Shown: positions 1 through 64,000 of the stretch, piece after piece
Numbering within the stretch: position 1 is the first letter of the stretch
How the letters are laid out: each line of letters begins with the position of its first letter
Source: Candidatus Multivoradales bacterium
GTDB lineage: Bacteria > Acidobacteriota > Thermoanaerobaculia > Multivoradales > Multivoraceae
DNA: 64,000 nt
Reading direction: 5' to 3'
Assembly (NCBI GenBank): GCA_965223325.1
Contig: CBDCWI010000002.1
Span: forward strand, 3,840,001-3,904,000
Made by a program: the position numbers and the translations under genes
Notes under the pieces: model-generated
Seen by the model: the letters and a program-made list of their open reading frames with translations, nothing else
Told to the model about the DNA's origin: nothing
Databases searched by the model: none

Positions 1-1
1 T

Positions 2-886
2 CGTGCGCTCTGCGCTGTCACCCGAGAGTGGTTGGCGGCCCAGGACGAAGTACAGCCCATTGGTGTTTGTTTTTCGGGCGGCATCGACAGCGGTGCGGTC
101 CTCATGGCGCTCCATCACGAACTCTTGGAGAGCGGGCAGACCGCGCAACGCCTCAAGGCCTTCACGCTGCGGGTACATGGCGAAGACGGCACTGCCGGCA
201 CCGACGCGGAACAGGCGCTCGCGTTCCTCCGCCACGTCGATCTCGAGATGCTCGCCGAGGTGATCGATGTCGATGCCGCGACCCTTGACCCCTACCGCGC
301 GATCGATGTGATCGAAGACTACAAACCGCTCGATGTCGAGTGCGCCACCGTGTCGATGGCGCTGCTCGAAGAGATCCGCAACCGTTATCCCGAATGGCGC
401 CTACTGGTCGACGGCGACGGGGGTGACGAGAACCTCAAGGACTACCCCATCGAAGAAAACTCGGAGCTCACTATTCGGTCGGTGGTCGGCAACCGCATGC
501 TCTACCAGGAAGGGTGGGGGGTCGAAGCGGTGAAACACTCCTTGACGTATTCAGGCGGCATGAGTCGCGGCATGGTGCGCACCTGGGGCCCCCAACGCCA
601 CTTCGGCTTCCGTGGCTTCAGTCCCTTCACTCGGCCGCAGGTCATCGAAGTGGCCGAGGCGATTCCCTTCGATGCGCTCTCTGAGGGCTCGCACGAGCGT
701 CTCTACGCCCTCAAAGGTGAAGTCATCCGTCGCGGCATGAAACGAGTTCTGGAGGTGGACTTTCCGGTCTACGAGAAGCGCCGCTTTCAACACGGTGCCC
801 CCTCCGAGGGCGTGTTCGCCGAGGTGTTCGACGTCCCGCCCGAGACCTACCGGCGCTACTGGTTAGACGCGAAGCGTCCGGCTTGA
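2..886 (+). CDS. Asparagine synthase-like (PP-loop ATP pyrophosphatase / amide ligase) protein, 5'-truncated by window edge
   Basis: Frame is open from base 2 (RALCAVTREWLAAQ...). PP-loop GVCFSGGIDS; DGDGGDE resembles the Asn synthase SGEGADE motif; C-terminal SPF...K..IR...KRRFQHG. Stop overlaps the next start (TTGA). Confidence 0.8.
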   Translation, partial: RALCAVTREWLAAQDEVQPIGVCFSGGIDSGAVLMALHHELLESGQTAQRLKAFTLRVHGEDGTAGTDAEQALAFLRHVDLEMLAEVIDVDAATLDPYRAIDVIEDYKPLDVECATVSMALLEEIRNRYPEWRLLVDGDGGDENLKDYPIEENSELTIRSVVGNRMLYQEGWGVEAVKHSLTYSGGMSRGMVRTWGPQRHFGFRGFSPFTRPQVIEVAEAIPFDALSEGSHERLYALKGEVIRRGMKRVLEVDFPVYEKRRFQHGAPSEGVFAEVFDVPPETYRRYWLDAKRPA

Positions 887-1743
887 CCACCGCCGAGCCA
901 GGCAAGGTGGGCCGGCAAGCGCCCCTCGACGTCAAGTTCGAGTTCGAGAGGCAGCCGGAGGGAGCCGGCGAGGCGCCGGTGATGACGGTTTTCCTTGCCG
1001 GCGCGCGCTGCCCGCTGGCTTGCACCTACTGCGACCTCGAGCAGTACACGGTTGACCGGCCGACACCGCGGGGCTCGCTGCCGGCGCAGCTCGAGAACGC
1101 TTTGAGTCTCCACCGTGCCCGCCAGAGCTCCTTTGGTCTGCCGGCCGATACAGCAGTCAAGCTCTACAACGCCAGCAACTTCTTCGAGGCGCGGGCCGTG
1201 CCGGCGGGCGATGACGAAGAAATGCTGCGTCAGCTCGAGGGCTATCGACAGGCGATCGTCGAGTGCCATCCGAAGATGATTGGCGAGCGGGCGATCTCGG
1301 TGATCGCGGGTTCGCCGGTTCCGGTGCAGGTTGCGATGGGTCTCGAAACGAGTGATGCCGACCTTCTCCGCCGGCTCGACAAACGTGCCCGCCCCGAGGA
1401 CTTCAGAGCGGCAGCTGAACACCTTCACGCTGCGGGTGCCTCGCTGCGCGTGTTTCTCCTGGTAGGGCTGCCGGCCGCTTCGCGCGAGGAGATGACCGCA
1501 GGAGTGATGCGCTCGGTCGACTACGCGCTCGATCTCGGTGCCGAGGTAATTTCGTTGATTCCCTTACGGCCAACGACCGAAGCCATGCGTGCTGCGAGAA
1601 GAGCGGGTGAATTGCCACCGGTTGATCGGGGGCTACTCGACGAGCTCAGTGAGCAGGCCGCGGGGCGGGCCAAGGCGACGGGCGCGGTGGTGCTGGTCGA
1701 TCCCTGGGATCTCGATGAGGCGGCCGAAGGCGCCGATGCCTGA
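883..1743 (+). CDS. Radical SAM protein, TIGR01210/RaSEA (Elp3-like) type
   Basis: CxxxCxxC (CPLACTYC); KLYNASNFF, ECHP and MGLETSD motifs resemble the archaeal TIGR01210 family; no SPASM/twitch cysteines. Confidence 0.8.
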   Translation: MTTAEPGKVGRQAPLDVKFEFERQPEGAGEAPVMTVFLAGARCPLACTYCDLEQYTVDRPTPRGSLPAQLENALSLHRARQSSFGLPADTAVKLYNASNFFEARAVPAGDDEEMLRQLEGYRQAIVECHPKMIGERAISVIAGSPVPVQVAMGLETSDADLLRRLDKRARPEDFRAAAEHLHAAGASLRVFLLVGLPAASREEMTAGVMRSVDYALDLGAEVISLIPLRPTTEAMRAARRAGELPPVDRGLLDELSEQAAGRAKATGAVVLVDPWDLDEAAEGADA

Positions 1744-1751
1744 AGAAGCGC

Positions 1752-3365
1752 ATGCCCAAAGAGAAACAATGTGACGTAGCGATCGTGGGGGCCGGCTTCG
1801 CCGGGTCGCTCTTGGCGCGCCTGCTCGCGATCCAGGGGCGTGCTGTGGTGCTCATCGACTCCTCTACCACGATCTCTTCGGGCTTGAAGCTCGCTCTCGG
1901 TGAGTCGACGACTCCGCTCGCCAACCTGGCGCTCGAACGGCTCGCGCGGCGCTATGGCCAGGAAGACCTCTGGGACCTGGCAACCTACGGGCGGTGGAAG
2001 AAGCGACTGGCCCATCTCGGGGTTGGGCGCAAGCGCGGCTTCACCTTCTATTCGCACCGCGCCCAAGAGGACTGGCGCGCGGGTGTCGATGGGCGGTTGC
2101 TGGTTGCCGCGTCACCTGACGACGAGTCGTCAGATACCCAGTGGTGGAGGGCTGACGTCGACCGACACCTCTTCGAGCAGGCAGTCATCGCTGGAGTGCA
2201 CTCGATTGAGGGCACTCGCCTGCACTCGATCGAACCCTCGAAGTCTCGAGGCGAGGTCGCTAGTTCGCGGCTTATCCTCGAACGCGACGGGAGGGCGGTT
2301 CCGCCGGTTGCAGCACGGATCGTTGTCGATGCGAGCGGTGGTTCCGCTGCAGTCGCACGTCGCCTGGGAGCGGCGAGCCGAAACGTCGCCTCGCCGCCAA
2401 CCCGCCTCCATGCTGGCTGGTTCGAAGGAGTCTTGCCGTTCGAAGAGGCAGTTGCGACCGGTCGCCTGCCGACAGACCCTTACCGTGAAAGCGAAGCCGC
2501 GGTCCATCATCTGACGCCGATGGGTTGGTGCTACAGCTTGCGCTTCGATCACGGCGTCACCAGTGCCGGGTTCGTTGCGCGCTCGCCGGCCGCAGAGACT
2601 GCGGCTGCCAATGCATCTGCTTCGAGCGGGGTCGAGGAGTTCACGCGGAACCTGAGCCCCTACCCGTCCCTTCGTTCTTGTTTCCAGGGCGCGCGCGCGC
2701 TGGCGCCCCTCGTCTTGAGCAATGCTGTACCGCGACGCTTGGACCGCGTGGCGGGTGCCGGCTGGGTCGCCCTGCCGCACGTCTATGCATTCTTCGATCC
2801 GCTCTATTCAACCGGCATCGCATGGAGCCTGCGCGCCGTCGAGCGGCTTGCGTCTCTGCTGGGTGCGGGCGAGCTGTCGACAGACCCGTGTACGTTTGGT
2901 GCGTACGCGCGGTTGCTCGCATGCGAAGCCGACCACCTCGACGAGCTCAACGCCGGTGCGTGGAAGGTGCAGGGTGACTTTGCGCGGTTCGAGCATCACG
3001 CCCTGCTCTACTTCGCGGCCGCCAGCTTCTGTGAGAGCCGCGAACGCCTCGTCGATTTTCGCGGCGCCCAGGGCTGGGCGAAGCGCGGGTTCCTGGGAGC
3101 CGACGACACAGCGATTCGGTTGGCCGTCCGCGAGATGTTCACCGACCCACCGAGAGAGGCACAGGCCTACCGGGAGCGCATCAAGCAGTTGATCGAGCCC
3201 TTCGACGTCGTCGGGTGGCTTGATGCCGACCATCGTCGAGAGGTCTATCCGGCGCTGTTGGAGGCGGTGTTGGAACGCGCCGCGAAGCTCGGCCTGTCGC
3301 CGTCGGAGGCAGCGGCGCGTCGTGGCCGCATGGTGAGTGGTGACCTGATGCTTGAGGCAGAATGA
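1752..3365 (+). CDS. Flavin-dependent halogenase-family protein (tryptophan halogenase/PrnC-like)
   Basis: GAGFAG FAD motif, LGESTTP, RKRGF (candidate catalytic Lys), VDASG, GWCYSLRF (variant of WxWxIP), FFDPLYSTG (FxxPxxSxG). Confidence 0.75.
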   Translation: MPKEKQCDVAIVGAGFAGSLLARLLAIQGRAVVLIDSSTTISSGLKLALGESTTPLANLALERLARRYGQEDLWDLATYGRWKKRLAHLGVGRKRGFTFYSHRAQEDWRAGVDGRLLVAASPDDESSDTQWWRADVDRHLFEQAVIAGVHSIEGTRLHSIEPSKSRGEVASSRLILERDGRAVPPVAARIVVDASGGSAAVARRLGAASRNVASPPTRLHAGWFEGVLPFEEAVATGRLPTDPYRESEAAVHHLTPMGWCYSLRFDHGVTSAGFVARSPAAETAAANASASSGVEEFTRNLSPYPSLRSCFQGARALAPLVLSNAVPRRLDRVAGAGWVALPHVYAFFDPLYSTGIAWSLRAVERLASLLGAGELSTDPCTFGAYARLLACEADHLDELNAGAWKVQGDFARFEHHALLYFAAASFCESRERLVDFRGAQGWAKRGFLGADDTAIRLAVREMFTDPPREAQAYRERIKQLIEPFDVVGWLDADHRREVYPALLEAVLERAAKLGLSPSEAAARRGRMVSGDLMLEAE

Positions 3366-4186
3366 GCACCATGCAGAAGAGAAAGTGCCCGGTCCTTCTT
3401 GGACTCTTGGCGCTTCAACTCGTAGCGCTCGCGGTCTCAGGTTGCGGCCCTGGCGACGATTCCACGAGTCCTCTGCCTGAGTTGAGGATCCTGGCGGCTG
3501 CTTCTCTCGCCGACGTCGTGGGCGATCTGGTGGCGGCCTTCGAGTTGGAAAGCGAACGCTTTGCGGCGGAGGTGTCTTTTGCGGGCTCGAATTCTCTTGC
3601 CAGGCAGATCGTGGCCGGAGTTCCGGCCGACGTTTTCCTCTCGGCTGATGAGTTCTGGGCGCAGCACGTTGTCGCCGAAGGAGTCGCCGATTCCACCTCG
3701 CTCGAGCGCTTTGCGGGCAACCGATTGGTGGTCATCACGCCAGCCGAACAGCAGCTCGCCCATGAAGGCTGGCCCGAAGCCCTGCTCGAGGTCGAGCGCC
3801 TGGCACTGGCCGATCCCGAAGGTGTGCCCGCCGGTCGCTACGCACGCGCTTGGCTCGAGTCGCGAGGGCTCTGGGAACAGCTCGCTGAACGGGTCGTGCC
3901 CACGCTCGATGTTCGGGCGGCTCTCTACAGCGTCGCAAGCGGCAGTGTCGACGCCGGTCTTGTCTATGCCACCTCGGTGCGTACGGCTGGCATGTCGACA
4001 GATCGTGTGGCGGTTGTCTATGAGGTCACCGGTGACGCCGTTCCTGAGATCGGCTACTGGAGTGTGTTGGTTGCTGCATCCGGAGCGGGCAGCGACCAAC
4101 GCACGGCGCGGGCCTTTCAGCGCTTTCTCACCTCTCCAACCGGCCGCGACATCTTGAAGCGCCACGGCTTCGAGGGCGGTGTCTAG
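3362..4186 (+). CDS. modA: Molybdate ABC transporter substrate-binding lipoprotein
   Basis: Lipobox VSGC; AAASL, FAGSNSLARQI, ADVFLSAD, VPAGRYA, GLVYAT motifs. Confidence 0.92.
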   Translation: MSTMQKRKCPVLLGLLALQLVALAVSGCGPGDDSTSPLPELRILAAASLADVVGDLVAAFELESERFAAEVSFAGSNSLARQIVAGVPADVFLSADEFWAQHVVAEGVADSTSLERFAGNRLVVITPAEQQLAHEGWPEALLEVERLALADPEGVPAGRYARAWLESRGLWEQLAERVVPTLDVRAALYSVASGSVDAGLVYATSVRTAGMSTDRVAVVYEVTGDAVPEIGYWSVLVAASGAGSDQRTARAFQRFLTSPTGRDILKRHGFEGGV

Positions 4187-4918
4187 GTGGAAGGTACGTC
4201 ACTGCCCGGGTTTTGGCCGGTCCTTGTGCTCACCCTTCAAGTGGCGGCGCTGGCGACCGTGTTGGTTCTGGTGCCGGGCACCGCGCTGGCGTTCGCGCTC
4301 GCCCGTCGTGGTTGGCGAGGTCGCTCAGTGATCGAAGCCCTGGTGAATCTGCCCCTCGTCCTCCCACCGACGGCAACCGGCCTGGCGCTTCTCCTGTTGT
4401 TTTCTCGCCGTGGTCCGTTGGGGAGTTTCCTGCACGGGACTCTGGGGATCGACATCGCGTTCACTTTCTGGGCGGCCGTCCTGGCGGCGGCTGTGGTTGG
4501 GCTGCCACTCTACGTACGTTCCGTGAGAGGTGCGCTCGAGGAGCTCGATCCACGACTGGTGGGGATGGCGCGCTCGCTTGGCCACACACGTCGCTCGGCG
4601 CTCCTTCACGTTGAGCTGCCGCTGGCCTGGCGCGGTCTGGTGGCGGGATCGCTCATCACGTTCACGCGCGCTCTCGGTGAGTTCGGTGCGACGGTCTTGT
4701 TTGCGGGCAACATTCCAGGTCGCACACAGACGATTGCGTTGGCCCTCTTTCAACGCGTCCAGGTTGGTCGGGACCGTGAGGCGCTCATGCTCGCCGGCGT
4801 GGCGGCGCTCGTCGCGTTCGTCGTTCTGCTTATCGCGGAGCGCTTCGAACGCCGCCGCCTGGAGGGGCTCGACGACGGTGCGATCGTCTTTTCTAACCCT
4901 GTGGGAGAGCGGCGATGA
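4187..4918 (+). CDS. modB: Molybdate ABC transporter permease
   Basis: LPLVLPPT, FTRALGEFGAT, AGNIPGRTQT; hydrophobic helices. Confidence 0.93.
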   Translation: MEGTSLPGFWPVLVLTLQVAALATVLVLVPGTALAFALARRGWRGRSVIEALVNLPLVLPPTATGLALLLLFSRRGPLGSFLHGTLGIDIAFTFWAAVLAAAVVGLPLYVRSVRGALEELDPRLVGMARSLGHTRRSALLHVELPLAWRGLVAGSLITFTRALGEFGATVLFAGNIPGRTQTIALALFQRVQVGRDREALMLAGVAALVAFVVLLIAERFERRRLEGLDDGAIVFSNPVGERR

Positions 4919-6006
4919 GCGCCGGACCCGCGCATGAGCCCACTCCGGGGACGCTCGAGATCAACCTCAGCCTGCCCCTCGATCGCTTCGATCTCACTGT
5001 CGACGAGACCTTTTGTGGTGCCGCCGCCATTCTCGGGCCGAGCGGCGCCGGCAAGACCTCGTTACTCGAAGCGCTTGCCGGCCTGCGACGAGCGTCGGGC
5101 CGGGTCGCCTTTGCCGGCCAGGAGTGGCAGAACGACTCGATGTTTCTGGCTCCCGAACGGCGGTCGGTCGGCTACGTGCCACAAGACGCCCTCTTGATGC
5201 CGCACCTCTCCGTGCGCGCCAACCTCGGGTTCGCACAACCGGTCCGAGAAGTGACCGACGGGGGGTCTCTTGCCGACGTCGTCAGGCACCTGGGCCTCGA
5301 GCCACTGCTTGACCGTTCGCCTCGGCATCTCTCGGGAGGAGAACGCCGCCGCGTGGCCCTGGTGCGCGCTCTCGGGCGCCGCGCCTCGCTGCTCCTGCTC
5401 GACGAACCCACCGAAGGCCTCGACCCGGTCATGTCACGGCTGGTCGTTGGCGTTCTGCGCCGTCTGGCGCGTAGCGGGCAGGCGATGGTGGTCGTCACCC
5501 ATCGCCAAGACGTTGCCGAGGCCGTCACCGAACGCATCCTCAGGCTCGATCGCGGCCGCGTTGTCACCGACTCCGAAGCAACAGGTCTGCGTGGCGACGA
5601 GGTCCTGCTCCCCGGTCGTGTCGAGGCGCACGAACAAGACGACGGAATCACCCGGATCGCCCTCGAGCCCGCCGGCGGTAGCGAACCCCAAGAGGTCCGG
5701 ATTCCGCTCCATTCAGATCTAGAGCCCGGAGACGAAGTCGTGATCGCGATTCCCGCCCGCGACCTGATGGTCTCGATCGTAGAACCCAGTGGCCTTTCCG
5801 CCCGCAACGTCCAGCCAGCCGTCGTCGATGCCCTGGTGCCGAACGCCGCCAGCGACGAAGGCGCCGGATCACCAGCCGTCGACCTTACAGCCGGCCACTG
5901 GCGCGCCCGGCTGACCCACTCCGCGGTGCGCGAACTCGACCTCGCTCCAGGTAGAGAAGTCTGGTTGGTGAGCAAGAGCCATTCGTGGAGGGTGGTTTCG
6001 TCGTGA
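4915..6006 (+). CDS. modC: Molybdate ABC transporter ATP-binding protein
   Basis: Walker A GPSGAGKT, LSGGE, LLLLDEP; C-terminal TOBE-like region with LSARN. Confidence 0.9.
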   Translation: MSAGPAHEPTPGTLEINLSLPLDRFDLTVDETFCGAAAILGPSGAGKTSLLEALAGLRRASGRVAFAGQEWQNDSMFLAPERRSVGYVPQDALLMPHLSVRANLGFAQPVREVTDGGSLADVVRHLGLEPLLDRSPRHLSGGERRRVALVRALGRRASLLLLDEPTEGLDPVMSRLVVGVLRRLARSGQAMVVVTHRQDVAEAVTERILRLDRGRVVTDSEATGLRGDEVLLPGRVEAHEQDDGITRIALEPAGGSEPQEVRIPLHSDLEPGDEVVIAIPARDLMVSIVEPSGLSARNVQPAVVDALVPNAASDEGAGSPAVDLTAGHWRARLTHSAVRELDLAPGREVWLVSKSHSWRVVSS

Positions 6007-6149
6007 TGTTGTATGTGCTGGTCGCACCTCGTGTCAGAGGGCAGTATTCTCAGACCGCCTTCCCTCAATCGAGCCGACAAGAGACCGGAAGACTCATGGT
6101 GACGAAAAGCCGACAAGACATCGCTTCGCCTAGGGCCGGGTCTCGGATG

Positions 6150-6470
6150 AAACCACGCTTTGTCACCTTCGAGGGCATCGGCGGTTTCGATATCTCGACG
6201 CCGAGCCGCCCCTCCAAAGCGCGACCCGCAGGTGCATGGTCGTGAGAAAACCACGCTTTGTCACCTTCGAGGGCATCGGCGGTTTCGATATCTCGACGCC
6301 GAGCCGCCCCTCCAAAGCGCGACCCGCAGGTGCATGGTCGTGAGAAAACCACGCTTTGTCACCTTCGAGGGCATCGGCGGTTTCGATATCTCGACGCCGA
6401 GCCGCCCCTCCAAAGCGCGACCCGCAGGTGCATGGTCGTGAGAAAACCACGCTTTGTCACCTTCGAGGGC
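6150..6470 (+). repeat. Tandem direct repeat, 98-bp unit, 3 identical copies plus a 27-bp partial copy lying inside the tmk 5' end
   Basis: AAACCACGCTTTGTCACCTTCGAGGGC recurs at 6150, 6248, 6346 and 6444; the intervening 71 bp are identical in the three full copies. Confidence 0.97.
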
Positions 6471-7118
6471 CTCGATGGGAGCGGCAAGTCGACGCATTTG
6501 CGGCGTGTTCTCGAACGACTGCAAGCTGCCGGCGAGGCGGTGGTGGCGACGCAGGAACCGGGCGGTACGCCGTTGGGTGAAGGCATTCGGAGTCTTTTCT
6601 TGGATCGCAACCTCGGTGAGATCGATGGTCGAGTCGAGTTGATGCTGGTGTTTGCGAGCCGGCGGCAGCACATTGCCGAGGTCATCGAGCCGGCGCTGGC
6701 GGCCGGTCAGCATGTTCTCTGTGATCGCTTCACCGATTCGACGACGGCCTACCAGGGCTACGGGCGTGAGGTGCCGCTTGTGGACATCCGAACGATCGAT
6801 CAGATCGCCACCGGCGGCCGGGTGCCGGACCGAACGATCTTCTTCGATGTTCCGGCCACCACCGCGCGAGAACGCGGACAGTCGAAGGCGCGGCGCGCCG
6901 GGAAAGACGGTGGTGTCGACCGGATCGACGCCGAGGCACTCCAGTTCTACGAGAAGGTGCGTCGGGGGTATCTCGAGATCGCAGAGCGCAACGCGCACCG
7001 CTTTCGGCGGGTCGACTCGACCACCAGGCACGAGCGCACCGAGCGCGCGGTCGCCGAGGCGTTGGTCGACCTGTTTCCGTCGCTCGAACCATTCGCCCAA
7101 CCGGCGAGTCGTCGATGA
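6438..7118 (+). CDS. tmk: Thymidylate kinase (start GTG 6438 or ATG 6432; the longer ORF from 6258 is repeat read-through)
   Basis: FVTFEGLDGSGKST P-loop, TQEPGGT, CDRFTDSTTAYQG; followed by holB as is typical. Confidence 0.95.
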   Translation: MRKPRFVTFEGLDGSGKSTHLRRVLERLQAAGEAVVATQEPGGTPLGEGIRSLFLDRNLGEIDGRVELMLVFASRRQHIAEVIEPALAAGQHVLCDRFTDSTTAYQGYGREVPLVDIRTIDQIATGGRVPDRTIFFDVPATTARERGQSKARRAGKDGGVDRIDAEALQFYEKVRRGYLEIAERNAHRFRRVDSTTRHERTERAVAEALVDLFPSLEPFAQPASRR

Positions 7119-7987
7119 GCGAGTCGCGAGAAGACGGCGGTGCCCTCGCTCGCGTGTTGGACCAGACGCGCGCGGGGCGGCTGTACCCCGGTGTGATCCT
7201 GCACGGGGCTGACGATGAACGGCGGCTCGAGGCGGCGCGCGAGATCGCGCGCACCCTGCTTTGTGAAGTTGAGCCGAGCGAGCGCCCCTGCGGTGCCTGT
7301 CGCCAGTGCCGGCGGATCGTCCTGCCGAGCGATGACGACGACCGTTTCCATCCAGACTTCGTGGTTCTAGAGCGCGACCTGCGCACCTCCACCTCTGCCG
7401 ATGCGGTTCGCCGAATGCTGCGGGCGGTGCAACTCCGTCCGTTCGAGGGCCGGGGCCAGGTCTTCGTCGTGGCGAGCGCCGAAACGCTCACCGGTGGCGC
7501 CGCCAACGCCTTGCTGAAGAACCTCGAAGAGCCACCAACCACGGCGCCGCGCCACTTTCTCCTCTGTGCGCCCTCGGCCGTCGAACTCTTGCCGACCTTG
7601 CGCAGCCGCTCTTTGTCTGTTTACCTGGGCGGTGCCGATCGCGCTCTCGAAGAAGATGCCGTCGCCAGCCTCGTCTGGGAGCTGGCGACCTGTATCGACG
7701 GGTACGCTTCTACTGGCTCGGCGAGCTATCTCTTGGCCATGTCGCGCGCCGCGCACTCTGCGACGCGTTGGGACGATCCGCGCGCGATGGCGCCCTGGAA
7801 TCTGGTCGCTGCGGCGGTTCTTCGTCTCGGCCGCGATCAGAATCGATCGCCGGCCCTGCGCCGCGCCCTGCTCGAGCTTTCCGAGGCGCTGCTCGAAGCG
7901 ATCGATCAAAGGGTGCGTGGAGTTCCGGCGCAGCGGATCCTCGATGGTGCGATCAGTCGCTGTCTCTCGCCGGTTCGACCTGCTTGA
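7115..7987 (+). CDS. holB: DNA polymerase III subunit delta'
   Basis: PCGACRQC zinc motif, HPDF, AANALLKNLEEP, LLPTLRSR; downstream of tmk. Confidence 0.88.
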   Translation: MSESREDGGALARVLDQTRAGRLYPGVILHGADDERRLEAAREIARTLLCEVEPSERPCGACRQCRRIVLPSDDDDRFHPDFVVLERDLRTSTSADAVRRMLRAVQLRPFEGRGQVFVVASAETLTGGAANALLKNLEEPPTTAPRHFLLCAPSAVELLPTLRSRSLSVYLGGADRALEEDAVASLVWELATCIDGYASTGSASYLLAMSRAAHSATRWDDPRAMAPWNLVAAAVLRLGRDQNRSPALRRALLELSEALLEAIDQRVRGVPAQRILDGAISRCLSPVRPA

Positions 7988-8231
7988 GTGGCACTGCTGG
8001 GCGTCAAGATCCCTTTCTGTTGGAACAATCGCGGTGATCTGTAGTTGATACGATCGCGAACCGCGGCTCAGAGTCCCCTGCTCGGGCTCCGGCGCGCCTC
8101 CCCAGCCGCACCAGTGCGGTTGGCGTGATGCCAGCCCGGTGAAAGTCGCCCCACCTTTACGAGTCCCCAATCAAGACAGGACCGGGCCGTTGATTCGATG
8201 CCCGCTTTCCGTTTCTCTCAGGAGTTTCTTC

Positions 8232-9299
8232 ATGACCTATCGAGCCAAAGGTTCAGAGCGTCTCTTCTTGTTCGTCCCGGTCGCACTAGCAGGGGTCCTG
8301 CTCGCCTGCGGCAACACGGTTACCGCTCAGGATTCGAGTGAACAGTCGTCCGATGAGGTCGTGCTCAAAGTGCAGGGCAAAGACTTCACCCTGGCGGATG
8401 TCGAGGCCAAGGCCTCCGACACCCTCGATCAGGTAGCCGCCGCTCGTCAGGCATGCGAGATGGAGGCCGACAAGAACCGCCACACGGTCCTGGCGAACAC
8501 TGCCGAGCAGATGGTGCGCGAACTTCTGATCGAAGAGCAGGCTGAGAAGGCAGGTGAAGACCCGAAGGTCTGGCTGGCCGCCGAGAAGGCCCGCCAGATG
8601 GCCGCCGTGTCAGACGAACATGTCGATAGCTGGTACACCGCCAACCAGGCGCGCCTCCGCGGTCGTGCCAAGGAAGAGATTGCCGAGCAGATCAGGGACC
8701 TCCTGGCGACGGAGAACCTACACTCGTCTTTGCGCGAAGCCGCCAGCGTTGACGTCAACCTCGATCCCTACCGCCTCGAAGTCGCCGCGGTCGATGCGCC
8801 GTCGAAGGGCGCTGCCGATCCCAAGATCACGCTGATCGAGTTCTCCGACTTTGAATGCCCCTTCTGCGGTCGCGTCAACCCGTCGCTGGCACAGGTGATG
8901 GAAACCTATGGCGATAGCGTTCAGGTCGTCTTCCGTCAGTTTCCACTCGAGTCGATTCACCCGAACGCCCGTAAGGCCGCAGAAGCAGCCCTCTGCGCGG
9001 AAGAGCAGGGCAAGTTCTGGGAGATGCACGATCTGCTCTTTGCCGAGCAGAAGGAGCTCGGTGTCGATCAGCTCAAAGACAAGGCAGTGCGGCTCGAGCT
9101 CGACACTGAGGCCTTCAACGCCTGCCTCGACAGCGGCCGCAAGACCGAGATCGTCGACCGCGACCTGCAGGCCGGTTCGGCTGTCGGGGTGACCGGAACG
9201 CCGGCGATGTTCATCAACGGGCGTCCCCTGGTGGGTGCGGTGTCGTTCGAAGACCTCGCCAAGGTCATCGACGACGAGCTCGAGCGGGTCGCGCCCTAG
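8232..9299 (+). CDS. DsbA/thioredoxin-fold lipoprotein with helical N-terminal domain
   Basis: SD CAGGAG before ATG 8232; lipobox LLAC; EFSDFECPFC active site; GVTGTP cis-Pro motif. Confidence 0.88.
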   Translation: MTYRAKGSERLFLFVPVALAGVLLACGNTVTAQDSSEQSSDEVVLKVQGKDFTLADVEAKASDTLDQVAAARQACEMEADKNRHTVLANTAEQMVRELLIEEQAEKAGEDPKVWLAAEKARQMAAVSDEHVDSWYTANQARLRGRAKEEIAEQIRDLLATENLHSSLREAASVDVNLDPYRLEVAAVDAPSKGAADPKITLIEFSDFECPFCGRVNPSLAQVMETYGDSVQVVFRQFPLESIHPNARKAAEAALCAEEQGKFWEMHDLLFAEQKELGVDQLKDKAVRLELDTEAFNACLDSGRKTEIVDRDLQAGSAVGVTGTPAMFINGRPLVGAVSFEDLAKVIDDELERVAP

Positions 9300-9345
9300 C
9301 AGGCGGCTTCGCACCCCGAGCAGCTCCGTGCTGTAGGTTCGACCC

Positions 9346-10839
9346 ATGAGTGACGGGTCCTCCGAGCCAGCAAGGTTCAACAGTCGGCCCGATCGAGGAG
9401 ACATCCCGGACGATGAGTTCCGGGAGGCCCTCGATCGTGTCGCTGAGATCGCTGCGTCTTACCTTGCCTCCGTCGAGCGGTTCGACGTTCTTCCGGCGAT
9501 CTCGCCAGGAGATGTCGCAGCGCAGATCCCGTCGGCTCCACCGGAAACGGGCGAGCCCTTGGAACGCTTGATCGACGACTACAAGGCCTTCATCGAACCC
9601 AACGTCACTCACTGGAACCACCCGGGGTTCATGGCCTACTTCGGGATCACCGGTTCGCGACCGGGTCTGCTTGGTGAGACGTTGGCGGCCTCCTTGAACG
9701 TCAACGCGATGTTGTGGCGTTCGTCACCGGCTGCAACCGAGCTCGAAGAGCGGGCAACGGATTGGCTGCGCCAGCTGGTGGGTCTGCCCGAGGGGTTCGT
9801 GGGCCACATCAACGACACGGCCTCGATTTCGACCATGTTGGCGCTTGCGGCGGCGCGCGAAGGCCTCGGTTTCGATGTTCGCGAGAAGGGGCTCGCCGGG
9901 CGCTCCGATGTGCCGCCTCTCGTGACCTACACCAGTGAGGAGGCGCACTCCTCGGTCGACAAGGCTGCCATGACGCTCGGACTGGGTCATGCCAACGTTC
10001 GCCGCATCGGTACCGACGAGGGTTTCGCACTTGATCCCGATGCCCTGCTAGCGGCGATCGAGGCCGACCTCGCCGCCGGCAGGAAGCCGTTGGCGCTCGT
10101 GGCGACCGTCGGCACGACATCGACGACGAGCGTTGACCCGGTCGCGGCTCTTGTGCCGATCTGTCGGCAATTCGGGATGTGGCTGCACGTCGACGCGGCC
10201 TATGCCGGCTCAGCTGCGGTTTGTCCCGAGCTACGCCGTCATTTCGACGGTTGGCAGGAGGCCGACTCGGTGGTGATCAACCCCCACAAGTGGTTGTTTA
10301 CCCAGGTCGATTGCTCGGTGCTGTTTCTCCAGGACCCGACGCTTCTCAAAGCCGCCTTTTCGCTCGTGCCGGCCTATCTCGAAGACGATGATGGGGCAAC
10401 CAACCTGATGGACTACGGCCCGCAGCTCGGTCGTCGCTTCCGGTCGCTGAAGCTGTGGTTCGTCATGCGGGCCTTCGGCGCGGAGGGCTTGCGCTCGAGA
10501 ATCCGTGGCCACTGCGAGTTGGCCCGCGAGCTCGGGTCGTGGGTCGAGAGCGATCCTCGTTTCGAGATGCTTGCGCCCGCACCTTTCAGTACGGTGTGTT
10601 TCCGGGCAGTCGCTCGAGGGTGCACCCCGGAGGAACTCGATGTGTTCAACCGTGCCCTTCAGAACGCGGTCCACGAAAGCGGTGCGGCGTTCATCTCCCA
10701 AACCCAGGTTGAAGGTCGGTTTGCCTTGCGCTGCGCGATCGGCAATATCAAGACCGAGCGCCGACACGTCGAGCGCCTGTGGAAGTTCCTGGGCGAGAGC
10801 TACGACCAGCTGGCGGCGAGCAACCCGGTCGAGAGGTAA
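9346..10839 (+). CDS. PLP-dependent aromatic L-amino acid decarboxylase (group II)
   Basis: HWNHPGFMAYF, SSPAATELE, AHSSVDK, HVDAAYAG, NPHKW (PLP lysine), PAYL loop, GRRFRSLKLW. Confidence 0.9.
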   Translation: MSDGSSEPARFNSRPDRGDIPDDEFREALDRVAEIAASYLASVERFDVLPAISPGDVAAQIPSAPPETGEPLERLIDDYKAFIEPNVTHWNHPGFMAYFGITGSRPGLLGETLAASLNVNAMLWRSSPAATELEERATDWLRQLVGLPEGFVGHINDTASISTMLALAAAREGLGFDVREKGLAGRSDVPPLVTYTSEEAHSSVDKAAMTLGLGHANVRRIGTDEGFALDPDALLAAIEADLAAGRKPLALVATVGTTSTTSVDPVAALVPICRQFGMWLHVDAAYAGSAAVCPELRRHFDGWQEADSVVINPHKWLFTQVDCSVLFLQDPTLLKAAFSLVPAYLEDDDGATNLMDYGPQLGRRFRSLKLWFVMRAFGAEGLRSRIRGHCELARELGSWVESDPRFEMLAPAPFSTVCFRAVARGCTPEELDVFNRALQNAVHESGAAFISQTQVEGRFALRCAIGNIKTERRHVERLWKFLGESYDQLAASNPVER

Positions 10840-10845
10840 CGCTTC

Positions 10846-11550
10846 GTGAGTGGAAAGTTCAAGGACTATTCTTTCGAACGCCTCGATGCAGCAGAGATGG
10901 AGTCGCGGGCCCAGCTCTTTTTCGAGGAAATGGATGCACGTCGTAGTGTGCGCGACTTCTCGTCCGATCCCGTGCCGCGTGAGCTGATCGAAACCGCCAT
11001 TCGGGCAGCATCCACGGCTCCGTCGGGCGCTCACCGCCAGCCCTGGCGTTTTGTCGCGGTCTCTGATCCCGAGATCAAGCGCCGCATTCGTGAGGCGGCG
11101 GAGCACGAGGAGTACATTTCCTACGAAGGTGGGCGGATGCCCGAGGAGTGGCTCGAGGCGTTGGCTCCTCTCGGAACCGACTGGCGAAAGCCCTTCCTCG
11201 AGACTTGCCCGTGGATCGTGGTGGTCTTCGCCGAGCTCTGGGGCTACGGCGAGAGCGGAGCACGCCGCAAGAACTACTACGTCAAGGAAAGCGTTGGGCT
11301 GGCGTGTGGACTCTTCATCGCGGCGCTTCATCGCATGGGCCTGGCCACCCTCACCCATACCCCGAGTCCGATGGCGTTCCTGTCCGAGATTCTTGGCCGC
11401 CCAAGAAACGAGAAGCCGTTCATTCTTTTCCCGATCGGCTATCCCGCGGACGACTGCCAGGTGCCGGACATTACCCGCAAGGATCTTTCGGAGGTGGCCA
11501 TCTGGGACCCACAGGTGACCGTGCCGTCGCCGTCTGACGATGACGGTTAG
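10846..11550 (+). CDS. Iodotyrosine deiodinase-like FMN nitroreductase-family protein
   Basis: RRSVRDFS, TAPSGAHRQPW, lid EEYISY...TDWRKPFL, YVKESVG, LTHTPSPM, all characteristic of the IYD subgroup. Confidence 0.85.
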   Translation: MSGKFKDYSFERLDAAEMESRAQLFFEEMDARRSVRDFSSDPVPRELIETAIRAASTAPSGAHRQPWRFVAVSDPEIKRRIREAAEHEEYISYEGGRMPEEWLEALAPLGTDWRKPFLETCPWIVVVFAELWGYGESGARRKNYYVKESVGLACGLFIAALHRMGLATLTHTPSPMAFLSEILGRPRNEKPFILFPIGYPADDCQVPDITRKDLSEVAIWDPQVTVPSPSDDDG

Positions 11551-11586
11551 CGGCGCGGCGACCTGGCGCTCCAAGAGCCCAGATCG

Positions 11587-13110
11587 ATGACGTGCGGAGA
11601 ACGTACAGGAGCGTCGTCAAGGGCTCTGTTGGCCGCCCTGGCGCTCCTGGTCGCTTTCGCGCTTCTTCGTTTCGTTGGGCTCGAGGCAGACTTTCCGGTT
11701 GGACTGACGCATTCGTTCGGTCCGCTCACCGATGAGGGCTACTACGCCGCACCCGCGGTGCGTTCGGCCGCCGGTCAGCCCGCCCATCAACCGGGTGGAT
11801 TCAACTCGCAGATCCTGACGCCAGTCTCGCCGTTCTTGCAGTCGCTGATGTTCGAGAGCGTCGGTGTTTCGCTCGGCACGGCGCGACTACCCAGCGTGGT
11901 TCTTTCGTTGGCTCTGTTCGCACTCCTGGTGACGGTCGTCTGGCGTCGAGTAGGTCCCTGGCCGGCAGTTGTTCTGGGAGCAGTTCTCACCTCTCACTGG
12001 CAGACTTTCGTCTACAGCCGCGTGGCGCTGCTCGATCTGCCGGTGCTCTTCTTTTCCGTCTTGGCAATGGTGCTGATGAACCGAGCCCTCGAGCGCTCGG
12101 GCGGAGGCACCGAGAGGGATGCGATCCTGGCCGGTTTCGTGCTTGCTGTAGCGGCACTTTGCAAGCTCACCGCGGTGACCGTCGTCCCGGCGCTCCTCTT
12201 CGTTGGCTGGCGCGGTGGGAAGAGTCGACTTCGGGTGCTTTCCCTGGTCGGTGGCACGTGTGCGGCGGTGCTGTCCGCCTGGTTCGCGGGCGTGGCGCTT
12301 CCCTATCGTGACGATGTGATGCTCTTTCTGTCGGTCAACGCGCGATCGACCTGGATCGGTTGGTTCGATGAGTTCCACTTGCTCGTGGGCTTCGCAAAGA
12401 GTCTCGCTGCAATCGATCCGCTCGCGGTGGTGGCCGTTGCCCTGGCGCTGCCCTGGGGTGTTCGCTACATCAGCGCCGGCCTACAGGGCCAACGTGTGGG
12501 CGGCGGTCTGTACGGGGGCTTCTGGGTGTTCTGGGCGTCCTACCTGCTCTTCCTCGTCTACTCCGACTACCGCCCGGTGCGGTACCTGACCCCGTGGCTT
12601 CTTCTTTCGGTGGTGCTGGCGACCTGGACGGCCACGCTTGCCCTCCGTAGTACGCGTTCCGAAGCGTTGGCGGGCAGGATCCTGGTGGGCGTTCTCTGCC
12701 TCCAGGTGGTGCTTGGCGTCGCCCGTCAGGGACGCGAACTCTCACGGCTCGAGTATGGTTTTCGGGATGCTGCTCGGGAGATCACGCTCATCGCCGGCGA
12801 CGACGCGGTCCTTTACGGTCGCGCTGTTCAACAAGTGCTGCTCGCGGTCGGTGGCCCTGCCGGGGCGACCGCGGTCACCGAGGACTTCGGAACCTGGTCG
12901 GTCGAACGCCGCATAGAGAGCTACCGGCCGACTCACTACATGCAGTTCGGGCCAGCCACGTCGGCGAGTCGCGATGCCTTGCGTCCGCTCGGTGAGCTGG
13001 TCCTGCTGCAGCGCTTCCCGTTTCTTGCGAAGTATGGATACGACGGCGTCGATGCCGTTTATCTCTATCGCGTCGAGGCGCCGCTACCGCTTGCTGCCTC
13101 AGGCCGATAG
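11587..13110 (+). CDS. ArnT/PMT-like (GT-C fold) membrane glycosyltransferase
   Basis: DEGYY after the first TM helix, ARLPS, SRVALLD, LCKLT; about 11 hydrophobic segments. Confidence 0.7.
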   Translation: MTCGERTGASSRALLAALALLVAFALLRFVGLEADFPVGLTHSFGPLTDEGYYAAPAVRSAAGQPAHQPGGFNSQILTPVSPFLQSLMFESVGVSLGTARLPSVVLSLALFALLVTVVWRRVGPWPAVVLGAVLTSHWQTFVYSRVALLDLPVLFFSVLAMVLMNRALERSGGGTERDAILAGFVLAVAALCKLTAVTVVPALLFVGWRGGKSRLRVLSLVGGTCAAVLSAWFAGVALPYRDDVMLFLSVNARSTWIGWFDEFHLLVGFAKSLAAIDPLAVVAVALALPWGVRYISAGLQGQRVGGGLYGGFWVFWASYLLFLVYSDYRPVRYLTPWLLLSVVLATWTATLALRSTRSEALAGRILVGVLCLQVVLGVARQGRELSRLEYGFRDAAREITLIAGDDAVLYGRAVQQVLLAVGGPAGATAVTEDFGTWSVERRIESYRPTHYMQFGPATSASRDALRPLGELVLLQRFPFLAKYGYDGVDAVYLYRVEAPLPLAASGR

Positions 13111-13122
13111 CATCCCGGCGCC

Positions 13123-14181
13123 ATGCAGATTCATGCCCTCATTCTCGCCGGCGGCAGCGGCACCCGTTTCTGGCCGTCCTCTCGCCGTTCCCGTCCCAAG
13201 CAACTCCTCCCGCTCGGCGGCGACGACAGTCTTCTCCATCGCACCGTGAAACGAATCTCCGCCTCGGTCCCCGCCACCAACGTCTGGGTGTGCACCACCG
13301 AAGCTCTTGCCGACGATGTCGCCGTCGACCTGCCGATGGTGCCCAGGGAGCAGATTCTCGCTGAGCCCGAGGGGCGCAACACGGCGGCCGCGATTGGGTG
13401 GGCGGTGGCGATGATGCCCGAGGAGGTCCGGAGAGGTGTGATCGCGATGCTGCCGGCGGATCATCATGTCGAGGACCCGCCGGCGTTCTGTGCTGCGCTC
13501 GAGAGTGCGGCGGAGATTGCCGCTGCCGGGAAACAGGTTCTGACCCTCGGGGTACGACCGACGCGAGTGGAAACCGGCTATGGCTACCTGGAGCTCGAGC
13601 GTCTGCCCACGGGTGGTCTCGACGCGGTGACGGTTGCTCGCTTCACCGAGAAGCCAGATCTAGCGACGGCGGAGGAGTTCGTCAGCGGTGGTCGGCACCT
13701 GTGGAACGCCGGTATTTTCGTCTTCAGCGGCAGTTTGATGCTCGACCTGCTGACGCGCCTCCAGCCTGAGCTCGCGCGTGGCATCGAGAGCGTCACGGCG
13801 GCTGTCGATACCAAAGAAGCCAGTTCCCTCTATGCAGAGCTCGAGTCGATCTCGATCGACTACGCCGTCATGGAACGTCTGGACGATCTGCTCACGATTC
13901 CACTCGATTGTGGCTGGACGGATCTCGGTTCCTGGGAGGCAATCGCCGAGCTCCTCGCTGGCGACGCGGGCGACAATCGAGAGCGCGGCGACGTGATCGC
14001 GATCGACGCGACCGACAACCTGCTGTGGGCAGACGAGGGCACGGTAGCGGTGGTCGGTATCGAAGGGCTCGTCGTCGTGCGCACCGGTGACTCCGTCCTC
14101 GTGATTCCCCGTGAGCGGGCGCAGGATGTCCGCTTGATTGTCGAACGCTTGCGCGCCGATGATCGCTCCGATCTTCTCTGA
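13123..14181 (+). CDS. manC: Mannose-1-phosphate guanylyltransferase
   Basis: ILAGGSGTRFWP, PKQLL, EPEGRNTA, PADH, FTEKP, WNAGIF, SIDYAVME, WTDLGSW. Confidence 0.92.
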   Translation: MQIHALILAGGSGTRFWPSSRRSRPKQLLPLGGDDSLLHRTVKRISASVPATNVWVCTTEALADDVAVDLPMVPREQILAEPEGRNTAAAIGWAVAMMPEEVRRGVIAMLPADHHVEDPPAFCAALESAAEIAAAGKQVLTLGVRPTRVETGYGYLELERLPTGGLDAVTVARFTEKPDLATAEEFVSGGRHLWNAGIFVFSGSLMLDLLTRLQPELARGIESVTAAVDTKEASSLYAELESISIDYAVMERLDDLLTIPLDCGWTDLGSWEAIAELLAGDAGDNRERGDVIAIDATDNLLWADEGTVAVVGIEGLVVVRTGDSVLVIPRERAQDVRLIVERLRADDRSDLL

Positions 14182-14196
14182 GTCGCCGGCCGCTCG

Positions 14197-14964
14197 ATGT
14201 CTGTTCAACGAGGAAACCGACAGCCAGCCTTGATCGCTGGAGGCACGATCGGTCCCGGGGAGGAGCACGTCGTCGAGCGCTACGACTTGCCACTCGATCT
14301 CGACGCGCTGGTCGAAGAACCGGAACCTGGTTCAGCGCCTCGACCCTGGGAAGTCGAGATCGGCTTCGGCAAGGGCCGGCACCTCGTCTCGCGCGCAGCG
14401 TCTGACCCCGAACGCAACTTTCTCGGTATCGAGATCACCAGTCGCTACTTTCGGATGTGCGCCGAGCGTGGGCGGAAGCGAGGTCTCTTGAACCTGCTCG
14501 CCATTCGAGGGGAGGCGCGCTATCTCCTGGCGACCTGCCTGCCGCGCGGTTTTGCCGAGGTGGTGCACGTCTACTTCCCCGACCCGTGGCCGAAGGCCAA
14601 GCATCACAAGCGACGTCTCTTCGACCCTGAGTCCGTCGATCTGCTACTCGATCTCCTGACCCCCAGTGGTTGCCTGGAGTTCGCTACGGATCACCTCGAG
14701 TATGGCGGCCTGGTCGAGGAGATTCTCCGTGCCCACCCCGGCCTGCGCCTGGAGACCCTGGAGAGTTGGCCAGGCGGCCCGCGGACCAACTACGAGGCCA
14801 AATACGTGCGCGAGGGGCGCCCGATCCGTCGGTTGATCGCCCACCTCGAGGGCGGCGAGCAGCTGGGACCGGGGTCGCGCGTGCACCCGCTCGGGGAGCA
14901 GGCGCTCTACGTAGCGGCCCTGGGCGACAAGGCAGCGGCGAGCTCGGAGGAGACCTCGGCCTGA
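14197..14964 (+). CDS. trmB: tRNA (guanine-N7)-methyltransferase
   Basis: EIGFGKG, FLGIE, FPDPWPKAKHHKRRL, ATD, TNYEAK. Confidence 0.92.
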   Translation: MSVQRGNRQPALIAGGTIGPGEEHVVERYDLPLDLDALVEEPEPGSAPRPWEVEIGFGKGRHLVSRAASDPERNFLGIEITSRYFRMCAERGRKRGLLNLLAIRGEARYLLATCLPRGFAEVVHVYFPDPWPKAKHHKRRLFDPESVDLLLDLLTPSGCLEFATDHLEYGGLVEEILRAHPGLRLETLESWPGGPRTNYEAKYVREGRPIRRLIAHLEGGEQLGPGSRVHPLGEQALYVAALGDKAAASSEETSA

Positions 14965-16121
14965 ATTTCGGGCTTCGAGTAGACGCGGTAGCAATCGATC
15001 CTCGACAGAGCGCCGATGAAGTGACTCGCTTCTTCTAACGGCTCGAGGCTGCCGTTCCAGTTTCTGACCAGAACGCGACTTCGCGACAGGCGGTGGGGGT
15101 CCTTGGCGGCGTTCGAGATCAAGAGGTCGGAGCCGTGTTGGTGCCGCAGAGGCTCGAGGGCACGCTCGAAGGCGGTCTTCGATGCGGCGTCGAGATGCTC
15201 GTTGGTTTCCCACGCCAGCACGTAGCGTTGGCGATCGACCAGGGCCCGGGCGTGCGGGCTCTTGGAGGGCCGAAGTCGAGACATCACCCAGACATCGTCC
15301 TGTTCGAGAAAGATGGCCGGATCGTTCGACCAGAGGATGCCTTCCTCGCGCAGCCACTCATTGAGGTGCAGTTCGAGCACCTTGCCGGTGACGTTGAAGT
15401 AGACCTGCGTGAACATGTAGTAGCGAGCCAGGAGGAGCGCTTCGATGGCATGTACGCCGCCCGCCTCGACGCCAATCCCGATGCTGCCGGTCTCGGGGTC
15501 CTCCAGCGGTACGACGGTTTGCAGGACGCGCTCGAGGTCGAAGGTTCCATAGTGAACGCCGCAGAAGAGGCTGTCGCGTAAGAGATAGTCCATCTTGTCG
15601 ACGTCGAGCTCTCCTGAGATGACTCGATGGAGAAGCGCATCGGTGGGGCTGAGGGGATCTGCACCCTCCTGTGGTCCGCGCAAGAGGCGCAGGACACGTT
15701 CGAGGTCGATGCCGTGAGTACTGAGCAGTTCCGAGATCTCTGAGCTGGCGATCAGCCGACGGGTCATCTCCTCGTGATCGATGTCGCCCTCGAACAGGTC
15801 CTCGGCACTGTGAGAGAAGGGTGCATGGCCAATGTCGTGGAGGAGGCAGGCGGCGCGTAGAGCTCTTCGGTCTGGCGATCTGGGATCGGGGTCGAGATGG
15901 TCACCGCTCCTGGCCAGGGTGTCGTACATGCGGCCGGCCAGGTGCATGACGCCGAGAGCGTGGCTGAAGCGACTGTGCTCGGCGCCCGGAAAGACCAGGT
16001 TGGCCAACGCCAGCTGACGTACGCGGCGCAAGCGCTGCATCGGCCGACTCTCGACCAGGGCCGCTTCACAGGCGTCCGCGTGCACGAAGCCATGAACAGG
16101 GTCACGAACCGTGAAGCTCAC
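14907..16121 (-). CDS. HD-domain phosphohydrolase (SAMHD1/dNTP triphosphohydrolase-like)
   Basis: RDPVHG, QRLRRVRQL, HSRFSHALG, LLHDIGHAPFSH, DVDKMDYLLRD. Confidence 0.9.
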   Translation of the reverse strand: MSFTVRDPVHGFVHADACEAALVESRPMQRLRRVRQLALANLVFPGAEHSRFSHALGVMHLAGRMYDTLARSGDHLDPDPRSPDRRALRAACLLHDIGHAPFSHSAEDLFEGDIDHEEMTRRLIASSEISELLSTHGIDLERVLRLLRGPQEGADPLSPTDALLHRVISGELDVDKMDYLLRDSLFCGVHYGTFDLERVLQTVVPLEDPETGSIGIGVEAGGVHAIEALLLARYYMFTQVYFNVTGKVLELHLNEWLREEGILWSNDPAIFLEQDDVWVMSRLRPSKSPHARALVDRQRYVLAWETNEHLDAASKTAFERALEPLRHQHGSDLLISNAAKDPHRLSRSRVLVRNWNGSLEPLEEASHFIGALSRIDCYRVYSKPEIQAEVSSELAAALSPRAAT

Positions 16122-16122
16122 C

Positions 16123-16662
16123 TCAGTTCTCCTCGGGCTTCCCGGCCAGGGCCCGGTAGGGCCGCAGGAGGTCGAGAACCCGCTCGCCTTCGCGCAGGAG
16201 GGCCAGGAGGGTGGCGCCGCGTTGCGACAGCGGGCTCTGGAGCTGCTCGAGCTTTCGTTGGACCGGCAGGTCGAGTCCCGCTCCCAGCGTATTCACCAGC
16301 ACCTCGAGGTGGCCGCCCTCGGCAAGCAGAATCGCCTGCTCCGGAGTCAGCGGAAAGCCGGCCCTCACTTGCGCGCCAACCTGCGCACTCGTCCTTTTCA
16401 ACTTCCGGAAGAAGCGCCCCTCGGGCAGCGGTTCGATCTCGGTCAACCGGCCCGCCGTGCCGGTGGGAAACACCGACGGGCCTCCGTTTCGCGCGCCCTG
16501 CGCCGCAGGAACCACCATTCCCAGACGCCGATCCGGTTCGGGCAGCTGTTCCAGGTCTCTGATGAGTTGGCGATCGCGCGGCTCGGAGATATGCAGCCGC
16601 AGTTCCGTGGCGGGAAAATGCACCTCTCCGGCGAGAGGGAGAATGGGGATGTCGAAGACCAC
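16123..16662 (-). CDS. Lon peptidase N-terminal (substrate-binding) domain protein, possibly internally deleted
   Basis: IPILPL..VHFP...LRLHISEPR resembles the Lon-N start LPLFPL..VLFP..LHIFEPRY; GTAG..IEPLPEGR. Confidence 0.65.
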   Translation of the reverse strand: MVFDIPILPLAGEVHFPATELRLHISEPRDRQLIRDLEQLPEPDRRLGMVVPAAQGARNGGPSVFPTGTAGRLTEIEPLPEGRFFRKLKRTSAQVGAQVRAGFPLTPEQAILLAEGGHLEVLVNTLGAGLDLPVQRKLEQLQSPLSQRGATLLALLREGERVLDLLRPYRALAGKPEEN

Positions 16663-16894
16663 GCCGGGATGATAGCCAGTTGAGGCTGCTTGATGTCTCT
16701 GCGCGGCTCTGAAGGAGACTTGAAGCAGCTCCCGAGTGGAAAGAGTGACACCGACCTGCTGGCTCGTTCGAGGGTGTGGACCACACAGAGTTCAGAGGCA
16801 GTTCAGGTCATTTGCCTTTACAAATCTCCGTTGCCCCCGGTACTCATTGGAGCGCTCCACGTCCCCACCGCCGAAGAGAAGAAGGAGATACAGC

Positions 16895-17341
16895 ATGCAG
16901 CGATCCGACCTGGTCGGCAGCGTAGAGCGCCACGATCGAACCAACGAGACCAGTGACGGGATCCTCCTACACCGTCGGCTCGCCTGGCCGATCGTGGTGC
17001 TCGGGCTCATCACTCTCTCGCGGGTCCTGCCAGCCGGTGCTCAGCCTCCCGCTGTCGAGCCATCGCCCGAACTCGAGCGACTGCACTTCCAACTCGGCTC
17101 GTGGTCGGTCGAGACGCGCGCCTTCGACCCTGGTCGTGCCGAGGTCACGCTGAAGCATCGGGGGCCAGAGCTAGCCTTCGTTTCTGCAGAACCACAGGCC
17201 TGTCAGGCTGGAGTACCGAGGAACTGGCGCAAGATCTACTCCGATATCAGCGAAGACTCCTACCTGCCGCGGTGGCACGATTGCGAGCACGGTGAGCCCT
17301 GGGTGTTGATCTTCGAGTCGACCCTCGAGCGGTCGAAGTGA
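16895..17341 (+). CDS. Exported hypothetical protein, DUF1579-like, apparently shortened
   Basis: SD AAGGAG before ATG 16895; signal-like segment; SPELERLHFQLGSW parallels SPELDRLQFMVGEW of the next gene. Confidence 0.55.
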   Translation: MQRSDLVGSVERHDRTNETSDGILLHRRLAWPIVVLGLITLSRVLPAGAQPPAVEPSPELERLHFQLGSWSVETRAFDPGRAEVTLKHRGPELAFVSAEPQACQAGVPRNWRKIYSDISEDSYLPRWHDCEHGEPWVLIFESTLERSK

Positions 17342-18456
17342 GCGTCTTCTGGAGGGCCGGAGGCGGCGCGCTACACACCTGTCGGGATCGCCTGAACGGA
17401 GCGGCGGCAGTTGCCTGCACTGCCCTCCTCTTCGTTGCTGCGGGCCTGGGCGCTCAGGTAACGGTCATGTCACGTTCCCCCGAGCTCGATCGGCTGCAGT
17501 TCATGGTCGGCGAATGGGAAACAACGACCAAGGTGCAGTTGGGAGGAAAGGAACTCGACGTCGTGGGTTCGTCGGTTGCCTCCTGGAACCCGCGACACAC
17601 CTGGCTCGAGATTCGCAGTGAGATGCACTTTCCTGGGATGGAATTGCCTCTGCGCGTCGTCGAGCACGTCGCCTGGAGCTCCGAGCGAGAACGTTATGAG
17701 TGGGTCGGAGTCGACGACCAGTCCGCCCTCGTCCACCGCGGCACCGCATCGTGGAACGACGCGGGTGCGTGGGTCATGAAGGGGCACCCATTCCAGTGGC
17801 AGGACGGCAGTACCTACCGAAGCCGACGCACAATCACCAGGCAGGAAGATGGCAGCCTCCGCGAGGTCGGCGAGATGGCGGTCGACGACCGCGACTTCAT
17901 CACCAATGGGGTCACGACCAGGAGACCGCGCACGGAAGCGACGAGCGGAGTACCCGCAGAGTCTCCGGAAGTGCCAAGCGATGCGCTCGACGAGAGCCCG
18001 CTCCGGGTGCTCGACTTCTACGTCGGTCGCATCGTTCCCGCAACGCCCGATCAAGCGGGCTTCGGTAGCAACGTGATCCTCGAGCGCTCGGTGGGCGGCC
18101 GATCGATTCGCTTCCAGGGCCGCTGGGACCGCGAGGGCTTCCCGAAAGAGTTCGTCGAGGGATGGATGGCCTGGGACCCGGTCGCCGCGGTCATCAAGAT
18201 CGGCGCCGTCTTCTTCCACGGCGCCACCTTCGAGGGCTCGGTCGAAGTCCTCGATGCTGCCAAGCACGTCGTTGAACGTCGTTGGACCGGCCATTACCCG
18301 GACGGGCGCGAGGTGCGCTACCGCGAGCGCTGGACTCCCGTTTCTGCCGACGAGTTCGTATGGAAGATCGACTACTTCGAGGACGGCGAATGGCGCCATC
18401 ACCTACCCCCCGGCGCCACCACGGCTGCCATCCACCGCGTCATACGCTCGGAGTGA
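17338..18456 (+). CDS. Exported protein with two DUF1579-like beta-barrel domains
   Basis: Signal peptide; two related segments beginning PELDRLQFMVGEW and SPLRVLDFYVGR. Confidence 0.6.
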   Translation: MSVFWRAGGGALHTCRDRLNGAAAVACTALLFVAAGLGAQVTVMSRSPELDRLQFMVGEWETTTKVQLGGKELDVVGSSVASWNPRHTWLEIRSEMHFPGMELPLRVVEHVAWSSERERYEWVGVDDQSALVHRGTASWNDAGAWVMKGHPFQWQDGSTYRSRRTITRQEDGSLREVGEMAVDDRDFITNGVTTRRPRTEATSGVPAESPEVPSDALDESPLRVLDFYVGRIVPATPDQAGFGSNVILERSVGGRSIRFQGRWDREGFPKEFVEGWMAWDPVAAVIKIGAVFFHGATFEGSVEVLDAAKHVVERRWTGHYPDGREVRYRERWTPVSADEFVWKIDYFEDGEWRHHLPPGATTAAIHRVIRSE

Positions 18457-18562
18457 GGACCGGGACTACGGACTGAACGGCACAGTGCAGCGGAAGGAGC
18501 GACCGGAAGAATCGACTGGCTTGCTACGCTAAGAGGCAACAGCCTCATTGCGGAGACTCTAG

Positions 18563-20212
18563 ATGGTCGACGAAAGCGGAGCGCGCTTCCTACGATCCGG
18601 CGAATTCGTCGTAGACCGCCGGGCGCGCGAACTCCACCGGGGTGAAGACCGCGTGGCGATTCAGAACAAGCCGCTGTGCGTTCTAGAGGCACTGCTTGTC
18701 GCCGGCAACGACGTCGTGACACGTAGCGAATTGGCTGCCGTGCTGTGGCCCGGGGTGGACTATGTCGATTCTGAGAACGGTATCAACACAGCGGTGCGCA
18801 AACTGCGCGATGCCCTCGGGGATGCCGCCGACGCACCGCGATTCGTCGAGACCGTGCCACGAGTCGGCTATCGCTGGCTGGGCGCCGTAGAGGAGTCGTC
18901 TCTCGCTACCGTCTGCAGGGAGGTCACTCAAACACCGCAGGGCGTCGAGTTCCCGGTTCGGCAGTTGGCGGCCGGGTGGCGTGGCGCTGTGGCGGTTGCA
19001 GCCGTGGTTGCCGTCATGGGTCTCGTTCTGGCGTTGGCCTATGGCGGCGACGAGGCATCTCCGACGCTTCCTGAGAGCCAGGAGGCCAGGGATGCTTGGC
19101 GCGAAGCACGCTTCCTGCTCGAGGGCCCGGCGCTTGGTTCCCTACCAGCCCAGGTCGATCGTCTCGCCGAAGCCACCCGGTTACTCGAACGCGTTGTCTC
19201 GTACGACCCTGGTTTTGGCCCGGCGCACGGCCATCTCGCCCAGACCCTCGTCTTCCGTCTCTTCTCGCGGCGAGAGTGCGAGGACTGCGAGAGCAGAGTA
19301 CGGGAGGCGGTTGCGAGAACGCTCGCTCTTGATCCCGAACAACTCGAGGCCAACCTGGCCGCGGCGCAGATCGCGTTGGTGCTCGACTGGGACGCCGCGA
19401 CGGCGAGCAAGCACATCGACCTCGCACAGAGCGTCGCACCTGAGTCGGGAGAGGCATGGTTGGTACGGGCCAGCTGGCTCGCCGCCGTCGGACGGTCCCC
19501 GGAAGCCGTCGTCGCCGTCGAGCGCGCCATAGACTCTGATCCCGGCTCGAACCTGATCAGGGGCGACCTCGGCTTCTTTCTGCTGGCAGCAGACCGTCCG
19601 CAGGAAGCCCGCGTTGTGTGCGAGCGCCTTGGCGAGCTCGAGCCCTCCTTCCAGCCAGGCCTGCGCTGTCGATTGCTGGCGCATCTGGCGCTCGATCAAG
19701 ACAGCGAGGCCGAGCGGGTTGCTGCACAACTGCTGTCGAGCCTGGCCGGAGCCTCTGTGGAAAGCGAGGACGAGCACCTGGCACCACCGACAGCGCAACA
19801 GGTGCCAGCCCTCGAGCTCTACCTCGAACGCAATCTCGCGCGCGCCGAGAGCTCTGGCCGCGCACTTTCGATTGCCGGAGCTCTCGCCCTGATGGAGCGT
19901 AGAGACGAAGCGCTCGATGCCCTCGAGGAAGCCGTCGCCAATCGTGAGCTCATGCTGGCGATGCTCCCGCTCTTCGCAGAGTTTCGAACTCTGCGCTACG
20001 AACCGCGATTCCTCCGTTTGATGGATCAGATCGGCATCGTCGAGACCGCCCCGCCAGGAAAGGGCAAACGGAGCGCGGTTGACCAGAAGCACGTCGCTAG
20101 CTGGCACAGTTTGCGCCCGAGGCGGCATCGCGCCATCCTCTACCCTTGGCCCGCTGCCTCTCCATCTTCGTCGTGGACGGGAATAGAGAGTGAGCGGCTC
20201 CTCCAGATGTAG
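18563..20212 (+). CDS. CadC/ToxR-type winged-helix regulator with TM segment and TPR-like domain
   Basis: VVTRSEL...LWP, INTAVRKLRDALGD, FVETVPRVGYRW; one TM helix; helical repeats. Confidence 0.85.
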   Translation: MVDESGARFLRSGEFVVDRRARELHRGEDRVAIQNKPLCVLEALLVAGNDVVTRSELAAVLWPGVDYVDSENGINTAVRKLRDALGDAADAPRFVETVPRVGYRWLGAVEESSLATVCREVTQTPQGVEFPVRQLAAGWRGAVAVAAVVAVMGLVLALAYGGDEASPTLPESQEARDAWREARFLLEGPALGSLPAQVDRLAEATRLLERVVSYDPGFGPAHGHLAQTLVFRLFSRRECEDCESRVREAVARTLALDPEQLEANLAAAQIALVLDWDAATASKHIDLAQSVAPESGEAWLVRASWLAAVGRSPEAVVAVERAIDSDPGSNLIRGDLGFFLLAADRPQEARVVCERLGELEPSFQPGLRCRLLAHLALDQDSEAERVAAQLLSSLAGASVESEDEHLAPPTAQQVPALELYLERNLARAESSGRALSIAGALALMERRDEALDALEEAVANRELMLAMLPLFAEFRTLRYEPRFLRLMDQIGIVETAPPGKGKRSAVDQKHVASWHSLRPRRHRAILYPWPAASPSSSWTGIESERLLQM

Positions 20213-23200
20213 TAGATCGTTGGTAGGAGCAGCAAGGCTCCCAAGAATGCTGTCATCACCCCACCCACCATCGGCGCCGCGATCCGGCGCATCACGTCAG
20301 CACCAGTGCCTGTCGCCCAGAGGATCGGCAAGAGCGAACAAAACGTTGCGACCACGGTCATTGTGAGCGGCCGAACACGCCGCACGGCACCTTCGTGCAC
20401 CGCCTCGCGGAGGTGTTCCGTTGAACTCATCCGACCACGCTCTTGCCACTCCTCGTAGGCGAGGTCGAGATAGAGCAGCATCACCACGGTGCTCTCGACC
20501 GCCAGACCGGCCAGCGCGATGATGCCCACGGCAACGGCAACCGACATGTTGTATCCCAGCCACCAGAGGAGCCAGATCGAGCCGACGAGCGCAACCGGGA
20601 TGGCGCATAGGACCATCAGGGTCTTGGCCAGGGAGTGGGTGTGCAGGTAGAGGATCAACACGATGAGTCCGAGGGTCAACGGGATAATCAAGAGCAAACG
20701 CGCTCGGGCTCGCGCCAGGGATTCGAACTGGCCAGACCAATAGATCGTGTAGCCTTCTGGCAACTCGATCGCCTCGCCCACCTCCTCCTGGGCGCGGCGA
20801 ACCCAACCGCCGACATCGACCGTTGAGTCGAGATCGACGTAGACCCAGGCGTTGGGACGCGCCCCCTCAGACTTGATTCCCGGCGGCCCCTCCCGCAGTT
20901 CGAGTCGCGCCACCTGGCGAAGCGGGATCTGTCCACCTCCCGGCGTGGGCACGAGAATCTCCTGCAGTGCTGCCGGATTGTCCCGAAGCTCGCGCGGATA
21001 GCGCACGTTGATCGGATAGCGCTCCAGCCCTTCGACGGTAAAGGAGACGTTCATGCCACCCACTGCGGAACGAATCACGTCCTGAATCTCGCCCACGCCG
21101 AGACCAAACCGCGCGGCAGCTTCACGATCGACGTCGAAATCTAGATAGCTGCCTCCCATGACGCGTTCGGCGTAGGCCGAGCGAGTTCCCGGAAGCGATT
21201 TTACCGTCGCCTCGACGCCTTCAGCGAGTTGCTCGAGCAGCTCGAGATCAGGCCCGCCGATCTTGATCCCCACCGGGGTCTTGATTCCGGTCGAGAGCAT
21301 GTCGAGGCGCGTCTTGATGGGCATGGTCCAGGCATTGGTGAGGCCAGGAATCTGAATGGCTCGATCAAACTCTTGAACCAGTTTCTCGCGTGTCATCCCG
21401 GTTCGCCACTCTGATGGATCGCGCAGAACAACTGTGGTCTCGATCATCGACAGTGGCGCCGGGTCGGTTGCGGTTTCCGCTCGCCCGACCTTGCCGAAGA
21501 CGGACTCGACCTCCGGGAAGGAGCTCAAGATCTTGTCGGTCTGCTGCAGAATCTCTCTGGCTTTGGTGATCGATAGGCCGGGGAAGGTCGTGGGCATGTA
21601 CAGCACGTCACCCTCCCAAAGTGGAGGCATGAACTCGGAGCCCAGCTGGTGATAGGGCACCAGGGTCACGAGCAGTGCCGCGATCACCAGAAAGATCGCC
21701 AACCAGCGAAAACGAAGCGTCAGGGTGAGCAACGGTGTATAGAGCCAGCGCAGGACTTTCGAGATGGGATTCTCGTCCTCGCTGCGGATGTGGCCACGAA
21801 CGAACACCAGCATGAGGACAGGCACCACCGTCACTGCCAGAACCGCCGCGGCAGCCATCGCCCAGGTCTTGGTGAACGCGAGCGGGCGAAAGAGCCGCCC
21901 CTCCTGGGCTTCGAGTGTGAACACCGGAACAAAGGAGAGTGTGATGATGAGGAGGCTGAAAAACAGGGTCGGGCCGACTTCCTGAGCTGAACGCGCGATG
22001 ATCTCGCGACGGGAAGCCTGGGGACGAGAAGCGAGATGCTTGTGAGCGTTCTCGAGCATGATGATCGCCGCATCGACCAGGACACCGATCGAAATCGCAA
22101 TACCGCCGAGCGACATGATGTTGGCGCCGAGCCCCTGGGCGCGCATGATGATGAGCGCCGACAGGATGGACAACGGAATCGAGAGAATCGCCACCAGGGC
22201 TGAGCGCACGTGCAACAGGAAGACGATGCAGACGATCGACACCACCAGCATCTCTTCGAGAAGTGTGTCTGTGAGAGTGCGGACTGATCGTTCGATCAGA
22301 GTCGAGCGATCGTAGGCCACAGAGACCTCGATATCGTCAGGCAGCCCTTCCTGAAGCTCGGCGAGGCGTCGTTTGACCCCCTGGATCGTGCGACGGGTAT
22401 CGGCACCGGCGCGCACGACCACGATGCCGCCAACGGTTTCTCCTTCCCCGTTCCAGTCGGCCAAGCCGCGGCGCAACTCCGGCCCGATCGCTACGTGCGC
22501 TACGTGTTCGAGAAGGACCGGTACGCCTCCAGGCCCGGTGTCGAGCACGATCTTCTGCAGGTCCTCAATGGTCTTCACATAGCCACGACCGCGCACCATG
22601 AACTCGCGCTCGGCGATCTCCACCAAGCGACCACCAACATCGATGTTCGAACCCTGAATCGCCCGCTTGATCGTCTGCAACGTGACGCCGTAGGCGCGCA
22701 TGCGCACCGGATCGACCTCGACCTGATACTGCCGCACGAAACCGCCGATCGAGGCGACCTCAGAAACCCCCTCGACTTCGGAAAGGCCGAAGCGTAGGTA
22801 CCAGTCCTGGTAGCTGCGCAGCTCAGCGAGTGACCGCTGCTCTGAATTGAGGACATACATGAACGCCCAGCCAACGCCGGTGGCATCCGGCCCCAGCTGT
22901 GGCGTGACGCCTTCGGGCAGGCGATCGGCCAGGCCCGAGAGATACTCGAGGACCCGCGAGCGGGCCCAGTAGAGATCGGTGCCGTCCTCGAAGATGACGT
23001 ACACGAACGAGTAGCCGAAGAACGAGTATCCGCGCACCACCTTGGCAAATGGCACGGAGAGCATCTTGGAAGTGATCGGATAGGTGACCTGATCTTCGAT
23101 GACCTGCGGTGCCTGCCCGGGGAACTCGGTATAGAGAATGACCTGGGCATCCGAGAGATCGGGAATTGCATCGACGCTGGTTTCTGCGATCGAGTACACC

Positions 23201-23280
23201 CCCAGGGCGACTAGCACAACCGTGCCCAGAATCACCAACAGCGGGTTGTCGAGCGACCACCGTATGACTGCTCTTAGCAC
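20140..23280 (-). CDS. cusA: CusA-family Cu(I)/Ag(I) RND efflux pump
   Basis: DAIPDLSD, GPDATGVGW, NIMSLGGIAI; Met positions LYMP, LSMIET and WTMP match the CusA copper site; RVRP..MT. Confidence 0.93.
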   Translation of the reverse strand: MLRAVIRWSLDNPLLVILGTVVLVALGVYSIAETSVDAIPDLSDAQVILYTEFPGQAPQVIEDQVTYPITSKMLSVPFAKVVRGYSFFGYSFVYVIFEDGTDLYWARSRVLEYLSGLADRLPEGVTPQLGPDATGVGWAFMYVLNSEQRSLAELRSYQDWYLRFGLSEVEGVSEVASIGGFVRQYQVEVDPVRMRAYGVTLQTIKRAIQGSNIDVGGRLVEIAEREFMVRGRGYVKTIEDLQKIVLDTGPGGVPVLLEHVAHVAIGPELRRGLADWNGEGETVGGIVVVRAGADTRRTIQGVKRRLAELQEGLPDDIEVSVAYDRSTLIERSVRTLTDTLLEEMLVVSIVCIVFLLHVRSALVAILSIPLSILSALIIMRAQGLGANIMSLGGIAISIGVLVDAAIIMLENAHKHLASRPQASRREIIARSAQEVGPTLFFSLLIITLSFVPVFTLEAQEGRLFRPLAFTKTWAMAAAAVLAVTVVPVLMLVFVRGHIRSEDENPISKVLRWLYTPLLTLTLRFRWLAIFLVIAALLVTLVPYHQLGSEFMPPLWEGDVLYMPTTFPGLSITKAREILQQTDKILSSFPEVESVFGKVGRAETATDPAPLSMIETTVVLRDPSEWRTGMTREKLVQEFDRAIQIPGLTNAWTMPIKTRLDMLSTGIKTPVGIKIGGPDLELLEQLAEGVEATVKSLPGTRSAYAERVMGGSYLDFDVDREAAARFGLGVGEIQDVIRSAVGGMNVSFTVEGLERYPINVRYPRELRDNPAALQEILVPTPGGGQIPLRQVARLELREGPPGIKSEGARPNAWVYVDLDSTVDVGGWVRRAQEEVGEAIELPEGYTIYWSGQFESLARARARLLLIIPLTLGLIVLILYLHTHSLAKTLMVLCAIPVALVGSIWLLWWLGYNMSVAVAVGIIALAGLAVESTVVMLLYLDLAYEEWQERGRMSSTEHLREAVHEGAVRRVRPLTMTVVATFCSLLPILWATGTGADVMRRIAAPMVGGVMTAFLGALLLLPTIYYIWRSRSLSIPVHDEDGEAAGQG

Positions 23281-23294
23281 TCCGTTCTCCGGTC

Positions 23295-24725
23295 TCAGTG
23301 CTGATGACCGCTGTGATCGGTCATCGATTCCATGTCGGCCGCTTCACCGTCTGCCGCACCTTCACCCACCAGCGTCTGGATCGCAGCGCGCAGCGTCGAC
23401 TCCGAATCGAGCAGGAACTGAGACGAGGTCACTACCTCCTCCCCGCCTTCGAGTCCCGAGAGCACTTCGGTGTACTCCCCGATCTCCTGGCCGAGCACAA
23501 CCTCGCGTGGCACGAAGCCGCCGTTTCCCAGCGCCAGCACGACAACATTGCGGTGTCCCGTGCGCAGTACCGCCTGCCTGGGGACGGTGAGCGCATCCGG
23601 GATCTGGACCGGTAGGAACTCGACCGTCGCGTACATGCCCTTGCGCAGGCGAGCGCCCCGATTTGCCACTTCGATCTTGGCGCGCATCGTCCGGGTGCGC
23701 TCCGAGAGCTCGGGCTCGAGGAAGCGTACGGTGCCTTCGAAGGATTCGCCCGGGAAATAGGAAAGCGAAATCGAAGCGGGCGTTCCTTCCTTGACCCAGG
23801 CGAGCTGGTCCTCGAACAACTCAACCGACACCCACAGCCGATTGAGGTCGGCGATATGGAAGAGTTCGACGCCCGGGCTCACTGCCATTCCTTCGAGGCC
23901 CGGAGTGCGTTTCATGACCAGGCCGCTCGCAGGAGCACGCACTGTGCGGCTGCGAAACACCTGGCCGGTTCGTTCGAGCTCTTCGATCTGCTCGGCCGAG
24001 ATGTCCCAGTAGCCGAGTCGCGTGCGGGCCGACTCGACCATCGACTCGGCCCGCCGCCTGGCGTCTTCGGGCGCGCCCGCCATCTCGCGTGCGAACTCGA
24101 GGGCCGAGAGGAGCTCCTGCTCGGTCTGCACGAGCTCGGGTGAGTAGATCTCGAACAGCGGCTGGTCGCGTCGCACTTCTTCACCGACGTAGTTCACATA
24201 CACCTTCTCGACCCAGCCTGAAAACTTGGTGGTCACAGTCACCATGCGTTGCTGGTCATACTCGAGGTAGCCGACCGTCTTGATCTGGCGACTGAGATCT
24301 CTGCGACTCACGACCTCGGTGCGCACATTCAGGTTCTGCACCACGGCCGGATCGACGTGCACGACCGAGTGGTCGCCAGCCATTTCCTCTTCGGCCGAGA
24401 AGGCCGAATCCTTCTTGTTGACGTTTGCGGTGACGGGCACAAGATCCATCGAACAGATCGGACAAGTCCCGGGCTCCCGTTCGAGAATCTCCGGATGCAT
24501 GCTGCATGTGTAGAGATCGGCGGTCTCGTTGTGTTCGATGTCGAGCACAGAAGGGTCGTGGCCCGACTCTTCTTTTTCGCCACCGGGCTGAAACCCTGGC
24601 AAGAGCTGTGCGAGAAGCACGCCGGCGATCAGTCCCACCACGAGCAGCAACGCCACTACACCGAACGGAACACTGCCATTCTCGGTGGGTCTGGGGCCCG
24701 GCGAGTCGAAAAGCACGCGGTTCAT
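23295..24725 (-). CDS. cusB: CusB-family periplasmic adaptor with heavy-metal-binding domain
   Basis: YTCSMHPE...CPICSMDLVP; YSPELV..EQE; SSQFLLDSES; His-rich tail DHSGHQH. Confidence 0.9.
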   Translation of the reverse strand: MNRVLFDSPGPRPTENGSVPFGVVALLLVVGLIAGVLLAQLLPGFQPGGEKEESGHDPSVLDIEHNETADLYTCSMHPEILEREPGTCPICSMDLVPVTANVNKKDSAFSAEEEMAGDHSVVHVDPAVVQNLNVRTEVVSRRDLSRQIKTVGYLEYDQQRMVTVTTKFSGWVEKVYVNYVGEEVRRDQPLFEIYSPELVQTEQELLSALEFAREMAGAPEDARRRAESMVESARTRLGYWDISAEQIEELERTGQVFRSRTVRAPASGLVMKRTPGLEGMAVSPGVELFHIADLNRLWVSVELFEDQLAWVKEGTPASISLSYFPGESFEGTVRFLEPELSERTRTMRAKIEVANRGARLRKGMYATVEFLPVQIPDALTVPRQAVLRTGHRNVVVLALGNGGFVPREVVLGQEIGEYTEVLSGLEGGEEVVTSSQFLLDSESTLRAAIQTLVGEGAADGEAADMESMTDHSGHQH

Positions 24726-26107
24726 TGCGGTCCTCCTTCGTGCAGGGGATTGCCCGGCGATCCACCGATTGGTTCGCGGGCCTCGATGATGGGTGCGTTG
24801 TCACCGAGGTCGCGGGCAAGGTAACGGTCGAGGTGGGCGTGCACACGAGCCAGATCGGCCTGGGTGCGAGCGATCTGAATATTGACCTCGAAAAGGACCA
24901 CTTCGGCGTCGAGCAGATCGACGGCGTTGAGTTGCCCGGTTCCATAGGCGGTCTCTGCCGAACGTAGCGCTTCGGTTGCCTGCGGTCTGAGCACCGACAG
25001 CAGTAGGCGGTAGTGCTCGCGGAGCAACGGCAGGCGAGCGTGCAGATCGCCTACCGCCGAGCGAATCTGTGTCTCTTTCAATCGCCGCTCACTCTCGACC
25101 CTTGCCATCGTGGCCCGGATCTCATCTTCATTTGCAGCAAACCTTTCCTTGCGCAGGTAGAGCGGCATCGAGACCGTGAGCGCCAGGATGTCGTCACCGT
25201 TGCCTTCGGGCGGCATCAGACGTGCGGGTGCGTCGCCACGCTTCTCGACCATCGTGTAGGCGAGGCCCATGGTCATGTCCGGCCGGCGTGCCCGTTCTTC
25301 GAGCTCGAGGGCCGACCCCAGCGCGGTGAGCTCTGCATCGAGCGCCAGGAGGTCGGGACTCCGCTCGAGCGCCGTGGCGAGTCGTTGCTGGAGCGTCGGC
25401 TCCTCCGGTGCCATGTCTTCCTTCTCTATCGGAGTCGGGAGCTCGAGCCCCTCGATCGCTGCGACGGGGGCGCGATCGCGCAGCGCGTTCAGTTCGGCGA
25501 CCAGGGTCGCACTACGCTCGGTGATCTCGAGCAGGTTCGTATCGAGCCTGGTGATCTGTGCCTGGATGCGTACGATCTCCTGCTGCATCCCACGGCCGGA
25601 GGCGTAGCGCGCCTGGGCTGCAGATTCGTAGCGCTCGAGAACACGGCGCTCGCTACGCAGGAGAAGGGCGTGCCTTTCGAGAAAGGCCAGCTCGTAGAAG
25701 AGAAGACGGGTTTCTTCGATCAGGTCGAGCAAGACGGCTCGCGCCCGCTCTTTCGCCGGCTCGACCATGAGCCTGGCCGTTCGTTCGCTTAGTTCGAGTT
25801 TGCCTCCGAGGGGGAAGCGCTGCTCGACTCTTGCCTGCAGGCGTTGTGGTCCGACCCGGGTCTCGACTGGGAGTGCGAACCAGGTCGCCGACAGGGTGGG
25901 GTTTGGCCACTCGCGGGTTCCACGGGTGCGGGATTCGAGAACTGTAATGTGGCGCCGAGCATGCTCGAGCTGCAACGCGCGTTCGCGTACTTCGGCGAGG
26001 ATGCGAGTAAGCGCCGGAGGATCATCGGAGATGGGTTCGGCAGGTTCACCAGGCGCGGCGAGGGCAGCCTGGACCAGAAATAGCAAAGAGAGAATGTGAG
26101 GAGCCAT
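24722..26107 (-). CDS. TolC-family outer membrane efflux protein (CusC role); start uncertain (26107-26191)
   Basis: Signal peptide, PNP, Q.FPLGGK, Y..G...LLDA outer-membrane efflux repeats; upstream of cusB. Confidence 0.85.
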   Translation of the reverse strand: MAPHILSLLFLVQAALAAPGEPAEPISDDPPALTRILAEVRERALQLEHARRHITVLESRTRGTREWPNPTLSATWFALPVETRVGPQRLQARVEQRFPLGGKLELSERTARLMVEPAKERARAVLLDLIEETRLLFYELAFLERHALLLRSERRVLERYESAAQARYASGRGMQQEIVRIQAQITRLDTNLLEITERSATLVAELNALRDRAPVAAIEGLELPTPIEKEDMAPEEPTLQQRLATALERSPDLLALDAELTALGSALELEERARRPDMTMGLAYTMVEKRGDAPARLMPPEGNGDDILALTVSMPLYLRKERFAANEDEIRATMARVESERRLKETQIRSAVGDLHARLPLLREHYRLLLSVLRPQATEALRSAETAYGTGQLNAVDLLDAEVVLFEVNIQIARTQADLARVHAHLDRYLARDLGDNAPIIEAREPIGGSPGNPLHEGGPQ

Positions 26108-26312
26108 GAGAGTGTCCGTTCCATGGTGTTCACGGGAGTCGTTCTCTCGCATTCGCGACTGCGAATGCGCTAGCGTCTGAAGCGTTGGCACCGGTGGACC
26201 ACGCTTTCAAGACTCAAGCGAACACGGGTGGATCTCGCGCTAGAAACGCGTAAGAGGTGTGTCGGCGTCTTACGGAGGAGAAGAGGGCACAAGCCCTAAG
26301 CGCAGCGCAGGC

Positions 26313-26786
26313 TCAAATCAAGAGCAACTGATGGCGGGCAAGGCGCAGGCGGCCGCTCTCGACGTACGGTGCACTCCGGATGCCGAAGGGGGGTGAGAGA
26401 ACACTTGGCGGATTGTGGGTGAGCGGCGTTGGCGATGTTTGCAGTGCATGAACCATGGCGCCCGGGGCGGGGCGGAGGATCGGCATCTGCAGAGAGGCAT
26501 CGTTGACACTTTCCTCGCAACAGCCCGGCAACCACACCACCGTCGCTCCCGCACGAGCCGGCTGCGCGGCTTGCGCGCTCTCGGCTGGCGTTTGCGCGTG
26601 GCAGCTCGGCCCTTCGAGGGCCGGTGTGTCACCGGCAGCCAGGGATCGGTTCTCATCGACCTGCCAACCACAATGTCCGCAAAACAGCGCTGCCGCCGGC
26701 ACGACCGTAAGCACGGCGCCGAGCGTCAGGGCGAGGACGTGATCGCCGAGGTCGCGCAGCCTGAGGTTGAGAGGCGAAACGCTCAT
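26313..26786 (-). CDS. Small Cys/His-containing membrane or exported protein of the type often preceding heavy-metal RND operons
   Basis: N-terminal hydrophobic helix, CGHC, SCH, GCC, HNPP, hydrophobic C-terminus LLLI. Confidence 0.5.
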   Translation of the reverse strand: MSVSPLNLRLRDLGDHVLALTLGAVLTVVPAAALFCGHCGWQVDENRSLAAGDTPALEGPSCHAQTPAESAQAAQPARAGATVVWLPGCCEESVNDASLQMPILRPAPGAMVHALQTSPTPLTHNPPSVLSPPFGIRSAPYVESGRLRLARHQLLLI

Positions 26787-26797
26787 CGCGAGAACGA

Positions 26798-26821
26798 CTA
26801 TATCAACAGCTATATCAACAG
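26798..26821. repeat. 12-bp tandem direct repeat CTATATCAACAG x2 just upstream of the Cys-rich gene and cus operon
   Basis: ctatatcaacag-ctatatcaacag, AT-rich in a GC-rich context, 12 bp upstream of ATG 26786 (- strand). Confidence 0.85.
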
Positions 26822-27011
26822 CGCCCACGCTCGGCACAACGTGCCTCGGCTTTGGGGGGGTCGGAGCGACCATGCGGCCAGCGCTCGCTCGGCGGTGCGC
26901 AGGCTAGCTCGAGCAGCGTGGAGCGCCATCTAGCGGATAAGCGCGCGCGGCTCTCCAGGGGTCCTCGCGTGCCGCGATCGACATGGGTGACGACGAGAAC
27001 TGCCTAGCAGC

Positions 27012-27884
27012 TCAAGTGGCGAGCGACGAGAGAAGTTGAGATGCCCGGGTGAGGGCCAGTGCTGCGAATGCGGTTGCTGCGAGGAGTCCCAGGTGTGAGA
27101 CTCGGCCGGGTAGAAAACTTGCCAGGCCGTAGAGCGCAGCCGCTGAGACGAAGGTCAGGACGTCGAGCTGGGCGATCAGCGAGTCGCGCAGGTAAGCTGG
27201 CAGCAGGACGAACCAGATGAGGACCCCGGCGGCGGCGGCGAAGCCGAGGAGCTTATCGCTCGTCGACGGCTGTTTCCCCGGCCACATGAGCGCCAGTGCC
27301 AGGCCCCCTGAGGCCAGGGCCGCTGGCAGTAGGGCGGCGGTGCGGGCTGCGGAAAGGGATGGCGCGGGGCCCTTGGGCGCCTCGCTGTGGACCACCAGTT
27401 CACTATTCGAGAGGGTCGTCGTTGCGTTCTCGTCGGTCGGCGGGCGCAGCGCCAGATCGTTCCAGGCGTAGCCGGCGACCAGGACGGCGAGGAGCCCGAA
27501 GGCGATCAACACCCGGTACTCGGCGCGGGCTAGTTTCCTCCACGTCATCAGGCCGAAGAGGTCGGCCATGGTCAGCGCCGCCAGGACAACGCCGAGTGCC
27601 AGCGCCGCGGGTGGCAGCTGCAGGAGACCGAGCCCCCGAAACTGGGTCGAACCGCTGATGGTACGCGGGACCGCGAGGAGCGGAAAGAGCGCCGCCAGGC
27701 CGGTCAAGGCCATCAGTAGAGTGCCAAGGACTGCCCAGGTTCGCTGCGCTTCCTGAGTGCCTTTCGGGACTTCCGTGGGGTCGGCACTGCCGGTCGGGCC
27801 GGTTCGGTGCGAGAGCGCCCACGGCGCGCAAAGGTGCGCACCGAGGGCAATCAGGCCGAGCAGCACGATGGGGGCCAGGAGCAC
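27012..27884 (-). CDS. Hypothetical multi-pass membrane protein
   Basis: 290-aa ORF with about 8 hydrophobic segments; no recognised motif. Confidence 0.6.
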   Translation of the reverse strand: MLLAPIVLLGLIALGAHLCAPWALSHRTGPTGSADPTEVPKGTQEAQRTWAVLGTLLMALTGLAALFPLLAVPRTISGSTQFRGLGLLQLPPAALALGVVLAALTMADLFGLMTWRKLARAEYRVLIAFGLLAVLVAGYAWNDLALRPPTDENATTTLSNSELVVHSEAPKGPAPSLSAARTAALLPAALASGGLALALMWPGKQPSTSDKLLGFAAAAGVLIWFVLLPAYLRDSLIAQLDVLTFVSAAALYGLASFLPGRVSHLGLLAATAFAALALTRASQLLSSLAT

Positions 27885-27929
27885 CTGCCTATCCCCTCCG
27901 CTGGACCACGCGGAGTGCCACTCGGGCGG

Positions 27930-28085
27930 TCATTTCTTCTTGTCGTTCTCTTCTTCGGGCTCGGGCGGTTCGTTCTCTTTTGCCTGGTCGGCTCCGCACT
28001 TGGGGCATACGACGGGATCTCGGCCCAGATCGTAGAACTTCGTCGAGCAAGACCAACAGTCCCACTTGGCTCCAAGTTCGACCAT
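27930..28085 (-). CDS. Small zinc-ribbon FYDLN-acid (TIGR02300-like) protein, 51 aa, not in the ORF track
   Basis: Manual translation [51 protein letters not shown]: CxxC...KFYDL...CPKCG with acidic tail. Confidence 0.85.
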
Positions 28086-28396
28086 ACTTTCGCCTGAGTT
28101 TTCGGCCACGACCTATGCCCTCCAGGGGTTCAGAATTCGAACCAGCGGCGCGGAAGGTAGCACCCAGGCTCCAATGGAGTCAAACCGGGTGTCAGCGGTT
28201 CTTGGGCCTCAGGGGTCGCGTTCCGTCGAGCTGCAGGCGTATCATCACGGGTCCGGGGCGAACACCCGGTGGCCGGGTTCGGGCCCACTGCCGCCGGAGA
28301 GTGGGAATCCGGCGCGGTCTCAGCCTGTTTGGGATCCTGCGAATCCAGGCCCCTACGGTCCGGCTGCCACCCACGTTGGCAGCGGTGGAGATAACA

Positions 28397-29203
28397 ATGT
28401 TTCAGACCTCTCGTTTCGGTGTTGCTCGACGCGTGGCGACGGCTTTCCCAAGGGCTGAGGCCGTGGGCAGGAGACCAGGTGGCTGGTCGTGGCTGGCGCT
28501 GGTCGTGTCGCTGGCGCTCCTCGTCTCGGGAGCGGTTTCGCCGCTCGCTGCCGACGAGGAGCAAAGGGATGATCCTGTGCATCCACTCGCGGACGGTCTC
28601 ACTTCGCGCCAGCGACTCGATGCCCTGGTCGAACAGGTCAAGAGAGCGCAGCAGGCCATGAACTCGATGGTCGCCGAGTTCGAACAAACCAAACAGTCTT
28701 CGCTGTTGCTCGAGGCCGAGACCTCGACCGGCGAGTTCTCCTATCTGGCACCCGACCAGATCCGTTGGGAGTACGAAGAGCCGCGGCCGATCGTGATGGT
28801 GATCGACAAAGAGGAGATGACCACCTGGTATCCGGACCTCGAGCAAGCTGAGCGTCGTGAGGTCAAGCGTACGTCGGCGCAGGTTTTCAAGTACCTTGGT
28901 GCCGGCGGTTCTCTAGAGACCATGACCCGCTACTTCGCACTGACGGCGAGCTTTCCGAAGTCTCCAGAGAACCCCTATCGCCTCACTCTCAGCCCCCGCT
29001 ACCAGCGGGTCGCCAGGCGTCTTGCCGGCATGGAAATGCACATCGACCAGAAGACGTTCCTGCCGATCTACCTGCGGTACGAAGAGCCCAATGGCGATTG
29101 GACGGAGTATCGCTTTGTCGACACAGAACTCAACGCGCCGGTGTCACCCGAGACGTTCGAGCTCGAGATCCCGGCGAGCGTTCAGATCAAGAGCGGCGGG
29201 TGA
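28397..29203 (+). CDS. LolA-like outer-membrane lipoprotein carrier protein
   Basis: SD GGAG before ATG 28397; signal peptide; AEFEQ, G.F...P..IRWEY..P, W.YP.LEQ. Confidence 0.8.
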   Translation: MFQTSRFGVARRVATAFPRAEAVGRRPGGWSWLALVVSLALLVSGAVSPLAADEEQRDDPVHPLADGLTSRQRLDALVEQVKRAQQAMNSMVAEFEQTKQSSLLLEAETSTGEFSYLAPDQIRWEYEEPRPIVMVIDKEEMTTWYPDLEQAERREVKRTSAQVFKYLGAGGSLETMTRYFALTASFPKSPENPYRLTLSPRYQRVARRLAGMEMHIDQKTFLPIYLRYEEPNGDWTEYRFVDTELNAPVSPETFELEIPASVQIKSGG

Positions 29204-30324
29204 CCCTTCCACATGGCACCTCTCGGCTTGCGCCACACTTTGAAGTCGGTGTCGAGCGGGGCCAGGCGCGGACCGGTCGTCTGGTCACACGTCATGGAGT
29301 GATCGAAACGCCGGCGTTCATGCCGGTGGGGACGCTGGGAGCGGTCAAGGGCCTCGGCCCCCGAGATCTCGAGGCGCAAGCTGCGCAGATCATGCTGAGC
29401 AACCTCTACCACTTGGTGGTGCGACCGGGGATCGACCGGGTCGTTGCCCTGGGTGGTCTCGAGGGTTTCAGCGGTTGGAGTGGGCCGACGTTGACCGACA
29501 GCGGCGGTTACCAGATCTTCAGTCTCGACGGTCTCCGCAAGGTCGAGGAGGGCGGAGTGACTTTCCGCAGCCATCACGACGGTTCACCGTTTCGTTTCAC
29601 TCCCGAGAACGTCGTCGAGTGGCAAGAGGCCATCGGCGTCGATCTGGCGATGATGCTCGATGAGTGCCCGCCTTGGCCGGTCGAGCGTCGGGTGGCGGAA
29701 CGGGCGCTCGAGCGCACCAACCGCTGGGCGGAGCGCGCCAGGGAGCGCTGGAGCGAGGGGCAGACGGCCCTGTTCGGCATCGTCCAGGGGAGCTTTTTCC
29801 CACAGTTGCGAGAACGCGCCACCGAGGCGATCGTCGATCTCGACTTTGCCGGCTATGCCATTGGTGGTGTCAGTGTCGGCGAGGCCACGACCCTTGGTCG
29901 GGACGTCGTCCGACAGGTCGTCCCTGGACTGCCCCCACACAAGCCGCGCTACCTGATGGGCCTGGGCACTCCGGAAGACATTCTGTTTGCCGTATCAGAG
30001 GGGGTCGACCTCTTCGACTGCGTCCTTCCCACGCGCAACGCAAGGCACGGCTACCTCTTCACCCGCGAGGGTACCTTGCGGATCAAGAATGCATGCTTCA
30101 AGGACGATCCTCGCCCGATTGACCCACAAGCTCCAGAACGCGACCGAACAGGTGTCAGCCGGGCCTTCCTCCACCATCTGTTCAGGGCGGGAGAGGTCAC
30201 GGGCAAGGTTCTAGCGACGGTCCACAACCTGGGGTTCTATCTTGACTTCATGACCGATCTTCGTCAGTCTTTGCGATCGGGCACCTTTGATGATCAGTTG
30301 CGGGCCTTCGGGCTCGAATCCTGA
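29200..30324 (+). CDS. tgt: tRNA-guanine transglycosylase
   Basis: TPAFMPVGT, DSGGYQIFSL, LDEC, GIVQG, GGVSVGE, PRYLMGLG, DLFDCVLPTRNAR; tgt-yajC-secD-secF order. Confidence 0.95.
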   Translation: MTLPHGTSRLAPHFEVGVERGQARTGRLVTRHGVIETPAFMPVGTLGAVKGLGPRDLEAQAAQIMLSNLYHLVVRPGIDRVVALGGLEGFSGWSGPTLTDSGGYQIFSLDGLRKVEEGGVTFRSHHDGSPFRFTPENVVEWQEAIGVDLAMMLDECPPWPVERRVAERALERTNRWAERARERWSEGQTALFGIVQGSFFPQLRERATEAIVDLDFAGYAIGGVSVGEATTLGRDVVRQVVPGLPPHKPRYLMGLGTPEDILFAVSEGVDLFDCVLPTRNARHGYLFTREGTLRIKNACFKDDPRPIDPQAPERDRTGVSRAFLHHLFRAGEVTGKVLATVHNLGFYLDFMTDLRQSLRSGTFDDQLRAFGLES

Positions 30325-30601
30325 AGTTCTCTGGCCTGGCAACCGCGAGCGGGCTAGTCACAGGTACCTTGTTGCGGCTGGGATCGTTCAATCGCGATCA
30401 CACGAATGCGATCGATCGGCCCTACGAGTGCCCACCGGATCAAGCGACCCAGCCAGACTCCCGGCGAGTCGATGCTTCAACAGCATGGCCGCCTGGCCTC
30501 TGACATGAGGTCGATTCTCAGCTGAACCTCAGGGCCGAACCTCTCGCGAAAAGCTCCCGAAAAGCGATCCCCGAACAGACCTGGAAGACGTCTTGACACC
30601 C

Positions 30602-30907
30602 ATGCTCAGCCTCATTCTGCAGTCGCCCCAGGGCTCGATGATTTCGACCTTCGCGCCCCTGGTGTTGGTTTTCGGGATCTTCTGGTTCCTGGTGATCTGG
30701 CCGGAGTCGAAGCGGCGTCGTGAGCTGCAGCAGCAGATCGAGGCGTTGGCCAAGGGCGACAAGGTGGTGACCCAGGGCGGCCTGTTCGGAGAGGTGGTTA
30801 CCGTCGAGGCCGGATCAGTGCTTCTCAAGGTGGCTGACGGGGTACGGGTTCGGGTGACCAAATCCGGAATCGCGGGCCTCGCCGAGCCGCCGCAGGCGGC
30901 AAAGTAA
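30602..30907 (+). CDS. yajC: Preprotein translocase subunit YajC
   Basis: One TM helix (FWFLVIWP), L.KGDKVVTQGGLFG; synteny. Confidence 0.92.
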   Translation: MLSLILQSPQGSMISTFAPLVLVFGIFWFLVIWPESKRRRELQQQIEALAKGDKVVTQGGLFGEVVTVEAGSVLLKVADGVRVRVTKSGIAGLAEPPQAAK

Positions 30908-30996
30908 CAGCCGGCTACGGGTCGACCGGGCGAAGGCTTCTCTCCCAGACAGATGACCGAAACCGTGCCCACTGGGCCCGGAGATAGCGAAAGACC

Positions 30997-32568
30997 ATGA
31001 ACAATTCCCTCCTTTGGCGCGGCCTTCTCATTCTCGCGATCGTGGCTGGCGCCGCTCTCGTAGCCTTCCCGCTCGACGAGAAGGTCAACCTTGGGCTCGA
31101 TCTGCGAGGCGGCATGCATCTCGTTCTGTCTGTGAAGACTGAGGATGCTCTACGCTCCGAGACCGACAAGGACATGGAGGCGTTGATCTCGAGTCTCGAG
31201 GATGAAGACATCACCGGTGTCGAGGGTCTGCAAACCGCCGACAACAAGTTCACCTTGACCGGCGTCAGCTCCGATTCCGACGACGTGGTGCGCAAGACGG
31301 TTCGTGACCGCTACACAGGTTGGAGCGTGCGCCGTGTGGGTGAGCAGCTCGAACTAACGCGGGGCGAAGCCGGCAACGCCCAGATCGTCGACGGTGCGAT
31401 TCGGCAGGCGGAGAACACGATTCGGAATCGCATCGACCAGTTCGGTGTTGCCGAACCGGTGATTCACCGCGAGCTGGGAAGCAACCGAATCGTCGTGCAG
31501 CTACCCGGTGTCGATGACCCGGAGCGCGTCAAAGAGGTCATCGGCAAGACTGCGTTCCTCGAGTTCCGTCTCGCGGATTGGCCTACCGAAGGCTTCGGTG
31601 CGGCGAGTCGCGAAGAAGTCCTGGCGCACTACGGCGGTCGCCTTCCCGATCGCGTTGAACTCTTCGAACAGGACATCCGCGACGAAGAGGGGCAGCTCGT
31701 CGAGACCCGCTACTGGGGCCTCGAGGCTCAGCGGGTGATTACCGGGCGAGATCTGCGTGATGCGCGACCGAGCCGCGGACAATTCCAGGAGGCGGTTGTC
31801 GCCTTCACCCTCAAGGCCGATGCTGCCAAACGCTTCGGTGAAATCACTGGCGCCAACGTTGGCCGCAGTCTTGCCATCGTGCTCGACGGCAAGCTGCAGT
31901 CAGCACCGACGATCAACGACCGCATCAGTGATTCGGGCATTATCCAGGGTCGCTATACCTCTGAAGAAGTGCAAGACCTGGTGACCACGCTCAAGAGTGG
32001 TGCCTTGCCAGCCGAGATCAGCTACCTCGAGGAGCGTACGGTCGGCCCGTGGTTGGGTCGCGACTCGATCGAGCGTGGCCTGCGCGCCGGTGCCATCGGA
32101 GCGGGACTCGTCGTGCTGGCGATGTTGGTGGTCTACAAGTTCACTGGCATCAACGCGGTCATTGCACTGCTCCTCGACTTCGTTCTCGTCTTTGGAGCCC
32201 TGGCCTACATGGGGGCCACACTGACCCTGCCGGGGATCGCCGGCATCATTCTGACGATTGGTATGGCAGTGGACGCCAACGTGCTCGTCTTCGAGCGCAT
32301 CCGAGAAGAGCTGCGTAACGGTCGAACGGTGCGCTCGGCCGTGCAGTCGGGCTTCTCCAAGGCCTTCTCGTCGATTCTCGACGCCAACGTCACGACGGTG
32401 ATCGCGGCGCTCTTCCTCTTCCAGTTCGGTTCAGGCCCGATTCGCGGCTTTGCGATCACTCTGGTTGTGGGCATCTTCGCTTCGGTCTTTACCGCCGTCT
32501 TCGTCAGCCGCTGGCTGTTCGACCTCTTCCTTTCGCGCCGCGCGCGGGTCGAGAAGCTCTCCATCTGA
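30997..32568 (+). CDS. secD: Protein translocase subunit SecD
   Basis: LGLDLRGG, RIDQFGVAEP, LAIVLDG, TLPGIAGIILTIGMAVDANVLVFERIREE. Confidence 0.96.
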   Translation: MNNSLLWRGLLILAIVAGAALVAFPLDEKVNLGLDLRGGMHLVLSVKTEDALRSETDKDMEALISSLEDEDITGVEGLQTADNKFTLTGVSSDSDDVVRKTVRDRYTGWSVRRVGEQLELTRGEAGNAQIVDGAIRQAENTIRNRIDQFGVAEPVIHRELGSNRIVVQLPGVDDPERVKEVIGKTAFLEFRLADWPTEGFGAASREEVLAHYGGRLPDRVELFEQDIRDEEGQLVETRYWGLEAQRVITGRDLRDARPSRGQFQEAVVAFTLKADAAKRFGEITGANVGRSLAIVLDGKLQSAPTINDRISDSGIIQGRYTSEEVQDLVTTLKSGALPAEISYLEERTVGPWLGRDSIERGLRAGAIGAGLVVLAMLVVYKFTGINAVIALLLDFVLVFGALAYMGATLTLPGIAGIILTIGMAVDANVLVFERIREELRNGRTVRSAVQSGFSKAFSSILDANVTTVIAALFLFQFGSGPIRGFAITLVVGIFASVFTAVFVSRWLFDLFLSRRARVEKLSI

Positions 32569-32595
32569 AGTCGCCGCGCGCGACGAGGTTTTGTC

Positions 32596-33849
32596 ATGCA
32601 GTTCCTGCAGGATCCGAAAATCAACTTCATGGGCGTCCGGAAGATCTGGCTGTCCGTCTCGGCAGTTCTCGTTGCGGCCGCCCTGTTCATCATCTTCGTG
32701 CAGCCACGGCTGAGCATCGGTGTCGACTTCGCGGGCGGTACGCAGCTGTCGGTCAAGTTCACCGAGGCTCCCGATCTCGAGCGCCTCCGTGAGGCCCTGC
32801 GGGGAGTTGGTGTCGGCGACGCGATGATCCAGCAGGTCGGCGAAGCCGGGAGCAACGAGGTCATGATCAAGACTCGCCTGCAGGAGGCCGAAGAGAGCGT
32901 AGAGGGCGATGCAGCCGAGGCCCTCGACCCGGCCGAGCGCGACGGCAGCTCCCGCTCACTGGTCGAGTCTGCCTTTTCCGATCTTCTCAACCAGGACCTC
33001 GGAGGTCGCTTCGACCTCAACCGTCGTGGGACAAGTGCTCTGGCGGCCGCTCTGATCGATGCTGATCCCGACGGACTGAGCGCCACGACCGACGACGTCG
33101 GGGTGCGCGATCACTACCGTGAAGCGGCGGCAAGCGTCATGGGAGTTCGTGAGTCCAACGGTGTCCTGACCGATATGGCAGAACTCGAGGGATCGGCCTC
33201 GCCAGAGGTTTTGGGTTTCCTCGAGCAGCAGGCTGGCGTCGGCGGCTTCACCATCCTCTCGGCCGACAACGTCGGGCCGCAGATCGGCAAAGAGCTGCGC
33301 CAACGCGGTGTTCTCGCCGTCGTGCTGTCGCTTCTCGGCATGCTGGCCTACATCTGGTGGCGTTTCGAGTTCCGCTTCGGGGTCGGCGCCCTGTTTGCAC
33401 TCACCCATGACGTCTTGATCAGTCTAGGTCTCTACGCCTTGATGGGTTACGAGTTCAATCTCACCACGATCGCCGCCTTCTTGACCGTTGTTGGCTATTC
33501 GGTCAACGACACCGTGGTGGTCTTCGACCGCGTACGCGAGAACTTGCGTCGAACGCGCCGGGAGCCACTGCTCCAGGTACTCAACCAGAGCCTCAATCAG
33601 ACCCTGTCGCGCACCATCCTGACGTCGGGCACGACCCTACTGGCGGTCACAACGCTGTTCCTATTCGGCGGCGAGGTGATTCGCGGTTTCGCCTTTGTCT
33701 TGATGGTCGGTGTCGTCGTCGGTACGTACTCGTCGATCTTCATCGCCTCGCCGATCGTGCTCTTCTGGGAGCGCTTCTTCGGGCGCGAGGCACGCACTCG
33801 TCGGGCCGAAGGCACAGGGCGCTCGACCAGCTCGGCGATTCCCGGCTGA
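32596..33849 (+). CDS. secF: Protein translocase subunit SecF with enlarged periplasmic domain
   Basis: GVDFAGG, VGPQIG.EL, HDV, GYSVNDTVVVFDRVREN, GTYSSIFIA. Confidence 0.95.
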   Translation: MQFLQDPKINFMGVRKIWLSVSAVLVAAALFIIFVQPRLSIGVDFAGGTQLSVKFTEAPDLERLREALRGVGVGDAMIQQVGEAGSNEVMIKTRLQEAEESVEGDAAEALDPAERDGSSRSLVESAFSDLLNQDLGGRFDLNRRGTSALAAALIDADPDGLSATTDDVGVRDHYREAAASVMGVRESNGVLTDMAELEGSASPEVLGFLEQQAGVGGFTILSADNVGPQIGKELRQRGVLAVVLSLLGMLAYIWWRFEFRFGVGALFALTHDVLISLGLYALMGYEFNLTTIAAFLTVVGYSVNDTVVVFDRVRENLRRTRREPLLQVLNQSLNQTLSRTILTSGTTLLAVTTLFLFGGEVIRGFAFVLMVGVVVGTYSSIFIASPIVLFWERFFGREARTRRAEGTGRSTSSAIPG

Positions 33850-33997
33850 TTCGACGTCTACCACCCCGGGGCTCGAGGTGAGGGCTCCTCGGGCGGCTGG
33901 CGTCTATCCCTCTTCTGCGCCGTCCGATGTCGATTCGTATCGCCTGGGCGGCGCGAAGGCCAATCGGTCAGCTCTCGTTTGGGGCTAGGGCCGCGCC

Positions 33998-34003
33998 TAT
34001 AAT
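33998..34003 (+). promoter_or_regulatory. Candidate sigma70 -10 box (TATAAT) for rel
   Basis: Perfect TATAAT 34 bp upstream of ATG 34037, SD CAGGAG at 34021; no clear -35. Confidence 0.5.
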
Positions 34004-34036
34004 TGTGGGTCCGTCCCACTCAGGAGTCGCCCGCAG

Positions 34037-36283
34037 ATGAGTCCACGAAAGGTCGAGTCGCCAGTCGAAGCCCCCAGCGGGCTGACGCTCGACCGCGTGA
34101 TCGCCAAGCTCGAAGAGGACGAGCGTGCGGTGGATCGTGAGTGGCTCGAGGACGTCTACGACTACGCCAAGGCGCGTCACGAAGGGCAAGTCCGCAGCTC
34201 GGGCGAGCCCTACATCGAGCACCCATTGGCGGTTGCCTGGCTGCTGGCGGATCTGCGCTTCGACACGGTCTGCGTGGCCGTGGCGCTCTTGCATGACGTG
34301 CTCGAAGACACCGGGGTTTCGCGTGACGAACTAGGGTCCAAGTGGGGCGACGAGATCGCCGCCCTGGTCGATGGTGTTTCCAAGATTGGTAAACACGCCT
34401 ATGTGCGGCGCGACGAGGCCCAAGCGGAGACGTTTCGCAAACTGGTCCTGGCGTCTGCCCGAGACATTCGGGTGATCGTCGTCAAGCTGGCTGACCGGCT
34501 CCACAACATGCAGACCCTCGGTCCCCTACGGCCCGACAAGCGTCGACGCATCGCGCGTGAGACGCTCGAGATCTACGCGCCGATCGCCCATCGCCTCGGT
34601 ATGTCGGCTGTGCGCCAGCAGCTCGAAGATCTGTCCTTCTTTCACCTCTACCCGCATCAGTACACCGAGCTCGCGACCAGCCTGCGCGCTACGGTCAAGC
34701 TACGCAAGTCAGCGACGCGCAAGATTCGCGGCGAGCTCGGAGCGGCGCTCAAGGACGCCTCGATCCCTGCACAGATCAGCCATCGGGTAAAGGGCTTCTA
34801 TTCGATCTACCAGAAGCTGCGTCGTCAGGACATCGATATCTCGCAGCTCTACGACTACATCGCCTTTCGCATCGTGGTCGACGAGGTGGCGCAGTGCTAC
34901 GCCGCCCTGGGCGTCGTCCACCAGTCGTGGCGCCCGATTCCGGGGCGCTTCAAGGACTACATCGCAGTTCCGAAGCCCAACCTCTACCAGTCGCTCCACA
35001 CGACCCTGGTGGGCGAGAAGGGGCAGCCGTTCGAGGTCCAGATACGCACTCACAAGATGGACCTCATCGCCGAGGAAGGCATCGCCGCGCATTGGAACTA
35101 CAAGGAGGGACGGGTCGACACCCAGACGTCGGACCCCAATATCCTCTGGCTGCGCCAGCTCCTCGAGTGGCAGCAGGAGGTTCAAGACCCGCGCACCTTC
35201 CTCAACACGCTCAAGATCGATCTCTACCCGGACGAGGTCTATGTTTTCACCCCCAAGGGCGAGGTGCACTCCTTCCCACGCGGTGCAACGCCCCTCGATT
35301 TTGCCTACCGGATCCACACCGACCTCGGCCATCACTGCTCTGGGGCGCGCGTCAACGGTCGCCTCGTGCCACTGCGAACTGCCCTTTCGAACGGCGACAT
35401 CGTCGAAGTGATGACCAACCCCAGCCGGGAGCCGAGCCGCGACTGGCTGAACATCGTCGTGACCCCGCGCGCCAAGTCGAAGATCCGCCACTGGTTGAAC
35501 ACCCGCCAGAAGGATCGCGCGATCGAGATCGGCCGCACGATGTTCGAGAAGGAGGCGCGCAGGCTCAAACGCGGTATCAAAGGAGTCGTCGAGTCAGAAG
35601 AGATGCGTGCCCATCTCAAGGAGGAGGGCCTCGCATCGGTCGACGACCTTTACGGGCGGATTGGTTTCGGGCGCGGTTCGGCGCGCTCGATCCTGGCTCG
35701 ACTGGTTGGTGAGGCGGAGCTCGAGAATCCTTCTCTGCCGGCCGGCCGCCTGAGAAAAGCGGTCTCGCGCATTCTCCCCTTCGGCGGCGAGGCGCACGTC
35801 ACGGTGCGCGGAGATGGGGACATGCTCGCTTACCTCGCGAAGTGCTGCAGTCCGCTTCCTGGAGACGAGATCGTTGGCTACGTAACCCGCGGCCGCGGTG
35901 TCGCCGTGCACTCGGCGGAGTGCCCCAACGTGCGCAATCTGCTCTATCACCCGGAGCGCGAGATCGAAGTCGAGTGGGCCAGGCGGCCTGAGCGTGACTT
36001 CGAGATCACCCTGGTGATCACAGGCTCCGACTCACCGGGTTTGCTGGCTCGCATTACCGACGTGATCGCTCGCCACCAGACGAACATCAAGAACATCGAG
36101 GCCCGGACGGACGATATGGGGCGCTACACCATCGATGTCGTCGTGGTTGTCTCGGATCGCCGACAGCTCGAGCAGCTTTCAGAAGGCTTGCGCGAGTTGC
36201 CTGGAATCGCCCGCGTCGAACGTCGGATGAGCGGTAGCGGCCGCGAGCGTGAGGCACCGCCGCGGTCGCGTCACAGCCCTTAG
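34037..36283 (+). CDS. relA: Bifunctional (p)ppGpp synthetase/hydrolase (Rel/SpoT)
   Basis: Hydrolase LLHDVLED, KLADRLHNM; synthetase RFKDYI, YQSLHT, EVQIRT; TGS domain (DFAYRIHT), AKCC, ACT-like C-terminus. Confidence 0.95.
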   Translation: MSPRKVESPVEAPSGLTLDRVIAKLEEDERAVDREWLEDVYDYAKARHEGQVRSSGEPYIEHPLAVAWLLADLRFDTVCVAVALLHDVLEDTGVSRDELGSKWGDEIAALVDGVSKIGKHAYVRRDEAQAETFRKLVLASARDIRVIVVKLADRLHNMQTLGPLRPDKRRRIARETLEIYAPIAHRLGMSAVRQQLEDLSFFHLYPHQYTELATSLRATVKLRKSATRKIRGELGAALKDASIPAQISHRVKGFYSIYQKLRRQDIDISQLYDYIAFRIVVDEVAQCYAALGVVHQSWRPIPGRFKDYIAVPKPNLYQSLHTTLVGEKGQPFEVQIRTHKMDLIAEEGIAAHWNYKEGRVDTQTSDPNILWLRQLLEWQQEVQDPRTFLNTLKIDLYPDEVYVFTPKGEVHSFPRGATPLDFAYRIHTDLGHHCSGARVNGRLVPLRTALSNGDIVEVMTNPSREPSRDWLNIVVTPRAKSKIRHWLNTRQKDRAIEIGRTMFEKEARRLKRGIKGVVESEEMRAHLKEEGLASVDDLYGRIGFGRGSARSILARLVGEAELENPSLPAGRLRKAVSRILPFGGEAHVTVRGDGDMLAYLAKCCSPLPGDEIVGYVTRGRGVAVHSAECPNVRNLLYHPEREIEVEWARRPERDFEITLVITGSDSPGLLARITDVIARHQTNIKNIEARTDDMGRYTIDVVVVVSDRRQLEQLSEGLRELPGIARVERRMSGSGREREAPPRSRHSP

Positions 36284-36472
36284 ATTCCGACCCCAACCAA
36301 GCGGCGGGACCGCCGCCGCTCATCCCGCCGGCGGGCAGATGGCCGAATCCGGCGAAAAAGTGGCGTCGGTGTGCCTTTGAGAGCCTCGAACCGGCGCAAG
36401 AGCCTGAAAACAAAGGACTCCGGAAGCGTGAGAAAGCTCGTCCGCCGCCGCCAAACTTTTTCACCAAAAGAC

Positions 36473-36501
36473 TTGCAAAGCTACACAACCTCCACTACCA
36501 T
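36473..36501 (+). promoter_or_regulatory. Candidate sigma70 promoter upstream of pilM
   Basis: TTGCAA-N17-TACCAT, preceded by an A/T-rich tract. Confidence 0.5.
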
Positions 36502-36789
36502 CACCTTCCGTTGATCCTCTTGGCGTGTCCTCGAGGTCACTCGTTAGGCTCCTACCTGTTCCGTAGCTTCGATCGGTCAAGTACTTAGTATTCTGCAGCT
36601 TCGACTTGGCACCCCCCCTTGAAGCACTCGTTCGTTTCCCTTAGACAACTCGCTTACCGCATCACAATCACCCCGGATCATGGATCTGGGAGAGCGTTGG
36701 CGGTCCTTGGATTTCTCTGACAATGGTGTATCCGGCCTGGACACGCCACTTTTTCGAAGGATTTCAGGCCGCCAGGAGGCAACCGACCC

Positions 36790-37845
36790 GTGGGTCTCTT
36801 CTCTCGTTCGAAAGGTCTCGTTGGACTCGACGTCGGCAGTTTTGCCGTCAAGTTGGTCGAGCTCAAGGAAAAGAAGGGTGAGTACCAGCTTCAGCGGCTG
36901 GGCATCGAGCCCCTCTCTCCGGAAGCGATCGTCGATGGTTCGATCATGGACTCCTCCCTCGTAGTGGATGCGATCCAGAAGTTGAACGACGAGACCGGTG
37001 TCAAGAACAGCAACTTCGCCACGTCGCTGTCAGGCCACTCGGTCATCATCAAGAAGATCGAACTGCCCGCCATGGCTCCTGAGGAATTGGCGGAGTCGAT
37101 TCAGTGGGAGGCCGAGCAGTACATCCCCTTCGACATCAACGACGTTCGACTCGACTATGTCCTGCTCGATGACGGCATGGCGACCGACCAGATGGACGTG
37201 CTCCTGGTTGCGGTCAAGCGCGACAAGGTCAACGACTACGTTTCGGTGATCAGCCAGGCAGGCAAGGTGCCCGCCATGGTCGACGTCGATGCCTTCGCCA
37301 TTCAGAACGCCTACGAGGCCAACTACGACCTCGATCCGATGAAAGTCGTCGCACTGGTCAACATGGGTGCGAGCGTTACCAACATCAACATCCTGGCTCG
37401 CGGCACCACCGTGTTCTGGCGCGACATTTCCTTTGGTGGCAACCAGTTCACCGAGGCTCTGCAGCGTGAGTTCCGGCTGTCGTTCGAGCAGTCTGAGGCA
37501 TTGAAGCGCGGCAACCCGGTGGACGACAAGACGCCGGCCGACGCAGCGCCTGTTCTCGAGTCGGTGGCCGGCGAGATGGCAGGCGAGATTCAGAAGACCT
37601 TTGACTTCTTCGGCGCAACGTCGAGCGACGGCTCCGTCGACGAGCTCGTGCTCTCAGGCGGCTGCGCGCTGACGCCCAACCTGCTTCAGGTTCTGCGCGA
37701 GCGTTTCGGTGTGCCGACTGAACTGATGAACCCTCTCCGTCGCATCACCTTCAAGGAGAACGACTTCAACAGCGAGTGGCTGAACAGCGTGGCGCCCATG
37801 ATGACGGTGCCGATCGGCCTCGCAGTACGGAAGCTGGGGGACTAA
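36790..37845 (+). CDS. pilM: Type IV pilus assembly protein PilM
   Basis: VGLDVGS..VKLVEL, EAEQYIPF, LLVA, GGNQFT, LSGGCA, GLA.R; SD AGGAGG. Confidence 0.95.
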   Translation: MGLFSRSKGLVGLDVGSFAVKLVELKEKKGEYQLQRLGIEPLSPEAIVDGSIMDSSLVVDAIQKLNDETGVKNSNFATSLSGHSVIIKKIELPAMAPEELAESIQWEAEQYIPFDINDVRLDYVLLDDGMATDQMDVLLVAVKRDKVNDYVSVISQAGKVPAMVDVDAFAIQNAYEANYDLDPMKVVALVNMGASVTNINILARGTTVFWRDISFGGNQFTEALQREFRLSFEQSEALKRGNPVDDKTPADAAPVLESVAGEMAGEIQKTFDFFGATSSDGSVDELVLSGGCALTPNLLQVLRERFGVPTELMNPLRRITFKENDFNSEWLNSVAPMMTVPIGLAVRKLGD

Positions 37846-37850
37846 AGCCC

Positions 37851-38501
37851 ATGATCAAGATCAATCTGGTTGGCGAAGGCCGCAAGGTCGTTGCCTCCAA
37901 GAAAAAGGCGGATCGCGGCGCCGGGCCATCGATGTCGCTCGGTGGCGAGAACCTCGCGAACATGTTGCTGATTGCCCTGACGATCGCTGGTCTCCTGATC
38001 GCGGCGGGTTGGTGGTTCGTCACCAACCGGGTCAAGCAGTCCAAAGCCGAGGAGATCCGAGTAGCGCAGCAGCGCGTCGAGGAGCTCGAGGAGATCATCG
38101 CGCAGGTTGATGAGGCCAAGCGTAAGAAGGCGTTGCTCGAGCAGAAGATCCAGGTCATCACCGACCTGAAGAACAACCAGACCGGCCCAGTGAAGATCAT
38201 GGACGAGGTCTCGAAGGGCCTGCCCGACCTGCTCTGGCTCGATCGCCTCGACCTGAAGGGTGGCCAGGTTTCTCTGACCGGTCGCAGCTTCAGCTGGAAC
38301 GCGGTTGCGAACCTGGCCGAGTACCTCGATGAGGTACCGGCGTTCAGAGAGCCGGAGGGTACGCGACTCACTCAGCAAGGTGATGTCTACAACTTTGCGA
38401 TGAGCTTCAAGTTCGATCCAACTGCGGTCTCGACGGGTGCTTCGACCGACGAAGAAGAAGACGCCGACGAAGACACTGTCACGGAGGACGACGAGCAATG
38501 A
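37851..38501 (+). CDS. pilN: Type IV pilus assembly protein PilN
   Basis: N-terminal MIKINL motif, TM helix, coiled coil, LPDLLWL. Confidence 0.9.
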   Translation: MIKINLVGEGRKVVASKKKADRGAGPSMSLGGENLANMLLIALTIAGLLIAAGWWFVTNRVKQSKAEEIRVAQQRVEELEEIIAQVDEAKRKKALLEQKIQVITDLKNNQTGPVKIMDEVSKGLPDLLWLDRLDLKGGQVSLTGRSFSWNAVANLAEYLDEVPAFREPEGTRLTQQGDVYNFAMSFKFDPTAVSTGASTDEEEDADEDTVTEDDEQ

Positions 38502-38507
38502 GGCGTG

Positions 38508-38533
38508 GAGGTGACTCGTTCATGAGTCGCCTC
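38508..38533. other. Intergenic stem-loop between pilN and pilO
   Basis: GAGGTGACTC-gttcat-GAGTCGCCTC, 10-bp stem with one G-U pair. Confidence 0.6.
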
Positions 38534-38569
38534 GAGAAGGCCCCCCATGCCCATCGATAAGGAATTGTC

Positions 38570-39169
38570 ATGCAGACAGGTCTAGAAGGAAAACCCTGGT
38601 ACTTCGGTCTCCTCGGCGGTTTGGTGGTTGCGGCCATCCTCATCGGCCTTGGCTACCAGGTGAAGGTGAAGGGTCTCAAGGAGGAGATCGCACGCCAGGA
38701 CAAACAGCTCGCCAAGCTCGAGGCACGCATTCAGGAGGGTGAAGCGGCTCAGAAGCAGCTACCCGAGTTCCAGGAGATGGTGCGTCGCCTGGAGGCCGAC
38801 CTCGAGAAGCTCCTCCGCATCCTGCCCGACAAGCGTGCGGTGCACGATCTCATCCGCCAGTTCCGCGCAGTAGCCGAGCGCGAGGACTTCGACCTCATTC
38901 GATTCCAGCCAGGGCGAGAGGTCGAGAAGGAGTTCTTCAACGAGTGGCCGATGCAGCTGTCCGTTCGCGGTAGCTACCACGCACTGGCGCGCTTCTTCGA
39001 TCGCATGAGTCGCTTCTCTCGAATCATCAATATCGATCAGTTGAGGGTGCAGGGCAACCGCAGAGGGAATACCGACCCGACGCGCACGATCGAAGCGAAT
39101 TTCACCGCGAAGACTTTTGTGTACAAAGAAGATGAAGGTGCGGCCGACGCCGCTGGAGGTGGGGGATGA
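38570..39169 (+). CDS. pilO: Type IV pilus assembly protein PilO
   Basis: TM helix plus coiled coil, LP, FFNEWP, GSYH.LARFF...RIINI. Confidence 0.92.
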   Translation: MQTGLEGKPWYFGLLGGLVVAAILIGLGYQVKVKGLKEEIARQDKQLAKLEARIQEGEAAQKQLPEFQEMVRRLEADLEKLLRILPDKRAVHDLIRQFRAVAEREDFDLIRFQPGREVEKEFFNEWPMQLSVRGSYHALARFFDRMSRFSRIINIDQLRVQGNRRGNTDPTRTIEANFTAKTFVYKEDEGAADAAGGGG

Positions 39170-39816
39170 CCTTCTTTCTGCGAGGCCTGGGCCTTGCCCT
39201 CATCCTGCTCCTGGTTCCCACAAGTGGGGTTCTAGCGCAGGAAGAAGACGACTTTGAAGATCTCGAAAACCTCTTCGAAGAAGAGGACGGCGGCCAAGAA
39301 GCCGGGGCGGAAGACTTCGCCGGGGACGATGAAGGCTTCGACGCCGCCGAGTTCGAGGACCCGAGTGACGCCGGCACCGGCGTGGCAGACGGTCCCGATG
39401 CCGACTTTGAGTACATCGACGATCTTCTCGCGGGAGACGAGGACGTGCTCGACAACACGGGCTATTCCTACGACGACCGCAACCGCCGTGACCCCTTTCG
39501 ATCGTTGCTCATTCGCAACGATGCCGGTCAAAGGGAAAAGACGGGTGAGAGACCGGAAGGTATCGCCGGGCTCGCAGTGAATGAAATCACCGTGACCGGT
39601 GTCTGGGTGACCGAAGACGGTCCCGTGGCACAGGTCCAGGCTGCCAATAAGGCAAAGAGTTACTTAATCCGCCCGGGCGATCAGCTCTGGGACGGAGAGG
39701 TCCTAAGGATTACCTATGAACGCTACGCGGGTTCCGAGATCGTCTTCAATCAGGAAGTCACCGATCCACAGGCCCCCAAGCCGTTCCGTGAGGTCATCCG
39801 GAGACTCGAACCGTAG
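39166..39816 (+). CDS. pilP: PilP-like pilus assembly protein with acidic N-terminal region
   Basis: Y....RRDPF motif and C-terminal beta domain (YLIRPGD.L.DG.V); position between pilO and pilQ. Confidence 0.75.
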   Translation: MTFFLRGLGLALILLLVPTSGVLAQEEDDFEDLENLFEEEDGGQEAGAEDFAGDDEGFDAAEFEDPSDAGTGVADGPDADFEYIDDLLAGDEDVLDNTGYSYDDRNRRDPFRSLLIRNDAGQREKTGERPEGIAGLAVNEITVTGVWVTEDGPVAQVQAANKAKSYLIRPGDQLWDGEVLRITYERYAGSEIVFNQEVTDPQAPKPFREVIRRLEP

Positions 39817-39831
39817 GCCTTTGGCCTACGG
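39811..39831. other. Perfect hairpin over the pilP stop codon, abutting the pilQ ribosome-binding site
   Basis: CCGTAGGCC-TTT-GGCCTACGG followed by AGGGAGG. Confidence 0.65.
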
Positions 39832-39848
39832 AGGGAGGCGAGTGTCAC

Positions 39849-42572
39849 ATGTCTAGTGCATTCAATTTGATGGAATCGTCAATGAATCGTAAATCATTTC
39901 TCGTGACCCTATGCGTCGTGTTGGCGCTGGTGGTCTCTTCAAGTGCCTTTGGTCAATCGGCAACTCGCCTCGATCCTGTGAAGGTCGAAGACCTCGCCCT
40001 TCAGCAGGGTGCGGCTGATGCTCAAGTGGAGCTACGCGCAAGCGGCAGCATCGTTTGGACTCAGTACCGGGACGCCGACGCGAACCTGGTCATCGAACTA
40101 CCAAACACCACTGTTGACCCGGGTTTCGAAGGCCTTGCCGCCCCCGAAGGGTTGGTCGAAGCCATCGAAGTCGACGCCGACACGAGTGGGCCACGCCCGC
40201 TGACCAGGATCGTCGTCAAGACGCGTCAGGCGGCGGAGCACACCCTGAGTGTCGATGGCTCGCTCTTGCAGCTTCAGCTCACCGAGGTTGGCGCGGTCGT
40301 CGCGGACGCGGCGGCGAACGACCCGGCTCCCGAGCTCATGCCTGTCGAGCAGCCACTGCCCACCGTCGAAACTGCTCCCGAGCAGGCCTTTGAAGAAGCA
40401 CCGGTTGACACAGCGTTTGACGCGGGCTCCGAGGCCATCGAAGCGCAACCGGCCGTCGAGGAGCTCGGAACCGAGGTTCTCGCCGCTGACACGGTGACGC
40501 CGCTCGAGAACAGCGATACGACGGAGACCTGGGAAGAGGCGCCAGCTCCGATCGCCCCAGTACCCCCCGTGCCGGCGATCAGGCTGGGAACAGCGGACAA
40601 CCCGGCCTGGGGCCCAGCCCCGACCGGAATTGCAGCCAGCCGTCTGGAAGGCGTCCTGCTCGAGCAGGGTGCTGTCGCTAGCGACACTGTGGTTCGCGTT
40701 CTCGGGGACGGGCAGTTTCGCTACACGACCTTCCTGCTCGAAGACCCAGCGCGCTTCGTGATCGACCTGCAGGGCGCAGTCAACGTGTCCTCGCAGAGTT
40801 CGGTCGCCGTGTCGGGCGGATACCTCGATCGCGTGCGCATGTCCCAGTTCGCTCCCCAGCCCGATCCCGTCTCTCGCGTCGTTTTCGATCTCGCGGACTC
40901 GGCTTGGCCGGTGATCGAGACGACGGACTCCGGTCTTGCCGTTCGGTTTGTCGAAGATGGTCATCCGGCCCTGGCGGCCGCGACGCCCACAGCGACCGAC
41001 TGGGAGTCAACCGCCAGCCAGGATTCCTTCGCCGAGACTGCCGTGGCGAGCTCCGATTCTCTCGGCGAGCCCGTGGTGGTCGCGGAGACGGCCGAGTGGG
41101 CCGAGGAAACGCCCCTCGTCGTCGAGCGCGGTGAGATGCCGGCCTACCCGGTGGACGAGAACACGACCGGCAACGTCAGCCTCTTTGAAGCACAGGATGT
41201 CGAGATCGAACAACCGCAGCCGCTCGTGCAGTCGGCCGGTTCCGATCCGTTCGGAGTTCGCAACATCGATGCAACTGGCCAGCGCGAGTACTTCGGCGAG
41301 CCGATCAGCATGAGCCTCAAGGACGCCGACATCACCGAGGTCCTGCGTTCGATCGCGCGCCTCTCGGGTCTGAACATCGTCATCCAGCCTGGAGTTGATG
41401 GCCCGGTAACCGTCGAGCTCGATCGGGTGCCGTGGGATCAGGCGCTCGAGCAGATTCTCAAGATCAACAACCTGGGCATGCAGCTCGAAGGCAATATCTT
41501 GCGCATCGCACCGGTCGGCCAGCTGCGCAAGGAGGCTCGAGAGGCTCAGGAGCTCCAGCTTGCCAAGGCGCTCTCAGTACCGCTCAAGACGGTCCTCAAG
41601 CGCATCAGCTACGCCAAGGCCGCGAACATTGCTCGGATCTTGACCACTGCGCAGCGTTCGCGCGGTGGCAACCGGGGCAACATAGCCCTCAATCAGCAGC
41701 GTGGCATTCTCAGTCAGCGCGGCACGATCTCAGTCGATACGCGCACCAACACGCTCATCATTCAGGAACTACCCGACTACCTGGACACCGTGATTCAGGT
41801 GATCGAGAACCTCGACATCCCTGAGAAGCAGGTGATGATCGAAGCCCGCATCATCGAGACCACCCGCAATTTCAGTCGCACCCTGGGTGTGGGTTGGAAT
41901 TTCAGTGGTGTCGCAGACAACCGTTACGGCAACACGACGGGCTTGCAGTTCCCGAACAACATCACGGGAGCCAACGGGGCCGAGCGCGCACAGGGCGGGG
42001 TCAACTTGCTGACTGGTGGCAACAACGGGTTCTTGAACTTCGGGCTGGGCAACATCCTGAACACCTTCGAGCTCGACGTGCAACTTCAAGCCGCCGAAAC
42101 CGATGGCTTGGTCAACGTGATCTCGGCCCCCAAGGTGGCGACGCTGAACAACGAACAGGCATCGATCCAGACGGGTCTTCAAATTCCGATTCAGACCGTC
42201 GCCAACAACACGGTTTCGGTTCAGTTCATCAACGCGACCTTGCGCCTGGATGTCACCCCACAGGTCACGGCCGAGGGCACGATCCTGATGGACATCAACA
42301 TTCAGAAGCGTGAGCCTCAGCTCGGCCTGATCATCACTGGTGCAACGAACGCACCGATCGCCACGCGCGAGGCACGTACCCGGGTGATCGTGCGCGACGG
42401 CGGCACGGCGGTCATCGGTGGCATCTACGAAGTTTCGGCCAACCAGGGTACCGACAAGGTCCCGGGTCTCGCCAACATCCCCCTCCTTGGCCATCTCTTC
42501 AAGAATCGAAGCAAGAGCAACCAGAATGAGGAACTGCTCATCTTCATCACGCCTCGAGTGATTCAGCTGTAG
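39849..42572 (+). CDS. pilQ: Type IV pilus secretin PilQ with two AMIN-like domains
   Basis: Signal peptide; AMIN-like LVIEL and PARFVIDL...SRVVFDL; GEPISMSLKDAD, VPWDQAL, QVMIEARI, VPGLANIPLLGHLFK, ELLIFITPRV. Confidence 0.95.
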   Translation: MSSAFNLMESSMNRKSFLVTLCVVLALVVSSSAFGQSATRLDPVKVEDLALQQGAADAQVELRASGSIVWTQYRDADANLVIELPNTTVDPGFEGLAAPEGLVEAIEVDADTSGPRPLTRIVVKTRQAAEHTLSVDGSLLQLQLTEVGAVVADAAANDPAPELMPVEQPLPTVETAPEQAFEEAPVDTAFDAGSEAIEAQPAVEELGTEVLAADTVTPLENSDTTETWEEAPAPIAPVPPVPAIRLGTADNPAWGPAPTGIAASRLEGVLLEQGAVASDTVVRVLGDGQFRYTTFLLEDPARFVIDLQGAVNVSSQSSVAVSGGYLDRVRMSQFAPQPDPVSRVVFDLADSAWPVIETTDSGLAVRFVEDGHPALAAATPTATDWESTASQDSFAETAVASSDSLGEPVVVAETAEWAEETPLVVERGEMPAYPVDENTTGNVSLFEAQDVEIEQPQPLVQSAGSDPFGVRNIDATGQREYFGEPISMSLKDADITEVLRSIARLSGLNIVIQPGVDGPVTVELDRVPWDQALEQILKINNLGMQLEGNILRIAPVGQLRKEAREAQELQLAKALSVPLKTVLKRISYAKAANIARILTTAQRSRGGNRGNIALNQQRGILSQRGTISVDTRTNTLIIQELPDYLDTVIQVIENLDIPEKQVMIEARIIETTRNFSRTLGVGWNFSGVADNRYGNTTGLQFPNNITGANGAERAQGGVNLLTGGNNGFLNFGLGNILNTFELDVQLQAAETDGLVNVISAPKVATLNNEQASIQTGLQIPIQTVANNTVSVQFINATLRLDVTPQVTAEGTILMDINIQKREPQLGLIITGATNAPIATREARTRVIVRDGGTAVIGGIYEVSANQGTDKVPGLANIPLLGHLFKNRSKSNQNEELLIFITPRVIQL

Positions 42573-42593
42573 GACCCTCCGGAGAAAACAGGA

Positions 42594-43181
42594 ATGAAAA
42601 AGACACTTGCAATCCTCATTTCGCTTTTCGCGGCTGTCTCACTGATCAGCTGTGAGAGTTCGACGCAGAAGACCGATGGTGGTGGCATTATCTTGTCGAT
42701 CACCGACTTCGGCGAGGCCCCGCTTTCGCCGAGCGTGAACTTCGCGGCGTCGCCTTTCGACCCCCAGAACGAGTTTCTGACCGGTGGCTATATCGCCTTG
42801 TCGAACGTCGTGATCGCGGCGGTCGTCAAGGAGCCCAATGCGCCGACCGCCAATCTGCAGAACGTCGAGCTGCAGGCGATCGAAGTGACCTACACCCGCG
42901 GCGATCAGGGGACTCGCGTACCCCCGCCGATCGTGCAGAACATCTTCGGCGTCATCACGCCGGGCGGCACGAACACCCTGAATCGCGTCGACATCATTAC
43001 TCCAGAGCAGCTCAGTGAGCCGCCGGTCGAGGACCTTCTCTGGGAGAACGGTGGCCTTGATCTGGAAACCCGCGACGAGTCGATCGTTCTCGTCGCCCAC
43101 ATCCGCGCCTTCGGTCGCGGCCTGTCCGGAGAAGAGCTGGTGTCGGCCCCGGCTAAGTATTCCTTTCGTTTGGTGCCCTGA
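42594..43181 (+). CDS. Hypothetical lipoprotein, beta-rich
   Basis: SD GGAG; lipobox LISC; directly after pilQ. Confidence 0.7.
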   Translation: MKKTLAILISLFAAVSLISCESSTQKTDGGGIILSITDFGEAPLSPSVNFAASPFDPQNEFLTGGYIALSNVVIAAVVKEPNAPTANLQNVELQAIEVTYTRGDQGTRVPPPIVQNIFGVITPGGTNTLNRVDIITPEQLSEPPVEDLLWENGGLDLETRDESIVLVAHIRAFGRGLSGEELVSAPAKYSFRLVP

Positions 43182-43196
43182 GGAGACTTCTAAATC

Positions 43197-45146
43197 ATGA
43201 ACATGCAATCTAAACTGCCGGCGCGCTGGCGCCACCTGGGATACTTCTTCCTGTTGGTGGCTTTCCTGGTGAGCATCGGCTGCTCAAAGGACCGTCCTTC
43301 GGAACCTGTTCCGAATGAGACTACGGTGCCCGTTGCGACGTACAACGTCACTGTGGCTTTGTCGCAGAACTCAATCGAGGCGAACTCGCCAAACACTGTC
43401 AACGTAACGGTGACAGTGCGACATGCCGGCAACGGCAATCCTCCCCCGCGTGGAACGAAGGCCGTCGTCACGACGACGATGGGTGGCTTCATCTCCGGAA
43501 CCGAGCAGTTTCAGCGTATAGAGGTCGAACTGCCTGACAACGGTCAGATCACCCTGGCCCTGTCGCCAGGCGCAGCCGCCGGACGCGCTGTCATCGATGC
43601 GCTCGTCCAGGGCGCTCGCGGTCGCAATGAGCTGCAGATCACGGGTGGCCAGGTCTTCTCGTTGAACCGTGTTGACCCCAACCGTGGCAGCCCCAACGGT
43701 GGAGAAGCGATTCGTATCTACGGTTCGGGCTTTGTCTCGCCGGTTACGGTCAAGTTCGACGGCGTCGATGCCCGTGTTCTCGGTGTCACCCCAACCCAGA
43801 TTCGGGTCGAGGTGCCGGGGCTTCCGAACGGTTCCCTGCCGGGCGGTGGCACCGAGCTTGCTGTGGACGTGTCGGTTTCCAATGGTTCCGGTGGAACACA
43901 GACCCTCACCGACGCCTTCTTCTACTCAGAACTCGGTTCGGCCTCCGACAAGCCGCGCATCTTCTCGATCGATCCGAATTCCGGTCCGACTGCGGGCGGC
44001 AACCAGGTCACCATCCGAGGCGATGGCTTTGTCCAGCCGCTGCGGATCGAGTTCCAGTCGGGACCAGACCTCAGTTCTGCCGCCGGCGCTGGCGCCGAAG
44101 CACAGTTGGTGTCCTTCTCGCCGACGGAACTGGTGGTGATCGCACCGCGGGTGACGACGATGAACGGCGCCGGCGATGTTCGGGTAACCAACGTCGAGAC
44201 CGGCAGATTCGGAGTCTTCACCGACGGCTACACCTTTACCGATATCGAGGTCTTCTCGGTCTCTCCGAGTCAGGGGCCGGCAGCGGGTGGCACGCAGGTG
44301 ACCATCTTCGGCTCAGGTTTCACGGAACCTCTGGAAGTCAAATTCGGTGGAGCAATCGCCACCGTGGTGTCGGTGACCTCGGATCAGATCGTTGCAGTCA
44401 CGGGGCCGGCAACTCTGACGAGTTGCGCCGACTTCACGACGCCGGTGACGGTCACCCAGCTCACCGCTGGAGTGTCCGGCACGGGCGGAGCGTTCACCTA
44501 CCTGGTGAGCATGCCGACCGTGACGTCGATCTCGCCGTCGAGCGGGTCGCAGAACGGCGGAGCCAACTTGACGATCACAGGTACCGACCTGGGCCAGGTG
44601 CAGGAGGTCCGCTTCGGAGACGGAGGATCGACCTTCGGCACGTCGAACGCGAGTAATGCAACGTCGACGACTGTCAACGTCGTAACGCCATCTGCCCCGG
44701 ACAGCTTCTTCGACACCGTCAGCTGCACGATCGCGGGTGGCGGTAGCGGAACCCAGGCGGTGAACACGACGGCAACCGTTTCGGTCGTCGACTCGGCGAC
44801 CACTTGCACGGCATCGGGCACCTTTACCTACAGTCCCAGCAACCCGACCTGCCAGGCCGGCGGTGGCGGTGGTGGAACGGGCGGTGCGTGTGCGGTGGCT
44901 GACTTCACCGCGACGGTTGATCCGGTGACCTCGATGGTGACCTTCACGGATCAGTCGACGGGCGACATCGGCTCGTACTTCTGGGACTACGACGACGGCA
45001 ATACGTCGACGGTGATGGGTACCAACACCTACACCTACGCCGCACCCGGGACCTACTCGGTCACCCTGGTGGTCACCTACTCCGGCCCGTCCGGTGGCAC
45101 CTGCCCCGGCTCGTCAATGGACTCTCAGGCGGTCGTCGTGCCGTAG
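43197..45146 (+). CDS. Lipoprotein with an Ig-like domain, four IPT/TIG repeats and a C-terminal PKD domain
   Basis: Lipobox SIGC; repeats of P..G...GG..V.I.G.GF; PKD motifs ADF, FTDQSTG, WDYDDG, Y..PGTYSVTLVV. Confidence 0.85.
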   Translation: MNMQSKLPARWRHLGYFFLLVAFLVSIGCSKDRPSEPVPNETTVPVATYNVTVALSQNSIEANSPNTVNVTVTVRHAGNGNPPPRGTKAVVTTTMGGFISGTEQFQRIEVELPDNGQITLALSPGAAAGRAVIDALVQGARGRNELQITGGQVFSLNRVDPNRGSPNGGEAIRIYGSGFVSPVTVKFDGVDARVLGVTPTQIRVEVPGLPNGSLPGGGTELAVDVSVSNGSGGTQTLTDAFFYSELGSASDKPRIFSIDPNSGPTAGGNQVTIRGDGFVQPLRIEFQSGPDLSSAAGAGAEAQLVSFSPTELVVIAPRVTTMNGAGDVRVTNVETGRFGVFTDGYTFTDIEVFSVSPSQGPAAGGTQVTIFGSGFTEPLEVKFGGAIATVVSVTSDQIVAVTGPATLTSCADFTTPVTVTQLTAGVSGTGGAFTYLVSMPTVTSISPSSGSQNGGANLTITGTDLGQVQEVRFGDGGSTFGTSNASNATSTTVNVVTPSAPDSFFDTVSCTIAGGGSGTQAVNTTATVSVVDSATTCTASGTFTYSPSNPTCQAGGGGGGTGGACAVADFTATVDPVTSMVTFTDQSTGDIGSYFWDYDDGNTSTVMGTNTYTYAAPGTYSVTLVVTYSGPSGGTCPGSSMDSQAVVVP

Positions 45147-45250
45147 TCAGTATGCAGGCCTGGATGGGCCTGGATGGATTCGAGGGAGGGTGGTTGAAAG
45201 ACCATCCTCCCTTTGTCCGTTTCGCGCTACCAGGATGTTGGGCACTGCAA

Positions 45251-45280
45251 TAGACGATCTCGAGCCTCGCTCCGTATACT
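45251..45280 (+). promoter_or_regulatory. Candidate sigma70 promoter; transcript would be leaderless or nearly so
   Basis: TAGACG-N18-TATACT ending 5 bp before GTG 45286 and 8 bp before ATG 45289. Confidence 0.4.
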
Positions 45281-45285
45281 GAAAC

Positions 45286-46215
45286 GTGATGAGAAACCCC
45301 ATGCGCCTATTCGTCGTCCTAGCACTCTCCCTCGCGGCTCTAGCGGCCCTCGCCGCTTGTGATTCCGCGAGCCCTGTGGCTCCCGAAGGGACGGTACTGA
45401 CCATCAGCGTCAACCCGACGCGGATTTCAGCCACCGGCGAAGCCGACGTGCGCGTGGTTGCCCGCAAGCCCAATGGCAACGCGGTCAACACTGGGACCTT
45501 GATTCGGTTCACTACCAGCCTGGGCGACATCCCGTCGACCGTGCCGACGGACGGTTTCGGCGAGGCGCGTACCAAGATCAGGGGGACCGGCGTCGCCGGC
45601 GTCGCCTCGATTCGTGCCAGCACGGGCAGCTCCGAGGAGGTCACCGTCGACGTGCGCATCGGGCTGCAGGCCGGTGCGGTCAGTCTGCAGGCGAACCCGT
45701 CGTCGGTCCCCGAGACGGGCGGCGATGTCACTCTCCTGGCGGTGATTCGCGATGATGAGGGTCAACCGCTCGAGAACGCGACAGTCAACTTCCGCTCCTC
45801 GACCGGCTCGCTAGCTTCGGGCGGCGGCATTCTCACGACCGACAGCCAAGGCAGCGTCAGTGACGTTCTAACCGTCGCCGCCAGCGACATCGACGCTCTC
45901 GCTGGTGACAGCTTCCCGGTCGACGTCGAAGTCGGTAGTTCCGGTGGCAGCCTGACTGCCCAGACCACCGTGTCCGTTCTGCGCCTGCCCAAGGCAGACT
46001 TCAGCTTCAGCGCCAACAACCTCAATGTCGTCTTCCAGGACACCTCAACCGGCAACCCAACCGAGTGGCGCTGGGAATTCGGTGATGGCAACACGAGCAC
46101 GTCGCAGAACCCAAGCAACGCCTATCCCGGTCCCGATACTTATACCGTGACGCTCCGGGTCTCGAACAGTCTCGGGTCCTCGACTACCTCGAAACTGGTG
46201 CGTGTGAATCAGTAG
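45286..46215 (+). CDS. Lipoprotein with two Big-1/invasin-like Ig domains and a PKD domain
   Basis: Lipobox LAAC; TD..G.A and D..G.PL....V.F motifs; PKD motifs FQDTSTG, WEFGDG, YTVTL.VSN. Confidence 0.85.
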   Translation: MMRNPMRLFVVLALSLAALAALAACDSASPVAPEGTVLTISVNPTRISATGEADVRVVARKPNGNAVNTGTLIRFTTSLGDIPSTVPTDGFGEARTKIRGTGVAGVASIRASTGSSEEVTVDVRIGLQAGAVSLQANPSSVPETGGDVTLLAVIRDDEGQPLENATVNFRSSTGSLASGGGILTTDSQGSVSDVLTVAASDIDALAGDSFPVDVEVGSSGGSLTAQTTVSVLRLPKADFSFSANNLNVVFQDTSTGNPTEWRWEFGDGNTSTSQNPSNAYPGPDTYTVTLRVSNSLGSSTTSKLVRVNQ

Positions 46216-46496
46216 CTGACACCTGCTTGCTCAGTTGCAGTTGCTGTGTTGCGCGGGCGCGGACGGCCAGGTTCGCGTGGTGAGTTCGGGATTGTGAGGA
46301 TGTGCCAGGCCGCCCTTTCGGAGTTGGCTTGCGCTCGTGTGTGGGGTGAGGGGGGTGTACGCTCGTGCTTCGCACATCGCGCGTTCATGCGCGCGCCTGC
46401 GGCGGCCTGCGCGGAAAGCTACTTCCATCCAGGCTGGCCGGCAAGGACGGTGGTCTTGCCGATGTACTCTTCGTTGCGAAGGGAGGCTAAGGGCTT

Positions 46497-47249
46497 ATGG
46501 GTTTTCGCTGGATGGTTGGAGTGACGGTGGTTATTGTTCTTGGTTGTGCTCCGGTCGTGAAGGAGTCGGCTGAGTCTTCGGGGCCGGCGGCCTCTGCCCT
46601 GCCAGGGGCCCGCTTGCAGCCGGGCACCGAGCTGGGGATCTATGCGCCGGAGCAGCACATGCCCTATGACGGGCGCTTCCGGATTCGGGGCTCTTCGATC
46701 TTCCAAGTGGGGACGCTCTCGGACCCGTCACCCTGGGACCACATGGGGGACGACGCGGCGTCGTTGCGCCCGGTGGAGGGGATCGTGGAGTTCGATGTCG
46801 ATGAGATCAACAACACGGGGACCTTTCGGGCGGCGCTCGACTTGCCCGAGGGGCACTACGTGGTGGAGCTCGAGGAGGTGGTTGAGTTTTCGCCGTGTCA
46901 GGACGGGGGCATCGCGGCGTTCATCTTTGAGCACGGCGATGCGGGGTGTGGAGACAGCAACTGGCCCAAGAGCCTCCTCTATGTCGCCGGCTGGGGCACG
47001 GGCAAGGCCACCCTCGACGGTGAACTGCTCTACCAGGACTACCAGATCCACTTCATGGTTACCCAGGGCATGCGTGATCGCGAGACACTCGAGGTCTTTG
47101 CGAATCCCGAGCGCTCGGGCCCAGGGGCCGTGAATCCGGCCGCGCAGCAGCTCGACTTCTATATCCGGAGTCCCGAGAAGAACGCCGAGAACCATCCTCA
47201 GCGTGAGGTCTTTGACCACTTCTTCGCCATGGAAGTGGCTTGGCGCTAG
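46497..47249 (+). CDS. Hypothetical lipoprotein (start 46497 or 46512)
   Basis: Lipobox VLGC; globular aromatic-rich sequence; no recognised family. Confidence 0.7.
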   Translation: MGFRWMVGVTVVIVLGCAPVVKESAESSGPAASALPGARLQPGTELGIYAPEQHMPYDGRFRIRGSSIFQVGTLSDPSPWDHMGDDAASLRPVEGIVEFDVDEINNTGTFRAALDLPEGHYVVELEEVVEFSPCQDGGIAAFIFEHGDAGCGDSNWPKSLLYVAGWGTGKATLDGELLYQDYQIHFMVTQGMRDRETLEVFANPERSGPGAVNPAAQQLDFYIRSPEKNAENHPQREVFDHFFAMEVAWR

Positions 47250-47291
47250 CCAGAGGATCTGAGCCGAGGGGCTATTTTCCTGGTTTTTCGC

Positions 47292-47300
47292 TGTTATACT
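47292..47300 (+). promoter_or_regulatory. Candidate extended -10 promoter for the TPR gene
   Basis: TG-T-TATACT preceded by T tracts; SD AAGGAG before ATG 47365. Confidence 0.45.
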
Positions 47301-47364
47301 CGTTTACTTGACGGGAGCCTCGGCTCCCCGTGTGTCTGGCTGGAGCCTGAAGGAGCCAAGTGCA

Positions 47365-48993
47365 ATGACGGATCGTCTGGAACAACTCGAGACAAGGTGG
47401 GCGAATGACCCCGAGTCGCGCATCTTTCTGCAACTGGCGGAGGAGTACCGGCGCGGCGGTCGCGCCGCCGATGCCATTCCCGTCCTCGAGAAGGGCCTGG
47501 AGCACCATGGCAACTGGATCGGTGCTCAGGTATGCCTTGGGCGCTGCCGGCTAGAGACCGGTAACCCGGTTGGAGCGGCGGCTTGCCTCGAGGCGGTGGT
47601 GCGCAAGGACCCGACACAGTTGATGGCCTACCGGCTGCTGGTCGAAGCCTACATCGACCTCCACGACGCCGAGTCGGCGACCGATCGTTTGCAACTCTAC
47701 GACCAGCTCAACGAGGGTGATCCCGAAGTCGAGTTGCTGCGCGAGCGCGTTTCGGCGCTCCAGGGTGGGGAGCCCGCGGTTTCCGTGGCCGAGGTCGCCA
47801 CAGAAGGGGATGCGTCCGACCACGAAGCGTTGATCGACGAGGACGACACGGCGTCTGAGGTGTCGGTGATGGAGATTCCGCCGGAGGAGGCGCCTCCGCT
47901 CGCGGAGGCTCCGACGCTGGAGGCCGTCACGCTGGTCGAAGACGACATGGCGGAGCAGCCGGAACTCGCGGTGGTCGACGAAGATTCTTACGCTCTCGAC
48001 CAACCGATCAGCGCCGAATTCGAAGCACCCGTTTCGCTCGATCCGGAACCGGCTTCAGCCGCGCAAGTCGAAGCGCAGGAGGAAGAGAACTTCGAGGACG
48101 AGACCATGGAGCTGTCGTCAGACTCGTTTGGCCAGACATTCGACCAGCCAACCGATTTGTCTGCCGAAGAGGAGTTCGACGCTCCCGAGGAAGTCGTCGA
48201 CGCGCAGCCTGAACTTTCCGCCTTCGACGATCAGGACGAGGCCGCGGCCGATGACGAGGACTTCGGCGAAGACGCGGTGGCGGCTTCTGACTGGCACCAT
48301 GCTGAACCCGAAGAGCTCGAGGCCGTTGTGGAGAGTTCTGAGGCCATGGACGACGTCCCAGTACGCACCCCGGTAGCTGCAGTGGCAGCGGGTCCGGTAC
48401 CGGCCGCCTCCAACGATGGGCCGCTCACATTCGTGCCGTCGGCAACCCCACCTCCCGATCTGGTCTCAGTCCTCACCGTAGCGCCACCGCGGATCCTCAG
48501 ACCACGCGAACGCCGATCGCCCGCGACCTCGAACGACCTGCCCGAGGCACCGGAGGTCCCCGAGCCTGCCGCTCCAGGAGTTCTTGCCGAGGAGAGCATG
48601 GACCGCAGCGGCGAGGTGGTTCCTGCGCCGCTGCCATTCAAACGAGCGACCGCAGAAGTCGTAGGCGAGGTGGTTGCGGCATCCTCTTCCCCGGCCATGG
48701 ATGCTCTCCGGCTTAGCGGTTCGATGCCAGCCCTCGATCTGTCGAAGACCCTTTCGGAGGGTGCCGAAGAGGTCTCCGCGGCGACGGGCCTATGGCCTGA
48801 CGATGAGCCGACTGCGGCGTCCGGAGGGCTTTCAACCCTCGGGCCGACCACCGTGGACGTGAGGGAGACCGGCGCAATGTCGGTGCGTGAACTCGTTGGC
48901 GATGCGGTGGCCGAGGGCGACTCGGAGGTCGAGAAGAAGTCGAACGTCTTGAAGTCGTACCTCGACCGGTTGCAGTCCAACAAGGACGACTAG
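47365..48993 (+). CDS. TPR-domain protein with a long acidic low-complexity region
   Basis: DPESRIFLQLAEEYRR..., about 3 TPR-like repeats, an Asp/Glu/Pro-rich linker and a short C-terminal helix (LKSYLDRL). Confidence 0.8.
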   Translation: MTDRLEQLETRWANDPESRIFLQLAEEYRRGGRAADAIPVLEKGLEHHGNWIGAQVCLGRCRLETGNPVGAAACLEAVVRKDPTQLMAYRLLVEAYIDLHDAESATDRLQLYDQLNEGDPEVELLRERVSALQGGEPAVSVAEVATEGDASDHEALIDEDDTASEVSVMEIPPEEAPPLAEAPTLEAVTLVEDDMAEQPELAVVDEDSYALDQPISAEFEAPVSLDPEPASAAQVEAQEEENFEDETMELSSDSFGQTFDQPTDLSAEEEFDAPEEVVDAQPELSAFDDQDEAAADDEDFGEDAVAASDWHHAEPEELEAVVESSEAMDDVPVRTPVAAVAAGPVPAASNDGPLTFVPSATPPPDLVSVLTVAPPRILRPRERRSPATSNDLPEAPEVPEPAAPGVLAEESMDRSGEVVPAPLPFKRATAEVVGEVVAASSSPAMDALRLSGSMPALDLSKTLSEGAEEVSAATGLWPDDEPTAASGGLSTLGPTTVDVRETGAMSVRELVGDAVAEGDSEVEKKSNVLKSYLDRLQSNKDD

Positions 48994-49109
48994 ACCAGGC
49001 CTTTCGGGTTCGGGTAGCGTAGCGCGAGGTCGCTTGGCTCACCGCCAGCGCGACGAGACAAAACCCTTCTTGCGGCCATCACAAATGCCTCGAAAGAGCG
49101 CAGGGGGCC

Positions 49110-49508
49110 GTGGGACGGTCTGGAAAGGCTGACCTGGTGTTCCTGGAGCCGCTGAGCCGCATCGCAGAACGGATCGAGGGTGCGCAGGCGCTCGGCTTGT
49201 TCGCCGAGGACGGCGTGCAGATCGAATGCATCGAAGCGCGGGTAGACCCAGCGCCTTCGCTCGAAGAGTTGGGCGTCGAGTTGATGGCTCAGGCGCGGAG
49301 GATGCGCGCCAACCATCGCGAGATGGAGGCCGGCGGCGTTCGCTGCTACGTTGTGCAAACACAGGAGCGTGTCCTGGTCCTCGAGCGCTCGGTAGACGAG
49401 CACTGGTTGGTGCTGGTCGGCGACCCCGGAACCCCACTCGGAAGAGCGCGTTGGGAGTTGCGGCGCGCCGCCATCGAGCTGGGCCGCGAGCTCTCCGGTT
49501 TGCAGTGA
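49110..49508 (+). CDS. Roadblock/LC7-domain protein (MglB/MglC-like); start uncertain
   Basis: L..IAERIEGA...GLFAEDGV.IE at the N-terminus and LGRARWELRR at the C-terminus, typical of roadblock proteins. Confidence 0.7.
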   Translation: MGRSGKADLVFLEPLSRIAERIEGAQALGLFAEDGVQIECIEARVDPAPSLEELGVELMAQARRMRANHREMEAGGVRCYVVQTQERVLVLERSVDEHWLVLVGDPGTPLGRARWELRRAAIELGRELSGLQ

Positions 49509-49766
49509 GTTGAGCCCGTAGGATCTCGCCTCGCTCCGATCTTGCGGTGGTAAGCTCTCGCTTTGCCGACCTGCAATTCCTACACTCACCAATCCTGCAT
49601 TCACCAACCCTTCTTTCAGCATCCTGACCGGGGCCCCCTCAGTCCGTAGCGCGCAACCGGCGCACTCGGCTGTGGGTTGATGTGAGGCACCCGCGTAGCC
49701 TTCGCCGCCCTCTCTTCGTGGGCTCGACCAGAGGATGGGTTTTGAACGCTTAGAGGGAGAACACCC

Positions 49767-50252
49767 TTGCTGACCTTCGAGGAGATCCAGCAGCTGATCG
49801 AGACGGTCGCCGACCGAGAACTGGAGCGTGTGGAGATCGAGCGCGCCGGCTTTCGGCTTCAGATCGTCGGCCAGTCGGCACCAACCGTAGTTCAGGCTGC
49901 GCTACCGCCGGCCCAGGCCCCGCAAGCTCCGGTTGCGGTAGCAGCACCCGAAGTCGCTCCCGCTCCTGCGGCTGCTGCTGCCGGCGAGTCCGAGGGTACT
50001 GTCGCGTCTGATGCGCACATTCTCGAGTCGCCGATCGTCGGGACCTTCTACAGCTCGCCCAACCCCGAGGCCGATCCTTATGTTCGGCCCGGTGATCGAG
50101 TGCGCCAGGGTCAGGTCCTGTGCATCGTCGAGGCGATGAAGCTCATGAACGAAATCGAAGCTGACGTCGACGGCGTCATTGTCGAGGTGTTCCCCAAGAA
50201 CTCGCAGCCGGTCGAATTCGGCGAACCATTGTTCGCGATCGACGCGGACTAG
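49767..50252 (+). CDS. accB: Acetyl-CoA carboxylase biotin carboxyl carrier protein
   Basis: SPIVGTFY, EAMKLMNEI biotinylation motif. Confidence 0.96.
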   Translation: MLTFEEIQQLIETVADRELERVEIERAGFRLQIVGQSAPTVVQAALPPAQAPQAPVAVAAPEVAPAPAAAAAGESEGTVASDAHILESPIVGTFYSSPNPEADPYVRPGDRVRQGQVLCIVEAMKLMNEIEADVDGVIVEVFPKNSQPVEFGEPLFAIDAD

Positions 50253-50341
50253 AAGAGCTCCACCAACGGACTGCCGGAAGCTTCCCTCGTCGCCTTTTTC
50301 CCTGGCGATTCGGAGACTGCGGCTGAAGGGTCACAGAGACT

Positions 50342-51703
50342 TTGCTCAAGAAGGTGTTGATCGCCAATCGGGGCGAGATCGCGTTGCGCGTCATCTACGC
50401 GTGTCGAGAACTCGGAATCCAGACGGTAGCCGTGCACAGCTCGGCGGACGAGGAGTCCATGCATGTGCTCTCTGCGGATGAGGACATCTGCGTCGGGCCG
50501 GCGTCGTCGGCCGAGAGTTACCTCGACATGAGTCGCATCCTGTCGGCGGCGGAGATCACCGGTGCCGATGCGGTACACCCGGGCTACGGTTTTCTGGCCG
50601 AGAACGCGCACTTCGCCGAGGTCGTCGAAGAGTGTGGGATGACCTGGATTGGTCCCCGCCCCGAGACCATTCGTCTGATGGGCGACAAGGCGGCAGCTCG
50701 CGAAACCGCCCAGCGGGCTGGCGTGCCAGTGCTGCCTGGCAGCGAAGGTGGCATTGACACGGTTGACGACGCCAAGCGTCTTGCCGGTGAGATCGGCCTG
50801 CCGGTCATTCTCAAAGCAGCTGCTGGCGGTGGTGGTCGTGGTATGCGCATCGTGAGAGACGAAGAGGAGCTCGAAGACGCCTACCAGACCGCGCGCTCGG
50901 AGGCCAAGATCGCCTTCGGTGACGACACCGTGTACCTCGAGAAGTACCTCGATGCGCCGCGACACATCGAGTTCCAGATTTTCGGCGACCGTGATGGCAA
51001 CGCCTTCCAGCTCGGCGAGCGTGAGTGTTCGATTCAGCGCCGTCATCAGAAGCTCATCGAAGAGTCGCCTGCGCCCGGGCTGACCGAGGGTCTGCGCCGC
51101 CGAATGGCGGACGCCGCGGTGCGCTTGACCGCCGAGGTCGGCTACGTGAATGCCGGCACGATCGAGTTTCTCGTGGACCGGGATGGCAGCTTCTATTTCA
51201 TGGAGATGAACACCCGCATTCAGGTGGAGCATCCTGTGACCGAGTTGGTCACCGCCCTCGATCTGGTCAAGATGCAGCTGCGCATCGCGTCCGGTGAGTC
51301 CATCGAGGTACCGTCTGACCTGCGCTCACGCGGCCATGCCATCGAGTGCCGGATCAACGCGGAAGACCCGTTCAGCTTCCGCCCGAGCCCGGGACGCATT
51401 GAGACTTTCCACCCGCCTGGCGGCCCGGGGATTCGACTCGACACCCACGCCTACGAGCAGTACTACTTCCCGCCTCACTACGACTCGCTGGTCGCCAAGC
51501 TACTCGCCTGGGGGCGCGACCGAGAGGAAGCGATCGCTCGCATGTCCCGAGCCCTCGATCTGTTTGTCATCGAGGGAATCCAGACCACGATCCCGCTCCA
51601 TCAACAGCTCATGCAACAGGATGACTTTCGGGCTGGAAGACTTTCAACCCGATTTCTCGAGCGTTACCTCGAAGAACGCCCCCCGGGGAACGAGAAGGGG
51701 TGA
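50342..51703 (+). CDS. accC: Acetyl-CoA carboxylase biotin carboxylase
   Basis: [51 protein letters not shown]. Confidence 0.96.
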
Positions 51704-51765
51704 ACGCTTCGACCGTCTCCTCAGGTCGTCTAGGTAGAGTGGCCTCGGGCGACGAAGGTTGAGAC

Positions 51766-52428
51766 GTGTCTCCTGATCAGGTTCCGCTTCTCTACGCGAT
51801 CGCCGATGTCGCGGCTCTTCATCCGATCCCGCCAGACGAAGCCATTTGTGCCCTGGCCCATGCCGGGGTCGGGTGGATTCAGCTGCGCGCCAAGGCGGTT
51901 TCGGATCGGGAGCTCTGGCGGGTGGTTGAACGAACCGTCAAACGGCTCGGTGAATCGACGGCTGCCGAGTGCCTGTGGATCAACGACCGCCCCGACATCG
52001 CCGCGCTGTTCCCCGTCCTGGGCGTCCATCTCGGCCAGGACGACCTGCCGCCCGAAGCCGCCCGCGCCGTCGTTCCCGCGCACATGTTGGTGGGCCGCTC
52101 GACTCATGACCTGGCCCAGGCGCGCGTTGCCGAGGCCGATCCGGCGGTCGATGTTGTAGCCATCGGGCCAGTTTTTGAGACCAGCGGGAAAGTTGACCCG
52201 GATCCGGTCGTTGGCTTGACTGCTCTCGCCGAGATTGCCGGGGTGGTCTCCAAACCTCTGGTTGCCATCGGTGGCCTGGATGCACAGAATGCACAGAGCG
52301 TGCTCGATGCGGGTGCTGATGGCTTGGCCTTCCTGGGCGCGATCAGCCACGGTGCGCGAGCGCCGAAAGACCTCGCTCTGCGCGCCTCGGTTCTGGCGTC
52401 GTCGTTCCAACCCACTGACCGATCGTGA
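51766..52428 (+). CDS. thiE: Thiamine-phosphate synthase
   Basis: IQLRAK, INDRPD, GVHLGQDD, GRSTH, GPVFETSGK, VAIGG. Confidence 0.88.
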   Translation: MSPDQVPLLYAIADVAALHPIPPDEAICALAHAGVGWIQLRAKAVSDRELWRVVERTVKRLGESTAAECLWINDRPDIAALFPVLGVHLGQDDLPPEAARAVVPAHMLVGRSTHDLAQARVAEADPAVDVVAIGPVFETSGKVDPDPVVGLTALAEIAGVVSKPLVAIGGLDAQNAQSVLDAGADGLAFLGAISHGARAPKDLALRASVLASSFQPTDRS

Positions 52429-52595
52429 TGATGGGGGTGACTCTTGACTACTACAGCTCTTCTCTGTTTCGTGGCGATTTGCGGCACCGTGTGGGGCGGC
52501 TTTCTCCTCCTCGTCTTCAAGGCCAGCCGCGGAGAACGCGCTTCGGATCGCTAGTAGTTTTCACCTTCCCTGCTGAAGAACACTCTGACCTCGAA

Positions 52596-53180
52596 ATGTC
52601 GAATCGCTGCGAAACGTCCAGAAGGCTCCCAGAGCGCATCTATCTGGTCGGCTTCATGGGCTGTGGCAAGACCACGGTCGGAAGAAGGCTGGCGCGCGAC
52701 CTCCGCTGGTTGTTTCTCGATCTCGACCGGGAGATCGAGATCGAGACCGGTATGTCGGTGCGGGAGATCTTCCGTAGCGAGGGGGAAGAACACTTCCGTA
52801 GGCTCGAGCGCAGTGAACTCGAGCGCACCGCGACGCTTTCGAATGTCGTGGTGGCGACCGGCGGTGGGCTCTGGATGAGACCTGAGAACCGCGAGTTGAT
52901 CGCGGAGTCGGGCCTTTCGCTATGGCTCGACCTGCCGCTCGACGAGCTCCTGACGCGACTCGATCGTTCGGCAGGATCACGCCCGCTGCACAAAAACCGC
53001 GAGTCGACGACCCAGCTGTTCGAAGAGCGATTGCCGGCCTATCGGGAGGCAGCCTTGCGGGTGCCGGTGAGTGACGCTGAGGCGCCTGCGCAGGTCTCGC
53101 GCCGGATCGTTTCGCTTCTCTACCGTGGCTGGCAGAAGGCCGTGCGCTCGGAGGCTCGTGTAGATCGATGCGCTACCTGA
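52596..53180 (+). CDS. aroK: Shikimate kinase
   Basis: LVGFMGCGKTTVG, DLD, GE..FR..E, ATGGG, RPL, R...Y. Confidence 0.92.
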   Translation: MSNRCETSRRLPERIYLVGFMGCGKTTVGRRLARDLRWLFLDLDREIEIETGMSVREIFRSEGEEHFRRLERSELERTATLSNVVVATGGGLWMRPENRELIAESGLSLWLDLPLDELLTRLDRSAGSRPLHKNRESTTQLFEERLPAYREAALRVPVSDAEAPAQVSRRIVSLLYRGWQKAVRSEARVDRCAT

Positions 53181-53911
53181 TCGTCAGCGACATGCACGGC
53201 AACGGGGAAGCCTTTCGCACCGTGTTGCGTCGGGTGCGCCGCAAGCGCTTCGGTGCAACCCTGGTGCTTGGTGACCTGGTCGGTTATGGAGCCGAACCCA
53301 ATCAGGTCGTCGAGACCCTGAGCAGGCTCCCTGGGCGTCGCTACACCGTGCGCGGGAACCACGACAAGGTGATCGCTGAGATCGAGAACGGGTCGGGCTT
53401 CAACGACGCCGCCCTGCGTGCGGCACGCTGGACCACCGCCAAGCTGACCCCCAGGAATCTGAGCGTCGTGCGCAACCTGCCCGAGGGTCCGATGAACATC
53501 ACCGACGAGCTGGCTATCTGCCACGGCTCACCGGTCGATGAAGACCAGTACCTGTTCTCGGAGTACGACGCGAGCGGTGTTTTCGATCGATTTCCGGCCA
53601 ATGTCACCTTCTTCGGCCACACGCACCTGCCTTCGGTGTTCATCTTGCATGCCGGTGGTGTAAAGGGGATTCTGCTCGTCGGCGACCGCGGTCGCATTTC
53701 GATTCAACCCGGGTTTCGCTACCTGATCAACCCGGGGTCGGTAGGCCAGCCGCGCGACCGCAACCCGCGCGCCGCCTTCATGATCTACGACGAGACGTCA
53801 CAGACCGTGCACTGGTATCGCGTGCCTTATGCGGTGGGCGAAGCGCAGCGCCGGATCGTCGCAGCCGGCCTCCCGGAGCCGCTCGCGGATCGCTTGGCCT
53901 ACGGAGTCTGA
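53168..53911 (+). CDS. Calcineurin-like metallophosphoesterase
   Basis: SDMHGN, LGDLVGYG, RGNHD, CHGSP, GHTH, NPGSVGQPRD. Confidence 0.92.
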   Translation: MRYLIVSDMHGNGEAFRTVLRRVRRKRFGATLVLGDLVGYGAEPNQVVETLSRLPGRRYTVRGNHDKVIAEIENGSGFNDAALRAARWTTAKLTPRNLSVVRNLPEGPMNITDELAICHGSPVDEDQYLFSEYDASGVFDRFPANVTFFGHTHLPSVFILHAGGVKGILLVGDRGRISIQPGFRYLINPGSVGQPRDRNPRAAFMIYDETSQTVHWYRVPYAVGEAQRRIVAAGLPEPLADRLAYGV

Positions 53912-53969
53912 GTTCGGGCGTTCGCGCGATTCAGGTACCCTGCCTCCAGATTGTGCTTGGGAGGCCGCC

Positions 53970-54626
53970 ATGAAGGAGAAACGATCCCGGTCGACGGAAT
54001 CGGTAGCGGGGACTGCGGAGCTCGACGGGACCCGTCGCCGGGTCTTGCAGGTGATTGCAGGCGGCGCAGTGGTCGTTGGTGCTGAGCCGCGATCTCTCTT
54101 CGCCTGGGCGCGGGCGCTTCACGAAAGCGGAGAGTTGGGCGAGACGTCACCGCTCTCTCGTTTGACAGAGGGAGAGGCCGAAGCGGTTGCCGTTCTTGTC
54201 GATCGCATCCTCCCGGCGAGTGACACACCGGGGGCGCGCGCCGCCGGCGTTCACCTGTTCATCGACCGCATGCTCGCGGGCTGGCTCGACGAGCGTGCGG
54301 CGCGTCGATTTCTGAAAGGCCTGCGTGGGACCCTGCGTCGTGCGCGGCGGCAGTTCGGCGTGCCACTCGCTGCCCTTCTGCCCGAGCAGGTCGACGAGCT
54401 GTTGACCGCCGCCGCCCTTTCGGCGCGCAGCGAGCGGCCAGGAGAGAGCTTCTCGACGTCGCGTGCGACGCTTCATCGGCAGCCCTTCTTCGATGTCTTG
54501 AAGTGGCTGACGCTGGTTGGCTACTACACCTCCGAAGTCGGGATGCGTGAAGAGCTGGGGTACAAGACCCTTCCCGGGACCTACGACCCGTGTGTCGATG
54601 TCGCGGCTCTCGGACGAGGGGAGTGA
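53970..54626 (+). CDS. Gluconate 2-dehydrogenase subunit 3-family (Tat hitch-hiker) protein
   Basis: Twin-arginine TRRRVL; ILPASDTPGA..AGV..FID; GYYTSEVG. Confidence 0.85.
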   Translation: MKEKRSRSTESVAGTAELDGTRRRVLQVIAGGAVVVGAEPRSLFAWARALHESGELGETSPLSRLTEGEAEAVAVLVDRILPASDTPGARAAGVHLFIDRMLAGWLDERAARRFLKGLRGTLRRARRQFGVPLAALLPEQVDELLTAAALSARSERPGESFSTSRATLHRQPFFDVLKWLTLVGYYTSEVGMREELGYKTLPGTYDPCVDVAALGRGE

Positions 54627-54630
54627 GTCA

Positions 54631-56334
54631 ATGCAGGCGATCAAACAGCGTAAGGTCTGGGACGCTATCGTCATCGGCTCGGGAATGACCGGTGGTTGGG
54701 CGGCGAAGGAACTGAGCGAAGCGGGTCTCGAGGTCCTGGTGCTCGAAGCCGGTCGCCAGATCGAACCCGAGGACTACGAAGACCACACGCCACCCTGGGA
54801 GCTCGAGTACCGTGGCCTCGAAGATCATCGGAAGGCAACCCGCGAGCAACCCATTCAAACGCTCTGCTACGCGTGCGACGAGTGGGGCAGTAAGTTCTTC
54901 GTCAACGACCACGACGAGCCCTATTCGGTAGCGCCCGAGAGCCAGGGTTTTCGCTACATCCGCGGCCGCCATGTCGGCGGGCGCTCGATCATGTGGGGCC
55001 GGCAGAGCTATCGCTGGTCAGACCTCGATTTCGAGGCCAACGCACGTGACGGCTTCGGGGTGGATTGGCCTATTCGTTACGCCGACCTGGCGCCAGCCTA
55101 CGACCGCGTCGAACGGTTCGCTGGCATCTCAGGGCAACGCGAAGGCAACGCCCAGTTGCCCGACGGTCAGTTCCTGCCTGCCATGCCGCTCAACTGTATG
55201 GAGGAGCGTTCCCGCGAGCGGCTCATGAAGGCCTTCGGCGGCAGCCATCTCTTGACCCCGGCACGTGTGGCGGTTCTGACCGAACGTCACAACGGTCGCA
55301 GTGCTTGCCACTACTGCGGCCCGTGCCGCCGTGGTTGTCGAACGCGTTCCTACTTCAGTTCGATCAACGCCACCCTTCCGGCCGCGGCTGCCACCGGTCG
55401 TATGACCCTGCGGCCTCACAGCGTCGTCGCCGAGTTGATCTACGACCAAGAGCGCGATCGCGTGCGCGGTGTTCGGGTGATCGACGGCCAGACGAAAGCG
55501 GACATGGAGTTTGACGGGCGCATCGTCTTCTTGTGTGCGTCGGCGATCGAGTCGGCGCGCCTGCTCTTGAACTCGAAGAGCCCACGCTTCTCCGATGGCC
55601 TGGCCAATTCGAGTGATCAGGTGGGTCGCAACCTGATGGACCACACCTTTCAGGTCGGTGCCAGCGGTCGCCTCGATGGTCTCGAAGACAAGTATGTGCG
55701 CGGCCGGCGGCCAGGCGGAGCCTACGTGCCGCGGTTTGTGAACGTCGATCAGAACAGCAAGCGGGACTTCTTGCGCGGCTACGGTTTCCAGGTCGGGGCG
55801 AGTCGTTCATCGAGGTGGCGCTCTGGGGTAGGCACCCCCGACTTCGGCGCCGACTGGAAAAGCGGCCTGCGCGGCTTGACCCAGTGGCGCATGAACTTCA
55901 CCGGCTTTGGTGAATGCCTGCCCAATCCCGATAATCGGGTGACCATCGATTCGAAGCTGGTCGACAAGTGGGGTATCCCCGCACCGCGTTTCAACGTTTC
56001 GTTCGGCGAGAACGAGCGCGCGATCCGCGAGGACATCAAGAAGACCGCTGTCGAGATGCTCGAGGCCGTCGGCGCACATCACATCACCACCTATGACCGT
56101 GATCCGCCGCCGGGCTTCGCGATACACGAAATGGGAACTGCCCGCATGGGACGCGACCCGAAGACTTCGGTGCTCAACCAGTGGTGCCAGTCCTGGGACG
56201 TTCCCAACCTCTTCATCTCGGATGGCGCCGCGATGGCGTCGTCAGCCTGCCAGAACCCGTCCCTGACCTATATGGCCCTCACGGTCCGTGCCTCTGGGCA
56301 CGCGGTGGCCGAGCTCAAGCGCGGCGCAATCTAG
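54631..56334 (+). CDS. GMC-family FAD oxidoreductase (glycoside/sugar 3-dehydrogenase-like catalytic subunit)
   Basis: IGSGMTGG, VGGRSIMWGR, CHYCGPCRRGC Fe-S motif, GRNLMDH, HEMGTARMG, NPSLT. Confidence 0.88.
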   Translation: MQAIKQRKVWDAIVIGSGMTGGWAAKELSEAGLEVLVLEAGRQIEPEDYEDHTPPWELEYRGLEDHRKATREQPIQTLCYACDEWGSKFFVNDHDEPYSVAPESQGFRYIRGRHVGGRSIMWGRQSYRWSDLDFEANARDGFGVDWPIRYADLAPAYDRVERFAGISGQREGNAQLPDGQFLPAMPLNCMEERSRERLMKAFGGSHLLTPARVAVLTERHNGRSACHYCGPCRRGCRTRSYFSSINATLPAAAATGRMTLRPHSVVAELIYDQERDRVRGVRVIDGQTKADMEFDGRIVFLCASAIESARLLLNSKSPRFSDGLANSSDQVGRNLMDHTFQVGASGRLDGLEDKYVRGRRPGGAYVPRFVNVDQNSKRDFLRGYGFQVGASRSSRWRSGVGTPDFGADWKSGLRGLTQWRMNFTGFGECLPNPDNRVTIDSKLVDKWGIPAPRFNVSFGENERAIREDIKKTAVEMLEAVGAHHITTYDRDPPPGFAIHEMGTARMGRDPKTSVLNQWCQSWDVPNLFISDGAAMASSACQNPSLTYMALTVRASGHAVAELKRGAI

Positions 56335-56350
56335 CGCGCCAGACATCTCC

Positions 56351-56367
56351 CGCCTGAGGGTCAGGCG
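56351..56367. terminator. Short hairpin between convergent genes
   Basis: CGCCTGA-GGG-TCAGGCG; no U tract. Confidence 0.3.
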
Positions 56368-57353
56368 CCGCCCGAGAGGATCTCTTGATCTGTTGCGCCT
56401 TGCCGAGCGAGCTCGAGCAGGTTCTCGATGCGATCGTCGGTGACCCCCCGCGCCAGGGTGTCCTCCCAGGCGTCGACCGCTCCCTCGCGGTCGCCGGTTT
56501 GCAGGCGTAGGACGCCGAGAATAAGGCCGGTCTGGGCGTTTTGCGGGTCGACCTCGATGGCGCGCTCGATCAGGCCGAAAGCCTCGTTGGGCTGGCCCAT
56601 CATGTACCGCACCACTCCGGAGACGTAGAGCCCCTTGGGTTCGTCGGGCTCGAGCTCCAGCGCCCGTTGTGCCTCTTGAAAGGCATCGATCGGGCGCTGC
56701 GCGGCCAGCATCAGGTCGGCAATCGCACCATGGGTTGGCGCATCGGTCGCTCCATCGCCGGTGAGGGTACCGCGCAGGCGCTCGACCTCGGCTTCGACCG
56801 CCGGAGGAAGTGGCGGCTGAGCGGCGCCGGCCGGCGGTGCCCCTGAGTCTGCACCGCCACCAGCGGCGGCGTTGCTGTTGACAGGCGGCATCGGTTGGCC
56901 GTCAGGGCCCATGGTGTCGGCCGGCTGCGCTGCCTTGCCGGCCTGGAAGATCAAGATGCCGAGCAGTGCCACCATCGACGCCCCGAGTGCAAAGCCGGCG
57001 AGCAGCGGGTGGCGACCGAAGAAGCCGGGATCGACGCTCGGGCGCTCGCTTGCGGGTTGCGCCTCGCCCCGACGCTTGCTGGCGTCTTGTTGCAGCAGGT
57101 CGAGTTCGCGCAGGGTGATCGCGGCGTGGCGTTCGAGCTCTGCGCGGTCGCGTTCAGCGAGCTCCACAGATTCCGACCCGCGGAGCCGGTGGTAGAGCTC
57201 TTCGCGACGGCGCTCGAGATCCTCGATCTGCAGCTCGAGGTCCTCGAGCACCGGATCTCGGTTGGGCTCGGTACGCAGTAGTCTGACGGCGGCGATGATG
57301 CCGCCGATGAGTGCGAGCACGGCCGTGGTGACGGCGAGGGTGATGTCGGTCAG
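56361..57353 (-). CDS. CcmI/CycH-like TPR membrane protein (probable CTG start at 57353; GTG alternative at 57320)
   Basis: Two TM segments flanking a coiled coil, C-terminal TPRs; last gene of the ccm operon. Confidence 0.75.
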   Translation of the reverse strand: MTDITLAVTTAVLALIGGIIAAVRLLRTEPNRDPVLEDLELQIEDLERRREELYHRLRGSESVELAERDRAELERHAAITLRELDLLQQDASKRRGEAQPASERPSVDPGFFGRHPLLAGFALGASMVALLGILIFQAGKAAQPADTMGPDGQPMPPVNSNAAAGGGADSGAPPAGAAQPPLPPAVEAEVERLRGTLTGDGATDAPTHGAIADLMLAAQRPIDAFQEAQRALELEPDEPKGLYVSGVVRYMMGQPNEAFGLIERAIEVDPQNAQTGLILGVLRLQTGDREGAVDAWEDTLARGVTDDRIENLLELARQGATDQEILSGGA

Positions 57354-57886
57354 GAGGCCGTCTCCTTTCGCACCTGCTCGCGGTAGGCGGCGAGGTCATC
57401 GTCCGTATCGACGTTACCCTCCGGTTGCCGCACGTCCTTTCGCAGCCACAGAACGAGAAACAGGGTGCCAAGTGCAAGACCGACGAACGGTGCGATCCAG
57501 ACGAGCAGGTTGAAGCCGCGCTTGGTGGGCTCGAGGCGAACAAACTCGCCGTAGGTGCCCTCGAAGTAGGCGATCACTTGCGCTTCGCTGTAGCCGCGGC
57601 CCAGCAGCTCGCGGACCTCGGCGACCATCGCAATGGCGCTCGGTGAGGGTGAGTCCTGGATCGAGAGCCCCTGGCAGACGGGGCAGCGTACGTCGCCCGA
57701 GACGCGCGCCGTCGCCTCCTCGAGCAGCTCACCCGCGAGAGGTTCGCCCAGCGGCGCACCGATGACTTCGGCCGGGTCAACGCCCAGCTCGAGAGGCGGG
57801 GCCACCTCGTCGACTCCTTGAGCTGAGAGTATGGATGGCAGCACGAGACCGCCTCCCACCAGCAAGAGGGTGAGCAGCTTCTTCAC
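57350..57886 (-). CDS. ccmH: Cytochrome c maturation protein CcmH
   Basis: VRCPVCQG.SI.DS, YGEFVRLEP, LLVW.AP. Confidence 0.93.
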   Translation of the reverse strand: MKKLLTLLLVGGGLVLPSILSAQGVDEVAPPLELGVDPAEVIGAPLGEPLAGELLEEATARVSGDVRCPVCQGLSIQDSPSPSAIAMVAEVRELLGRGYSEAQVIAYFEGTYGEFVRLEPTKRGFNLLVWIAPFVGLALGTLFLVLWLRKDVRQPEGNVDTDDDLAAYREQVRKETAS

Positions 57887-58401
57887 AGCATCTCCTCGAG
57901 GCGGCGCTGCATCACCTCGCCAGACACGGCGCCGATCACCTTGTCGACGATCACGCCGTCTTTGCCGATGAAGTAGGTCTCGGGTGGACCATAGACGCCG
58001 TAGGCCACTGCGACCTCTCCTTCGGTGTCAACGAGTGCCGGCCCCCACGAGCCCCGCTGGCGTTCGAACTCTTCAATCAGCGCCGGGTCGTCCTGGTAGA
58101 TGATGCCAAGGAACTGAACGTCGTCGCCGTAGTGTTCCGAAGCCGCCATGAAGAGTGGATGTTCCTCCCAGCAAGGAGCGCAATAGGTTGCCCAGAAATT
58201 GATCACCACTGGCTTCCCGCGCAGGTCGCGGAGGCTCCAGACGCGGCCGTCGGTGTCGGCAAGCACAAAGCTGGGTGCCGGTTTCCCCACCAGGGGCGAG
58301 AAGAACTCGGTCGCGGGGTCGTCGTTCTCGAACCCGACGCGCAGCACCAGAAGAAGCGGCACGAGCAAGAGGAGGCCGATGATGAGAACGGTTCGGTTCA
58401 T
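57883..58401 (-). CDS. ccmG: CcmG/TlpA thiol-disulfide oxidoreductase
   Basis: INFWATYCAPC, YGVYGPPETYFI; position in the operon. Confidence 0.88.
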   Translation of the reverse strand: MNRTVLIIGLLLLVPLLLVLRVGFENDDPATEFFSPLVGKPAPSFVLADTDGRVWSLRDLRGKPVVINFWATYCAPCWEEHPLFMAASEHYGDDVQFLGIIYQDDPALIEEFERQRGSWGPALVDTEGEVAVAYGVYGPPETYFIGKDGVIVDKVIGAVSGEVMQRRLEEML

Positions 58402-58408
58402 GTTCCCC

Positions 58409-60409
<2,001 letters not shown>

Positions 60410-60432
60410 GCGAGGGGTCCTGAGTCTCCCCG

Positions 60433-60897
60433 TCAGGTGTCGTTGGACTCGAACTGCAGCGTTTTCATGATCTCGTCCATGCTGCGGTCGTCTTCGACGT
60501 CGGGGGCTTGGTATTCGTTGTCGTGCTTGACCATCAGGCGATTGGTTTCGAAGGTTCCAGAGCGCGCCATGGTGCCCTCGAGGACAACGCCGATGCCTTC
60601 GCGGAACATGGCAGGTGGAACGGTCTCGGCGTGGACGGGAATCGAGGTCTCGCCGTCGGTCACCCGGAAGTTGAGCGTCAGACCGTCACGGCCGCGTTCG
60701 ATGGTGCCTTCCTCGACCAATCCACCGAGGCGGATGCTCGCCGAATAGGCATCGTCGCCGGCAGCCTGGAGCTCGGTCGGGCTCCAGTAGTAGACGAGGT
60801 TCTCACCGAGGTCTCCGAAAGCCAGAAACGCGAAAGCGCCTCCCGCGATCACGACGGCTACCGCAAGCAGAGCACGTCGTCTGGTCACATCGTTCAT
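60433..60897 (-). CDS. ccmE: Heme chaperone CcmE
   Basis: NLVYY, RLGGLV, P.MFREG.GVV.EG, KHDNEY (HxxxY). Confidence 0.95.
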   Translation of the reverse strand: MNDVTRRRALLAVAVVIAGGAFAFLAFGDLGENLVYYWSPTELQAAGDDAYSASIRLGGLVEEGTIERGRDGLTLNFRVTDGETSIPVHAETVPPAMFREGIGVVLEGTMARSGTFETNRLMVKHDNEYQAPDVEDDRSMDEIMKTLQFESNDT

Positions 60898-60993
60898 CTA
60901 GAGCTCCTGGCTGGCGAGGTCGTGTTTGGCTTCGAGTGCGTCTCCGGAGCTGTGCCCCGCGAGAACTAGCATGGCTTGAAGGCTGCCTTCGGC

Positions 60994-61149
60994 TCAATGG
61001 GCGTCGTTGGCTTCGTCGCGTTGTCGCGCACGCCAGAGGAGCGAAGCGACGTAGAGAGCGAGGCCGACCGCGAGCACGGCGTAGGCAGCGATGACGTAGT
61101 TCCAGCCACCAATGATAACGCCTTCGGGCATCACACCGACTTCCTGCAT
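60994..61149 (-). CDS. ccmD: CcmD-like small membrane protein, 51 aa, not in the ORF track
   Basis: SD CAGGAG; MQEVGVMPEGVIIGGWNYVIAAYAVLAVGLALYVASLLWRARQRDEANDAH with YV..AY motif, TM helix and charged tail; lies between ccmC and ccmE. Confidence 0.75.
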   Translation of the reverse strand: MQEVGVMPEGVIIGGWNYVIAAYAVLAVGLALYVASLLWRARQRDEANDAH

Positions 61150-61174
61150 GGCTCAGTCTCCTGGGGGATTGCCG

Positions 61175-61876
61175 CTAGGCGGGTTGGGCGTCGCCGTCGG
61201 CGACAGTGGCTTGGACGCGCGCCGGTGGGGCGGTTTCCTCGGCCGCCATCCGACGCCGCTCGAGCATGGCGCGCATGGCGATACACCAGATGGCGATGAA
61301 CAAAACGGCGAAAGCGTTGATGCGCAACGGTCCCACCATGCTCGAAGATACCGTGTCGGGTGACGACTGCAGTTGGTGCAGACTCCGCCACCAACGCACG
61401 CAGAAATAGATCAGTGGGATGTCGACCCAGGCCACGATGACGGCTACCGCACTCCAGGTCGCACGCTGGGCCGGGTCGGAGAGAAAGGCGCGTAGCGCCA
61501 GGACGCCGGCGTACAGCAGTACCCCGATGAGAGTCGTCGTCAGACGCACATCCCAGTCCCACCAGATTCCCCAGGTCGGTCTCGCCCAGATCATGCCGGT
61601 TGGCAGGAGGATCAGACCAAGCGCGATTCCGGTTTCGATCGCGCCGACCATGCGGGCGTCGTGCTTGCGGTCTCCGGTCCACAGAGACAAAACGGCGAAG
61701 CCGAAGGCAAACGTCATGATGAGTAACGTGTTCCAGGCGATCGGAACGTGCGCGTAGAGAATGCGGGAGACGTCGCCCATGTGGCGTTCGGGCGGCGAGT
61801 AGAAGAGGCCCATGCCGCTGCCGATCAGCAGTAGCAAAAGCCCTAGGAGGCCGAGGAAATGGATCGATCTGCTCAT
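61175..61876 (-). CDS. ccmC: Heme exporter protein CcmC
   Basis: RILYAHVP, TGMIWARPTWGIWWDWDVRLT (WWD motif), WWRSLHQ. Confidence 0.95.
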   Translation of the reverse strand: MSRSIHFLGLLGLLLLLIGSGMGLFYSPPERHMGDVSRILYAHVPIAWNTLLIMTFAFGFAVLSLWTGDRKHDARMVGAIETGIALGLILLPTGMIWARPTWGIWWDWDVRLTTTLIGVLLYAGVLALRAFLSDPAQRATWSAVAVIVAWVDIPLIYFCVRWWRSLHQLQSSPDTVSSSMVGPLRINAFAVLFIAIWCIAMRAMLERRRMAAEETAPPARVQATVADGDAQPA

Positions 61877-62020
61877 GTCAGCTCAGTCGCTTCCAATGGT
61901 TCTTACCTTTGAGGGTTCTCGTGGATGGGAAGCAAGAGAGAGTCTGGCAGAAAGACGGCCGAAAAGTCTCGCCTGCCCCTCGATGCGGTGCCTGTGGCAA
62001 CCACCTGGTCTCGCTCCGCG

Positions 62021-62728
62021 CTACAGGCCCTGGTCGTCGATGTAGGGGTAGAGCACGCCCCCCAGACACCAGTAGATGACGGCGAAGAGAAACAGCAGCA
62101 TGCTCCAGGAGGAGAGCTGGCCCATTGCGTCCACCGAGAGCGCCAGGGATGACGCTTTGGCCATTGCACCGAGGACCGGGATGACCAGCGGAAAAAGCAG
62201 GAGCGGCAGCAGCACGTCCTGGCTCTTGAGGCGGCTGGTCATCGCCGCGTAGAGGGTGCCGGGGGCCGAGAGCCCGGCAGCGGCGAGGGTCCACAGCCCC
62301 CAAAGCTGCAAGATACCCATAAGGTCGGTGTCGACGGCATAGAGGATTGGCACCAGGGGCAGGAGGATCGGCCCCAGAACCGTCAAGAAGATGGTGTTGC
62401 TGATCGCCTTGGCGTAGTAGAGGGCGGCCGGGTCGATGGGCAAGAGGGCCAACCCTTCGAGCCCGCGGTCGATCTGCTCGATGCGAAAACTCTCGGTCAG
62501 CGCGAGGGTCGAGCTGAGCAGGAGAGCGAGCGTCAGAAAACCGCCGGCGCCCTCTCTCATCACCTCGGTATCTGGTCCGACGGCGAACGAGAACAGGATC
62601 AGGGTCACGATGCCGAACATCACCACCGCGACCAGCCGCGATCGACCCCGCCACTCGAGCCGTAGGTCGCGAAGCAGCAGGGTCCTGATCTGCGACAGGA
62701 AGGGGGTCTGGCCCGGGTTGGCGCTCAC
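62021..62728 (-). CDS. ccmB: Heme exporter protein CcmB
   Basis: RDLRLEWR, F..E...LEGL, LLPLLLFPLVIP. Confidence 0.92.
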   Translation of the reverse strand: MSANPGQTPFLSQIRTLLLRDLRLEWRGRSRLVAVVMFGIVTLILFSFAVGPDTEVMREGAGGFLTLALLLSSTLALTESFRIEQIDRGLEGLALLPIDPAALYYAKAISNTIFLTVLGPILLPLVPILYAVDTDLMGILQLWGLWTLAAAGLSAPGTLYAAMTSRLKSQDVLLPLLLFPLVIPVLGAMAKASSLALSVDAMGQLSSWSMLLFLFAVIYWCLGGVLYPYIDDQGL

Positions 62729-63450
62729 CTCAGCCTCTCGATCGGTAGTTGTGCGGCGGGTCCGCTCCAGACCAGTTGGCCACGCTCGAGAATCAGGCCG
62801 CGGTCGGCGTGCCGCCTACTGCGTTCGAGGGCGTGGCTCGCGATGATGACGGTCATGGCGCGGGCCCGGAAGCCCTCGATCCAGGTCTCGATGAGTTCCT
62901 GGCCGGCCGGGTCGAGTGCCGCAAACGGCTCGTCGAGCAGCACCAGACGTGGTTCTTCGAGCCGCGTGCGCAAGAGCGTCAGGCGTTTCTTCATTCCGGC
63001 CGAGAAACCGCCAACCCGTGCCGCGTGCCGGTCGGCCAGACCGACCTCGTCGAGCAGCGAGACCAGCGATTGCTCGCTGTCGTGACGGCCTAAGAGACGA
63101 CTCCACTGCGCGAGGGTTTCGAGTGCGGTCAGGCGTGGATAGAGGTAGCTCTCGTGAGAAACCAGAGTGAGCTGCCTTCGCACGGCGCGCTGTTCCTTGA
63201 TCGGGTCATGGCCGAACACCTCGAGAGAGCCGCTCGAGGGAGGCTGCAGGCCGGCGAGCAGGCGCAGCAGCGTGGTCTTGCCCGATCCGTTGGCTCCGGC
63301 CAATAGAACCGCCTCGCCCGCGCGGACTTCGAGATCGAGGTGGGCGAGCGCCCAGTGGCGCCCGAAGCGCCGGCCCAGACCCTCGGTGCGAAGGGCGGAC
63401 ACGCTTTTGTTTGCCTCATTCTGGTCGGCCTCGTCGGCGTTCCTGGTCAT
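62725..63450 (-). CDS. ccmA: Heme exporter ATP-binding protein CcmA
   Basis: GANGSGKTT, FSAGMKKR, LLDEPFAALD. Confidence 0.92.
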   Translation of the reverse strand: MTRNADEADQNEANKSVSALRTEGLGRRFGRHWALAHLDLEVRAGEAVLLAGANGSGKTTLLRLLAGLQPPSSGSLEVFGHDPIKEQRAVRRQLTLVSHESYLYPRLTALETLAQWSRLLGRHDSEQSLVSLLDEVGLADRHAARVGGFSAGMKKRLTLLRTRLEEPRLVLLDEPFAALDPAGQELIETWIEGFRARAMTVIIASHALERSRRHADRGLILERGQLVWSGPAAQLPIERLR

Positions 63451-63586
63451 GGGCGTATTGGATCACGGCAGACCGGCCACCTGTGGCCTTTTGATCGCTC
63501 TCACTCTCTGGTTTGCGGCCCTGGTTGCCACATCTCGACCATCGTCTAGTGACCTGGGGGCCACCGTTGCGTGTTAAACGTGTCTC

Positions 63587-64000
63587 ATGAAGAAGTTCTT
63601 CGAGTGGGAAGCTGCATCCTTGCAACTGATGGCGCGCTGCTTGTCGATGGCACTCGCAGTCGGTGGAGTCTTCCTGCTCGGCGGTTGTGCAACGACCGGC
63701 ACCGCATCGATCGACCCGGACCCGCGCCCCGATCGGGGAGCTGGCCAGGTCCCTGATGCTGTGCAACCGGCGTTGCCGGTCCGCGAACATGAGCTCCTCT
63801 TGATGCTCGAAGACCGCCGGCTGTACGAGGCCTTCGCCGTCAACACAGCGCTGGCGGGTGAGCCCCCGCTTCGGTCACGCCTCGCCCTGGCTCTGGGACG
63901 GGCCGGTGACCCAGCCGCGGTTCCCGTTCTCGAGGAGCTGGTGCGCGACCCCAACCCGGCTGTGCGTCGCTCTGCGGCTTTCGGGTTGGCCACTGCGGCG
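63587..64000 (+). CDS. HEAT-repeat lipoprotein, 3'-truncated by window edge
   Basis: ATG 63587, frame open to the end; lipobox LGGC; ALALGRAGDPAAVPVLEELVRDPNPAVRRSAAFGL HEAT repeat. Confidence 0.75.
   Translation, partial: MKKFFEWEAASLQLMARCLSMALAVGGVFLLGGCATTGTASIDPDPRPDRGAGQVPDAVQPALPVREHELLLMLEDRRLYEAFAVNTALAGEPPLRSRLALALGRAGDPAAVPVLEELVRDPNPAVRRSAAFGLATAA

Follow-up and report, generated by a model that had tools for sequence, protein, structure and literature searches.

Gene organization at the locus

The beginning of the 64,000-nucleotide stretch of DNA analysed here (the window) carries three open reading frames on the forward strand, the first of which is open at the 5′ edge (Table 1). 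The three frames encode an asparagine synthetase/β-lactam synthetase-fold PP-loop enzyme (AsnL), a radical SAM enzyme and a protein of the flavin-dependent halogenase family (the flavoprotein). The TTG start codon of the radical SAM gene overlaps the TGA stop codon of the AsnL gene in the sequence TTGA (positions 883–886), and a gap of 8 bp (positions 1744–1751) separates the radical SAM gene from the ATG codon of the flavoprotein gene at position 1752. The tight coupling of the three genes that the initial annotation had described is thus read directly in the sequence, and its assignment of the products to the Asn-synthase-type PP-loop, radical SAM and flavin halogenase families agrees with Pfam matches above the cut-offs and with motifs in all three proteins. 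The three frames are real genes. At E ≤ 0.001, the radical SAM enzyme has 1063 detected homologues, the flavoprotein has 2846 and AsnL has at least 8000. The GC3 values of the trio genes (0.75–0.78) are similar to those of the adjoining genes, and the GC content at the trio displays no anomaly.

The stop codon of the flavoprotein gene overlaps the start of modA, and modA, modB and modC then abut or overlap by 4 bp, so that the packed string in the window is six genes long (the trio, modA, modB and modC) rather than three. The coupling of modA to the flavoprotein stop codon had been overlooked in the initial annotation. ModA matches TIGR01256 with 141 bits (cut-off 62.5) and ModB scores 209.8 bits (cut-off 182.6); the score of ModC, 200 bits, lies under its cut-off of 285. 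Core-gene neighbours in the window comprise tmk, holB, a trmB-like gene, tgt, secDF, relA and ccm. The TGT-family gene (PF01702, queuine tRNA-ribosyltransferase) is located at positions 29098–30324, 26 kb from the trio.

Table 1. Genes and sequence features at the start of the window
Feature	Position	Strand	Basis
AsnL, Asn-synthetase/β-lactam-synthetase-fold PP-loop enzyme	2..886	+	Pfam Asn_synthase, 7.6e-12, 46 bits (cut-off 21)
PP-loop ATP pyrophosphatase motif SGGIDS (AsnL)	74..91	+	read from sequence
Radical SAM enzyme, 286 aa	883..1743	+	Pfam Radical_SAM, 1.4e-08, 35.5 bits (cut-off 29.5)
CxxxCxxC (C43, C47, C50), predicted [4Fe-4S]/SAM cluster ligands	1009..1032	+	read from sequence
Flavin-dependent-halogenase-family protein, 537 aa, PltM/CtcP-like	1752..3365	+	Pfam Trp_halogenase, 1.9e-11, 43.9 bits (cut-off 21)
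Lys94, aligned with catalytic Lys87 of PltM	2031..2033	+	alignment
WCYSLR, drifted counterpart of WxWxIP	2526..2543	+	alignment
modA-modB-modC, molybdate ABC transporter	3362..6006	+	ATGA overlap with the flavoprotein stop codon (3362–3365)

Sequence and predicted structure of the three enzymes

The window contains the 3′ two-thirds of the AsnL gene (294 codons), and its edge removes approximately the first 150–170 codons, including the N-domain. The SGGxDS motif is kept in all 30 rows of the AsnL family alignment (A1), and the profile built from this alignment matches the window AsnL with an E-value of 9.4e-155. The AsnL fragment is 59% identical to a full-length homologue (P0121), and AsnL sequences from Acidobacteriota and Gemmatimonadota records share ∼60% identity. 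The predicted structure of P0121 (pLDDT 81.8) adopts a two-domain fold that consists of an Ntn-like N-domain and a synthetase domain. In a Foldseek search, the P0121 model matches β-lactam synthetase (1mc1; 2.7e-13, TMq 0.61), followed by AsnB, CarA and TsnB9, and entries 1ct9 and 1q15 are matched with E-values of 6.2e-12 and 2.2e-11, respectively. The predicted fold resembles those of β-lactam synthetase, carbapenam synthetase and AsnB over ∼450 aligned columns, and the GDGGDE block of the AsnL family aligns with GEGSDE of human ASNS. Sequence similarity to these proteins is marginal (profile E-values of 0.0023 to ASNS and 1.1 to β-lactam synthetase). A near-invariant block of ∼50 residues in the AsnL family (P0121 residues 294–346) is mostly located in low-confidence segments of the model (residues 304–317 and 328–341). 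Sequence and predicted fold assign the AsnL family to the asparagine synthetase B/β-lactam synthetase superfamily (PF00733).

The N-domain is degenerate in the full-length AsnL homologues, and none of the 29 homologues carries the N-terminal (M)C nucleophile; the N-domain of the window AsnL itself lies outside the window. The N-domains of β-lactam synthetase and CarA are likewise not known to have a working glutaminase. Assignment of AsnL as a glutamine-hydrolysing asparagine synthase (TIGR01536) was rejected, given a score of 37.3 bits (cut-off 267.1) and the missing N-terminal Cys in the full-length homologues.

The CxxxCxxC motif of the radical SAM enzyme is present in all 33 rows of the family alignment (A2), and the family has ∼488 representatives at E ≤ 1e-30. 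The predicted structure of the window enzyme (pLDDT 89.4) yields 141 PDB matches at E ≤ 0.001, and the matches listed are radical SAM enzymes, among them Elp3, MgmA, AprD4, PFL-AE and MiaB. The highest TM-scores (up to 0.65) are obtained with Elp3. The CxxxCxxC motif and a partial TIM-barrel fold in the model place the product in the radical SAM superfamily (PF04055). The window copy lacks the N-terminal RxLR..DPWxP stretch that is present in most homologues. It also lacks the C-terminal Cys-rich tail, with its pair of CxxC motifs, that is found in 28 of the 33 family members, an observation that counts against the metabolite-tailoring reading presented below.

RaSEA (TIGR01210), which partners ArcS in the synthesis of archaeosine and is related to the MnmL/YtqA and Elp3 radical SAM domains, is the best curated match for every one of the 33 family members (best E-value 4.5e-25), and MnmL/YtqA (TIGR01212) matches 11 of them. 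The window enzyme was rejected as RaSEA proper, with a score of 53.3 bits (2.5e-14) that lies far under the equivalog cut-off of 212.15; judged by sequence, it is a distant relative of RaSEA. The window enzyme resembles RaSEA, MnmL and Elp3 in its Elp3-like predicted fold and in being a small, single-domain protein with an N-terminal CxxxCxxC motif. Unlike RaSEA, it is encoded in a bacterial trio outside an ArcS/preQ0-tRNA context and is partnered by a halogenase-like flavoprotein. Neither the window nor the five other loci compared below showed an ArcS, PUA or archaeal-type TGT neighbour.

The flavoprotein contains the sequence GAGFAG (positions 1788–1805), which corresponds to the GxGxxG FAD motif, and a GxGxxG motif occurs within the first 70 residues in 27 of the 28 rows of the family alignment (A3). 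Its sequence and the GxGxxG motif assign the product to the flavin-dependent halogenases (PF04820). The best solved relatives are PltM, the phloroglucinol halogenase of the pyoluteorin pathway, and CtcP, the tetracycline 7-halogenase. A phmmer search of the PDB with the window protein retrieves CtcP at 4.5e-23 and PltM at 1.4e-19, and the family profile matches PltM (7.6e-69) and CtcP (8.1e-68) over ∼410 positions, with other halogenases at ∼1e-34. The flavoprotein shares with PltM and CtcP the GxGxxG motif, GES.TP, an F.DP..S.G-like motif and the catalytic Lys, which is K87 in PltM and K94 in the window protein; this position is Lys in 28/28 rows. An invariant block of the family (LLVAASPDD..AD..W.RADVD) aligns with the PltM segment that holds the pocket residue L111. 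In the PltM report, K87 is found within ACGIKLGFSF (a mutagenesis primer), the K87A variant is inactive and the enzyme acts on free small phenolic molecules (PMC6424973).

The flavoprotein family differs from PltM and CtcP in its C-terminal ∼120 residues, which are family-specific and conserved, and in displaying W-x-Y-x-L-[R/P] in place of WxWxIP. WxWxIP is a signature motif of flavin-dependent halogenases. In the family alignment, the first Trp is invariant (28/28), the second Trp is retained in three rows and replaced by Tyr in 25, the Ile position is Leu in all 28 rows and Pro is found in 12. The full signature is accordingly absent from the window protein, which reads WCYSLR. Since the motif has drifted, the protein is filed as a halogenase-family member rather than as a proven halogenase. 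No flavin reductase gene is found at the trio locus. The gene setting is also unlike that of PltM and CtcP; the flavoprotein gene adjoins a radical SAM gene in all of the loci examined, among core genes and without a polyketide cluster.

Conservation of the gene neighbourhood

Six loci were compared, namely the window, a second Acidobacteriota locus (L001) and four loci (L002–L005) from one syntenic Verrucomicrobiota clade, which together represent three independent lineages. All six loci have the radical SAM and flavoprotein genes side by side, with flanks that differ between the lineages, and this pair is the conserved core. AsnL is located within 10 kb of the pair in two loci, the window and L001, which share the order AsnL-radical SAM-flavoprotein in entirely different flanks. 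The co-occurrence of the trio elsewhere, on which the initial annotation depended, therefore holds in L001, and the trio recurs in other soil and marine bacteria. AsnL was searched for in flanks of up to 10 kb (7.1 kb upstream in L004, and a contig of 4.5 kb in L003) and was not found in the examined flanks of L002–L005; thus, AsnL may be a non-obligatory member of the module. Between the window and L001, sequence identity is 59% for AsnL (L001 positions 8008–8787), 35% for the radical SAM enzyme and 37–41% for the flavoprotein (two tools).

In L001, the AsnL gene has a 10-bp overlap with an upstream UvrD/PcrA helicase gene, and the flavoprotein gene is followed by a convergent GNAT gene. The intergenic gaps are shorter than ∼70 bp, and none is peptide-sized. 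In the Verrucomicrobiota loci, the pair is located between RNase III and NfeD/DnaA genes, and NfeD follows the flavoprotein in L002.

A candidate metabolite-tailoring module

The best reading of the locus is a widely conserved, undescribed small-molecule tailoring module. Rated at about even confidence, it states that the conserved chromosomal enzymes tailor a small, probably aromatic, metabolite that is made elsewhere in the cell and that they belong to neither a self-contained nor a RiPP cluster. AsnL would adenylate the carboxylate of the substrate and then build an amide or lactam from free ammonia, an intramolecular amine or a second amine; a source other than glutamine is proposed because the glutamine-hydrolysing Cys is missing. 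Using FADH2, O2 and halide, the flavoprotein would halogenate an electron-rich ring via Lys94 or, because the WxWxIP motif has drifted, might hydroxylate that ring rather than halogenate it. The radical SAM enzyme would contribute one step on the same substrate, initiated by hydrogen abstraction. We infer all of these chemical steps from family membership. The initial annotation had proposed that the trio makes or modifies a halogenated, amidated molecule. The enzyme classes behind this proposal stand, but its halogenation step is reduced to plausible, supported by the invariant Lys and left uncertain by the drifted WxWxIP motif. A literature search retrieved no characterised pathway for the trio, in line with the earlier statement that no described pathway has this combination.

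The functional unit could instead be limited to the radical SAM–flavoprotein pair, with AsnL as a separate, conserved housekeeping amide synthetase that lies upstream by chance in some lineages. This division is unlikely, but it agrees with the adjacency of the pair in six loci against two for AsnL, and the far higher conservation of AsnL could reflect a different selective regime. Chance placement is difficult to reconcile with the 4-bp overlap between the AsnL gene and the radical SAM start in the window and with the return of AsnL to the same position in L001, where all other flanks differ. Identical longest-contig sizes in the hit lists (top 120) of each family, an indirect proxy of linkage that favours the tailoring module, also argue against chance placement. 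AsnL and the flavoprotein share 5 sizes (0.75 expected by chance) and AsnL and the radical SAM enzyme share 3 (0.88 expected); the radical SAM enzyme and the flavoprotein share 2 (0.8 expected), and several of the shared longest contigs are 4.5–13 kb in length. AsnL genes could also lie outside the stored flanks in the Verrucomicrobiota genomes.

Modification of a macromolecule is rated somewhat lower still. The target would be a nucleoside of tRNA or rRNA, as for RaSEA, MnmL and Elp3, or a protein residue such as Trp, as in quinone-cofactor biogenesis by QhpD and QhpG. The RaSEA and MnmL/YtqA matches of the radical SAM family, the TM-scores to Elp3, the very strong conservation of AsnL and the housekeeping neighbours (RNase III, DnaA, UvrD, tmk and holB) point in this direction. 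QhpD and QhpG are a radical SAM enzyme and an FAD monooxygenase that mature the cysteine tryptophylquinone subunit QhpC, and, as in the trio, the radical SAM partner is joined by a flavoprotein with a halogenase fold. QhpD is larger, belongs to the SPASM type and is not known to be TIGR01210-like. The QhpG model matches all 28 flavoprotein family members (best E-value 6.4e-21), and the GoxB and LodB models match 23 and 14 of them, respectively. According to its structural description, QhpG itself has a halogenase-like fold, with the halogenase CmlS as the closest structure (PMC7876137). Given these matches and this fold, hydroxylation or a protein substrate is possible for the flavoprotein.

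The matches to RNA- and protein-modifying enzymes nevertheless lie far under the curated cut-offs, both for RaSEA and for QhpG (46.8 bits against 240 for the window flavoprotein), and the flavoprotein profile is far nearer to the small-molecule halogenases PltM and CtcP than to other solved proteins, with QhpG absent among the matches listed (60 of 86). No QhpA, QhpB or QhpC genes are located near the trio, and neither an ArcS-like, PUA or other RNA-binding domain nor a candidate target protein is found at the locus. Rfam returns nothing for the window, L001 or L002. The median pI values of the three families are acidic to neutral (5.5, 5.9 and 6.4) and do not suggest nucleic-acid binding.

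It is very improbable that the trio forms the tail of a RiPP or secondary-metabolite cluster whose precursor peptide and other genes lie upstream of the window. AsnB-like, radical SAM and flavin halogenase enzymes are all known in RiPP pathways, and the ammosamide pathway joins the halogenase Amm3 with the putative asparagine synthetase Amm20 (PMC12715798). In that pathway, the substrate of the flavin halogenase is a small aromatic acid, whose carboxylate the AsnB-like enzyme is proposed to amidate. The likeness in described functions is limited by the setting, a large, PEARL/RiPP-derived cluster of Streptomyces that also encodes proteases and a precursor peptide. Because the Cys motif is missing from Amm10, the ammosamide pathway has no true radical SAM enzyme.

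The continuation of a cluster upstream, with a precursor peptide, transporter and glutaminase, had been expected in the initial annotation and finds no support in L001, with its helicase gene overlapping AsnL, its convergent downstream gene and gaps that leave no room for a peptide gene, or in the AsnL homologues, which lack the glutaminase Cys (0/29). Membership in a RiPP cluster was rejected for the L001 trio, which lacks a precursor-peptide gene and, by Pfam, an RRE, a protease and an exporter. The Verrucomicrobiota pair lies between RNase III and NfeD/DnaA, and the conservation and phyletic breadth of the genes are atypical of a strain-specific cluster. The core-genome setting argues for a conserved pathway over a typical strain-specific biosynthetic gene cluster, in line with the tailoring module.

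A role of the trio in molybdenum or tungsten metabolism, suggested by its gapless run into modABC through the ATGA overlap, is similarly improbable because modABC follows the pair in none of the other five loci and the trio proteins show no match to molybdenum-cofactor families. By tblastn, modA and modB are absent from L001–L005, and the only hit, a weak modC-like ABC-ATPase match (28.6–29.1%) in L002, L004 and L005, lies several kb downstream. The coupling of modABC to the trio is observed in the window only, and modABC is probably an operon neighbour rather than a part of the module.

Gene arrangement and linkage

An Asn-synthetase-fold PP-loop protein (AsnL), a radical SAM enzyme and a halogenase-family flavoprotein are encoded by three co-directional ORFs that occupy the first 3.4 kb of the window. 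The window covers the C-terminal 294 residues of AsnL. The DNA bears out both junctions described in the initial annotation: the TTG start of the radical SAM gene overlaps the TGA stop of AsnL (TTGA at 883-886), and an 8-bp gap precedes the flavoprotein ATG. The three enzyme-class calls also hold, as all Pfam scores are above the gathering cut-offs, and each product retains the active-site motif of its family. A further overlap, absent from the initial annotation, joins the flavoprotein stop to the modA start (ATGA at 3362-3365). modB and modC follow modA without gaps, and the packed gene string in the window thus comprises six genes. modA and modB exceed their NCBIfam cut-offs, whereas modC, despite a TOBE domain, falls short of its own.

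Features of the trio and of the adjoining transporter genes (window coordinates)
Feature	Position	Strand	Basis
AsnL ORF	2..886, open at window edge	+	Pfam Asn_synthase 46 bits, cut-off 21
SGGIDS motif (AsnL)	74-91	+	Read from sequence
Radical SAM ORF	883..1743	+	Pfam Radical_SAM 35.5 bits, cut-off 29.5
CxxxCxxC motif (radical SAM enzyme)	1009-1032	+	Read from sequence
Flavoprotein ORF	1752..3365	+	Pfam Trp_halogenase 43.9 bits, cut-off 21
GAGFAG motif (flavoprotein)	1788-1805	+	Read from sequence
modA-modB-modC molybdate ABC transporter, complete	3362-6006	+	Translationally coupled to halogenase-like gene

The GC and GC3 values of the trio resemble those of the adjoining genes. The remainder of the window is core genome, with tmk, holB, a TrmB-like methyltransferase gene, tgt, yajC-secDF, relA/spoT, pilMNOPQ, accBC, aroK and a Ccm system, together with a Cus-type efflux pump. 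Promoter and terminator sites in positions 1-8200 are no commoner than in shuffled sequence.

When one genome per species was scanned for six flavoprotein peptide patterns, five related loci (L001-L005) emerged, and the radical SAM gene lies immediately upstream of the flavoprotein gene in all five. With the window included, the pair is adjacent in 6/6 loci from three independent lineages, and this radical SAM and halogenase-like pair is the conserved core. The complete trio recurs in L001 (Acidobacteriota, Multivoradales), and AsnL was thus found beside the pair in two of the six loci. The L001 trio is bounded on the 5' side by a UvrD/PcrA helicase gene that overlaps AsnL by 10 bp and on the 3' side by a convergent GNAT gene followed by a glycosyltransferase gene. 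L002-L005 are four syntenic records from one Verrucomicrobiota clade, in which the pair is flanked by RNase III on one side and NfeD/DnaA on the other. AsnL was not found in their stored flanks, even with the family HMM (≤10 kb; L003 is a 4.5-kb contig and L004 has 7.1 kb upstream). No Rfam match at the gathering threshold occurs in the window, L001 or L002.

Linkage was also assessed by counting identical 'longest contig' values among the best 120 matches per family, with the chance level taken from near-miss density. Shared values numbered 5 for AsnL and flavoprotein (0.75 expected), 3 for AsnL and radical SAM (0.88 expected) and 2 for radical SAM and flavoprotein (0.8 expected), and several of these records are contigs of 4.5-13 kb. 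The test indirectly backs the linkage of the three gene families. A prediction of the flavoprotein–radical SAM complex from the two family alignments (A3 and A2) returned no answer (score 0.00) and is neutral in both directions. The constant adjacency of the pair and the AsnL-free Verrucomicrobiota flanks are compatible with a functional unit formed by the pair alone, with AsnL acting independently; the trio in L001 and the values shared between AsnL and both partners point to a joint unit, and independent action of AsnL is judged unlikely. The trio is a real conserved module that is uncharacterised.

The GNAT gene of L001 is intact (11543-12199) and directly follows the flavoprotein gene. In L002, the interval from RNase III to the radical SAM gene contains short ORF fragments (8611-8955), one of which gives a weak GNAT match (E 0.024, below cut-off). 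A GNAT link to the pair was rejected because this possible remnant is too weak, and the GNAT match near the pair in both loci is probably a coincidence.

The three enzyme families

Full-length AsnL homologues are ~445 aa long with a mean column identity of 60%, and records named as Acidobacteriota and Gemmatimonadota are among them. At the sequence level, no solved protein is more than marginally similar (profile E 0.0023). The model of a full-length homologue, P0121 (pLDDT 81.8), matches beta-lactam synthetase (2.7e-13, TMq 0.61) as well as AsnB, carbapenam synthetase and TsnB9, with both domains covered. The most conserved block (P0121 294-346, approximately window 410-570), DGDGGDENLKDYPIEEN...LYQEGWGV..KHSL.YSGG.SR, is nearly invariant and lies mostly inside the two lowest-confidence AlphaFold segments, 304-317 and 328-341. 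In the predicted model, such a conserved block of low confidence would be consistent with a mobile lid, an interface or a partner-binding surface. One Gemmatimonadaceae record (P0219, 531 aa) carries ~47 N-terminal residues of an ABC-transporter Walker-A region ahead of the AsnL homologue. The record is most likely a chimera produced by gene calling or by a frameshift, and it suggests that an ABC ATPase gene immediately precedes AsnL there. tblastn searches of 72,556 plasmids with P0121 and with the radical SAM enzyme gave no match.

The best curated match of the window radical SAM enzyme is RaSEA (TIGR01210; 53 bits, far from the cut-off of 212), as it is in 33/33 family members (top E-value 4.5e-25). 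RaSEA acts on the lysine adduct made by ArcS on preQ0 and cuts away the donor carbon skeleton. The term TIGR01210 was not found in a full-text search of literature outside subscription journals. The enzyme model (pLDDT 89.4) gives generic matches to radical SAM structures, with the top TM-scores for Elp3. The family has 488 representatives at E<=1e-30 in a library of 1.84 billion; among the 150 listed, none is long enough for a Rosetta-stone fusion with the flavoprotein or AsnL, and five longer ones contain the Pfam Radical_SAM domain alone. Two C-terminal CxxC motifs are present in 28/33 aligned members. The window protein is shorter than its family and lacks both this double CxxC tail and the N-terminal RxLR..DPWxP stretch, neither of which is recoverable from adjacent frames; the tail is likewise absent from the homologue P0009. 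Its absence may reflect a dispensable zinc-ribbon or auxiliary-cluster site, or decay. A hidden N-terminal extension overlapping AsnL was rejected because no start codon occurs in the upstream frame (721-882), which is also unlike the family N-terminus.

Among solved proteins, the flavoprotein is nearest to the tetracycline halogenase CtcP (4.5e-23) and then to the phenolic halogenase PltM (1.4e-19) in a single-sequence search. The 28-sequence family profile reaches 7.6e-69 for PltM and 8.1e-68 for CtcP in the PDB, versus ~1e-29 to 1e-35 for Mpy16, ChlB4, CmlS, PltA, CndH, Bmp2 and RadH. WxWxIP is a signature motif of flavin-dependent halogenases. At the expected position, the window protein has WCYSLR, and the family keeps the second Trp in 3/28, the Ile in 0/28 and the Pro in 12/28 rows. 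The Lys at the position of PltM Lys87 (window Lys94) is kept in all 28 rows. According to the accessible text of PMC6424973, PltM K87A is inactive, and a mutagenesis primer places K87 in ACGIKLGFSF. Among NCBIfam models for protein-tryptophan monooxygenases, QhpG matches 28/28, GoxB 23/28 and LodB 14/28 family members, and the CmlS model matches 27/28; window scores are far under the curated cut-offs (e.g. QhpG, 46.8 versus 240 bits). The QhpG fold is itself described as halogenase-like in the accessible text of PMC7876137. A QhpG-type monooxygenase, the top NCBIfam match, was rejected as the primary assignment because PltM and CtcP lie much nearer to the family profile; QhpG is also missing among the best 60 of 86 PDB matches to the profile. 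Given the PltM/CtcP proximity, the kept Lys, the drifted WxWxIP motif and the weak QhpG-type matches, the flavoprotein is filed in the halogenase sequence family as PltM/CtcP-like, with halogenation or hydroxylation as its predicted activity.

Candidate chemistry and setting

A small aromatic metabolite is the favoured substrate. CtcP and PltM, the closest characterised relatives of the flavoprotein, take free phenolic or polyketide rings as substrates; the invariant flavoprotein block LLVAASPDD..AD..W.RADVD aligns to the PltM segment with the pocket residue L111; and the pI values of all three families are acidic-to-neutral. These observations argue for a small ring substrate, whereas the RaSEA, Elp3 and QhpG matches recall enzymes of the alternative in which the trio modifies a macromolecule, as do RaSEA, MnmL, Elp3 or QhpD/QhpG; we consider this alternative improbable. 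On a small aromatic substrate, AsnL would adenylate the carboxylate to form an amide or lactam without the use of glutamine, and the radical SAM enzyme would supply one radical step. The flavoprotein would halogenate the ring via Lys94 or, were the drift in WxWxIP to leave the flavin exposed, hydroxylate it instead.

A RiPP or other cluster extending upstream of the window is very improbable. The initial annotation had expected an upstream continuation with a precursor peptide or glutaminase domain; this expectation finds no support in L001, where the UvrD/PcrA gene occupies that position, or in the full-length AsnL homologues, of which 0/29 begin with the glutaminase cysteine. No regulator, precursor peptide, RRE domain, flavin reductase or transporter apart from modABC accompanies the trio in the window or L001. 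The coupling to modABC invites a molybdenum-related role, to which we give hardly any credence: none of the five related loci has modABC downstream of the pair.

The enzyme superfamilies are already known, and their combination and setting are undescribed. In agreement with the initial annotation, no described pathway for the trio combination was found in full-text literature outside subscription journals. Six papers there mention all three enzyme classes, and the four of them listed comprise three RiPP reviews or tool papers and the ammosamide study. The ammosamide pathway combines the halogenase Amm3 with the putative Asn synthetase Amm20 (PMC12715798, accessible text), but these lie inside a large PEARL cluster, which has no true radical SAM enzyme. 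The superfamilies of the trio are prized for difficult reactions: the use of ATP to form amides or lactams, the activation of C-H bonds by radicals, and site-selective halogenation. In these poorly studied phyla, they make up a conserved core-genome unit, and none of the three subfamilies has a published function.

As a speculative proposal that we hold to be doubtful, the pair, with AsnL in Acidobacteriota-type lineages, might constitute an undescribed, widespread near-housekeeping pathway of the understudied Acidobacteriota, Gemmatimonadota, Planctomycetota and Verrucomicrobiota. Its product would be an aromatic amide, either halogenated or hydroxylated, that acts like a cofactor or as a signal. 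In its boldest version, the amide nitrogen would be put in without a glutaminase: AsnL would join an amino-acid amine to the adenylated carboxylate, and the RaSEA-like radical SAM enzyme would then, by analogy with RaSEA, remove the donor carbon skeleton.

Should the flavoprotein prove to be a true halogenase, halogenation would belong to the routine, widespread metabolism of Acidobacteriota, Verrucomicrobiota and their relatives in soil and sea and would no longer count as an uncommon, specialised trait; the flavoprotein would then be a new biocatalyst of the PltM/CtcP type whose partner is fixed. Should it instead be a hydroxylase, its family would mark a point of halogenase/monooxygenase divergence, with the Lys kept and WxWxIP lost. 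In either case, the radical SAM family would gain its first functional assignment.

Other genes in the window

A PLP-dependent decarboxylase gene (Pyridoxal_deC, 2.5e-96), a nitroreductase-family gene and genes for a PMT_2-type membrane glycosyltransferase and a mannose-1-phosphate guanylyltransferase-like NTP transferase form one run (9346-14181, +), possibly a small gene group for cell-envelope or metabolite modification. Ahead of it, a 386-aa protein (8139-9299) has a DsbA/thioredoxin domain together with an N-terminal region that is weakly SurA_N-like and scores below the Pfam cut-off; this pairing looks uncommon. The Cus-type heavy-metal RND efflux operon (20140-26191, -) encodes an outer-membrane factor, an AcrB-family pump and a membrane-fusion protein that carries the metal-binding domain HMBD. 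Upstream of the operon lies a regulator with Trans_reg_C and TPR domains (18563-20212). A LolA-domain ORF (27980-29203) overlaps the called start of the queuine tRNA-ribosyltransferase gene (29098-30324) by ~100 bp; one or other start call is probably wrong. Positions 36790-46215 contain the type IV pilus cluster pilM...pilO...secretin (pilQ-like, AMIN domains) and, after it, two TIG/PKD/Big_1-domain proteins.
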